This document shows, one piece after another, positions 1-64,000 of a stretch of 64,000 nucleotides of DNA (within the stretch, counting starts at the first letter, position 1; every line of letters starts with the position of its first letter). This DNA comes from Pocillopora damicornis. Lineage: Eukaryota. The stretch covers positions 1-64,000 of the forward strand of contig NW_020846942.1 in the NCBI RefSeq assembly GCF_003704095.1. Direction: 5' to 3'. Made by a program: the position numbers and the translations under genes. Under the pieces are notes generated by a model that worked only from the letters and a program-made list of their open reading frames with translations, made no database searches and was not told the DNA's origin.

Positions 1-144
1 TGACTCTCTCAGAGGCAAACACCGCAGATGTCTCTCTTTCCAGCTGACTAGTCACTCAGTGTTGCTCCGTGAGCAATATTTGAACAGTTGTTACTTATTT
101 TCTTTTGATGTTGGCCCTGGTTACACATTCTGATAATTGCATGT

Positions 145-1800
145 GGCGGAAACTTTTTGCGCTTATAAATTCTCCCGGAATTTAGATAAACCGAGGCGCA
201 GATTGTGAGTCGAATTAAATTAACAAAGCCAAAGGGGAGGAAGCAATTTAAAAGGATACGAGTACAAAGAAATTAACTTAAATAAAATGATAGAAAAGAA
301 AAATAAGTTAGCTTTTCAATGAATGAAATTTGGTTTTGTGGACGGACAAAATAATTTCTGTGTTCGTTTTGAAGAAAGTAATGTGTCCTAAAGCTTTACA
401 AGGATATGACTTGGAAGAATCTAGAGAACATAAGTAGAAATATTAAGATTGATGATGATAATGACAGTCTCTCAAAAATCAGCACTTTTCATCTTATAAT
501 TTCTCCCAGAACTTTAGATAAACCGAGGCGCAGATTGTGAGTCTTAAGAAATTAACAAAACGAAAGGAGAGGAAGCAATTTAAAAAGATAGGAATAAAAA
601 GAAATTGACTGAAATAAAATGATAGAAAAAAGAAAAAACAATTGTTCGTTTGTTAGTTGTTTCGTTTTGTTTGCAGCTTTTTAGTTCTCTTATCTGTTGA
701 GGCGCGCCATTTAAGTCAGATCATCTCCTTGGTGACAATAGTTTTGACGGACAGGGAATCTACTTCTACACTTGTATGCATTACCCCACTTGGGCGTGGG
801 GTAATGCATTACATGAATTTTTTTTTATATTTTCTCTCTGATTTTCCTTAGAGCATTAGTAAAGGATTCCCATGATTTCGCACCCCTTTTTGCATCCTGT
901 CTGTTTTTGTTACGTCAGCGGTTGACCTCCAGAAGAGATCGCTGTTAAGTAAGGCTTCATTTTATTCAGGCATTAAGGAAGGGAGATGGTAGAAAAATCT
1001 TGCTTGTAAAAAGAAACGGTGATCCGGCCATTTACTGCAACTCCAGGTGATTTAGTCACATAGGCGAAGTTTTTACTTTGCGAAAAAAATATTCGTTACA
1101 ATTGATAAAAGAATACGAATGAAAATTCCTTCAACTCGTTCAACTTCTCGTAAACTCATCTCGATTCAAATATCAAGCTTAAATCTCCATCAAGTTTAAA
1201 TGAAACAATCTTCGATATGCCAGTTTGTAATTATAAGAAATTAAGTCCTATACAGTAGAATTGAAAAAAGGTTTATGTGATCTTTTTCATCTCTATGAGC
1301 TAAAATGATAGTTTACCAAAATCCCTAACATTTGCAGTTGTCGTGCGACTTGACCAATACCATTGCTACACACAGTATTGATTTGGAATTTTTTAGCTTG
1401 TTTTAATTTTGAGCAAGAAAAGCCTTAATGATCATGTAAAGCGTACGATACAATAGTGTCGGGGTTTTGGGTTACAGCAATAATTTACAGAGAAAAAGGA
1501 AAATTTTATCAGCTAGAGGAAACTGTCATTGTCCATACAGGCCTTAGTGGCTGTTGTTACACAGTTGTCTTCGGAGTTGTTACTGCTGATGATGACAATG
1601 TCTGTGTGCTTATTGCCTTCCAAGATAACGAGACTATTTGTTTTTCAAGTTCTCCGTTTGTCATTTGAGTTATTTTATCTCTCTCGGCTAAAACTTTTTT
1701 TTATCATCACCATTATCATTATTATTCTAATCATTATTATTATCGTTGTTTTCTACTTTCAGTTTCTTTATTATAATTTTTCTTTCCAGATCTGGGACAT
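145..1800 (+). pseudogene. Inverted, decayed partial duplicate of the 3' part of calpain-5 copy B (intron 10 to the start of exon 13)
   Basis: Colinear similarity to the reverse complement of ~10843-12705. It has an intron-10 match from ~145, an exon-11 copy at 852-948 (tag|agcattagtaaaggat...gttgacctccagaagaga...aa|gtaagg) that lacks the KGSKICCC segment, an intron-11 match to ~1230, an intron-12 match at ~1535-1789, and ttccag|atctgggac (IWD) at 1790. No exon-12 copy is visible. Confidence 0.85.
163..637. repeat. Imperfect direct duplication of ~145 bp (copies ~163-305 and ~493-637)
   Basis: Both copies read cttataa..ttctccc.gaa.tttagataaaccgaggcgcagattgtgagtc...gaggaagcaatttaaaa.gata...aaataaaatgatagaaaa. 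Confidence 0.85.
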
Positions 1801-2147
1801 AATAAATCAATATCGGAGCTGATATTGCCGTCATCATCATTATTATCATTACCATTACCATTATTATTACTTCTGTCATCATTATATATTTATTTATCTA
1901 TTAAAATTGTTATTACTGACGATGTCATTTCCTTGGTCCATAACAGTAGCTTTGTAAATATGACAAACTATTGCGAGGAAAAAAACCTTGAGGATTTAAG
2001 AATTCAAGAACCTATCATGCTGTTTTATCTACAGATTGCACGCATTTAAAGACTATTTCCTTCAATCTAAACAGTTATAAATCACAGCAGTAAAATGGTT
2101 TTTAGCTATACAGTTTTAATCCATGTTCTGGTCATAATCTTGATCTT

Positions 2148-3258
2148 CTACAGCACAGTTGTCAAATTATCAAAAGAAGCAAGACCTGAAGAAGTGACCA
2201 TTTCCTCCACATTTGCATAAAGACTTGGTTCATACTTTGACATATCCACATAGTGCTGAAAAAATGGCATGGAGTTAAAAGACATCTAATACTGCAACAT
2301 TCAAAAGATGTAGTGAGGAAATCCTAACAACGGAGACCCTTACTCTATAAAATTAATAAGCCTTCTTATTATTCGACTATGAACACATTGCAGCTCCTAC
2401 ACACTATTTCATAGGGTCGGCAACTAGCCGCTACTAAAACATTCTTGAAGAATAAGTATATATAGGCCTTTCACAGTAGAATTTGATACTATACAGATTA
2501 TTTCTATCCTCTGCCAGTTACTTTGGGAAATTCGTGCCCCTACTGTCCACATATGGAGGCTTGCCATTCGCAACCAATGGCAATTTTAAGCCACGCAATG
2601 GATCAAATTCAGACTTGACTAAATGGAACGCTTTTTGAGATAGCATGAATAGACAAGCAAATCAGGAGAGTATTTTGTCTAATGTTAATAGTTACCTCTT
2701 CCTGCAAAAACCCAGTCATTACTTCATGAAGATGATCGAACGTGGGTCTGGCGTCAGGGTCTTCGTTCCAACAATCCGCCATAAGCTGATATCTACAGAT
2801 TAGGGGTATCGAAGGAAAAAAACAGGACCAAAAATTTATTGTCGACCGGGTAATTTGATCATAGGTATGACTGTTTAAAAATTTTTGGCCAGTTTCGTCA
2901 TTGCCTTTGGGAACCATTAAGGGCTTAGGAGGCGTTTGTCAGTTTTGATCGGCTAGGTTCAATGGGTCCGTTCAGTTCTAAAGTTTTATTCACTATTCAG
3001 TTATATTGCTAATTTTTAAAGAAATTTGTTTTGAGATAGCTAAAAAGACGACATAAAATTATTTTCTTGCCTCTTGTAGGGATATAATTTAGGCGACAAT
3101 AAAAGATAGAAATCCATACGAGTCACCAATCTTATAAGATTGGTTAATTCGCACTTACAGTTCATCACTGACATGTTCTGGTTGAGGCATCCGATATTTG
3201 TTCACTTTCAGTTCATACACAACTTTCCATTCGTTCCACCCTGGATAAGGCACGCCTC
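2148..3258 (-). CDS. Receptor tyrosine kinase (FGFR/RET-like), last three exons only: 3159-3258, 2696-2792, 2148-2255
   Basis: GT-AG exons with matching phases translate to GGVPYPGWNEWKVVYELKVNKYRMPQPEHVSDEL / YQLMADCWNEDPDARPTFDHLHEVMTGFLQEE / HYVDMSKYEPSLYANVEEMVTSSGLASFDNLTTVL*. These are tyrosine-kinase subdomains X-XI (PYPG, CW..RPTF) plus a Tyr-containing tail (YVDM, YANV). Confidence 0.9.
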
Positions 3259-3676
3259 CTATTAAAAGAAATGGTATCAAGTCGGTATATTTGGACGGGA
3301 AACCAGGAACACTGGGTTTAGTACACAAAACCAAGGTTTATGGTTATTGCCGGATATTCTTCCTTTTATACCCAAGGAGACTCATAAGTAAACATGGAAG
3401 TCTGGATCTGATGTACTCGACCTAGTTTTCGTGACGCACTTCCAAATGTGATGAAAACAAATAATGAGTGGATAATGGAAATCCCTTTTCTTTTAAGAAA
3501 TGGACTGATATTTCTATGGGTTAAGCCCTTTTTTAACTCAAGCACGAAAGCGGTAATTGCAAAAAAGTGTAACCGCAAGGGTGTAGAAAAATTGACAAGT
3601 TTTGGAGAAACCGTCATTCAGAAGTGCCTAACGACAAACAGTAGAGGTTTCATGAACAGTGTCAATACTGCATTTA

Positions 3677-3776
3677 NNNNNNNNNNNNNNNNNNNNNNNN
3701 NNNNNNNNNNNNNNNNNNNNNNNNNNNNNNNNNNNNNNNNNNNNNNNNNNNNNNNNNNNNNNNNNNNNNNNNNNNN
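3677..3776. other. Assembly gap (100 N, probably a placeholder of unknown size)
   Basis: Run of N. Confidence 1.
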
Positions 3777-3843
3777 GTTGTTGTTTCAGCAAGTACACTG
3801 GCCAAAAATTTCATCATTTTGCTTTGGTTTGTTTCATGCACAG

Positions 3844-6800
3844 AGTACTTCATTGTACCTGAAGAAATCCTTGCACGTGGTCCCTTGACATTACATGCTT
3901 ACAACAAGGCTCTCATGGAGGGAAAAACAAAAGTAAGAAGGTTGCCAATCATGTTAATTGGACAGGATCGAGCTGGAAAAACAAGTTTGAAAAAGTCACT
4001 CAAGGGAGAGAGGTTTAATGCCAATGAAAAGAGTACGTCAGGAATAGAGGTGGATCCCTCTCATTGTGAAGTAACCACCGAGGTATGGAAGCTACAAAAC
4101 CTCGATCAAAATTGTTGTTATACTCCCGCTACTTCATTTGAACATCAAGCAGCACGACTTGTTGTAAATGAATTGATTGATACAAACGAGATTTGTGGTG
4201 GTACAAATGGGCCACCAACTGACACTACACGGAATTCTCAGGCCAAATACTATCCCTCGGTGACCTGCGACAGCCTTCAATCAACGCACGAGATTAGCTA
4301 CTCAAATGACTCAGCCCAAGTGCAAGAGCAGGCCTTGACTGAACCTGGCATTTCTGAAGAATTAGTGGACTTAATTAGAAGTCAATTGTTCGAAGATGTT
4401 AAGTCAGACGGCGAGGAAGAGATTTATTCAACTCTGTGGGATTTTGGTGGGCAGCTGGTTTACTATGTCACACACCCTCTCTTTTTGACAAAGCGAGCTA
4501 TCTACATTTTAGCCTATGACCTCAGCAGGAATCCCAGTGATCTAGCTGGTCCATCCGAGAGACAAGGATTGTTTGGGAAAGTAGAAGACAGGTTTTGTTT
4601 GGAGACCAACTTTGACTACCTGGACTCTTGGATGTCATCTGTGGCTTCCTCAGTCGATAATTTTAACGGTCATCATTCAAATATCAGGCTATCTGACAAC
4701 CTTCCAGGAATGCTTCCCCCGGTTTTCCTGGTTTGTACTCATGCTGATCAAGCATATGGTGATCAGGATCCTGCCTCGCTGGCGGCCAGTATCTTTGGAT
4801 CTCTTCAAGGCAAACTGTACAGTTCCCACTTGTTTAAAAGTGTCTTTGCTGTAGATAACACAAAGGCGGGCTCCGCGCACGAGTGTCCAGAGGTCAAACG
4901 TTTAAGACGAGAAATCCTCTCCGTTGCTGAGGAGCTACCGCATGCCAAGGAGGACATTCCATTAAAGTGGCTAATGTTTGAAAAAGAACTACGCCTAAGG
5001 ATCAATGAGGGCATTAAATGGATTGCTTTTGAAGACGCAAGGCAAATTGCATTTGAAAAGTGCCATATTTCTGACGAACTAGAATTTACGACGTTGTTAA
5101 ACTTTTTACACGACCAGCGTATTGTGATTCATTTTTGTGACACACCGAGTCTAAACAAGATGATTGTTTTAGACATGCAGTGGCTTATCGATGTTTTCAA
5201 GAAGGTGATCACTGTTGAGCCGTATGGTGTGGAAGGAAGTCATTACAGAGACCTTTGGCTCAAACTTGAGAAAACTGGTAGTCTAGATGAAGAACTGCTT
5301 GCGCACGTGTGGGGCGCTTTGTATCAGCAGAGGGAAGTCTTCGAAAGTCTTATTCAAATCATGGAGAAGTTCAGCCTAATGTGCCAATGGCCATCGTCAA
5401 ATGACAGGAAGCAGTACCTTGTGCCGTCCATGCTTATGTCTTACCCGTCCGAAGACGTGGTTGGTCTTGTTGCAACTTCTCGACTTCCGTCTCTGTACAT
5501 CTCGTTCCACTCCCGTCAGGTTCCCACCAGCTTGTTTCCGCGAATGGTTCTACAGTTTTACCAATGGTGTTCTGAAGAATGGCCAAATTCATGCCAACCA
5601 CAACTATACCGCAATTTTGCGAGGTTCCTTGTCCTACCTAAGGAAGGTTGTTCTATCATTCTCGTTTGCCACTCTTCCTTCATCGAAGTCGTTCCTCACT
5701 GGGCATCAGGAGTTTGTAGTACCTCCAACGGTTCAAAAGGGAACGTCGATTTGCCTGCTGTTGTGTCTGATCAACCCCCTGATGTTCACGTCGCACGGGC
5801 CGTCAGAAGGCAATTGGGTTTGATGCAGGAATGTATGCGCAAGGAGTTCCCTTGGTTGAAAAACATGGGATGGCAGCTGAAAGTGCTCTGTTCGGTGTGT
5901 TGCCGGGGGAATTCCGTTGATTTTTGTCGCGACCATGGAGTGAAAAATTGTAGGCAAGAGCATTGCCTGCACTTCTGGTCAGAAGCCGATTTTCCTCGAG
6001 ACCAACAGTTCGTTGTTTGTGAGAGGTCTGCATGTGCTGCCGATCCCAGATTGGACATCAGGAAGTTTGCACCGTGGTACACCTTTCTGGATGAGCAAGT
6101 TAATGTAAATATATATGCTTATTATTGAATTGATTTTTGTTATTTTCATATTTCATTTTAACATCACAATTAGCTATCTTATTATCAGCAATATGGGGAA
6201 TAGTTTCACATTAAATCGAACGCGCATTAACTCAATAACTTAATTCGTATTCTTTTTGTGTATCTTTAGAAAGCGCAAGTTCATCATAACGACTATTTTT
6301 CAAGAAAACTTTGTTCTGTGGAGGGTGAGTTGGCCTGTTTCCCTTCGCCCAAAGATTTTGATAAACTTTATCATTGTTACAATTGTTGTTATATACTGCT
6401 ATTTTTATAGTTATTATTATTATCCTTATTTGAGTTAGGTCATTTCTTTTAATTAACAGAGTTTTCATATCTCATTGTAAATTAAGGTATGTTATATGTA
6501 AACTACCCTCCATCTTACCAAGACGCATCACGCTAGCTTATTATCAGTCGCTTAAAGAACTCTTTACCTTCAGGCTTTTCTTCTGTTCACTCTATTTTCT
6601 CTTTCTCGGTACAGAGAAGAAAGCAAACGAACTTGTTCTCTCGAGTGGTGCTGTTGAGTCCCTTCAGTCGAGGACTGATGCTTTAAGTGTTGTCGTTCCA
6701 ATTCTGGACAAGCTGCAGTTAAGCCAAGAGGCTTTGACAAATCCCGTACCTGAAACCACCGGAGTAGTCCGTTGCCTTGCCAGAATAGCTAAGAGAGAAA

Positions 6801-8365
6801 ATCGCACCGACGTAGTGAAGCATTTGAGGCAAATAACTTCAGCGGGAACTGCAGGTATTTTGTTCATTACTTCTTTGTTAACTATTATTCAAGACTTGGC
6901 GCCATTTTCTTTGTGTGTCGTAGACAAAAAAATTCAGCCTTCATAACGAGGGTGCTTCGAATGACATATAAATCTGAAATTGTTGTAATGACCAGGATGT
7001 CAAGTAAGCTTACGAACTTAAAGCTAATTGCCTGCTTGAGTTTTGTAGCAATAACATCTCGGAAAATCTGGTCAATCTATTTCCCGAACAGGCTAATACT
7101 ACTGAACATTTCTTCATTTGACTCAAATGACTATTTCCGCCCATCAAAGTCCTTTTTAGGGCTGCACTCACTCAGACAATCGACAATCGACAATCGACAA
7201 TCGACAATCGACAATCGACTAGAGTTAGATTTTAGCGATATAAACGTTAAGTTAAGCTTTTTTTTCTCTTTCGATTTTGCTTCCGTTTTTGTTTATTCAT
7301 TTGTGTCTATAGACCAGAGTTGATAACGTAAATTGGTCACCGTAAAGAGTTTCAAAGCTGATGTTTCGAGCGTTAGCCCTTTGTCAGAACGAAAGACGAA
7401 AGGCTAATCATTCCTATGCGCTCTGACGAAGGGCTAACGCTCTAAACGTCAGTTTTGCAAATCTTTACGGTGACCGATTTACGATTTCAACTCATTTGTT
7501 AATACTAAATTATCCTGTTATACTCTCTTACCGACGCAGCGCTACAGTTTCTTTAGAAAATTACCGCCTCTATAGAACGGAGTTGTCCGTTACCTTCTTT
7601 TCACCCTTTCGTTTTTCTCCAGGCGCTTGAATTGATGTGATTTCATGTCTTCCACAATTTTAGTATCCTTATGTATGAAACATTTTTCTTTTAGGTCCAC
7701 TTTTGCCCGAAGAACTCGGTCTTCAAGAAATTCCTCAGTCACAGATTGTGGAACTTACGATGAGCTTGAGTGGTAAAAAATCGTTAATTTCTCTAAAAAT
7801 TACATTCGTAATTTTATATGTTAGTCAATATTAAGCAAAAGTTACCAGGGATTACTTGGTCTTAGACCAAAAATTTTTTTAGCAACTTTTTTGTTATGGT
7901 AAGTCATATCTAGATAATGTCAAACGTCAAAATTTAAAATGTGATGTTTTTAGTCTACTCTCTCTGTTTTCTTTAATTTGTAACTTTTTGTAAAACGTAA
8001 ATGGAACGTTATTACCCAATGACTGTTGTCTCTTGATCTAGTACCCATCAAGCGGTTACCATGATGGGAAAGACTCTATGGGGGTGGGCCTTTCGTTCTT
8101 TCTTCTTTTAATAGTGCAGGCTTGTAACGATTCTTCCCAACACAAAGAATTGATTAATGTCCCATTCTCAGGTGGGGAAGAGTGGAAGCTGCTTGCAGAG
8201 AAACTGGGTCTGAAAGACACCGAGATCCGTTACCTTGACAAGAGAACCATGAATCCATGTCTTGAGGCTCTAGTGCACAGCCATCGGCAGCGTTTTATTG
8301 ACGTGGGTAGGCTTTACGATACCTTGATCGAATGTGAACAGCCCATTATAGCTGACTTGTTATAA
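3844..8365 (+). CDS. Roco family GTPase: ROC-COR, Cys-rich segment, C-terminal death domain; 5' end missing. Exons ~3844-6098, ~6615/6617-6854, 7695-7772, 8172-8365
   Basis: P-loop GQDRAGKTS, G2 STSG, G3 WDFGGQ, G4 THAD, G5 region DNT. COR signatures IPLKW, LNFLHDQRIVIHF, QWLIDVFKKVIT and YLVPSML. The last exon (EEWKLLAEKLGLKDTEIRYLD...VGRLYDTLIECEQPIIADLL*) is death-domain-like. The last three exons join in phase 1; the join after the large exon is less certain. Confidence 0.88.
7175..7216. repeat. Perfect heptamer tandem repeat (GACAATC)6
   Basis: Six consecutive copies in a Roco intron. Confidence 0.95.
7317..7570. mobile_element. Palindromic Penelope-like-element-derived repeat with degenerate hammerhead ribozyme cores
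   Basis: Inverted arms at 7317-7388 and 7422-7493 contain ctgacgaagggctaacgctc(t/g)aaacgtcag. This is the CUGANGA-stem-GAAA pattern of the minimal hammerheads found in Penelope-like element repeats. A shorter relative lies at ~54001-54057. Confidence 0.65.
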
Positions 8366-10669
8366 GAAACGAGCTATAGACCATTTCCTTTTTCGTAACA
8401 GTTCTAAAGTTAATTAGCAACAGACGTATTTGTGAGGGAGCATTGGATTCTAGGGCCGGTTGAACTACTGTTTGCAATTTAACTCCATTTTGGCGAAAAA
8501 AACCGCCGCTTCTTTTTTACCTTTTTTTTGGCTTTGTTTGACGATCTATTCCTCCCGTCTAACGTTTTCCCTCGCCTCTTATGTCTGCGCATCGGTCTCG
8601 AACAATTAAGTATTTTAAGACAAAACCATATTTATTAGTAAGACTGTAGTGACGATGCCACTGAATCATAAACTGCTATTCGGCTTTCAAAGTACGCTAT
8701 CAGTTTTTCTTTTTCTGGGTACCAATCATTTTGAGATGCCTGACATTGCTTTTTAATGCTGGAGTTGTATAAGCCATTCCTGCTCAGATGCAAGAGCGTA
8801 AGTCCTAGGAGAGTTCTAGCGAGGTCTAATGTTGGCAACAGAAATGCCGTGAAAAAAAAAAGTGAGTGGCATGAGACTAAATCGAAGGGCCATGCCTTCA
8901 AGAATAGTTTGCGTTCCTGATTGACTGGCGGCTTTCAGACGAACTTAGCAAGCGTCAATATCTCTTCATTAAAAAGGTTTATATCTTCAAAATTTTGAAC
9001 GAAAAAAAAAACTACGTTTATTAACCGTAGGGATATATTTACTTAAGTAAGGTTTATTTCCATAGTTTCCATAAGAAAACGCCATAACGTGTAGGGTCAG
9101 TTGAGGTACCTATTTTCTCCCAAGAGTATAAATGGGACCATCGAACTGTTGGGGAATTCCGACGAAAATGGCGTAGTCGGGGGTATAGGGGTATGGGTAT
9201 AGCAACGATTTTAATCCCTTAGTTTTTTTCCAAATGGTGTAAATTCCTGCAGTTTGTAGATAAGTAGAAAAAAGGGGCTTTATTGGCTCACGATCAACTT
9301 GCAACTTAAAAGGCTATAGCTTTTTGCTAGGAATTCATTTTGTAAACTTTATTAGACTGAATTCCTGAGAGGGAAAATACTTCTTGACTGAAGAAAGAGA
9401 CCTAACGGCTTGCTCTCTTCTTGTTTTCAAGATTCTTTTATTAAAGAAGTCTGAATTTCTTTTTCTGATTCTTTTGAAATTAAAGTAGCTCCAGCAGTTA
9501 ACGGAAGCTTAATTAGTTTATGTTATTAGCTTTTGTATAAAGTTTCACTTCCACATGAGAGGTGGATTGTTTATCTTTTCAATGCTGACCTCAAATAGCT
9601 TTCAGAAGGTAATAAAAGAGTTCTCACGAGGGTGCGCAGACGCTTAATAGAGCTTTCATCAAATAGCTTCGTTAGACGACGTCTTCAGCCCTCACGTGTG
9701 ACGTAGGTAGTCTGTTCTGCTATATATTCAAATGTTAACAAAGAAAAAAAAATAGAGAGCTATTTTTCTATAAATAATTACTTATTTCTGGTCACCAAGT
9801 GATCTCAAGGCAATTTCCGACTATCTGAAATTTTTTTATCATGTAGTGGTGTACAATCAAATTAGGAATAAATAGATACCCAAGATGTTATTCATTACCA
9901 CGCTGGTTGAATGAGCTTTTATTTTTTAAAAAATAACCACTCAAGAACTGATTCATTTGCATTAATCATCCTAACCGTTTTGGTAAAATACTTTTTATAA
10001 TGCTGCATTTACTCTCGTTAATAAATTTGTGTTTTGCATAGTAATATGGCTATTTTCTTATTTTATCAATCAGTTTTTCTGCAAGCAGAGTGGTACATTT
10101 TGATTTAACTATTATAAAAAGGATTCTTATAAACACAAAGTTAAATCGACGATTAAGGTTCAAGCACATGATAACAACGAGGAAGAGATCGGTGAACCAT
10201 CTTCAGGAGACCATAATACTTTTTTCCATGGTTTACTTGACTACCATTTCAGCCCGAAACCAACCGTACCGGAGCGTCATTGTCCAAGTCTGGTTTCATA
10301 GAGTTACACTCTGGAATCGGAGTATGTGAAGAATTAAGAGGGCTTTATAAGCGCATCCTTCATGCTAAAGGAGACAGCAATAACGGCTTCGGCAATTGGG
10401 AAACAAGTACCGGAACAGACTTGATAAGAAGTAAAATACATTAATAGCTGAGCTAGCCAGAGCATAGTCGTTTTCGTGTGTGTACATTTGTTGCGTGTGC
10501 AAGCGTAACACCGTAGACCTGAGCTGGGAGCGAATACGGTTGAATGATGCAGCCTCCATAATTTTCCTTGAGCCTATTCCTTTTGAATTTGATGATTTTC
10601 TCCGCACTGTCAAGGATTGCCAAACGGCCCATATCTTCCATGGCCATTTTTTCTGAAGGCGCACTGAAA

Positions 10670-13600
10670 TCAAACAGCCATTAGATCGTGATAACAAGCA
10701 ATTTCTAGTGTGACAGCACCAGGCATCTTTTCGTCGTGTTTCCGTCCTCTGCCCATCAGCTGATGTGATAGTACCACTGTTCTGTTGTTAATATCGATCC
10801 TCATTTTTGCTTGACCGAGGAAGGAGTCGCAGAACACATTGCTGTCCCAAATCTGGAAAGCAACACAATAGTAAAAAGACTGAAAATAGAAGTTAATGAT
10901 AATAATATAAAATTAATAGTTACGATACTAAGAACAATGGTAATGATGATAATGGTGATTGTAAAGTGAAACAGAATTAAGAAATACTCGCACCATCTGG
11001 GCAGGCAATAAGCATACAGACATTATTAACATCAGCAATAACAACTCCAAAGACAACTGTGTTGCAACGCTCACTGAGGCTTGGACCAGGTAAGACTTTT
11101 TGCAGTTAACTCGGTTCATCCCAAGCTAATACCACCCTGATTCTCTCCGCACTCTCCCCGCTATTTATCGAAGAATTGTTAGTAAGTTGAGACCAACCTG
11201 TACTACCAAGTGCGTTTCCTTGGGTCTCCTGACGTAAAACAAAGCACCAGCTGAATTCCACACCGGGTTTCGTGTGTCCTTCACTGTGGGAATTCGGACA
11301 GTGTTTCCCTCGCACTTGATCAGGGCGTAAGGATCAACGCCTGATAGAACATTTGAACAAAGAAAGAAGGAAAGAAATAGAAATAGTCAAATGCTACATA
11401 ATTTTTCTCTTTAAATTTTCATTGCACAATGATAATTATTTCGATCATTCAAAGCAGCTTTCTTAACTTCTGAAAAATCCAGTTCATACTATTAAAGTTA
11501 GTTATTTTCAGATCATGTTTATGCTATCCATTCTTAACTATTCTCGTTCTTTTTTAGATTATTTTCGCTACTATGTACGAATTTCGTATACATACAAACT
11601 GGCCACTGATATCGAAGGCTATTTAATTTATACAGGGTGGAGATTTCAACTTTATATCTGAACAGAATTGAATCGGTGAGCAGTTTAATAGGTTAAAGGA
11701 ATGTGGATTTGCATTCAGCCATTGCTCTTGCTGACTGAGGCTATGCCTCTGTAGCCAATTCATCTGAGGTTTAAGAGTTGCTGCTAGTGTTTTTAAAGAT
11801 GGCTGGACCGTTACTTTTAACAAATGAGATTTATTTGCCATCTATATGCTCTATATCTGATTAGGGTAACATCCTTACTTAGCAACGTTCTCTTCTGGAG
11901 GTCAACCGCTGACTTTACAAAAACAGACAGGATGCAAACAGGGGTGCGAAATCTTGGGATGCAGCAGCAAATTTTACTTCCCTTGGGATGATCCTTTACT
12001 AATGCTCTACGAAAAATCAACAGGACAAGTTAACCCTTTAACTCCCATGAGTGACCAAGACAGAATTTTTCCTAACAATATCAATACAACATCAAGTACA
12101 CAAGTGAAGAGAAAAAAGGAAAATATGAATTATGGATTACTAGTTGATCCAGTATCAAACTCTCCGACCTAACATCATAATAAGTGTATGGCAAACAGTA
12201 GGGAGAATTACTAGTGAGATCTTAGGGATGAAAGAGTTAGGAACACGGCATGTCATGTGATACCCCACACCAAGAGTTTTTAATCTTTTGCCCACGACCA
12301 AAACGCCAGTGGTTTCCTAATAAAACTGTAGACGTAGATTCCATGTCAGTTAAAACGATTCTGACCCAGGAAATGACTGCAATGGAGCGCAGCAATGCAT
12401 CGACACACAAAGAGCTAAATGGCTGAAACCAAAACGACACAACAAACAAAAGAATGAAAAGATAAGCGTTTCGTACGTCTGGAAAACCATATTTCCATTC
12501 ACTGATAAGCAAGCTTTTTGTTTCTTTTCCCTCGTTTTATTTGATTCCAATTTCTTTTTTATTCGAATCGTTGTTTCACTCTTTCTTTTTCCTTGATATG
12601 TACAAAGGTGCCACAACTAAAACTGTGTTTTTCTAATAACTCCCAATCTACGCCCGGGCTTTCTAAAGTAACTGGAGATAGTATTTGCACACAAAAGCTT
12701 CCTCGAGTTACATACCTCGCATTAGAAGATTTCTCGCTGAAGATTCTCAGCATAAAATTCCCAGCCACATGTGGCTCATATGTTGATGGTATAACAACAT
12801 ATCTCCCCGTCTTCAGCTGAAACCTGTTAACCACTTCCCTCATATTAATGAATATGGAGTCAGCGGCTTTCTCCATCATTACATGTAAACGGTAGCCACG
12901 ATTCTCTTCCACCTTAACATAAATGAATAAATTCTGAATACCAGTATATTTTGTCACGACTATGGGTTTGAATAGAAAGTAATTTTCCAAAATTTGCTGC
13001 TGAGAAGAACGTTCTTTTTCTATATCATTTTATGCTATAATCATAGAGTCGTCTTGCAACTTCTAATTTACTAAAGGGGCAGGTTTCTAAATAAACTGGG
13101 CTAGTTTACTAGTTGGCTAAGATTAAGAAACCCCTCAAAATCTATGGGAATTTTCCAACTAGTCTTTCATGGTACGACGTATGACCTTTTCTGAAATCCT
13201 CATTTCAGTTTTTTATTTTTTTTCCTGTTCTTTTCCTTCTTATTTATTCATTCAGCATCCATTTCCTGAGCGCAAATATCATCAATGTCAAGGAGACCTT
13301 CTTTTTCCCTGGTTCTGATTAACAGCTATCGACTGGTAGATAACCGAAAACGTTTCTACTCTTATAAATGTAATACCTTCATAACGTAATATCCAATACT
13401 TAGATTCTTTCCGCCTTCATCTCTATCAATCCTCGTATCTTCCTGCATCAGTGCTATCATTACCTCTCCTGCGTCATCATCTTTTATGCTGAAAGCGTAC
13501 TAAGAACGCAAAAATGGTAATTTGTGGTGATGATATTTGGGGAAGCTTCAACGTGCAAGGAAACCTTTAGGGAGGCGTTTGTCAGTTTTGAAGTTGTAGG

Positions 13601-16600
13601 TAGACAGAAGCAACTTAACCCTTTACACCCAAACACCAATATGCATATTCTCCATACTGCTCTCTATACATTTCCTAAGGTGCTGACATGGAGAATGTGT
13701 TTAACAATCAAGACCTTCTTTAGTTGGTGATCTATTGATTTATTCTCGTGACTTTAATGTTTGATTCTGGGCTGATATTGAAAGGAGAAATAAGATGCTT
13801 GTCATTCCTAGGGTTAAAGGATTAAGGTTGAAGTGGGAAGTGATTTACTAGCTGATGTCCAGTGAGGCATGGCCCATTGTATGAGACCGATCAAATTATT
13901 TTCAATACCTGTGGATTCTTGAAAAATGTGGCTTGGTTGGTAACGCATCCTCCCGCAGATGAACCGGGCTTCCATTCGTTTTTGTGTTTAAAAATGTGCC
14001 ATCGCTTAGATAAAGAGAATATTGATGTATTCATCAAGTGACACATGGTGGCTTTGGAAAAGTAACGGCAGAAATCTTCAAACGACATCCTGTGAAAAAT
14101 GGAAAAATATGGCAGAAATTGAAACAACCGGTTTCGACAGGAAGTTCTAAAGAAATGCGTACAGGAATGTTTGGAAATAACCCCCAAAAAACAACATCAA
14201 CAATTTTGGTAATGATAATAAAAATAACAAAATGATAGTACATATGACGAGTGAATAATGACATGGCATGTTAGAGCATGGGGTGTAAAGATAAGAGTCC
14301 CTAGAATCATTTGTTCTCTACAATTAAAGACCTCATAAATCACACGTTATTGATAAAAGATTTGAAGATCTACGGTAAGAGTTTGGAACAAGTATAGAAA
14401 CCTTGGTAAACACTGTCTAGGAAAACACCTGTTATTATTTGTTATTGATATGTTAAAAAATTTCGCATGCATCAGCATTATGGTATTTTCAAACCGACCA
14501 GAACTCGCCATCATCTTCAAAATCAATTCCTAGCTTTTTCCTTGCTTCTGCCTCAAGCTTGTTCCACTCCTCTGAACTGTTTAAACACAAAAGGGCGTCT
14601 CATAACAAGAACTAGACCATACAACTAAGTTTTTTCAAGCCAAAGATTGACTGCATGCTTGTTACCCATCGCTCCACGCGCCATTCCATTCTTTTTGTCC
14701 CCAGGGATTTCTAAGTCGGATCAGGTAGAGATACTCTCGATTAAACAAGTTGAATAAACCTTCACCAGTGGTGATCTTAAAAAAAAAATTAGGAAAAAAA
14801 AGAAAGAAAAGGATTAAAAATCAGAAAAAAAATCAAAATTTCACCGTAAAAAAACTAAAACAAGCAACAAACAAACATAACATTTTGATATAAGAAGGCG
14901 CTATTTATAGAATTCGTTTGTTAAATCTAGCTCATCGGACGAGTAAAATTACCTTGCCTGAGGCGCCAAAATTTACTTACCTTTTTTATCGCAGTAACTC
15001 CGTATGCATGTCCCTTTACCAAACCAGTCTCTGTACGTTCTTCCATTTCTTCATGGCTCTTGGCCTTAAAAAAGTAAAACAATTCGATTTGAAATAGATG
15101 CACAGATTAATAAACACATAAACAAGAGAGACACGATAACAGCATTGAAGGAGTGTTTACCGAAATTGAAGCACCAACAAGAGAGCTGTTATCCATGGCC
15201 TTCTGCATGCTTTTGAAAAATTCCAGTCTTCTCTCTTCATCGTCATCGTAGTTCGCGTCTTTAAGGTTAATTGACTCACATACCCCGCCTGTGAAATCGA
15301 CCAGAGCGTCGGCGATATTGCCTGCTTCCAGAGCCTCATAACTTCCGCTCAGTCTGAAATTTATTTAGATAAATCTCGTGTGCAAGCTACTGACGGTTTT
15401 TACTGAGCTCTTGTGGTTTTCATTATTTTACTAAAGATTATTCAACTTGGCGTTTAGATAAAAATGCTTTGAGGTGCTTATCAAAACATCTCTAATCGTT
15501 GTCGTAGCAAAACCGTGTTTTAAAACAATCACAGTTTTGAAGTTAAAAATGTAGTCGTTACCAATAATACTCTCACTTACTTGGCGTAAGCCTTCTCAAG
15601 TAACGCTCCCCAGAACTCATTCTTCAACGAGGAGTGGATGAAGACCAATTGGCCATAAACTGTAGGAAGAAGATCATCAATTACCACTTCAGTCCATTCA
15701 CCCTGACGCCAAAACCGGAACCGGAAGATTCCCTGGTACTTTCCAAAGTCTTTTACATCCCACTCTTGGTTCTTCATGTCAGGAATAACCTAGCGTAGTT
15801 ATAAAGGAATACCAGGTTCACATCAAAGTGCCTTTTTTCTCTCTTTCTTTTTTGCTATCGAATAATAGTTATTTTAAAGTGGCAGACCATGTAGAAGTCG
15901 TGTTCCTCAAGCATTTACTTTTCTCTAAGCATAGGCTCGGCCGGACTAGAACATTTTTTCTTTGACGGTAGCTGTTTGTCTGAAAGAACTAACGGTCTTC
16001 TGAGTTCATCCCTTGTTTCTCCCGGTGACACGAAGTATTATTGGATGCTAATCCATCACTCTCCTCCCTGCGTCAAGTTTTTGTCGCAAAGATTTGCCGA
16101 GATACTTTTATAGTCTTTTGTGGGGTAAAGCATTGTAACAATTAAGTTTCTTTCTAAGAACACAGCACAAATCCCCAGTCAGAGCTCGAACCCGGATTTT
16201 CGTTCCGTAGCCTTGCGCTCTGCACATTATGTATGAAATCCGGTTTCGCTTTCCCACCAATACCAACTGAACAATATCTTTAGCAAATTATTTGTCTTTT
16301 CCAGCCTATCTCCCCTCCAAGCCACCTTACTTATTTGATCCAGCCTTAGACGGATTTCATTATAAGATTATTATTGCCTTTTTAAACCGTCCTCAGGAGG
16401 TTCTATCCGTGAGATAGACTTGAGTATAATGCCAGTCACATTTAGCATTGTGTTAAACTCTTTTCAGTCAGGTGTATACCTTTTCCAAGAGTGAAGGTTC
16501 CAGAGCCAGAGTTGAACATGATGCCACAAACCAACAGTTTCCAAGTTTTCCTTGTGTGATGTCATGTCTGCTTGATCCGTCAACAAACAGGCTTGGAGGA

Positions 16601-18444
16601 TCTGGCTCGCAAATGTCCTAAAAAATGACAAATATATTTGATAAATTGAATATTCTAGCCAAGAATGTTGATATGACACCGTCTTTAACGATAGGTGTAA
16701 ACAACATATTGGTTTTCCTTATAACCGCGTGCAGGATGCCGCCTAATCAATTAAGATTCCTTAAGGTTATGCAAATTAATCTGTAACAGCAAGAGTGGGC
16801 TCCCGGTAACAGAGAAAAATTGTCAAACCCTCTACTCTCCATACATAGGAGCGTGGTAAACTTTCTTGTTTTTGTAGTATGACGTCTCCTTTTTGTTCAT
16901 TTTCTACTGATCTAAGTGGAGATGAGGGCTTGAAGTCTTGAAAACATTTTATTATCGTACTATTATCGTAATCATAAAATGATTATCATTTGTTCTTTAA
17001 GAAAGAGTCGTGGTGGGAGTCAAAGCAGCTGAGGATCCGTCCCTTTCTCAGCTACACCCTTGACTGCGAAAAATTAGGAAATCATTTTTTTAATGTTTGA
17101 CTCAGACATGAAGCAGTGATAGAAAACCCATGAATTGACCGATCTTGAATGTTATCTTCTTAAATCATTATTTTGCCTCTTGATTTAGAAATTCTTCATT
17201 CCAAGAATCAATTGAAAAATGGCTCGACTTTTCAACTGACACCTTATTATAGAAACTGACAACTGACCTTGAAAAGTAAATATTTGAATTATCAAACGGG
17301 TGGCTGAAATAACATTGATCAACACTTGATCGTTAAGTGTTTTGTGTTTACGTCTCTATTAAAGAAGATAAAATTTAAATAGTTTAAGTACCCATCGATT
17401 TTTTTGTTGTTGAGTACGTTGTATGCTTATTCAATGTAGAACATTCACCCCCTTCTACCTCCCTGTAAAGTCTGTTATGACGTTATTATCTCGACGGAGA
17501 CTTGGTAAATAGTTTGGAATAGAAACTAAAGAAGCTTGTGAAATTAGACACTTACTCCACTCTAAAGTATGAAATAACATTAAATTTTCGTTGAACCTAA
17601 GGAATTGGAAAATGGTAGTCTAATTTCCAGACCACCTGAAGCGTTCATCATATTTCTCAATCACTCTAGCGTGAGTTGTGTTATGTTCAATATTCATGTG
17701 ATTGTCTGAATCAACGAAGCGCTCGACACTATTTGGTTTACAATAAGTTTCAAAACAAAACGTACTTTCCATATCGCCCCAACAAAATTATACAAACCTA
17801 AAGCTTGAAATCTGACAAGAAGTTCTTACGAATGTTGGGTTGTAAATCACTCTTCAAGCATTGCTCGTTAGAGCGAGCTATCTTAACATTAAGGCCTTTT
17901 GTTTTTAAAAGAACTATGCTAATTTAAAAAGTTTAACTTGGACAATAAACCCCCATTTAGTTGCGTTGGCAACATCGCTAGATTGTTCCCTTCTCTGACA
18001 GTTTCGTTCTATCCGTCAAAATCTATTCGGATTAGAAGTTTTTTTTTCAAATTTGATTAAGAAGGAGGGCTTTCTTTACTTTTCTAAGCGAGATAATCTG
18101 AGTAAGAACGGTAAATTCGTGTAACAAGGTGACATCCGTGATGAGCATAATCAACAACTGAAACAGCCTTGGTCCTACATGTCTACAAGGAAATTCAAGG
18201 ATTATTCAATACTTTAATACTTTTCTTGAAGCATAGAATGAAGCTGAAAATAGACCAAGGACTAAAAGGGCTTTAACCATACCTTAGGTCTTCGCCAAAC
18301 GATTTGTTCTGGCGGCGCACGGCTGAAAAATATCGATTTATCGTTCGCTGGAAATTCGGAATCTTCGAACAGGCGCTCTTCCTTTTCGCATTGTGACTTG
18401 AGTTTGCTGTAACGCTGGTTCTTGAAATAATGCAGCTTTACCAT
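10670..18444 (-). CDS. CAPN5: Calpain-5-like protease, copy B (CysPc-CBSW-C2). Exons 18283-18444, 16480-16617, 15581-15789, 15161-15353, 14981-15064, 14666-14775, 14499-14576, 13909-14089, 13377-13499, 12716-12912, 11879-12006, 11198-11340, 10670-10852
   Basis: All introns are GT-AG and phase-consistent. The catalytic Cys ([11 protein letters not shown]), His (GHAY) and Asn (RNPWG) are present, as are [13 protein letters not shown], the CBSW motifs AGGC...NPQ and GRYVVIPST, and a C-terminal C2 domain ([10 protein letters not shown]...NPVW...[14 protein letters not shown]). There are no EF-hands, which fits the CAPN5/TRA-3 type. Confidence 0.93.
12030..12240. mobile_element. ~210-bp MITE, TTAA-flanked with CCCTTT-type termini (piggyBac-like), in calpain B intron 10
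   Basis: ttaa|ccctttaactccc ... gggatgaaagag|ttag. A reverse-orientation relative lies at 33941-34147. Confidence 0.7.
13615..13825. mobile_element. ~210-bp MITE with TTAA target duplication (piggyBac-like)
   Basis: ttaa|ccctttacaccc ... gggttaaagga|ttaa. Confidence 0.75.
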
Positions 18445-20575
18445 AGCTCAAACAGATACGATTTCACGCTTAAATGGATTCATAGAGGCGTAAAGTGTGT
18501 CAAAATTTTGATTTTGTTAGTAGGTAACATCATCGGGGTTTTTATGGATGATGGCGCACAGAAGGGCCTGGGTCGAGTCTATTTAAAAAATCCATCTTGC
18601 TTTGTCTTCGAAAATGAACTCATAAGAAGAGTTAGTATGAAATATTACGTCAGTCATCAGTTTAAGAGAGATCTCTTTAAAGCTCATATCCCCACCCTCG
18701 TAATTTCGCTGGTAACAGCGTACCTATAACATTACCTCAGATCGTACCACCATCTCGCGGAGTAAACTTCATAAAGACTGGTTATTGGACGATTATGAGA
18801 GATTTCACCTCTAAAACAAATACCTTCTGTCTTATGCTAAAGAACCTCATATCAGTGAAACGAAATACTATGTCACAGTTTCTTTAACAGCGCAAATTAG
18901 CGCAGAAATCTCCATTTGTATTAATCACAGTCACGTACATGCATGTCACGCGCGCAGCTCTTTTCCTTCTTTCGTTCAATCATCGGAAACATCCACGGTT
19001 CACTTCGAATTTGAAAATTTATTTCTCATTAATTCCCCAATCCACATAAGAGTGTTACAAAAGTCTTACGATAGTAGTATAGAGAAAAAATTTAAAGAAC
19101 TAACCAACTCCACCCTTTACTACAACAAACTTGCGGTCGTAACGATAGTTTTTTCTTCGTTTGCAATTTGGTAGCTGTAAAATTTCTATCTTTTGTCATC
19201 TGTAATAAAAATGGCAAAACTTTTCACTGGTACACACCATTTAAGGTTCTTGCTTTTCTTTTGTATCATTTGTGTAAAAGTGTCTAATAAAGTTTGTAGT
19301 GTGTGTTAAATACTTCAAAATAAGTTATAGCTCACATAAAAGCTTAGAAATATATTAGCTACGATATACGAGCTTACACTTCTAAGATAAGTAAACATTA
19401 TCTTCCTAGAAGCATTTAGCATGCCGGTGAAATATTTCATACAACTATTCATTAGAAACCAGCGAAGCTGTAATTCAGCGAGAGAGCTCAAGTTCGCTCA
19501 TTGCGTTTCCAATGCCCAGCTCAAGTCAATGAAAGTACCTGGCGTTTAACTAGGAAATACAATAACTGTTAATAAGTGCGGTTTGTAATGCTTTCTTGGC
19601 GACTAGAAAAATAGTTTTGATTTAACTTTTACAAAAACGATTATCAAAAGTTGCCCCTCCACTTATAAAAATTGTGTCAACTAGAATATTGATGGTTCAT
19701 CAAAAGCGTAATGAATTACACGAACTCCACTTGTTTCCACAACGAAATACTGTTCTAGATCGTGGTTTATCAACGATATCTGTTGTCCGAAATATAAACA
19801 ATTTCCCTTAGAGAAACCTTTAATTTAAAAGCATGCCAATTTTCTATATATTGCACTGCGGCTTTATGTCATAGAAAATATTCCACAAAGGTCTTCATAT
19901 GATAATCGCAAAAAGTTTCCCTTTTTACTAGTGCTGAATTATTCAGCCCCATCCCTATCCGAAATGAGGTACCTGGCTCAGGCCAGACTAGCCCGCCATT
20001 TCATATACTAGGATCCTTATATATTCAAGCGCCAGTGCGGCTATTCGCGAATGGGTTGAAATTTGAGTGTCAATCTCTGTTCATCTCCAATTCCGGCTCT
20101 TTGGTACGAAGGAAGCTCGTACCAGTTTCCACGTTTTTCATAGGTTTGAGTTAAATAAGTTAAAGTCTGTCCAAATCGAGTGTTATCGTGTCATTTGTAG
20201 TTACTATGGCAAAAGCCTAAAAGGTTTTAAATAATTATCAAAAAAGGTAATCATGACAGAAAAAGGCTACACACTGCCTTATTTGTTTTTGGTTCTTCGG
20301 GTTTGAAATCTCGCGCCTAAGAAACAGGTGACAGTCACCTTAGAAAACAAAATAAAGAGAAAAAAAAGAAGAAAAGCGCGGTATTGGAACTTATACGCGC
20401 GTACCTGCGTTACGTCAGTGTCTATTTTCTACAGGAACTACGTCCTAATATGCGACCACAACTAATAAATGGAGAGCGCCGAGTAGACTTAACTCCTTAC
20501 TACTTCTCTTCGGTCAGATAAGAGCTGGCATTAATAAGATCTATCATTCACAACAAAACAATACAATTCATGTAA

Positions 20576-23500
20576 TTAGATGGCAAGCAGATCCTGGTAA
20601 CATTTGACCTCCACGGTGACAACACCCGGCATTTGTACTTGGTGATTTCGTCTTCTTCCCATCAGCTGATGTGTTTCTGTCACGGCTTTGTTATTAATAT
20701 CAATTGCTATCTTAGCTTGACCCATGAACGAGTCCCAGAACCAGTTGTAATCCCACACCTAAATGAAAAGACGACGAGAAAGACACCCACATAAGTACTT
20801 GTACCCACTGTCACGCAACGGCCATGTTGATGACGAAATTTCTTTCAAAGCACGAAAGCTTCACTACATAGGAGAACTATGAAAATACACGNNNNNNNNN
20901 NNNNNNNNNNNNNNNNNNNNNNNNNNNNNNNNNNNNNNNNNNNNNNNNNNNNNNNNNNNNNNNNNNNNNNNNNNNNNNNNNNNNNNNNNNNNNNNNNNNN
21001 NNNNNNNNNNNNNNNNNNNNNNNNNNNNNNNNNNNNNNNNNNNNNNNNNNNNNNNNNNNNNNNNNNNNNNNNNNNNNNNNNNNNNNNNNNNNNNNNNNNN
21101 NNNNNNNNNNNNNNNNNNNNNNNNNNNNNNNNNNNNNNNNNNNNNNNNNNNNNNNNNNNNNNNNNNNNNNNNNNNNNNNNNNNNNNNNNNNNNNNNNNNN
21201 NNNNNNNNNNATGGATCAGGTGCTGAAATTATTACAAAATAAAAAAAGCAATTATCAGAAATAAAATAATAATATACAATTCGGTTAAATTTAAGAAAAC
21301 GCTTCACCTACTAGGAAATCGAATTGACTTTTAAGAAAGCTTAAAACACCACTCTTTAGAGCATGATTCTTTTATGAAAACAGGCTCTTAACGCCTCGCT
21401 GCGACCTCGGGTACGGTGGTACGATGGTAATAACGGTGTCGAGTGCGGTGATGATACCGAAATGGGTTCCTTCCGATAAAAAGTATACACTAGTCCACGG
21501 AAAGGGCCCCAGTTACAAGAGATCCCTCATTATGAGAGGTTATGAACGCATAGGGAACGATGCATGAGTTCGCAACGGATGTGTCACCCATAAAAGTGAC
21601 GTTCATTAAAAAGGACTACCGAGTGTTGCTGCTCAATTTAAACCTCATACTGAATTCAACAATGTTTGTAACTAGTAACAAAGCTGTTAGTGTTCCGATA
21701 ACTCTTACACTACTGGCAGTAACACTTTGTTATCTTACTCATTGATAGTCTGCTGGTTTTTTGAAGTCCACCAGCTGATTTAACGGTAACGGAAAGCACG
21801 CAGACAGGAGTACGACACTGTGGGAAGCAGCAAAATATTTTACTTCCGGTGGAGTGCTCCTGGTTTAGAAACCTACAAAATAAGCAAATGACAGAGATGA
21901 AAACATTGATTTTGGGACAGTTGGTCAGCTTCAGGTACCAAGGTAGGTAGAGGGATGCTTACATTGCTTTTGAGGACTTTTCAGTGAATATTCTCATCAG
22001 GAATTGCCCAGCTTTGTTTTGCTCGTATGTGGATGGTATCACCACGTATCTTCCTTTCTTAAAGTGAAACTTGTTCACCACTTCTCGTGCGTTGATGAAG
22101 ATAGAATCTCCAGCTTTTTCAAACATCGTATGTAACCGATACTTTCTGTTCTCTTCCACCTAAGGGCGAAACAATGAGACTGAGGGCTGGCAAAAATGGA
22201 CAGAAAATGACCAAACGACTCAAAACTGAACATACGTACGTAAACGTACTCCTGTACCAGATAGACAAACAGTCAGACAGACAAGTAAACACACACAGAC
22301 CGACAAGCGAAAACAGTACAGGATAGTCAAATCGAAGGCCAGAAAAATGACTAAGCGAGGAAACCAAAAAGGCAGACAGGCACAGAAATACACAGACAAA
22401 TAGAAACACCGATACCGAAACACAAATTGTAAACGTACACCAATTATGATCACACAAACTGACGGACATGCACATGTAGGTGGTAGTATAGCAGTCAAAA
22501 ACACATAAACAAACATTGTGGCAGAAAAAACAACTGACAGTCGTCACGAAGATAGGGACTGATAGGCATTAAGACAAACCTCAAAATGACAAATATTTGA
22601 CTGGAAACAAACGAATTCTGACAAATATGGTTTGCATAATCAGAAATGAAAAGATGTCACCCAGATAATTGATAGCTGTTTTAGCAGTGTTACCTTCATG
22701 ACAAAATATCCAATGGTGAGATTTTCTGCGCCATGTTCTTTCGCTTTTCTTGTGTCTTCCTGCATCAGCGAGATCATCACTTCTCCCTCCTCTTTGACAG
22801 TGAAAGCATACTGACAAAATCAAACGTTCAATTGATAGTAGTTGCAGGACCTCAAGAAGTTGTGATAATCAGAAAAATGCAAAGACACTTAAGTCGTCAA
22901 GCCAAATGACTCAAAGCTACTGGTGCTCATATCTGTTAAGTCTCACTCATTTCAGATAACCTCCTGATCCCGGACCCCTATCTCCCCCCCCTCCCCCCTT
23001 CTCTCCCATAACATTTCTTCAGGTTCCCCTGATGGTTTGGTGCTACTAATTTACACGTAGATGGGTGGAGAGAGCACTGTGTGAGAACATTTTCTTGCTA
23101 AGAAACAAGAAATGTCTATTACAAGGCTTGGGTTCTCCAATAGAAAAAAAGTGCAAGCTGTGGGTAAAAACATGAACATTTCTTCAATTACCAAACAAAC
23201 TAAATGAAAGAACACACAGGTAAATTAAAGCTCATAGAAAAATGTTATGTACCTGTGGGTTCTTCAGGAAAGTGCTTCTATTTTCAACACACCCACCAGC
23301 AGTGGAGCCTGGTGACCACTGATAGTTGTGTTTAAACACATGCCATCTGTTTGAGAGTGAAAAGATTGATGTGTTGATGACATGGCACAAGGTGGCATTG
23401 GTGAAGTGTGAGCAGAAGTCTTCAAAAGACATCCTAAAGACAAGAAAAACCACACAAAAACAATCAATATGGGTGAGCGCAAAATTCAAAACATGTAAAG

Positions 23501-26500
23501 AAGAGAAGCCAAAGATATGCTAAAACTACAACACCAAGTAATGGGTAAAATATGTTAAAAAAGAGTACATGCACTAACCAAAACTCTCCATCATTCTCAA
23601 AGACAATCCCAAGTTTTTCTCTATCACTTGATTTAAGCTTTTTCCACTCTTCAGAGCTAAAAAAATTATGAATTCAAAATGGATATCATAATTCTAATAC
23701 GGAAGCAATCCTTGCAGCTATGAACACTACTTAAGTACTTGTGAAAATAAGGCCAAAAAGAAATTAAGGCCTGTATGAGATTTGAACCCATGACCTCTGT
23801 GATACTGGTGCAGCACTCTACCACATGAGCTAACAAGCTAACTGGGAACTGGTCATTATGTTGATTCCAAATAAACCCTCAAAGTGGTGATTTTTTGTAA
23901 TAAATAACAATGGGAATAATATTTTTTTGAACCAGTATTAGTATAATATAATATAATATTAAAATAAGATAATTAATAGTAATAAATAATAATTAAATTA
24001 GGATAATTATCCTAGTTTTGAACAAGAATATTTGATAAGAATAACATAAAAATCATTATCGAAAAAAAATTAGTTTTCAGTTGTTATTACTCATCACTCC
24101 AAGGTCCATTCCACTCTTTTTGACCCCAAGGATTCCTCAGACGAATCATGTAAAGATGTTGTCGATTGAACAGACTAAAAAGACCCTCACCGATGGTGAT
24201 CTGAAATAAACAAGTATATTGTATGGCCAAGTGTGGGTTGCAATTTTATCTGTTATAGTTGTGTGTAAATCACTGCAAAGCTAAAAATTGCAGTATTTAT
24301 GAAAATTTCCTCTGAGTGGAGAATTAAACAAACCATATCAAATGAAGTTACTATCTTTAGAATATATACAATGTATGTCCTGCAGCCTACAATCTACATC
24401 TTTGTCACCATGCAGTTTGAGAATGTTGTTATTCTTTTCTTACTTTGCTTTTTAATTTATTTGTTTGTGGTTGATTTTCTGAATGCTGATGATCAAAAAA
24501 CATAACAGCAGGAGAGCAGTGCAGCAACAGACCACAGGGAACCTGATCCGTAAGATGCACTGATCACAGCTGTAGAATCCCATCCAATCACAACTGAGCC
24601 CAACAGCACATGGATTTGAACATTTATTTGTTCAACCTCATTGCCTGAAGAAGACTGGCAGTATTGAGTTGAAACATTGCAATCCACTGAGATCAGAAGT
24701 GACCACATCATGGGAGAAATGATTATATTTCTCTTTTGAAGTGTTATTTACCATCATGGTAAATAACACTTTAAAAGATGATGATGATGACCAACTATAA
24801 CCTATTACCATAAGTTAAAAAGTTGAAGTTACCTTCTTTACTGCTGTGACACCATATGCATGTCCCATAACTAAACCAGTCTCTGTGCGCTTTTCCATCT
24901 CGTCTCTATTTTTGATCTTGTAAAAAAAAAGGGATATGTCAAAATATCAAATTTTTGATGTGTTCATATGATAAACTTCTTTGCAAGGTGAATACTTGAC
25001 ACACCTCCAGTGTTTGCTATCTGTCAAGATAAGACTTAATTGACTATAAGGCAACCTGTACATCACAACTAAGTTCCACATTTTATTGATTAAGATTTTC
25101 TCACACTTGAATATATTTTCAAAAGGGAAACCAAAAGTAATTGCCATGCTCATTTTAATTCCTTTCATTTTCCAATCAAGTTTTTAGGTCCTTGTGAATC
25201 CAACTAGTATACATGTATAATGTGCAAGTACACACCCACTGTTTGTACAGCACTTACTCTTATTGAAGCACCAATCAGGGATTTATCTCGCATTGCTCTT
25301 TGCATACTTTTAAACAAGACCAGTCTCTTCTCCTGATCTTGACTGTAACCTCCATCCTTAAGGCTGATCGACTCACAGACTCCACCAGTGAAATCTACTA
25401 AGGCATCACCAGTATTACCTGCTTCTAATGCTTCATATGAACCTGCCATTCTTAAAAAAGAAAAAAAATTGTTACCCATTTCACTTTACAACTCCATTGG
25501 CGTATGGAGTATTACAGTCCACTATTTCTACATATCTTCCAAAAACTTTACTTACTTAGCATATGCTTTTTCCACCAGGGCACTCCAAAACTCATTCTTG
25601 TCTGTCGAGTGGATGTACACCAGTTTTCCAGCAATTGTTGGTAGAAGATCATCGATGACAACTTCAGTCCATTGACCTTGACGGAAGAACCGGAACCTAA
25701 AGATTCCTTGATAATTACCAACATTTTCAGGGTCCCACTCCTGATGCTTTATATCTGGAATCACCTGAACAGGTTAAAACAAATAACACAAAAAATTTTA
25801 AAATATCTGATCCGTGGTTGATAAGAGGGATAAATTGATCTTCACAGGTAACCTGCAGTTAAAGCTATATAGTAATTGAATGGAAAGAAATTAAGGCTTC
25901 ACAGGGCTCTTAACCTTCAGTCTTGACCTTTCACATGCAATCAACCTCCACAAGCAGTGCACTGTCATAACATTACCAAGATATACAGACCTTCTCTAAC
26001 AGAGATGGCTCCAAAGCCAATGAGGAACATGCTGCAACAAACCAACAATTCCCAAGTTTTCCTTGGGTGACATCATGGCTGCTCATTCCATCCACAAACA
26101 GCTGAGGTGGGTCAGGAGTACAGATGTCCTAAGGAAAATGCAGAAAACAGGATCCATCAGAGTTTACTCTTAATCTTTTTTAGTTTGACCTGTTATTGTT
26201 TTGAGCCTATATAAATGCAAAGGTCTAAAGGAACTTGTCTTTGTTGTGATTGTTTTATGGAGGAAGGGAAAGAAGCCTGAGAAAGTGCTAAAAGACTATG
26301 AAAAAATAGAGCCCCTAAAACATTGCCCTCCCCCTCACATGACTGACCACATGTACATGGAAAGTTCTGTTGTTCTATATTCACTGTATTTCAAAAACCA
26401 ATTAATGGTGGGACCAGTTAGAGGCAAATGCTTAAGGTTAGGCATTGTAACAACCTCTTAATTCAACCTTGGGATTGTTATTACCCATGTTCAATCACTG

Positions 26501-28220
26501 CAAAGGGTTACTCTTATTTAATCAAATTTTGTCAGTGTTTGCAAAGAGTAAGTTGGTTCAGCCCTCTTCCTGCCTTGCCAGGTAACCTATGACCACAACT
26601 TGGTTGACTTAGCTGAAAGAGTTTTATCTTCTTCTTCTTCTTCTTCTTTCTTTTTTAAGATCTTGTTCCAAAAGCTAACTAGTATTTGATCTGTCCCTCA
26701 GGTTTACCAAAGTTTTGTTAGCATATATGTTTCCTTTACTCATTTTGGCTGATTTAATAGTTCTTACTATCAAGTTTTGGTAGTTAGAAAGGCTGCCCAA
26801 GCAATCTTGAAGAAAGTCAAATGCTTTTATAGTCTGTCAAGGTTGAAATGAAAAGTATACAAACACTATTTTTCCCTGTATTTTATCATAATTTGTGGTA
26901 CTTCAACCCAGGGTTGTGTTGAAAGGTCTCAGTTCTCCCTAAAACATTTTGTTCCTCCCTCATCCATTATCTATTTCAACCACACTCTTCCCTCCCCTTT
27001 GCCCCTCCAGAATGTCTCTCAGTGATATGCGTGCACATCAGTAGCTATGAGGGGGGGAAGGGGGGGTGAGGAAGGAAGTGGACGGGCGTTCACATTCTGG
27101 TAAGTTCTACGGGTGTAATGAATTCAATTACAGTAGAATGCCCGCAAATAAATATCTTGCTTAAGTATAAAAAAAGGACATAGTTTTTGTTCATTTATAG
27201 CATAGTATTGCTTCACTATAACACTATAGGGAGCTAATTGATCATGGTGCAATATTTGTAAATGAATTGGACGCGAACCAACGTAACTGCGCCTAAGAAA
27301 AGCGCAATATACCATTTCAAGCCTGAACATTTCGGGGAACGATAAAACACTTATGACTTAGTTTTCATATTTATGAAAAGAAAAACCAAAAACTTCAATT
27401 TCTCTCTCGGCTCTGTGGTTTGAGGCAAAACTTATCAAGCACTGCGAAAGCAGATACTTCAAGTGACGATAACATAATAACGAGGCAATTAATTAACATA
27501 TGTTTATGTTTTCTAACCGTCTCGATCAATCCAGAAGTTCCATAAAACTATATAGCTACAATGCGTTGGTACATCGACAGGATACAAAAAAAGCGGAATA
27601 TCACTACGATTGCAAAATATCGCTGGAATGAAGCTAAAAAACAAATCAAAATCTATCGTTTTGAAAGTTCCACACGTCACGTATTATGTACGGGCACCAG
27701 AATTTTAAACAGCTCCTTACAAGAGCTTGGAGACACAACAATATTAAAGGATTAATGTATTAATTTAATGTCTAACGTTGGCTAACGTAAATAATTCAGC
27801 ACTTTTCCAATAATGTGGGTTCAAGAAGGTATTTTAAAAGGCAGAATAAACCAACTTTTCACCTACGCTCTCGTTAAGCAACACAATGTACAGCAAAACA
27901 TTTAAATGAATTCAATAGCCGATAAATGAGTTAGAAGTCTGTGTATTTTCCAACGCATATCGGATCACCGCCATGCTCGAGATGGAGACACAGCGTTAGT
28001 TAGTCTACATAACTCAAATAAAAGAAAGCCCTGCTGAAAATTAATGTTACAATACCTTGGGTCTCTTCCATTCTACGTGCTCGGGAGGTGTCGCTCGACT
28101 AAAGTACAATGATTTCGTCTCGGGCGGAAATTCAGGATCCACAAAAAGTCTTTCATCTCTTTCGCATTGTCCCTTAAGCTTGCTGTAACGTTGATTTTTG
28201 AAATAATGTAACTTCACCAT
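20576..28220 (-). CDS. CAPN5: Calpain-5-like protease, copy A. Exons 28056-28220, 25991-26128, 25556-25764, 25258-25450, 24833-24916, 24091-24200, 23579-23656, 23253-23433, 22694-22810, 21963-22159, 21739-21872, exon 12 from 21222 into the gap, 20576-20758
   Basis: Same intron positions and phases as copy B. Starts [16 protein letters not shown], has the [16 protein letters not shown] and RNPWG triad motifs, and ends with the C2 exon [14 protein letters not shown]...DLLAI*. Most of exon 12 is hidden by N. Confidence 0.93.
20892..21210. other. Assembly gap (319 N) covering most of calpain A exon 12
   Basis: Run of N. The exon start ttcag|cacctgatccat runs into it. Confidence 1.
22190..22545. 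repeat. Degenerate (AC/AGAC)-rich low-complexity tract in calpain A intron 9
   Basis: Recurring agacaaac, acagac and acacac units. Confidence 0.55.
23705..23890 (-). mobile_element. tRNA-derived SINE-like repeat, decayed
   Basis: The minus strand of ~23768-23843 reads tagctcatgtggtagag (A box) ... ggttcaaatc (B box), with a broken cloverleaf and no CpG left. Confidence 0.65.
24490..24700 (+). mobile_element. Penelope-like element terminal remnant with a hammerhead core, in calpain A intron 5
   Basis: ttgcCTGAAGAa-gact-ggcagtattg-agtt-GAAAcattgcaa at ~24641-24682. The upstream sequence resembles terminal repeats of coral Penelope-type elements as I remember them. Confidence 0.5.
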
Positions 28221-28514
28221 GTTTTCCTTTAGAGAGAACCTACGATATAGACTATGAACTTCGAGCGATCGGAAATTTGGACGAAAGCCTCGTAATCATT
28301 CGCGCGGAAATTGATTGAAATGCACACCTAGAAAATCTGCGACTCCATTGGTTGACTCGTTTAGAAATCTAAATTTATACCGGAAGTTGAGTCTTTTCGC
28401 TGTTTTTGTGGGCAGCGGGTTCTTCATGGCAACTGAATGTTTTGGGTGCCGCCATCTTCTTAAAATAGTCTCTACATATATTCGTTCGATCTTTCGAAAT
28501 TCAGTTATCTAGCG
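28221..28514. promoter_or_regulatory. Bidirectional promoter between CAPN5-A and ANKRD42
   Basis: The start codons are divergent and 294 bp apart, in CpG-rich DNA. Motifs: CCAAT on the minus strand (28347-28351), ETS ACCGGAAGT (28379-28387), X-box-like GTTCTTCATGGCAAC (28419-28433) and YY1 GCCGCCATCTT (28448-28458). Confidence 0.8.
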
Positions 28515-36980
<8,466 letters not shown>

Positions 36981-37106
36981 CTAACATCTCTTACATGACG
37001 AGACAAACTCTTAAGAGGCATAATCGCATATTTATAAGATCTGTGTATAATAATAATAATAATTTTTCTAGAAAAGAAGTCATACTAGTTAAAAGCAGAA
37101 CTGAAA

Positions 37107-37295
37107 AGAGGATTTCAATGGGGTTAAGTAGTAGCTAGTCGTAAAATGGCTAGAAAATTTAGCCGTTAGGTGTAAAACTTAACAAATTTTAACTGGAAGT
37201 CGTAACAGAAGGTGACCGCAAAAACTTTGACCTTTCTAGAAAGGATCATTTTGAGTTAGCCGTTAGCCGTTAGATGGCCAAATTTTAAACCCCAT
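37107..37295. repeat. Dispersed repeat with ttagccg/agtcgtaa subrepeats; related to 59641-59890
   Basis: Shares the tggg.tt.agtagtag...cg.aaaa terminus and the gccgttag/ctaacgg motifs with the reverse complement of 59641-59890. Confidence 0.5.
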
Positions 37296-38669
37296 TTAAA
37301 TCTTCTGATTAGTTCTGAAATCAAAGCTAACACAGTTTCAACTTGTCTGAAATTGGAGACCATGACTGCCCTGTGATACCGATGCCGCTTGAAGTTGTGT
37401 GGAGCTTCATTTTCACACTTTCTCACCATCTTTTCTTTTCCAATAATAAACACAACGCTCTCGACATTTCCAATCCAGGCAGTATACCGAAATTTCTTCA
37501 CATGCGTTGCTTGGACGTCGAACTTGGCCTGGCCCACCAGCGAGTTATTTGGTAGATCGTCGGACCACGATATGTGAAGTTCTGAGAATCACTTCCTCTT
37601 TGAGAACTTAGATCTTCCCCAGCCTCACGTTCATGAAATTGGAATAACATCTTTCTCTGCTTTTACAAGATTTGTTTCAGAGTAGACTGATCTGTCTTTA
37701 ATGTTTTAAATGATTTTTAGATTTATGAAACATATGATTTTCTTATATTCTCTTTACAACGATGACGATTGATCGATTATAGTAAATTTTAAATCTTTAT
37801 ATTACTGGTGATTGGCGCAGGTAAAATTACATGTACGTTCGCTTGCCAACTTGATCTGAAATTTGATCCACAGACATGTGCATTACATTAAGGCAATAAA
37901 TGTGTTCCTTTAAATTGAAGAACACGTTTTCCTTTTTTCTTTTCTTCAACAGCCCTCTGGTGGTCAACGTGTGGTTCGTTTCGCAATGCATGACAACTTG
38001 TTGACGACTTTTCGAGCTATTACGTTTCAAAACTCGTGCTCAATAACTTATTTTTATTCCGGCCTTACTCATGACATTTAAACATTTCATGGTCAAGACC
38101 AAAATTGATATAAAAAGAATTCGTTGTAAAACTAATCCAGTTGTGAATCATTGACGCAAGTCAGTGAACCAAAATATATATCTCAACCTTCGCCTCATTG
38201 TCGTTGAGGTTGGTGGCGTTTTATAATACTTGCTAGTCTAAAAGCACATTCCTCCATTTCCCTATTTTTCTTTGCCGATCCTCTCAAACTGACGGAACAA
38301 TATTTTACCAAACTATCAAACCGCTTATTGACCGACTGACCCATCAACCGAATGATCAGATAGACAGGCTACTACATGCGTTCATTTATTGAACAACAAC
38401 GCCTCACTAGGATTAGTGGAGAGGCGCGGAATAAAGTCGCTCGAGTACAATCGCAATGCTGACCGACGGGATGATTGCTAATTTCTTGCTCAAAAGCTGG
38501 TTAACTGACGAACGAAGTGACCCATTAGTTGTATTTTGTTAACCATTTGTGAACGGATTCATAAGTTTCCATAAAATTATTTTAAAGTAGTCACTAGAGC
38601 ATCAATATGATGATATAAAGGATGTGGTATTTAGAGGGTCAATAACGTTTTGTTTGTAGTTTTTAAACA

Positions 38670-39593
38670 TCAGACCACAACTCGCTCTGATGGGTCCACA
38701 TTTACATTTGTGCAACAGAGTTTTCTCACACAACTATCCATCTTGACGAAAGTCTCCACATGAAAGCCGCCATACTCTCGGCACCGACACGGCTGCCCCT
38801 CTTCAACCAACCGTTCTTCCTCTTCTTCATCTTCCAAACACGGGAGATACAACGGGGTCATGTCGTCTTCGTCATAGACCAGTTCTGCTCCGCATTCAAG
38901 GGCAGTCAAAAGGTTTGAGTTGATATCGCTTGAACAACGACCAGAAATCAACATACTTGTGGTTGCTTTATTCTTGGCTGTTTTGACGGGTGCTTTAGGA
39001 TAATTTACAATTGGTCGGCTCGTCACCTTCGAGGCAGATCCCATTCGGCGATTTCGGGAAGGACGAGAGACATTCTTGAGTTGCAGGCTTTCTGGGCTTG
39101 TCACGCCCGAATGATCAAATTTTACGGGTTTGGTTGTCTCATTAGCACTTTTTAATTCAGATTTTGAGTCGTCGTTGAGAGAAACGGGGTTTTCCTTGAC
39201 GGAGCATTCCTCCCTAGATTCCAAATTGAGCTTCACTGCTTGTTTGCCCTTTTTCTCTTTTTTGGTGGGTTTCTTATCCACATCGGGAGTTTTCAACAAG
39301 GAATCAATGTCGTAAACTTGACCCACTATTATTAAAGTATCTTTGAAGAATTCCCTTAATGAGGGTCTCCATTTAACGAGCTCTTCAATGTCTCGCAGTG
39401 CTTTAGCTTGTGATAACATCTGCTCTTTAGCCGTGCCGTACGAAGGACCGGAATGAAACACTTGGTTGCTAACTGAATACCAACCATTGCTTGTCAAAAA
39501 AGCTTCCACTGACCTCTTTTTGTAGCCAAAGGTTTGATCTCTACTTGGAAATTTCGCCTTATCAGTTGTGTACTTAAAAAACACAGCAGCCAT
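38670..39593 (-). CDS. Intronless 307-aa protein of unknown function: ~100-aa globular N-terminal domain (VapD/Cas2-like by eye), disordered Lys/Ser-rich linker, acidic and Cys/His-rich C-terminus
   Basis: A 924-bp open frame in AT-rich DNA with raised GC and start context gctATGG. The fold assignment is inference only. Confidence 0.75.
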   Translation of the reverse strand: MAAVFFKYTTDKAKFPSRDQTFGYKKRSVEAFLTSNGWYSVSNQVFHSGPSYGTAKEQMLSQAKALRDIEELVKWRPSLREFFKDTLIIVGQVYDIDSLLKTPDVDKKPTKKEKKGKQAVKLNLESREECSVKENPVSLNDDSKSELKSANETTKPVKFDHSGVTSPESLQLKNVSRPSRNRRMGSASKVTSRPIVNYPKAPVKTAKNKATTSMLISGRCSSDINSNLLTALECGAELVYDEDDMTPLYLPCLEDEEEEERLVEEGQPCRCREYGGFHVETFVKMDSCVRKLCCTNVNVDPSERVVV

Positions 39594-41189
39594 AGCTTGC
39601 TCCCAAAGTTACGCGATCAATCGCCAAACGTTTCTTGAATGAGTAGTCCTATCGAATTCCCACAAAAAAAAGAATGTTGTCGACACTTCAATATGCCCTG
39701 TAATGTTTGGCTTTTCAGTTTCGTAATTTCGTTGAAATTACTGGCAGGGTTAAGTTTTCCCACGCCTCTTTGCTTCAGTTCACAACATCTACACACTGTT
39801 GTAATCTACTGAAAACTTTCAAATTCACACACTCCTTTATTTTGTAACCTGCCCTTAACACTGAAGTTAAACAGCCAATTGGCTTTAAGTTACACAAGGG
39901 TGTAATTCATCTTTAACATAACTTACAGGTTTTCTTTTCAAAAGGAAATATGAGACAATTAAAACCATCCTATGTTAGTAGGCCACTTTGTTAATATATA
40001 ATAAGTTGAATTTATTCTCCACTGAAGCGGTGAAACTAGTACTCAAACAATGCATTATCAAGTTAATAGTTTCATTGCAGTCAACTGGGATGGTTTCTGT
40101 GCTCTAAAAACATTTTTTCGATAAATGATAGTCTTAGTTAATCTTTGAATGTTCCTCTGCTTCCTAATTCCCTATCACATAACACAAAAGAGGTGACTTT
40201 GAAGGGTGTGTACGTGTAGATCTAGTACCTGACGAACACACTTCTCAAAAAGGTTGTAAAGATTAAAGAAAATTTACTCCAGAACGTTTTCCCCGGCATG
40301 TGTTGTTGACACGTTTTCTTCTCGTCGCTAAAACTTTTGATAAGACAAATGCGGCTTATTCTCTGTTATAGACTAAATAAGTTCAAGATTACTCGATATT
40401 TGATGAGATTTCTTTCTTTTTGTCTCTAACACTGATCACCAGTCGTGGACAATTTCTCACCCAGAAATTTGTCGAAAATGTCGTTCCACTGAACCATTAG
40501 TGGGGTGAAAATTTTGCAACCGTACAATTTCATTTGACACAAGAAGTTACTAACCATACTTTAATGATAAAATTTACATCATATGGTTTCTCATTTCCAA
40601 ATTCGGTTTTGTGTCAACTGGTTGTTAATGCAGGTACATGAAGTTCCTGTACAGTTCCGATTCACGCAAACAATCCGCGCATCGAATTTGCGGGCTAAGT
40701 ATAAATTTGTTTTTTGGGAGCAATAACCGCTATCGTCAGAAATTGCCAACTTCCGTTTGGATGAAGAAACAAACAGTACGTATCTGTCAAAACTGCATGA
40801 AAAAAAAAATCCGTGGAATTGGTTGTCTGAGTCACAGCTATTTGTAATAACCGTTGGTAAGTCAATATTTGTCGAATGTAATTCTAGAGTGCCCCTTTTT
40901 CGCTTTACTCCGCTTTTTAATTGGTTCTGAAGCTCCTGCCACCTCAACCAAATAAGTTGCAAAGAGTGACACCGATTGTGACCTAGTCACTTGCAATTTC
41001 CCGCTCTTCAGGTTGTTTTGTTGTTTTGATTCTGACTTTTCATTTGCTCCTTACCATACTTCACTTCGCTCTGGTTGGCCGTTGTTACTACTTTTGTTGG
41101 GTTTTATGAGACTCATTTGAAAAATGCTCAACACATCCGAAGATACGATCTTCTTAAGTAAGGCAAACAGATAACCTCATACCACTGCT

Positions 41190-41766
41190 CATAATGGCTC
41201 AGCTAGTGCGACCTGCTTCTTCTTTTTTTTTTTTGACAGAGACATGCATGTAAATGAAACCTTATTTCCGGTATATTAAGCAAGCTCTTTACAGGTTTCG
41301 AATCACTCACTCTCATACTTCACACTGATGTACCGGTCAGTCGGAATCAGTACAGAGAAAACACGACAACTGAAGAATTCTTCCTCTTTCATCTGAAAGC
41401 CGATACTAGTAACCGCCAAGGTGCTGAGTTTGTCATTCACTCGTTTACCGTTATGGAACAAGTTGCAGATGTAAACGTAAACCTTCCAAAAGTTTCCCGT
41501 CATAGAAATTAGGTTGTTTCGTGCTCTCTAGATGATTTTGGGCCTAATCGTTTGTATAGTGTTTCTGTTTGTCACATTAACCTCGATGGAAAGGCGAATG
41601 GCGTCAGTTGAGAGCGAGCTGAAAGAAAATTCGAAAAAAGGTGCTGAGCACAATTTGCCCGAAAATGAGAAGAAAGGATCGCTCAGTTCAGCAAGATATA
41701 GGCGAAATGCTGATTTAAAGGCCAATTTTTCAGATCTTACCAAGAGACTTGAGCACTAGAGAGCAG
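41190..41766 (+). pseudogene. Disabled duplicate of the promoter and first exon of the downstream short-chain collagen gene
   Basis: Shares atgtaaa.gaaacct and tcgtttaccgt.ATGGA with 42340-42517. The ATG at 41453 meets TAG at 41510. The TM, coiled-coil and RYRR segment lies in another frame, and a 1-nt deletion precedes the retained gagagcag|gt donor. Confidence 0.8.
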
Positions 41767-42512
41767 GTATCGTGACTTAATGACGAGTGCAGATTGTGTG
41801 TTACCTGAATTTTACAGATTCATAGTTATAAATAAACATAGCTTCATTAAACTCATTTACTACTTGGGAGTGCTGCTTGTCATTTTGACAACAGCGATTG
41901 TACTTTCGTTATGAAAATTGTCCCTATAATTTATAATGTCATCATCTTTTAATGGAAAAAGAAAAGGTATAAATATTCATACATATTTTTAAATTTCAAC
42001 ATTTTTTAAAACGGGAGCATATATTGTATATTCACTAGTAAGCTAAACCAACACAAAAAGGACAAAAGAGAAAGATGATGACAAGTCATACTACACATAC
42101 AACTGCAATTAACTGTAGAGAAAGATGAAAACAGTAGCAAAAGACAGGCGAACTGTCTTTAAATCACGATATTTTAGGAACGGTGAATGACAAGCAACAT
42201 ATTTTAAAAAAACTAATGGCTTTGTTGAGGGACTCGACATTTTAGTTCAAAGTACGCACCAGCTTATCACAGATATCCCACGTGTGAAAATCTAAGACTC
42301 GCTGTACTTTGAGCTCAAGGAAGTGAACAAATGATCGATGTAAACGAAACCTACTTCCCCAAGTACTGAAGCATTTTTAAAGAATTAGGTTCGTCATCAC
42401 GTACACTAATCATTCACTCGAGCCGACTTTAAGTCAAACAAGTGGAGTAAGAATTCCTTTTATCAGAACTTTGGTACACTGCCGTGTTTTTGTCGCTCGC
42501 TCGTTTACCGTG

Positions 42513-45500
42513 ATGGAGAAAATCCCAGATAAGGAACGAAAACCTGACCAACGTTATCCGTTGGCAAAACTAGCTAGCCCTTTGCTCGTTGTGGTGATAG
42601 CGGGCCTGATTGCGTGTGTAATATTTCAATTCATTACTTTGGCCTCTACGGAAAGACGACTTAAGGAAGTTGAGAAAAAGCTGAATGAAATTTCAAAGAA
42701 ACGTTCGGAGTACACCCAGTCTGAGATGGAGACAAACGGACTGCTAAGCTCCTCAAGACACAGGAGAAGTGCTAATCCTAAGACTAATTTGTCAGATCTC
42801 ACCAAGAAACTTGTAGCACTGGAGAGCAGGTAAAGTGTGTTACATTATGGAGCAGACAAATCACCGCCCGTTGCATCGCGGAAGTTGATTTAGCCACGTG
42901 TAAACAAAGATAGCGGATGTAATGAATATGTGTTCGCATCTTGTTAGTCTATAAACATACACATCACGTAAAGAGATACCAAATTACGTTTTCTCCGATG
43001 ACCGTCACGCAAGTATTGGCCCGAGAGTCAGCACTGACAACACGAAAAAGGGAAGAGATGTTCCTACACTGAACAATAAGGAAGGAGGAAATTAAAGATA
43101 GAAAGTGCTGAAGGCGAAGGTTAAGAGAGGGTTTGTTCAATTATTGGGCCCCTTAGGGTCTCATCTCGTGAATAAATGAATGCTCATGGATATTAAATTT
43201 TAGATGCTCCAGATGTCCTTTAATTATCTCCTTTGCAGGACAGATAACCTTTTGAAAGAATTGCGTCTCAAGTCTTCCCTTGGAGGTGAGTTAAGAATAA
43301 TATGTGCTCATTGTTGCTATCATAAGTACTTTGATTGTTTGACAGTTATTTTTGCGACAGTATCTTTCAATAAACTTGAAACGTCTCTTCTTATCATCAT
43401 ATTTGATGACAACTTATTCACTTGTATGTACTTTTATTTGGCTTTTATCGTTTTTTCCTTCGTTTACAGCATGGTTGTTCTTCCTCTCTTCAAGGAACCA
43501 ATGATTATTAAAAGTATTCAAATAATGTCTCAAAAAAAGCCTGATAAAAATCGACGCCGATTGAAATTGTCAAAATGGCCAATGTCACACAAAATACACA
43601 TGGCGTGATATTCTTCTAGATAACTTTAATCGAAAAACTTCTAGTAGAAAGATTTTCGATCAGTTCATATCATTTATCAAATGAGTCAATTTATTCGGAT
43701 ATATTTACTCCACAATCCACAGATCCATTTCCATGCTCAAGATGTCACGCCAATCAGTGTGGAATGAACAAACATTTGATTATTCCAGTAATTCCGTGCA
43801 ATTTTGTCTTCCATAATGATTATAGTGAATACTACGCAAATTACTTAAAATGTATGATCAAATGCGCTTAAAATCTTCGCTTCAAAACTTTTTCAGGTCG
43901 AGACGGAAGAGATGGCATGTCAGGCTCCCCTGGACCTGCTGGTAATATAATTATAATATTATGCTGATAATAATGATACGAAAAAAGAACGACATTCATG
44001 CATATGGAAATGCTGAAAGTGATAATGATAAACGCCAGAAAGTGATAATAATAAACGCCAGAAGAGAAAAAAAAAAGGAAAAAAAACAGAAAAGAAAGCA
44101 ACAATACCTCTTATTCAGCAGTTAACATGAATAAGATCACAATTTGTCTGGTAAATTGTCTCCATACCAAAGAGACTTATCTCTCTTGCCGCGCATTGTC
44201 AGCAAAATAAGTCAATTTTCCCTTTTTCTTTTTATTACGACTTAAGTTTCAAATAAAAGTAACTAAAGTGTATTATATCATATTATCAAAATCCATTTCC
44301 AGGACGGGATGGAAGAGAAGGACCCGCAGGACCGAGAGGACTTCCGGGACCAAAAGGTATTATCATGGAATTAAGGGTTGCGATCGGTTAACGTAAGATT
44401 TTCAGCTAAACGACTTCCTTGATTCTAAATTAAATTTAAAATTAACAAAATTTAAAAAAAAAACATTCTTTAAGGGAAACAAGCAGAATACATGACTCTA
44501 ATTTGTTTTTAGCCTCTAGGGATGACGCAGTGCTAAGTTAAATTTTGCCTGGTTAAACAATTTTTCTTCATATTAAGCTGAAGTAAGTCAAATCCTCCGA
44601 AAGAAAAAAAAAATGAACAAAAGACATTAACCTTATCAATCAAACCTACCGGTTTTATAATGTTGCCTAAAAGATGGAGATTTTCTAAACCAACACTAAG
44701 CGTCTTTATGGCTAATGTACCAAAGCATTACACGCTGATAACTTTGTATTTTGATGAGGTGACGTCGGCCGAACGGGAAGTACTGGACCCCAGGGACCTC
44801 CTGGCCCTCAAGGAAAAAAAGGACAAGAAGGATATGGGCTGTCAGGTGTCAGTTACAACCGCTGGGGACGAAAGAACTGCTCTGGCGATGCAACTTTAGT
44901 GTACAGAGGTAGGGAGGAAAGAAACGTTGGTGACCCGAGGAATTCAAGTTGTTCTCGGATGTTGTCAGGATGTTGTTCTTGATTAAAAACCACCACTTTT
45001 CTCTCGTTGATATTATTTTAACAGATCAGTACACCCATGAAGAGACCCCAAATATTGTGCCATAAAAGGAAAAAAGGCAAAACAAATAAAAAAACAGGAG
45101 CAGCAGAAAAAAACAACAACAACAAAAACAGACAAGCAGAACGCATAAAACAACAAACAAACCATATCAAGTCTTAGAAAAAAACTATAAGTGACTTTAA
45201 AACTGATATAAAGGCTGAAGTTAGCTCAAGGCTCTGTCTTTTTTTCATTTTTTGGTAGGATTTATGGGCAGTGGATATTATACACACACTGGTGGCGGAA
45301 CAAACTTCGTTTGTCTCACCGACAATCCAATTTATGGAAAAGTCATTGCTGGCTGGCAAGGTACAGCAGCAATCTATGGCACCGAGTATCAAACCTCTGG
45401 GTTCCCAGGCCTTTCGAACCTAGACCAGCATGATGCACCGTGCGCTGTGTGTTACGTCAGGAAACGTGGCTCCCAAATAATGATACCTGGAACAAATAAG

Positions 45501-45734
45501 TGCCCCTCGGGATGGGCCAGAGAATACAAGGGGTATCTGATGAGCTCACACTATGACCACGCCCACCCCAGTGAATATGTATGCATTGACGAGGGTGCAG
45601 AGGCTATACCTGGAAGCCACAGCGACACAAATGGAGCCCTTTTGTATATGGCACAGGGAGATTGTGGACACGCCTTAACATGCGGACCGTACATCCATGG
45701 GCATGAACTGACGTGTGTTGTCTGCACAAAGTAG
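42513..45734 (+). CDS. Short-chain collagen C4 / spongin-related protein with an N-terminal membrane anchor. Exons 42513-42829, 43239-43285, 43897-43941, 44303-44356, 44759-44908, 45259-45734
   Basis: TM segment LLVVVIAGLIACVIFQFITL, a coiled coil, furin site RHRR, and ~19 Gly-X-Y triplets. The C-terminal domain carries YNRWGRKNC, GGGTNFVCL, YGTEYQ, HDAPCAVC, CPSGWAREYKGYLMS and ELTCVVCTK*. Confidence 0.88.
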
Positions 45735-46329
45735 TTTCGTCAAATTAAAATGACAATGGCCACTGGAGAAATATGTAGCCTTTGGTCGTTCCTCCTGTTT
45801 TCTACATAAAACGATTTAAGATGAGCCAAGCTCATCTTTTTTTTAGCATGATACTTTAAAATCAACAATGGGATATTGATAAGATTTTTCATGGCAGTAA
45901 ACTAGTTTGGTTAAGGTGATTTGTCCGATGATTGAAACCAATAGCCTGTTTGTAGTTTTTTCTATTTCATTCCATCGTATTTTACTTCTATTATTAATTA
46001 TTGATGATTCATGATTTCGAAAACGTGAATTAAATTCTATGGAATCAAATCAGTATATTATACTTGCACAAAGAGCAAAAAGCCAAGTAGAAAATATTTT
46101 TGAAAATAAAAGTTAGATAAGGTCGGATCCCATAGATTGTACATGTTGATGACACGGGTTTTGTGTTTAAATAGCCTCACAGCACCGTTCGCAAAGAGAC
46201 CGAAGGTTTTAGGCGGACAATCCTCTTGGCACAAGTACATTAAAATGGTACACCTGGTCTTCTGTGAGAGCTTTAACGATCGGCGGGCGGCACAATAGAT
46301 ATAGAGACCGGTTTCTTCTAGAGAGGAGA

Positions 46330-46480
46330 GCCGATTGATCAATGGCGCTGCTTGATATATTGAAGATTTTCCATAGCCAGTTGGTAACGAAACGGAGATA
46401 TCGTTACTTTGGAAAAAGATATTTATGGCTTTCTGTTGTTCTTCCTGAAACTGGCTAAATTCGGCCAGTCTTGAAATTCT
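46330..46480 (-). pseudogene. RecQ-like SF2 helicase fragment (Q motif and motif I)
   Basis: FSQFQEEQQKAINIFFQSNDISVSLPTGYGKSSIYQAAP. Similarity is lost downstream and no DExH motif follows. Confidence 0.7.
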
Positions 46481-47197
46481 CGACAGAGAATACATTATTA
46501 ACGTTCCAATATCCTGTTCAAGCATGAGCGTATATAGATATTTCACAATTTCAAGGCTTTATCAAGACCGTGTCCGGCTGCCGGACGAGTCAGACATTTA
46601 AATTAAAGCTAGTTGTTTCTTGCAGCGATTCTTTCGACTGAGATAAGAGTCACTCTTTCAACTAAAGAAATCTGTAAAAACCTTGAGACTCTGGGATAAT
46701 TTATCCAAGTTTTTTCGTCGACCGTGGCACTGTTTACAAATGTAAGCAGAAACTGCGTAAACGTTGAAATCTAGTTTCGTAAGCGCGATGCTAATCGAAC
46801 ATCTTCCTCTTCTTATCTATACCAAAAATCGCTCATTATCTTTTCCTATATCCTTAAAGCAAAATATATATTTGAAATCGGACGCTAAATCGCAAATTTA
46901 CCCGAAAAACGGAAAATGAATTCACTTCAGTATTGTTGTTTTATCTCGGTAACCTTCAAGCTAACACGTGCCGCTTCGCAAAAAAAATATCATCAAATGC
47001 CATTAATTGCATAAGTTAGAGTGACGTTACGGAACACGATTGGTGTCAGGTTTGCGTAGACTTTCCCTCGCTTCCGTTTCACCTTTTTTTTTGGTGGGGG
47101 GGAGGGGGAAAGTACGGCTACACGTAGGTTAGAACTATTTCAGGGGAGAGCTTGTTCATACTCTGCATACTGGAGCTGTGATAACTTCAAGTGAGAG

Positions 47198-48205
47198 TGA
47201 TGCGCCGATCAATTCGAAGCTTCAGCATCCCTCCCCTCTAGACAACCCACGGGCATTCGACTGTCTTCCGTGCCCAGGAGTGGAAAATTTGAACCTTACC
47301 TGGGTGGAGTGGGAAATTTGAAGCGGAGGTGAAAAGTCTTTCTAGCGTAATAAGCGTGTTTTTATGAAGGTGTTTAAAGGTAGAGAGTCAGTCTGCTTTC
47401 GGGAGTGAATGGCATAGAAATAAAATTTTCACGTTTTAGAATGATGCTAACAAGCGGAAAAATACGTGACTTTGCTAATTTCTACAATATTCGTTGATCA
47501 TTAGGCCTGTCGCGCTTGTGCTCGGCAACTTTTGGCGTTTGGAGCAGCTTTTTGCAGTTGGGAGCAACCCCTAGCAACCTCGAGCAACGTTTGTCCTTCT
47601 GAGCATTTTTTCAGCAATATCCAGGTTTAGAGCACATATTAAGCGCAAAAAAATCAACGATTTTAAAGAAAACTTCAATTTATGCGAATTTCTTGAATAA
47701 TGATCAACCTTTCGAATCATCAGTAGAGCTAGGTTCGTTCAAGTGCCCTCATATCATTTGGCAAGACGTCAAATGAACCTTGTGTCAGTGTTCCGTTAGC
47801 AAATTGAGTGCCCTTAAATGTCACCCATACGTGCGAACAACTTTTTAAAGCCAGGTTTCAAGCCAAGGTAGCAGTTATTGTGAAGAACGAGAAATAAAAC
47901 TTTTACCTTCGTTTACTTTAACGTTCCGTGAAAATATCAAGAAATTTAAGTGGCAGCTTTTGTAATTTAGGTCGCACTTTTTAGATTTTTGGCAATTTTT
48001 TAGCAACGTTTTGACATTCCAGCGGGCAACTCTTCAGCTTTTTACAAGCAAAATCGGGACAGGCCTATCGATCACAAAAACAGTCGTTTAATAATGGGTG
48101 GGCCATTTGAACGCAATTTTGACTCTTGGGGCGAGTAATTGAACAAACCAATCTTCAAAAGTTCAAATACCCGGGGGTTGAAGGTTCGCATTGATCTACG
48201 CTTAA
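47198..48205. mobile_element. Outer MITE with terminal inverted repeats, interrupted by a nested element
   Basis: The left end gcgccgatcaattcgaagcttcagc pairs with the right end gttgaaggttcgcattgatctacgc. Confidence 0.6.
47502..48067. mobile_element. Nested hAT-like non-autonomous element
   Basis: TIRs taggcctgtcgcgcttgtgct and agcaaaatcgggacaggccta. The 8-bp flanks ttgatcat and tcgatcac match at 6 of 8 positions. Subterminal (g)agcaac repeats are present. Confidence 0.75.
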
Positions 48206-48399
48206 TAATGAAATAAAACTTGCTGAAGCCTGGTCTAAACTTTAGAAAATAGCCGTTGCAAAGGAACGTGCAAGTTTAGTTTTCCAAGCTATTGCAGAGC
48301 CAATTTTACTGTATGGATCAGGTACAGGGTCTCTCATAATTGCCGTGGATAAGAAGTTAATGTTTGAAGCGAAGAAGTTAATGTTGGAGCGAAGAAGTT

Positions 48400-48760
48400 A
48401 GTGTTTAGAGCGGCACAGATTATGGGATGACTCAGAGGCGTCACCAATGGGAACATTCTATTGTGACCTTAAGAGAAGGGAAACCAACGTCGGAAATAGA
48501 TGCTTCTCTAGACACTATTGGCGGAACGCTGATCGTGAGCAGGAAGTTGCTCACAAGATAATACTACAGGCTCCTCCTCCTGTAAAACGAAGTAGTTGTG
48601 GACAGCTGGCTCAGACGCAAATTTACCAGCCAACCGAAAGAGAATCCGTTTAAGCAAAGACCAGCTCGTACGCGATAAGAGTCGTGACTGTATGGAGACC
48701 TCTTGCGATGGAAGTCTGAATGAGGTCGTCGTGATGATGATGACGATGACGATGACGATA
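48400..48760 (+). mobile_element. 5'-truncated, decayed non-LTR retrotransposon (RTE-like) 3' end
   Basis: The peptide relic FSRHYWR...EVAHKIILQAPPPVKRS resembles RTE C-termini. It ends in a (gat/gac)n tail and is preceded by a ~20-bp x3 tandem repeat at ~48352-48412. Confidence 0.5.
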
Positions 48761-49109
48761 GTAATGCTATAGGATAACTTAAAAAACAAGACTTCTACGG
48801 GGAAATTCAATCGCCTTGGTTGGTGCTCTTTGTTTGGTATAAATATCAAAAAAATAAATAAATAAATAAGTTTGAGGAGTGGTCCTTTCATTGTCAGTTT
48901 AGCTGGTTGTCCTGCCATTGTTGTGCGGGTGTCCTTAACGAATAACTTGTTTTCTATTCATCGAGTGAGACACTTGTTGGGTGACAGAATAAATGATTCT
49001 TTTAAGAAAACAGGCGACATAATTTCAAAAAACAGAGAGCAGATTCAAGTGACTTTTGTTACTAAGCAGTTACATTATATATATTTTGTCGTATTGATAG
49101 CCAAAGGAG

Positions 49110-51429
49110 ATGGTAGTCTCGAGAGAGAAGGTAAACGCATCAAGGTCTTATCCTTTTCATAGAATTCCAAATTTATATTTATGTTATCATGGCTTCATGA
49201 TCTGTTTTTGTTTTTGAGAGAAAATGGACACATGTAGCAAACACATTATTTACTGTTTCGTAAATAATAGTCAGCAAGTATTTGTACAAAATCTTTTTGG
49301 ATAAGTTTATGAATCAAGCGAGTGTTCGACTGTAATTTCCTCATATTCTTTATGAAACATTTCTCCACTATCTCTTCCTTAGCGCTCAACTTCACCATGA
49401 TGTCTCACTTTTCTTTTAGACCAGTACATCTGCTGTTATTATTTTTGCGTTTTTGACGATTGCCATTGTCCACGAAGCAGAACTAGCAAGTGGTAATTGC
49501 CAAAATACTTGACAGATTTTATGGAACAATGCCTTAGTTTGTTTGTTGTTTGTGTTTTATTTTTTCCTAAATGTGAGTTCGTCAAAAGAAGGTTTATTAT
49601 TCTATATCAAAAAGAAATTCATTATTGCTTTTATACTCTATGTAAACCAGCCCCGTTAATAAATGATTACAGCTTGAATTTCCAATGGCCATAAACTGTG
49701 TCGAGCTATTTTCGGTTTGTGAAACTTACGAAAACCTAAGAAAAAAATGCAGTGCTCATGAATAGGAATCTCTCAGACTGAGTTACCCAGCTGTGAGAAA
49801 AAGTTTGGCTGACTCTCAGCAATTGTAAAGTTTCGCCATTTCATTGGCAAGCCTATTTGTAAGCTTTCCTTCGCCTTACGCTCTCGTTGTAATGTAAATC
49901 TTAATAATCTGATTGTCACTCATAATTTCTTCTTTCCCTTGCACTCAAAGAATTCTTCGTGGAGACTATATGCGATGGTGAACCGGCAAGGACTCTAACC
50001 TGCCCGAAGCAAAACGTCTTATCTACGATTTGGGCGAGTTATGGACGGCAGCATAATGACATCTGCATTGACGGTGAGCAGCTTATCAACGTCACTTGCA
50101 AAGTCGACTTTGACACCGTGTTGTCCATGGTGCAGGAGACTTGCGACGATTCTAATACCTGTGAGCTGGAGTCGAGCAAAGATGCGTATGGAGATCCTCC
50201 AGAATGCGCCGGAGTAAAGAAGTACTTACAAGTTTATTACCTCTGCAAGTCAGGTAAGGTGTTGGTGCCTCTGGTGCCGTCTCCATAAAACTAAATCAGG
50301 AAGTGCTAATCTGCCTACTTCAGAGTTTTATCATTGTCGCAAAAGTGGAAATAAAACAAGGTGTGATTACAAAAGAAAAAAAAGCATAATTTGCTACTAA
50401 ATGTTGTCACATATAGTAAGATTCTTGAAAAACTGAGCTCAATATAGAGCTGCTTATTCTATCCTTGGTGGTTAATAATCGAATCTTTTCTTTCTCAGTG
50501 TACTCTCCATAAAATATAGCTATTTTCCAGTCAGACAAGCTTTCCCCACACAGTGTTCATATGTTTTTTTTTTGCAATTGTTACACTCGACAGAGATGAT
50601 TAAAAAATCCATTTGCGAGTTCAATCCACCGGAAAATATTACATGTCCGGAGACACAAACTATACAAGTTGTCGATGCTAACTACGGAAGAACAGATAAA
50701 TGGACATGCGGAGGACAACTAGCTGAAAACAACCAATGCAAGTAAGTGAATAAGTGAACAGCTTCACCAACATTGACAAACTAAGTCATTGAATCGTGGT
50801 AGTGCTAAAAATATGACAGCCCAGTGGCAGAAATAGATTAAGAAGGGTTTGTTAATCGAGACTTTGAAAACCGTCACTTTTAGTCTCCCATATAAACTTC
50901 CTATCTCGTTGTTTTCCACCTCCCTGATTTTTCTCTTTGGTTTAATTCTTTGTTGTTTCTTGTCATTTTCCTTCCATCTTTAATTTTTCTGCAGGTCTCC
51001 AAAGTCAGATCAGATGGTGAAAAAAAAATGCAATGGTCAAAACGTTTGTGAACTCGAAGCGTCCAATGAAGCATTTGGAAATCCTTGTGGAAAGACACAC
51101 AAGTACCTTCAAGTGGATTATCATTGTCAAGCAGGAAAAACCATAAGTAAGGCAACTTATTAATTACCGAGGATCGAAATGAGGAACGAACCTGTAAGAA
51201 GGCCGTCAATCAGTTTAAGAGTTGGACTTAGGTTGAGCCATCAGACAACCCAGGGACCTGAGGTTCCCATATTTTTGTCTTTCTTTGTTAAGAGTTTTTT
51301 TGTCTGTTAAGTTCAAAGCAGAAAATGAATGATTGAATGAATTGAAAAAAAATGGATTTAAAAATGGTGGAATTTTCTTTTTCTTTAGTAAAAAACGCGG
51401 AAGAAATGGCTAAAAGTTTTTCAATTTAA
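49110..51429 (+). CDS. Secreted tandem SUEL (rhamnose/galactose-binding type) lectin. Exons 49110-49130, 49420-49492, 49951-50253, 50594-50740, 50995-51146, possible terminal exon 51389-51429
   Basis: Signal peptide MVVSREK-TSTSAVIIFAFLTIAIVHEAELAS. Domain 1 has ASYGR...CELES...YGDPPEC..VKKYLQVYYLC and domain 2 has ANYGR...CELEASNEAFGNPCGKTHKYLQVDYHC. The 3' end is uncertain. Confidence 0.85.
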
Positions 51430-51729
51430 AAATGAGGTAAGGAGTTATGTCAAGGACATCGTTATTGATTCTCAAGCTTGTTTAAAACTCCGAAAACCAT
51501 GGACACCTGACACATCTCAAAATGTGAACGTACTGAAGATAACGAGCCATTCCACACGGTAACGGCAACTACTTTTTGGTTTGTTTTTTGCTTACATGTC
51601 CTGATCTCCCATGTGCATGACTGGTCTTTGTAACCCAAACACTCCAGGCCCGTGTTTGGTGTTCATGGTTTCCAGAGTTTCCTCGTAACGGCGGAGCTCG
51701 AGTATGATATACCACCTACTGGTGCCTAA

Positions 51730-51829
51730 NNNNNNNNNNNNNNNNNNNNNNNNNNNNNNNNNNNNNNNNNNNNNNNNNNNNNNNNNNNNNNNNNNNNNNN
51801 NNNNNNNNNNNNNNNNNNNNNNNNNNNNN
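51730..51829. other. Assembly gap (100 N)
   Basis: Run of N. Confidence 1.
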
Positions 51830-52424
51830 AAAACATCAAGGACGTGTTGTTGAAATTGTTATTTTTCTGGAATGGAATAAATTCACTTACGGGTAAGATT
51901 CTGAACCCCAAAAATATGCATGCTTCTTGACATTATATTGTAACCTTAACGTTATGAGAAATACATTACTGTCATTTTCTCCGAATTATGAAAACCTTGC
52001 ATGCAACTCACAGTGATAGTTGCAATATTTTTATCCGGTTGTCAGTCCAGTTGGGGAACCTTTCGTCCTATATATGAGAGTCCCTGAGTTTAGTTTGGCA
52101 CTGAACAATTTTATTGCTTTTTCATTAGCATTACAATTTTTTTTTATAAAGAATTTTATGAAAGAGCGGCTTGAATTTAGACATCTGAGTGTCAAATATT
52201 GCAAAAAGCATGGCAAATACAGTTTTTATCAAGTTTATTACTCCGTGCGCAGAGATTTAATGTAAGCGGCTTTATTGAGCAAACATTGGTAATGAAAAAA
52301 GAGTCAGACGGTCATTTGTCACTTTGACCTTCACGTTCGGACGGAGAGGAGCACGAAATAGAAGAATATGATCTCTTTAAGGTGACGACTGAGAGAGAAG
52401 GAATTGAAGCAATCTTTGGCGGGG

Positions 52425-54746
52425 ATGTTTTATCTTAGGCCAACTCTTTCGTTGTACAAGTTTTGGGTTTTACTGGCCTGTCCCGCTTTGTCAGTGGTTT
52501 TTGGGTGTTCTGATCAACTGGGTAAGTGTATTGTAATGGTAAATGACTCGGCCCATTCAAGGATTTCCAAGAATTATGATTTAAGTCGAAATATAGTTAA
52601 AAAAGAATGAGGTCGTTCATGTATTACAACTTAATCAGTACATGATTCGATGCTAAAGAAATTTTAATTTGTGCTCGGTCATGTTATATGTTCAAATCTT
52701 CTCTTGTTTAATAAAAAAAAAAAATTTATGTATCCGTCTATCGCCAAAATAGATGTGATACCTTTCACGTTAATCAGGTTAGGTCATCAACCAACCACTT
52801 CATAAAGGAAAATTGTCACCTTGCAATAAACAGCTCCTTGCAAAAATTTAAGCCTGGCGTCCAAATGTTTGCATCACCACAGTGATTGCCATGATCATTT
52901 CGACTCACCTATTCACTTAGTGTGACAAAAAAAACTGATCAACGTTCCTTTTTTCCTAGATTTTTTAAGAAACCAGCCGTGAGTTTGTCGCATTATCTAC
53001 TATTATTTTTCATTCTAAAATATCCTTCGTCCTCTTCTTCGAATCCATTCCTTTTGAGACCTCGTGCTCAAAGATGTAGTCACATCACGTGATTAGCAAA
53101 TCCATCGAGCGAGACTGTATTCCGTGGATGGTAGTAGCGAGAACTCTTCCCAATCCGATCAACGCTGATCGATCGAAATATTTACCTTTTATTCACGTTC
53201 CATAAAATTAAGGTAAATTGAATTGCATTTCATTAGATTCTGAAGCTTGTGGAATTGGATGGAAGTTTTTTAACACATCCTGCTACAAAATATCCAGTCG
53301 CTCGAAAACATGGGAGGAAGGTCTGGCGGATTGTAATTCTATGAATGCGGATCTTGTTGTGATAAAAAGCCAAGAGGAAATGGATTTTATTTACAGTTTA
53401 TTTGTAAAGCCTCTGCAGTCCGGGAGCGCTTGGATCGGGCTTAATTTTAAAGGTGGCTCATTTCTTTGGATTGATGGTACTAAAGTGACGTATAGAAATT
53501 GGAATATCGGGGAGCCAAACAACATCAAGGGCGTTGAACACTGTGTGGAGACTTTGGTAAACAGCGGCAAGTGGAACGATATCGCCTGCTCTGTTAAGAG
53601 ACCGTATGTATGCAAAAGAGGTGAATAAAAGTTTGATTACAGCCCCAATTGGACAACACGAATTCCTGTTACAATTAAATAATAAGAACTCTGACAAAAT
53701 TTGCAAAAAAAAACAACAAAAAACTAGCGATTGGTTATACGTTCTCCTAAAAGGAAAAAAAACCGTTAACTTAGCAAAATTCACCAAGAGAGCGCCTGCA
53801 CATGACGCATACTGTTTAATTACACAGGCATGACGCCTACACTGCCCAATCACCTTCCAATCGGCGAGCATGAAGCATACGCTGTCATGTTGGTGCTCAA
53901 ATTGTGGTGGAGATAGCCGAGCACGTCCGTGAATTTGTTACATTTTTGATAAATAATGGCAATAGGACTGAGTGGAGTCCATGGTAATTTAGTATCCACT
54001 GAGTCGATAACGTAAATTGACCACCGTAAAGAGTTTAAAGCATTAGCCCTTTATCAGCTCTAACGAGTTGTTTATTACGAGTATGATTACAGACAGAATT
54101 GGACGACGCGAAGTCTTGTAACCAATTAATCAAGACTATGACAAAATTTGAGAAAGAAACTAGATATCGGTTATACGTCTTCGTGAAAAAAAAACAAAAA
54201 CAAAAACAAAAAAAACAGCTGACTCGGCGATATGCGCGACTGTACATTATGTTCACTTACACAGGCATGACGTGTCAACTGTCCTATTACACTGTCCAAT
54301 TACAAGCATCACGCGTAAACTGTCCTATTGGTGCCCAAATCGGCTTGTGATAACCAATCACGTTGTCATAGTTTTGATTATTTGTAATACAAACTACTTA
54401 TCAAACGGACTGAACAGCCATGATACTTTCCCCTTTATAAAAACCTATTGCCTCCATTGCTACTCTCAAATTTTAACCAACAGCTGGTCATCTGATTCGT
54501 CCATCAAGATTCATGTCTGCCGAACTCGACAACAGGGATCACGCTCTTATAGATCAGGCATTTGAAGAATATTTCGTCGCTAACGTCACAGAGTGCTTAA
54601 AGAGGTGCCTGTCCCGAGATAAATGCTTTTCTTTCAACTACGAGTACTTTGGAGCAGTATGGAAAAAGTGTGAACTAAACAACTCTACAAGGGCCTGGAC
54701 ACGAGATAAATATCTTTGGAGGCATGGTTTTATCTACTATGATTAG
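52425..54746 (+). CDS. Secreted C-type lectin with a C-terminal PAN/apple domain. Exons 52425-52521, 53237-53620, 54484-54746
   Basis: Signal exon MFYLRPTLSLYKFWVLLACPALSVVFG. The CTLD carries WIGL, EPN, WND and the expected cysteines. The PAN exon reads ECLKRCLSRDKCFSFNY...CELN...GFIYYD*. All joins are phase 1. Confidence 0.88.
53634..54360. repeat. Two partial copies of one dispersed repeat (~53634-53870 and ~54084-54360) plus a Penelope-type fragment at ~54001-54057
   Basis: Both copies share gattacag...aattggac.ac.cgaa.tc.tgt...tgacaaaatttg and tacacaggcatgacg. Confidence 0.7.
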
Positions 54747-56561
54747 CTTTTGCTTTTCTTTCCATTTTTGAGCTTTGTTATTCATCTATGTCTTTATTCA
54801 TTAATTTACTCACTTATTTGTTTAATTTTCATTTCACATGAGAATAATTTGATGCCAAAAAAGGTTCCTTGAGCCGAATGAAAAATCTATGAACATGTTA
54901 TCTGATCAATTTGATTGCCGTTGCTGGTTGATTATCAAATCCGAGTCCTTTTAATCTAACAGATCAAATTCCCTTTAACTTTAATTTATTTCGGCTTGAC
55001 ATAAATGTACTTTTCTCTTTTCAAAGAGCGGACAACATTTAAATCATTCTGAGTTTGCCATGAATTTCTTCAAAATTATCTGAGATGGAATCAGACCATG
55101 ACAACCCATTCTGACGTCACGAACCGCCATCTGACTGTAAACCAATCTTCTCGGTTTCTAAATCTTTTTTCGTAACTTTTCTCCGCCCGGAAATTTATAT
55201 AAGTACGTTTAGAAAGACGTAAATAAAGAGAAATAAAGAGACAACGAGACCCGAAAGAGAATTAAAATGAGAAAACAAAATCAACATGTAGATATAAAAA
55301 CGTCTAGTAAACTAATATCAAGATCCGGACTGTAATAATTTATAAAAGAATAACTTGTCACTCGGCGATGTAATCTCGTTTTTTCTTTCTCTTTCAAGTC
55401 TTCTCTACGTAAACTTTAAATGTAAATGAAAGGCAAATAAATCAAAAAAATTTAAGTTTGACCATGTAACTTTGTAATCGTTTGACCAGTTATTGAAGTG
55501 AATAAATAAATAATAATATTTTCTTCGACTTTAGGAAACAAAAGAAATTAAATTTCGCTAAGTAATACAAACAAAAATCATTCCTCAAGCGAGGCCAGGA
55601 TTCTCATTTACAGACCTAATTCAAAAAAGCAATCTTCTCTGCAAGACAACTATGTCAACATTTGCGGAGGAGGTGCAGATAATTAAAAAGCGTTCAATTT
55701 GCGAACGTCAAATGAAAATCCTTAAAGCTTGCTGGATAGGGAGACGAGATGCTTCCAAGCTTTGTGAAACTTAATTTATCTGCTCCTAATTTAGCCACGT
55801 TGTCCGCAGTTGCAGAAAATTAAAGATAAAAGTCGTTACTGTAAATTTTTAATTTTGGAATGTTTTGACTAATACGCACTGCGCGACAGGAAGCATGAAA
55901 ATTAATCAAGTTTCTGTTTGCAAAATGAAGTTGTTTTGCTATCACATTTTAAAAAGGATGGCAGGTGAGGTCCAACTTGTCAAAGAAAAATGAGGTGTTT
56001 TGAATAAAGATTCTCGATATAGGTTACACATCAGGTTTAGCATTTTCGCATGGTTGCCGAACCCAAAACTAAAATCTTTCAGCGAGAATCAGAAGCTTTA
56101 TCTTCAGTGCCCCAATACATATAGAATTTTTGCTGTGTCAATTTTCTGAACTTTCATTTTAAAGGTAAGTTTATTTGAAGTATATTTGAGCAGTTAATGA
56201 TTTCGGAAGCAGCACATGCAATCGTGCTTCACCATTTCAATCGGCTTTGAATAACATTCAAACTGACTGTTTTTTTTGAGTCGAAAATAATTCGACTTCT
56301 GAAGAGGTATAGTGCTCTGTATAAATCGACCAGAAGAAAGACAGAATGAATTGCTACATTTTCATATAAAAAGGATATTGAGAAAGAGCAACATGCAATA
56401 CCTTAAGTAAAATAATGACAAAAAAAAAATAGGAAAAAAGTTCAAACTACGAAATTAGGTTTAAGCTAATGGTTGATTTTTCCTACTGTGAGACTCTCTT
56501 TCTTCCACAGCATATCGGAACATCAGCTTGACGAGGCAGGATTTAATTGAATCCGTGGAGT

Positions 56562-57614
56562 ATGGGAAACAGCACCGACGAATCGTCTCCGTCGCTTCCT
56601 ATGTTTCCATTTTACCTGAGGGTTTTGAAGTTGAGTTTATACGTCATAATTTTTGTTATAAGCCTTGTCGCAAACAGTCTTGTTTGCATCGTCATTTTGA
56701 GACGTAAAAAAATGAAGACAGTCACAAATTATTTCATTCTTAACTTAGCCATCGCTGATCTGACGCTGAACTGTTTTTGCATCCCATTTGATATACCAGT
56801 ACAAGAATTGAACTCTATCTGGCCGTACGGTTCAATCATGTGTAAAATATTGTACCCCATACAAACACTGTTGCTCTTCGCCTCTGTGAATACCCTAACA
56901 GCAGTGAGCCTGGCTAGGCAAAGGGCCATTGTATATCCTATGAAGAGGCAGCTGACCAAATCTGGCGCTAAAATAATCATAATTGGATTGTGGCTGTTTG
57001 CCTCCATTCCCGTTATTCCGTATTTTCAAGCGTTACGATTTAATCCAGAGCTCCACATCTGTGAGGAGAGCTGGAACGACTCCACCTCCACCAAAGTGTA
57101 CACTTCAGTCATCTTCTTCTTCCAGTATCTCCTGCCATTCTGTATAATGTTCACTGCATATTTTAGCATCAGCCAAGAATTGAAAAGAAGAGCGGAGAAT
57201 GGCAACCAGTCTATGAAAGATGTTCAGGAGTTGGAGGCCCGGAAAGTAGTACGCATGCTGAAGGTGGTGACGACGCTGTTCGCTATGAGTGTACTGCCAA
57301 ACAACGTCATGTGGCTCTGGCTGGATTATGGAGACGCTGAGAGGAAATGCAAATATTTTTGGGAGTTGATCGCCTTCACAAATATTCTAATATTTTCCAA
57401 CAGCGCTGCCAATCCTATATGTTACACTATCTTAAATGAAAATTATCGACAGGAAATATCGAGGTTAATTGCATGTAGATCATGCAAACTCCGGGACATG
57501 CTTGGAAAAAAGGAAAACAAAGCTGTCAGTAAGCAACTTTCCATTGAAGAAGCTAAGAAAAGATCATCCACCGTGTCATCTTATGTTATGAATAAATTTC
57601 TTCTTGACAACTAG
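56562..57614 (+). CDS. Class A (rhodopsin-like) GPCR, neuropeptide-receptor type; single coding exon with a probable 5'-UTR intron at 56164-56510
   Basis: Seven hydrophobic segments, N-glycosylation site NST, TM1 AN, TM2 NLAIADL, WPYG..C, ECL2 CEESW and TM7 NSAANPICY. The ATG at 56562 is preferred over the TTG in the track. Confidence 0.92.
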   Translation: MGNSTDESSPSLPMFPFYLRVLKLSLYVIIFVISLVANSLVCIVILRRKKMKTVTNYFILNLAIADLTLNCFCIPFDIPVQELNSIWPYGSIMCKILYPIQTLLLFASVNTLTAVSLARQRAIVYPMKRQLTKSGAKIIIIGLWLFASIPVIPYFQALRFNPELHICEESWNDSTSTKVYTSVIFFFQYLLPFCIMFTAYFSISQELKRRAENGNQSMKDVQELEARKVVRMLKVVTTLFAMSVLPNNVMWLWLDYGDAERKCKYFWELIAFTNILIFSNSAANPICYTILNENYRQEISRLIACRSCKLRDMLGKKENKAVSKQLSIEEAKKRSSTVSSYVMNKFLLDN

Positions 57615-59640
57615 AACCAGCTGCAGGTAGTCAATATTGCCTCAGCTCAATTAAAGACATTTTCCGGCAGACGTCCTGTCAGGCAATGATTATAATGTTT
57701 CATGGTAGCGCTTGCTACTCATCTCGTCTTGCTACTACGATTTTAAAGATCAGGACGATTCCGGGAGTAATGTGCAATCTTAATTATAATGAGTACCAGT
57801 ACTAGTATTTGAATACAATAGCAGATAGATGCGTTTTGATCAGTCTTGTTGGTTTAATTCGTTAAGTTGATATGCTTTGTAAGAGTACCGCTGATCAGAA
57901 TAACATTAAACACAGTTTCTCCAGCCATGTGCGTTTCAAGTTTTTCGATGGATTTCATGGCCGTCTTGTATAAGTATGACCATCTGTATACTATGTGTGG
58001 ATTGTTTTAGTTGTTGTTGTCACACAGTAAACAATGGTTTTATGGACGCGTACGAGTCATTGAGTAATGCTGTAGCAAGCCATTAAAGGTTTGTTTGGCA
58101 GGATAAACGAATCAAACGAAGATAATGTTCGAGAAAGAGACAAGTTTTCTTTAACTTCAAAAGTCTCTTTCATGTTCTCGAACATTCGAATTAACCAATA
58201 GAATGTTAATTGACTGCTGGTTTGTATTTGTAGAGTCCATATTTTATGAATCTTTACATTATCATGCATTTAAAGTAAGAGGAATAACGATAAGCACGAC
58301 ATACTAAGTTTCAAAATTAAAAAAAAAGGAAATAAAAAGGTATCAAAAATAATTCTTCAAATTCAAACAGTAGCTCAACGTAGATATAATACTCTCGACA
58401 ATCTGTCGTGTTTACCCCTTAATGTTTACACCAGTTGTCTGAGCATAAGACAAGCATTCTAGATTTTTTTAAACACCGATTCTGATCATAAATAGCCCAT
58501 CTGTCATTAATTAATAACGTTTTTGTGAATATTGTCTGCAAAAAGAAGCCACGGGTTTCTAAAAGCAATGTCAGGTTTCTATGGTTCCAGTATCTTGTAC
58601 CAATGGCCAACAGCTTCAGGCATGAACAATGGCTTGAAACAACAAACAAGGCCTATATCACACAATTTTTCTTCTGTAGGTACAGATGTTCAGAATGTTG
58701 TTAGCGTTTTCAGTTGCAAGTCGGCCTTTACACCTTGAATGTTATATGGGTGTCACTGATACAAACATTGTTAAACTCATGTATTCAGATAATTAAAACC
58801 ACAGACCTAAAGGGACCTCGGTTCACTGAAGTAGTGGTAATGGGAAATGAATCTTCAAAACCGCGCAGGAGAGGTCATGTAAGTGCAACCGTTTCTTTTG
58901 GTGCACCGTCAGGAGAGAGAAAGAAAAAGTATAATTATGAATATAAAAGGTAGCCCTATGTTTCATAAAAAAAGGGAAGAGCACTCCTATCGATGAAAAG
59001 ATAATCGAAAAATACGACAAAGTTAGGGTTTGGCAAACCTTTCTCACATTTTCAGAGCATCATTCTCTAGTCAGTCAGCAAATTTGCATATCGTATAACT
59101 GAAAGTCCATGGGACCTCTTGCTGAGGCCTCTAAAATAACCAGAAAGAAAAAACAAAGCAAGAAAAGACTACAGAGGAGTAAATAAATCCTTGTATGATT
59201 TTCAACAGAAAAAGATGAAAATTTCTCTATCATCTGCTTCAGGTTAAATGCAGCATTTTTGTATTAAATTTTTATTAAAATCATGATCATAGCAAAAGGT
59301 GAAAATAAGAAATTTAAGAAAAGTCTAGTCTTAAAGCTGCAAAAGCAATCAAATTTGCTTCACAAAAAGCCTAGAGAAGATGATTTTTTTTCTTTTTCTT
59401 CCCTGATGCTTGCCTACCTTAAGTAATTAAAAAAATGCAAGAATGACGCCAGTTCTACAAACTTCAAAGATACGATGTAATTTCAGAAGTCCCCATATCT
59501 TAAAATTTCAGTAAACAAAACCACCTCTCGAACAAGAGCGAGTTTTCCGAGTCACTGTCAGTTTTTTCAGAGCAAGTAGGCAGAAGTAAGTTACACGAAA
59601 TTCGGCTGAAATTTGAGAGTTCCTGTCCTTGGCTCTAATT

Positions 59641-59890
59641 AGAGGGTCTCCATGGGGTGATGGCTTTTACGGCAACGTGTAAAATTTTGGCCATTTTATG
59701 GCTAACGGTTAATTTCTTTCCGTCGCGGTTTACAGGATTTTTTTTACAGTTTACTATCTTTAGCTTTTTTTACGACTAACAGCAGTTAACAATCTTTTAA
59801 TAACGGTTGAAATTTCTCAACTCTTATGCCCAACAGAATTTTTTTTTCTGTCGTTTTGCGACTACTACTGAATCCCACCGAGACTTTCTT
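59641..59890. mobile_element. MITE-like repeat with imperfect TIRs
   Basis: agagggtctccatggg ... cccaccgagactttct; related to 37107-37295. Confidence 0.5.
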
Positions 59891-60199
59891 ACCGGAGATT
59901 TTATGTCCCTAAATAAATATTTTGATTAATGTGCCTAAAATGTAGCTGTAGTAAATGGTGGCCTTCTTGTGCATCATCAAAACGACTCTGCTTACCGTGA
60001 TGTTAATTGAAGATTTATCATGTGAGTATATTAGATAGCAAATTATAATTCCCGAAGAAGTATTGGGGTTTGCTCTAAAAAAACTCACCGGTAAGTCTAA
60101 TCCCTTTCCTTTGGCGGTATGCTTGTTTTGACTCAGTAGCGGGCATCAATGAATGCTTCACATCTAATCATCTTTCATAATTTTTTCCTCACAATCCAG

Positions 60200-63010
60200 G
60201 TTAAAAATAAGCCTTTATTTCACAGGATATCCTCGCCACATTCTTTGATCAAGTATTACGTCGTAGTGATTGGATCTGGTTATGGGACATCCATCGCCGC
60301 AAGCCGCTGCTCACGCGCTGGTCAATCAGAGTGCGTTCTGGAACGAGGCAAGGAGTGGTTACTGGGTGATTTTCCTGAGACTTTCAGAAAAGCACCAGAA
60401 CATGCACAAGTCAATTTTGGTGGCAAGGGAAGAAAGTTAGGTATGGCTCATAATCAGCTCGGAGAGAAAATAAGTGTTTTTTAAAAAATAAATTGCGAGC
60501 TGTCTATAAACACAAGTCAAACGAGAGTATAAAGATCGATTTAAAATGCTACTATAATATTGTTGATCTTGAAGACAATAACTTCGTAAAAAGTCAGAAC
60601 TTTCTTATGGTAAATCTATTTCACGATAACAATCATGGTTATTCTCACTGCAGTGTTCTGCAATTTTGTTTTGCCAAATTACCTTGGGTCTTAAAAGGAT
60701 AAGGTACTTTCAACCAATTTCCACGTACAAAGAGCCTGAAAGAAATAACGTCTGCACAATGTCAGTTGTGACAGTGTTTAGGGTTTACGAATTATAATCT
60801 GAAGAGACTTCCTCTGCACATTTGCGTTATTATTGATAAAGTTACACATACTCAGTGCAAAGAAAGCTCTCCCCAACAGATGCTAGTCTCGACTAATTTC
60901 TAGGTCAGCCCTCTGATTTACACGAACTGATCGTCACTGATGACCTGGCAGTGGTTCAAGGGTGCGGTCTTGGTGGGGGTTCTCTGGTGAATGCCAATGT
61001 GGGACTGGAAGCGGAGCCTGGGGTGTTCCAGGACCCGGCATGGCTAGAAGAACTAAGGTACGACGTGGATCAGTTATTGACAATCGATCAGCAGCACTTT
61101 GTTGATATAATAAAACCAACGCCATACCCTGACAATTACCCACCCCTTAAAAAAACTTGACCGAATGAGGGATGGATTAAGCAAGATTGATATCGAGGAC
61201 TTTGATAAGGTGCTTTCAAGACATCTCTTTACGTCACGTTCAAGGACACGCCATCGAATCACGTTGGTATCCCCAAACCTAAATGCACAGCGTGCGGGAA
61301 TTGTTTTTCAGGCTGCAATGTGGGAACTAAAAACACATTGAATTTTAATTACCTGCCTGATGCGAAGGCTCACGGAGCAGAGATATTTGTGGAGGTAATT
61401 TAACTGATCTCTTTAAAAGGAGATCAAGAAAGGTTTTCATTGTAGGGTAAACAAGTCGATATCTCGCCTTCACTTACCTTGTGTAGATGCTCATAACTAA
61501 TAAGAAATGATTTATAGAAAATGCTATCTTTTGCTTAATATGGTGTCTTGGCTTTTTCGGTCCCATGATTTTTCTGTGTCGTTAGGAATATCGTTTAAAA
61601 TCGAATAACTTTATAACACTCCAGGTATTCTAAGGTAAACAGATATGGTTTCAATCAAAGTAGAAAATATCAAGATACCGTGTTTGCGTAGTCTGTACTC
61701 TCAAATTAATCTTCTACATTCCATTTTTTTTTTCTTTGAAGGTATATAGAGGTAGTATCTATTCACAAGGCTCATAACTTCACTGATTGGATCGTCAGTT
61801 ACAAGAGGTAGGCTCCTGGAAGTTTCGATCTAGAAGAACGGTGAGTCTGTGCAGCCTACGTAATTCTAGGTGCAGGCGCGTTAGGTTCTACCAAATTCTT
61901 CAGCGCTCAAAGGAACGTGGTTTGAACGTATCCGATGAAATTAGCAAAAGGTTCTCCACCGACGGAGACGCGGTTGAATTAAAAAATGGAGGCAAAAAAG
62001 CAAATTCTCTTGGGGTTGAGACCCGCAAAATGGCGTCTGTCTAACCCCAGGACCAACAATTACTTCAATTATGGACTTCCGAAAAGTGAATAACGACAAT
62101 TTTGGAAAAAACATAATCATCAAAGATGGCATACCGGCCTCAAGCCTTTCTGAGATGTTTGCATTTGGTGTAAGTTTTGCCGCAAAGATGACCGGGGAAG
62201 ATAAATCTCCTTCAACTGAACGCTCGAGAAAGCATTTCAGGTAATGCATTACGTAGCAACCAAGGTGTCGATAAGTACAGCATACATTTCAAATTAAAAG
62301 TTCCTCCGATGTACCTCCTGAGAATTTCGAAACATCTACAGCTGCTATATCAAATGATACAGAAGTAGAATTTTTGAGGCCCCCAAAAGATAATGTTCCA
62401 AAAGTCTGACGAACATTCTACTAATTAGTTCAGTGTTCTGTTGTTTTTTGATGAGTCTAGAGTACTGTTGCTAACTATAAAGATTGATGCGTTCGTGTGT
62501 AATTGTTAAAGGGGCGTGTACACAAAAAATACAAACTATTGGACTAGAATCTCGAGCTTAGAAATCCCTACATGATCACATGATCATGATCACAGTACTC
62601 CGATTAAAAAATATTTAAATCGCGAGCAAACAACAACTGAAAATGTGTATAAGAGTTAACACTTACATCTTTTACCTTTGGGATCAATGAAAACAATCAG
62701 AATTTGTCTTCATTCGTCAGGAACTTCAAGGCAAAGGAATCAACAACACCCTCTCTCTTCTTAGTATGAGTCATGACATTGCATTTGGGGAAATTTCTTT
62801 CGACAAAAAAAATCGATGACATTGATATAACATGGGACAGAGTTGGATATGAGAGCAACTTCAAGACGATTGACCAGAAACTGCAAAAAGTAGTACATGG
62901 TCTTGGTGGAACATATGTGAGGAATCCAATGTGGTCAGAAACATTGGGTAAAGGAGTCATCTCCGTGCATCCCTTGGATGGCTGTTCCATGGGTGAATCT
63001 GGCAGAATTA
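60200..63010 (+). pseudogene. Cholesterol-oxidase-like GMC flavoprotein, disabled. Exon blocks 60200-60440, 60904-61394, ~61742-62240, 62720-~63010; possible first exon 58840-58949 (MGNESS...)
   Basis: Motifs VVVIGSGYGTSIAASR...VLERGKEW, GCGLGGGSLVNANV, CTACGNCFSGCNVGTKNTL.FNYLPDAKAHGAEIF, VILGAGALGST, MSHD and VHPLDGCSMG. Frameshifts occur near 61150, 61220, 61890, 62045 and 62810. Confidence 0.85.
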
Positions 63011-64000
63011 ACAATAATTTAGTGTTAACTCAATCACTGAGAGTCGTCTTCATTTAGTCGCTTTTATAGCTAAACTTCACATCAGTGACACAAAGGGATC
63101 ACCCCAGTTTTAATAAACATTTGAAAATTTGGAACATGAAGCGGCTGTTTTAACTCCAAAAAAACATTTATGCATAACTGTGCACTGTATGCGAGAGGTG
63201 CTCAATTGTCATGAAATAATAAGTTGCTAACATGTCAAAGTCGCAATCTTTGTTACAAATGTTTGAATTTATCATACTGTGGTAAGTAATTCTTGATTCT
63301 TGATAAAGCGAAATCTTAAAAAAGATAGAGAATTAAAAATAAAAATTAAATGTAGAATATAGAAAATATTTTATTGACCGAACTTGTTTGGTCAAACTGG
63401 CTAGATATTAGCCTCGTTTCTTTTTTCCGTTTTCATGGACCGAGACGACACTGTCCATAAATTACGAATTCTTTTGAAAGTCTAATGCTCTCTAAGCATT
63501 GTTCTGAACAAAGAAAAAGCTTAGGAAAAACAATAAAAAGGACGACTTTGTTGCAATACTGAACGAAACTAAAGGGAATTGTAACATCAGGGGGGTTAAG
63601 AGCTTTCTTTACACCTAACTACTTTGGGAGTAAGCTGATAGCGTCACAAAGCTATTATGTCATACTCCCGGTTGGAATCCTATCGAGCGAACAGTTCAGA
63701 CGAACTTCCCGTCTATCGAAAAAACAAAAGGACATGCTTTAACATATTACAACTGTGACAAAGTAGAAGTTGAATCCATTTGAGAAAACGCATCGTTCGT
63801 TCAGGATTTCCTATTTGCAATTAGAGCTCGCACATGGAAAAATAGATATGAAAGGTAAGTAATTTAGGGAACTTTTCCAGCTTACTATCCACTTTGTGTT
63901 GTTTAAAACTACGTCTAAAACTATACTCCAAATAAAGTTGCCTCCGGGAAAACGAGTGTTTCAATTTGGATAAAAATGTTGGATTTTCTTAAAGTGAATG

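What the first reader, a model, noticed from the sequence alone, without database searches (positions are those of the whole stretch)
39291..39593. Orphan intronless gene whose first ~100 aa read like a VapD/Cas2-type nuclease domain
Seen: residues 1-101 are a compact mixed alpha/beta segment followed by a disordered linker. The spacing M-x-A-V-x-F ... L33-x3-G37-W38-x6-V45-F46 ... KALxxI ... W75 ... D95-I-x2-LLK tracks, almost without gaps, the bacterial VapD pattern as I remember it (MYAxAFD ... L-x3-GF-x3-QGSVY ... KAIxxL ... W ... DF-x2-IVK). Established: VapD and Cas2 share a ferredoxin-like fold with an acidic catalytic residue at the end of strand 1. Here that position is Lys7 and the QGS motif is replaced by SNQ, so the domain would be catalytically altered or only nucleic-acid binding. 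Inference: an intronless gene among intron-rich neighbours could be a horizontally acquired or retroposed prokaryotic toxin/defence-type domain domesticated in a coral. I do not know of this domain being described in animals.
Basis: partly seen in the sequence, partly recalled or inferred. Interest (0 to 1): 0.8.

Follow-up and report, generated by a model that had tools for sequence, protein, structure and literature searches.

The report
Coral-only gene with VapD-like fold
This is a real, expressed, intron-free gene found only in stony corals and a few related, unnamed assemblies; the first 100 residues of its protein are predicted to fold like the bacterial VapD/Cas2 nucleases but lack their catalytic residues, so it most likely binds partners rather than cutting nucleic acids.

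Summary
The ORF at 38670-39593 (minus strand, 307 aa) is a genuine gene. It is single copy. Poly-A RNA contigs from three studies cover it collinearly with no splice joints. Its order next to its neighbour is kept in other coral genomes. Selection is strongly purifying (dN/dS 0.06-0.10 in the N-domain).

It is not a strict orphan: more than 35 orthologue clusters exist, all coral-like, and none in bacteria, archaea or viruses.

[quoted passage not shown] The rest is disordered but carries conserved short motifs.

In four structure searches, VapD or Cas2 ranked first:
- Foldseek E about 1e-2, probability 0.9-0.99.

These scores are marginal.

Sequence evidence is weak. There is no Pfam, NCBIfam or PDB hit. 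Profile-profile scores were reached by 3-8% of column shuffles, about the level at which the same test sees the accepted VapD-Cas2 kinship.

The catalytic Asp position is Lys7 and varies across the family. The catalytic Ser position is not kept.

Verdict: a VapD/Cas2-like fold is plausible, homology is unproven (about 0.4), and nuclease activity is unlikely. Horizontal transfer or retroposition has no direct support.

The parts
38340..39801 (-). Single-exon transcript, ends approximate. 5' UTR about 170-210 nt, coding sequence, 3' UTR about 300 nt.
   Evidence: Poly-A/oligo-dT RNA contigs from three studies lie collinear here with no joints. X2 runs 36824-39801, X5 38339-39764 in overlapping pieces, and X9 38496-39563. 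Depth is zero at 39840-41500, and for X9 also at 38003-38336.
38670..39593 (-). Coding sequence of 307 codons plus stop. The start ATG has a purine at -3 and G at +4.
   Evidence: ORF list. Single copy in the genome. Full-length orthologues. Whole-gene dN/dS 0.06-0.15.
39291..39593 (-). N-terminal domain, residues 1-101. Predicted ferredoxin-like fold: b1 2-8, a1 21-35, b2/b3 hairpin 38-47, a2 55-75, b4 86-92, short helix 96-100.
   Evidence: AlphaFold2 domain model, pLDDT 78.3, pTM 0.66. VapD/Cas2 are the top structural hits. dN/dS 0.06-0.10. Invariant residues include V4, L33, W38, S48, Q62, A65, D68, E70 and G91.
39072..39290 (-). Variable, Lys-rich disordered linker, residues 102-174, with a basic cluster resembling a nuclear localisation signal.
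   Evidence: pLDDT 30-48. dN/dS 0.22-0.48, the least constrained part. Poorly conserved in the alignment.
38904..39071 (-). Conserved basic and Ser-rich motif block, residues 175-230: R-P-x-R-x-R-x-M-G-S-A-S-K-V-T-S-R-P-I-V-N-Y/F-P-K ... D-I-N-S-N-L.
   Evidence: Near-invariant columns R177-T205 and D223, N225, N227, L229. dN/dS 0.06-0.13, as low as in the folded domain. Predicted disordered.
38814..38873 (-). Acidic block with the invariant T-P-L-Y-L core, an L-x-C-x-E-like string (L250-E254) and a Glu run, residues 241-260.
   Evidence: P247, L248, Y249 and L250 are invariant in 24 coral sequences. C252 is replaced by G or A in four of them. The block is absent from the distant members P0035 and P0038.
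38673..38789 (-). Conserved Cys-containing C-terminal tail, residues 269-307: C-x-C ... V-E-T-F-V-K ... C-C-x-N-x-N-V-D-P-S-E-R-V-V-V at the C-terminus.
   Evidence: V279, T281 and N298 are invariant and the end motif is kept even in P0035 and P0038. dN/dS 0.14. pLDDT below 50.
38385..38390 (-). AATAAA polyadenylation signal on the minus strand.
   Evidence: Read directly from the sequence. RNA contig breaks at 38339-38368 lie just downstream of it.

Best explanation
Window 38670-39593 (minus) is a functional, single-exon, single-copy nuclear gene. It belongs to a protein family seen only in stony corals and a few more distant, unnamed assemblies.

The protein has two parts. Residues 1-101 form a small ferredoxin-like alpha/beta domain whose geometry is closest to the VapD/Cas2 nucleases. 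About 200 disordered residues follow, carrying several strongly conserved short linear motifs and a conserved C-terminal peptide.

The Asp at the end of strand 1 and the Ser of the b2-b3 loop, which VapD needs for catalysis, are not present or conserved. I therefore infer that the domain acts as a non-catalytic binding module for a protein or a nucleic acid. The catalytically dead VapD homologue VapW, which works purely by binding, is a precedent. I also infer that the tail motifs recruit partners, so the protein would be an adaptor or regulator, probably nuclear given its basic clusters.

Shown here: the gene is real, transcribed and under purifying selection; the fold prediction; the absence of catalytic residues. 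Inferred: the binding or adaptor role and the localisation.

Whether the domain descends from VapD/Cas2 (my estimate about 0.4) or only converges on the same common fold is unresolved.
For: - Gene reality. Poly-A RNA contigs from three studies cover the ORF without joints, and flanking intergenic DNA is uncovered. The gene is single copy. Gene order next to the neighbour is kept in L009, L010 and L004.
- Selection. dN/dS is 0.06-0.10 in the N-domain, 0.06-0.13 in the mid motif block and 0.2-0.5 in the linker.
- Fold. AlphaFold2 gives a b-a-b-b-a-b domain with pLDDT 78 (the full-length model agrees).
- Foldseek against PDB. Cas2 and VapD fill the top ranks, with E 0.011-0.06, probability 0.89-0.99 and TM 0.4-0.59. 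Other ferredoxin-like folds reach probability 0.7 or less. VapD is also first with the full-length model.
- Sequence. The co-linear profile alignment starts at M1 in both families. It is reached by 7 of 220 shuffles against VapD plus Cas2. The Cas2-versus-VapD positive control is reached by 2 of 120.
- Catalytic residues. Position 7 is K, E, N or T across the family. VapD needs Asp7/11 and Ser46, and VapW is an inactive VapD homologue that acts by binding (PMC11980593).
Against: - No significant sequence or profile match to any family.
- The model rests on a shallow alignment of 35 closely related sequences.
- No binding partner, localisation or activity was tested. The homodimer job gave no verdict.
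- An invariant Ser48 and conserved Asp68 and Glu70 could in principle form a different active site.
Confidence: 0.5

Rival explanations
1. The N-domain is a true descendant of a prokaryotic VapD/Cas2 gene. It was captured by horizontal transfer in an ancestor of these corals, lost its catalytic residues, and was fused to a new disordered tail.
For: - VapD or Cas2 are the best structural neighbours in four searches.
- In both families strand 1 begins at residue 1-2, and the alignment is co-linear over the whole domain.
- The profile score equals that of the accepted VapD-Cas2 pair in the same test.
- The gene has a single exon.
- Coral-associated Endozoicomonas genomes carry vapD.
Against: - No prokaryotic or viral sequence relative in 1.84 billion representatives, the GTDB genomes or IMG/VR.
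- Sequence p-values are only 0.03-0.09, and 0.4 with the narrow profile.
- Ordinary GC content.
- Old, conserved gene order next to the neighbour, so any transfer would be ancient and untraceable.
- The ferredoxin-like fold arises in many unrelated superfamilies.
Confidence: 0.3
2. The domain is an active VapD-like ribonuclease or DNase that uses other residues, for example Ser48, Asp68 or Glu70, in place of the canonical Asp and Ser.
For: - VapD-like fold prediction.
- Several invariant polar residues.
- Very low dN/dS.
Against: - The canonical Asp position is Lys and varies (K/E/N/T). The Q-G-S loop is not kept.
- VapD mutants at that Asp are inactive (PMC11980593).
- The conserved acidic residues lie on helix 2, not in the inter-subunit cleft that VapD uses.
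- No dimer support (one search gave no verdict either way).
Confidence: 0.07
3. The key function lies in the tail. The L-x-C-x-E string followed by an acidic run makes the protein a binder of the retinoblastoma pocket and so a cell-cycle regulator, as in papillomavirus E7 or mastrevirus RepA. The N-domain would be an accessory.
For: L250-P-C-L-E254 is followed by a Glu run and preceded by acidic residues and a T-P site. It is conserved in most coral orthologues. This block resembles the E7 CR2 layout (my own knowledge).
Against: - The Cys is G or A in 4 of 24 sequences, whereas T-P-L-Y-L is invariant. Selection therefore acts on a different core.
- The block is absent from P0035 and P0038.
- No hydrophobic residue follows within 1-4 positions of the Glu, as the usual motif definition asks (my own knowledge).
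Confidence: 0.1
4. The N-domain derives from an HUH-type Rep or transposase nuclease domain of a virus or transposon, not from VapD/Cas2.
For: IS200/IS605 TnpA chains appear at Foldseek ranks 3 and 6, with E 0.02-0.03 and probability 0.6-0.7. An N-terminal nuclease-like fold plus L-x-C-x-E recalls mastrevirus RepA (my own knowledge).
Against: - No HUH motif and no catalytic Tyr motif in the alignment.
- No Pfam Rep or Y1_Tnp hit.
- TM only about 0.3.
- No significant match in the viral structure library or in the viral contigs.
- Single copy with no repeats.
Confidence: 0.03

Closest known systems
VapD endoribonuclease toxins (H. influenzae VapD 6ZN8/6ZI0, H. pylori HP0315 3UI3, C. jejuni VapD 9KAN)
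   Same: - Size about 90-100 residues.
- Strand 1 begins at residue 1-2.
- b-a-b-b-a-b ferredoxin-like order with a short C-terminal element.
- Best VIA Z (7.4-9.1) and among the best Foldseek hits.
- Co-linear alignment at 22-23% identity.
   Different: - No significant sequence or profile match.
- The catalytic Asp is Lys or variable, and the Q-G-S loop is not kept.
- Eukaryotic, monocistronic and polyadenylated.
- Fused to a 200-residue disordered tail.
- No antitoxin neighbour.
- Dimer or hexamer formation unknown.
VapW (catalytically inactive VapD homologue acting as antitoxin; PMC11980593)
   Same: VapD-type fold without the catalytic Asp and Ser. It works by binding, not cleavage, which is the mode proposed here.
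   Different: VapW is bacterial, is encoded next to vapD and binds VapD itself. The coral genome has no VapD partner: the Cas2/VapD Pfam model PF09827 finds nothing over its cut-off in six frames, although that model is weak even on true VapD.
Cas2 (CRISPR adaptation subunit; e.g. 6JHZ, 8IA4, 7CR6)
   Same: Ferredoxin-like fold. Foldseek probability 0.97-0.99, TM 0.42-0.59, rmsd 3.4-5.6 A across these three chains.
   Different: No Cas1, no CRISPR context, no conserved Asp at the end of strand 1. The profile score against Cas2 alone is at chance (profile T2).
L-x-C-x-E pocket-protein binders (papillomavirus E7 CR2, mastrevirus RepA)
   Same: Acidic stretch, L-x-C-x-E string, then a Glu-rich run in a disordered region.
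   Different: The Cys is not invariant. The conserved core is T-P-L-Y-L. The motif is absent from distant family members. This is untested and only a lead.

Membership tests
VapD/Cas2 superfamily (Pfam PF09827 CRISPR_Cas2 and VapD) | Significant match to the family HMM | tested here: not met
   No PF09827 hit at E up to 10 for the window protein, its N-domain or any of 26 family members. The six-frame scan of the genome gives no hit at this ORF. Caveat: PF09827 scores a genuine VapD at only 22.2 bits, under its own cut-off, so this test is weak for VapD.
VapD/Cas2 superfamily | Profile-profile similarity to VapD and Cas2 alignments | tested here: inconclusive
   hhalign results:
- Narrow VapD profile: score 12.3, equal to the shuffle mean.
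- Broader VapD profile: 16.1, reached by 17 of 220 shuffles.
- VapD plus Cas2 profile: 16.2, reached by 7 of 220.
- Positive control, Cas2 against VapD: 16.7, reached by 2 of 120.
The test barely sees the accepted relationship, so it has little power.
VapD/Cas2 superfamily | Ferredoxin-like b1-a1-b2-b3-a2-b4 fold of about 90 residues starting at the N-terminus | tested here: met
VapD/Cas2 superfamily | Conserved catalytic or metal-binding Asp at the end of strand 1 (Asp7 in H. influenzae VapD) | tested here: not met
   Position 7 is Lys in the window protein and K, E, N or T across the family. The register is fixed because both proteins start strand 1 at residue 1-2.
VapD/Cas2 superfamily | Catalytic Ser in the b2-b3 loop (Q-G-S of VapD; Ser46 in C. 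jejuni) | tested here: inconclusive
   In the co-linear alignment Q-G-S falls on S/G42-N43-Q44, so the Ser position is Gln44. An invariant Ser48 lies four residues later. No residue-level structural superposition was available.
VapD/Cas2 superfamily | Homodimer that forms the catalytic cleft | tested here: inconclusive
   The two-copy complex job returned 'no answer' (score 0.02). This is not evidence either way.
VapD/Cas2 superfamily | Prokaryotic toxin-antitoxin or CRISPR gene neighbourhood | tested here: not met
   The gene is a monocistronic, polyadenylated animal gene. It lies between a spliced coiled-coil gene and other metazoan genes.
L-x-C-x-E retinoblastoma-pocket binders | Conserved L, C and E of the motif across the family | tested here: not met
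   The Cys is G or A in 4 of 24 coral sequences, and the block is missing in P0035 and P0038.

The most novel reading that the evidence does not exclude
A VapD/Cas2-superfamily domain, so far known only from bacteria, archaea and their mobile elements, has been fixed in an animal lineage (stony corals and relatives). It would be a catalytically dead, VapW-like binding module fused to a motif-rich disordered tail. That would make it the first such domain domesticated in Metazoa.
Probability: 0.3. Interest if true: 0.7.

Novelty: new variant of a known kind. Interest (0 to 1): 0.5.

Why it matters
If the VapD/Cas2 relationship holds, this would be a rare case of a prokaryotic toxin or defence fold kept for hundreds of millions of years in an animal. 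The nuclease chemistry would be lost and a eukaryote-style disordered, motif-bearing tail added. That is a clean example of how conflict-system domains are turned into regulators.

Even if the fold is only convergent, the family is worth study. It is strongly constrained, expressed, coral-restricted and of unknown role. Such genes are candidates for coral-specific biology. The conserved tail motifs give direct handles for finding partners by pull-down.

Tried and rejected
- Pfam, NCBIfam and PADLOC scans of the protein, its N-domain and family members gave nothing relevant. One PADLOC KwaB hit in P0035, at E 0.0028 in the tail, is taken as chance.
- PDB sequence and profile searches gave only chance-level rows.
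- The ESM Atlas, queried with the whole protein and with residues 1-105, returned only unnamed or low-scoring clusters and no lead.
- Foldseek against the viral structure library gave no match with E below 0.05 and no coherent family.
- A word search with the N-domain alone found a single coral fragment.
- The large profile search found only the family itself, 7 representatives.
- GTDB genome and IMG/VR scans with the family profile found no relative.
- The homodimer prediction for residues 1-107 gave no verdict. It is not used as evidence.
- A first hhalign run used alignment A2, whose rows are full length. It was uninformative and was replaced by trimmed alignments.
- Retrogene idea: there is no parent or paralogue in the genome, so it cannot be supported.
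- Recent horizontal transfer: GC content is ordinary and gene order is conserved.
- HUH/Rep idea: the motifs are absent.
- Literature: no paper joins VapD with corals, and the Stylophora locus tag is not mentioned anywhere.
- They were rerun.
- The neighbour gene's exons were searched exon by exon by reference.

Full report
**The object.** Window 38670-39593 on the minus strand is an open frame of 307 codons. The finding's coordinates, 39291-39593, are its first 101 codons. The start ATG has a purine at -3 and G at +4, and a stop lies five codons upstream in frame.

**It is a real, expressed, single-exon gene.** Poly-A or oligo-dT RNA-seq runs from at least three studies hold the stretch. I laid contigs from three of those studies on window 36500-41500.
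- They cover about 38340-39801 collinearly with the genome and show no joints. One 3478-nt contig spans 36824-39801 without a gap.
- Nothing covers 39840-41500. One run has zero depth at 38003-38336, so the signal is transcript-shaped and not DNA carry-over.
- A minus-strand AATAAA at 38385-38390 sits just upstream of the contig breaks at 38339-38368.
- The loose end at 36824 matches window 36156-36185 and follows a plus-strand acceptor (polypyrimidine tract, then cag). It therefore belongs to a convergent, spliced neighbour on the plus strand whose 3' UTR abuts this gene.
- The contigs cannot show strand. The orientation of the transcript rests on the ORF and the poly-A signal.

**Conservation.** The gene is single copy with no paralogue, by single-sequence and by profile search of the 234-Mb assembly.
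- The word search found 34 clusters of full-length relatives at 44-97% identity. Among them are annotated 'hypothetical proteins' of Stylophora pistillata (82%), Desmophyllum pertusum and Oculina patagonica.
- The exhaustive profile search of 1.84 billion representatives found only seven. All are this family, including two distant members: P0035 (292 aa) and P0038 (285 aa; about 24-25% identity).
- In genomic contigs of three other species the ORF is again uninterrupted. The same convergent neighbour's exons lie downstream in the same orientation, even beside P0038. The gene is therefore old and vertically inherited.
- Pairwise dN/dS by the Nei-Gojobori method, from the unsaturated comparisons:

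| Region | dN/dS |
|---|---|
| Whole gene | 0.06-0.15 |
| N-domain (1-101) | 0.06-0.10 |
| Residues 175-230 | 0.06-0.13 |
| C-terminal tail | 0.14 |
| Linker (102-174) | 0.22-0.48 |

- The 82% identity to Stylophora points to a pocilloporid coral. The assembly size and contig count (234 Mb, 4393) also match what I remember of the Pocillopora damicornis assembly. That last point is from memory, not tested.

**Architecture.** The full-length AlphaFold2 model, built on 24 sequences, is confident only for residues 1-100. Residues 103-173 and nearly all of 188-307 have pLDDT below 50.
- A domain-only model (35 sequences, pLDDT 78.3, pTM 0.66) gives b1 2-8, a1 21-35, a b2/b3 hairpin at 38-47, a2 55-75, b4 86-92 and a short helix at 96-100. 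This is the ferredoxin-like b-a-b-b-a-b order.
- The disordered part is not featureless. It holds a near-invariant basic and Ser-rich block (R177 to T205), a D-I-N-S-N-L block (223-229), an acidic block with invariant T-P-L-Y-L and an L-x-C-x-E-like string (246-254), and a C-x-C ... V-E-T-F-V-K ... N-x-N-V-D-P-S-E-R-V-V-V C-terminus.
- The N-domain, the D-x-N-x-N block and the C-terminal peptide survive in the most distant members. The L-x-C-x-E-like block does not.

**Is the N-domain VapD/Cas2-like? Structure says 'closest, but marginal'.**
- Foldseek with the full-length model puts C. jejuni and H. influenzae VapD first (E 0.06 and 0.19; probability 0.95 and 0.91).
- With the domain model, Cas2 and VapD chains dominate the top 20 ranks (E 0.011-0.06, probability 0.89-0.99, TM 0.4-0.59), interleaved with a few IS200/IS605 transposase chains and one uncharacterised chain. 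The IS200/IS605 transposases reach probability 0.4-0.7 and other ferredoxin-like folds reach less.
- I read this as a consistent ranking at weak absolute scores.

**Sequence says 'not demonstrably'.**
- No Pfam, NCBIfam, PADLOC or PDB hit for the protein, the domain or 26 family members.
- I fetched a genuine VapD from plasmid pJD1 and collected VapD relatives and Cas2 genes. I then ran hhalign on trimmed alignments.
- Against a narrow VapD profile the score (12.3) equals the mean of column-shuffled controls, with 84 of 200 reaching it. Smith-Waterman gives z = 1.8.
- Against a broader VapD profile the score is 16.1 (17 of 220 shuffles reach it). Against VapD plus Cas2 it is 16.2 (7 of 220).
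- The positive control is Cas2 against VapD, two accepted distant homologues. It scores 16.7 (2 of 120) in the same test. The test is therefore barely able to see true relationships at this depth. The coral domain sits at about the same level.
- The alignment is co-linear from M1 to the end of the domain and agrees in register with the structural alignments.
- PF09827 itself scores a real VapD under its own cut-off, so failing it means little.

**Catalytic residues.** VapD needs an Asp at the end of strand 1 and a Ser in the b2-b3 loop, and works as a dimer. VapW is a VapD homologue that lost both residues and acts by binding (PMC11980593).
- In the coral family the Asp position is K, E, N or T.
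- The Q-G-S position reads G/S-N-Q.
- A dimer prediction gave no verdict.
- Nuclease activity of the VapD type is therefore unlikely.

**Origin.**
- Nothing supports recent horizontal transfer or retroposition. There is no prokaryotic or viral relative and no parent gene.
- GC content is 0.42-0.43, against 0.36-0.41 around the gene, which is normal for an exon. Gene order is conserved.
- An ancient transfer cannot be excluded, but it is untraceable by sequence.

**Verdict.**
- The best reading is a coral-restricted adaptor or regulator: a non-catalytic ferredoxin-fold (VapD/Cas2-like) head and a motif-bearing disordered tail.
- I put true VapD/Cas2 ancestry at about 0.4, horizontal transfer specifically at about 0.3, and an active nuclease at about 0.07.
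- The L-x-C-x-E-like string is a lead only. Its Cys is not invariant and distant members lack it.

**Procedural notes.**
- The scan's earlier notes contain only the same first-stage reading of this stretch and a note on the calpain paralogues upstream.

Noticed in passing
P0037, P0039 (public protein collection; correspond to window about 38700-39060): These two 'proteins' are translations of this same gene with systematic P to L/F, A to V, T to I, R to W and S to L/F changes. That is the pattern of C-to-T (bisulfite-type) converted reads assembled into contigs. They are artefacts, not variants.
   Followed up: partly
window 35348-35614, 36043-36185, 36825-36984 (+): This is a convergent, spliced neighbour gene. 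It looks coiled-coil and has no firm Pfam family. Its exons are 77-96% conserved in other coral-like genomes, and its 3' UTR runs to about 37957, possibly 38368, abutting the 3' end of the finding's gene. RNA contigs confirm the 36185 to 36825 splice.
   Followed up: partly
window 56547-57614 (+): A second intron-free ORF (355 aa) in the window is a rhodopsin-family GPCR (7tm_1, E 7e-49). Single-exon genes are therefore not unique to the finding here.
   Followed up: no
window 3819-6128 (+): A long ORF (769 aa) carries Roc and COR-A domains, making it a ROCO-type GTPase gene or large exon.
   Followed up: no
window 46058-46546 (-): This ORF has a DEAD/DEAH-box helicase match (E 4e-6), probably an exon of a helicase gene upstream of the finding.
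   Followed up: no
L095 (G001): Pfam PF09827 (CRISPR_Cas2) scores a genuine VapD gene at 22.2 bits, below its 23.8-bit gathering cut-off. Pfam-based screens will therefore under-call VapD-like proteins.
   Followed up: partly
L078, L091 (Endozoicomonas genomes): Typical vapD genes (67-69% identical to the Neisseria plasmid VapD) occur in Endozoicomonas, a genus known as a coral symbiont. They show no detectable sequence similarity to the coral protein.
   Followed up: no
window 10670-28220: An earlier first-stage note reports tandem calpain-5 paralogues with differing CpG content here. I did not examine them.
   Followed up: no
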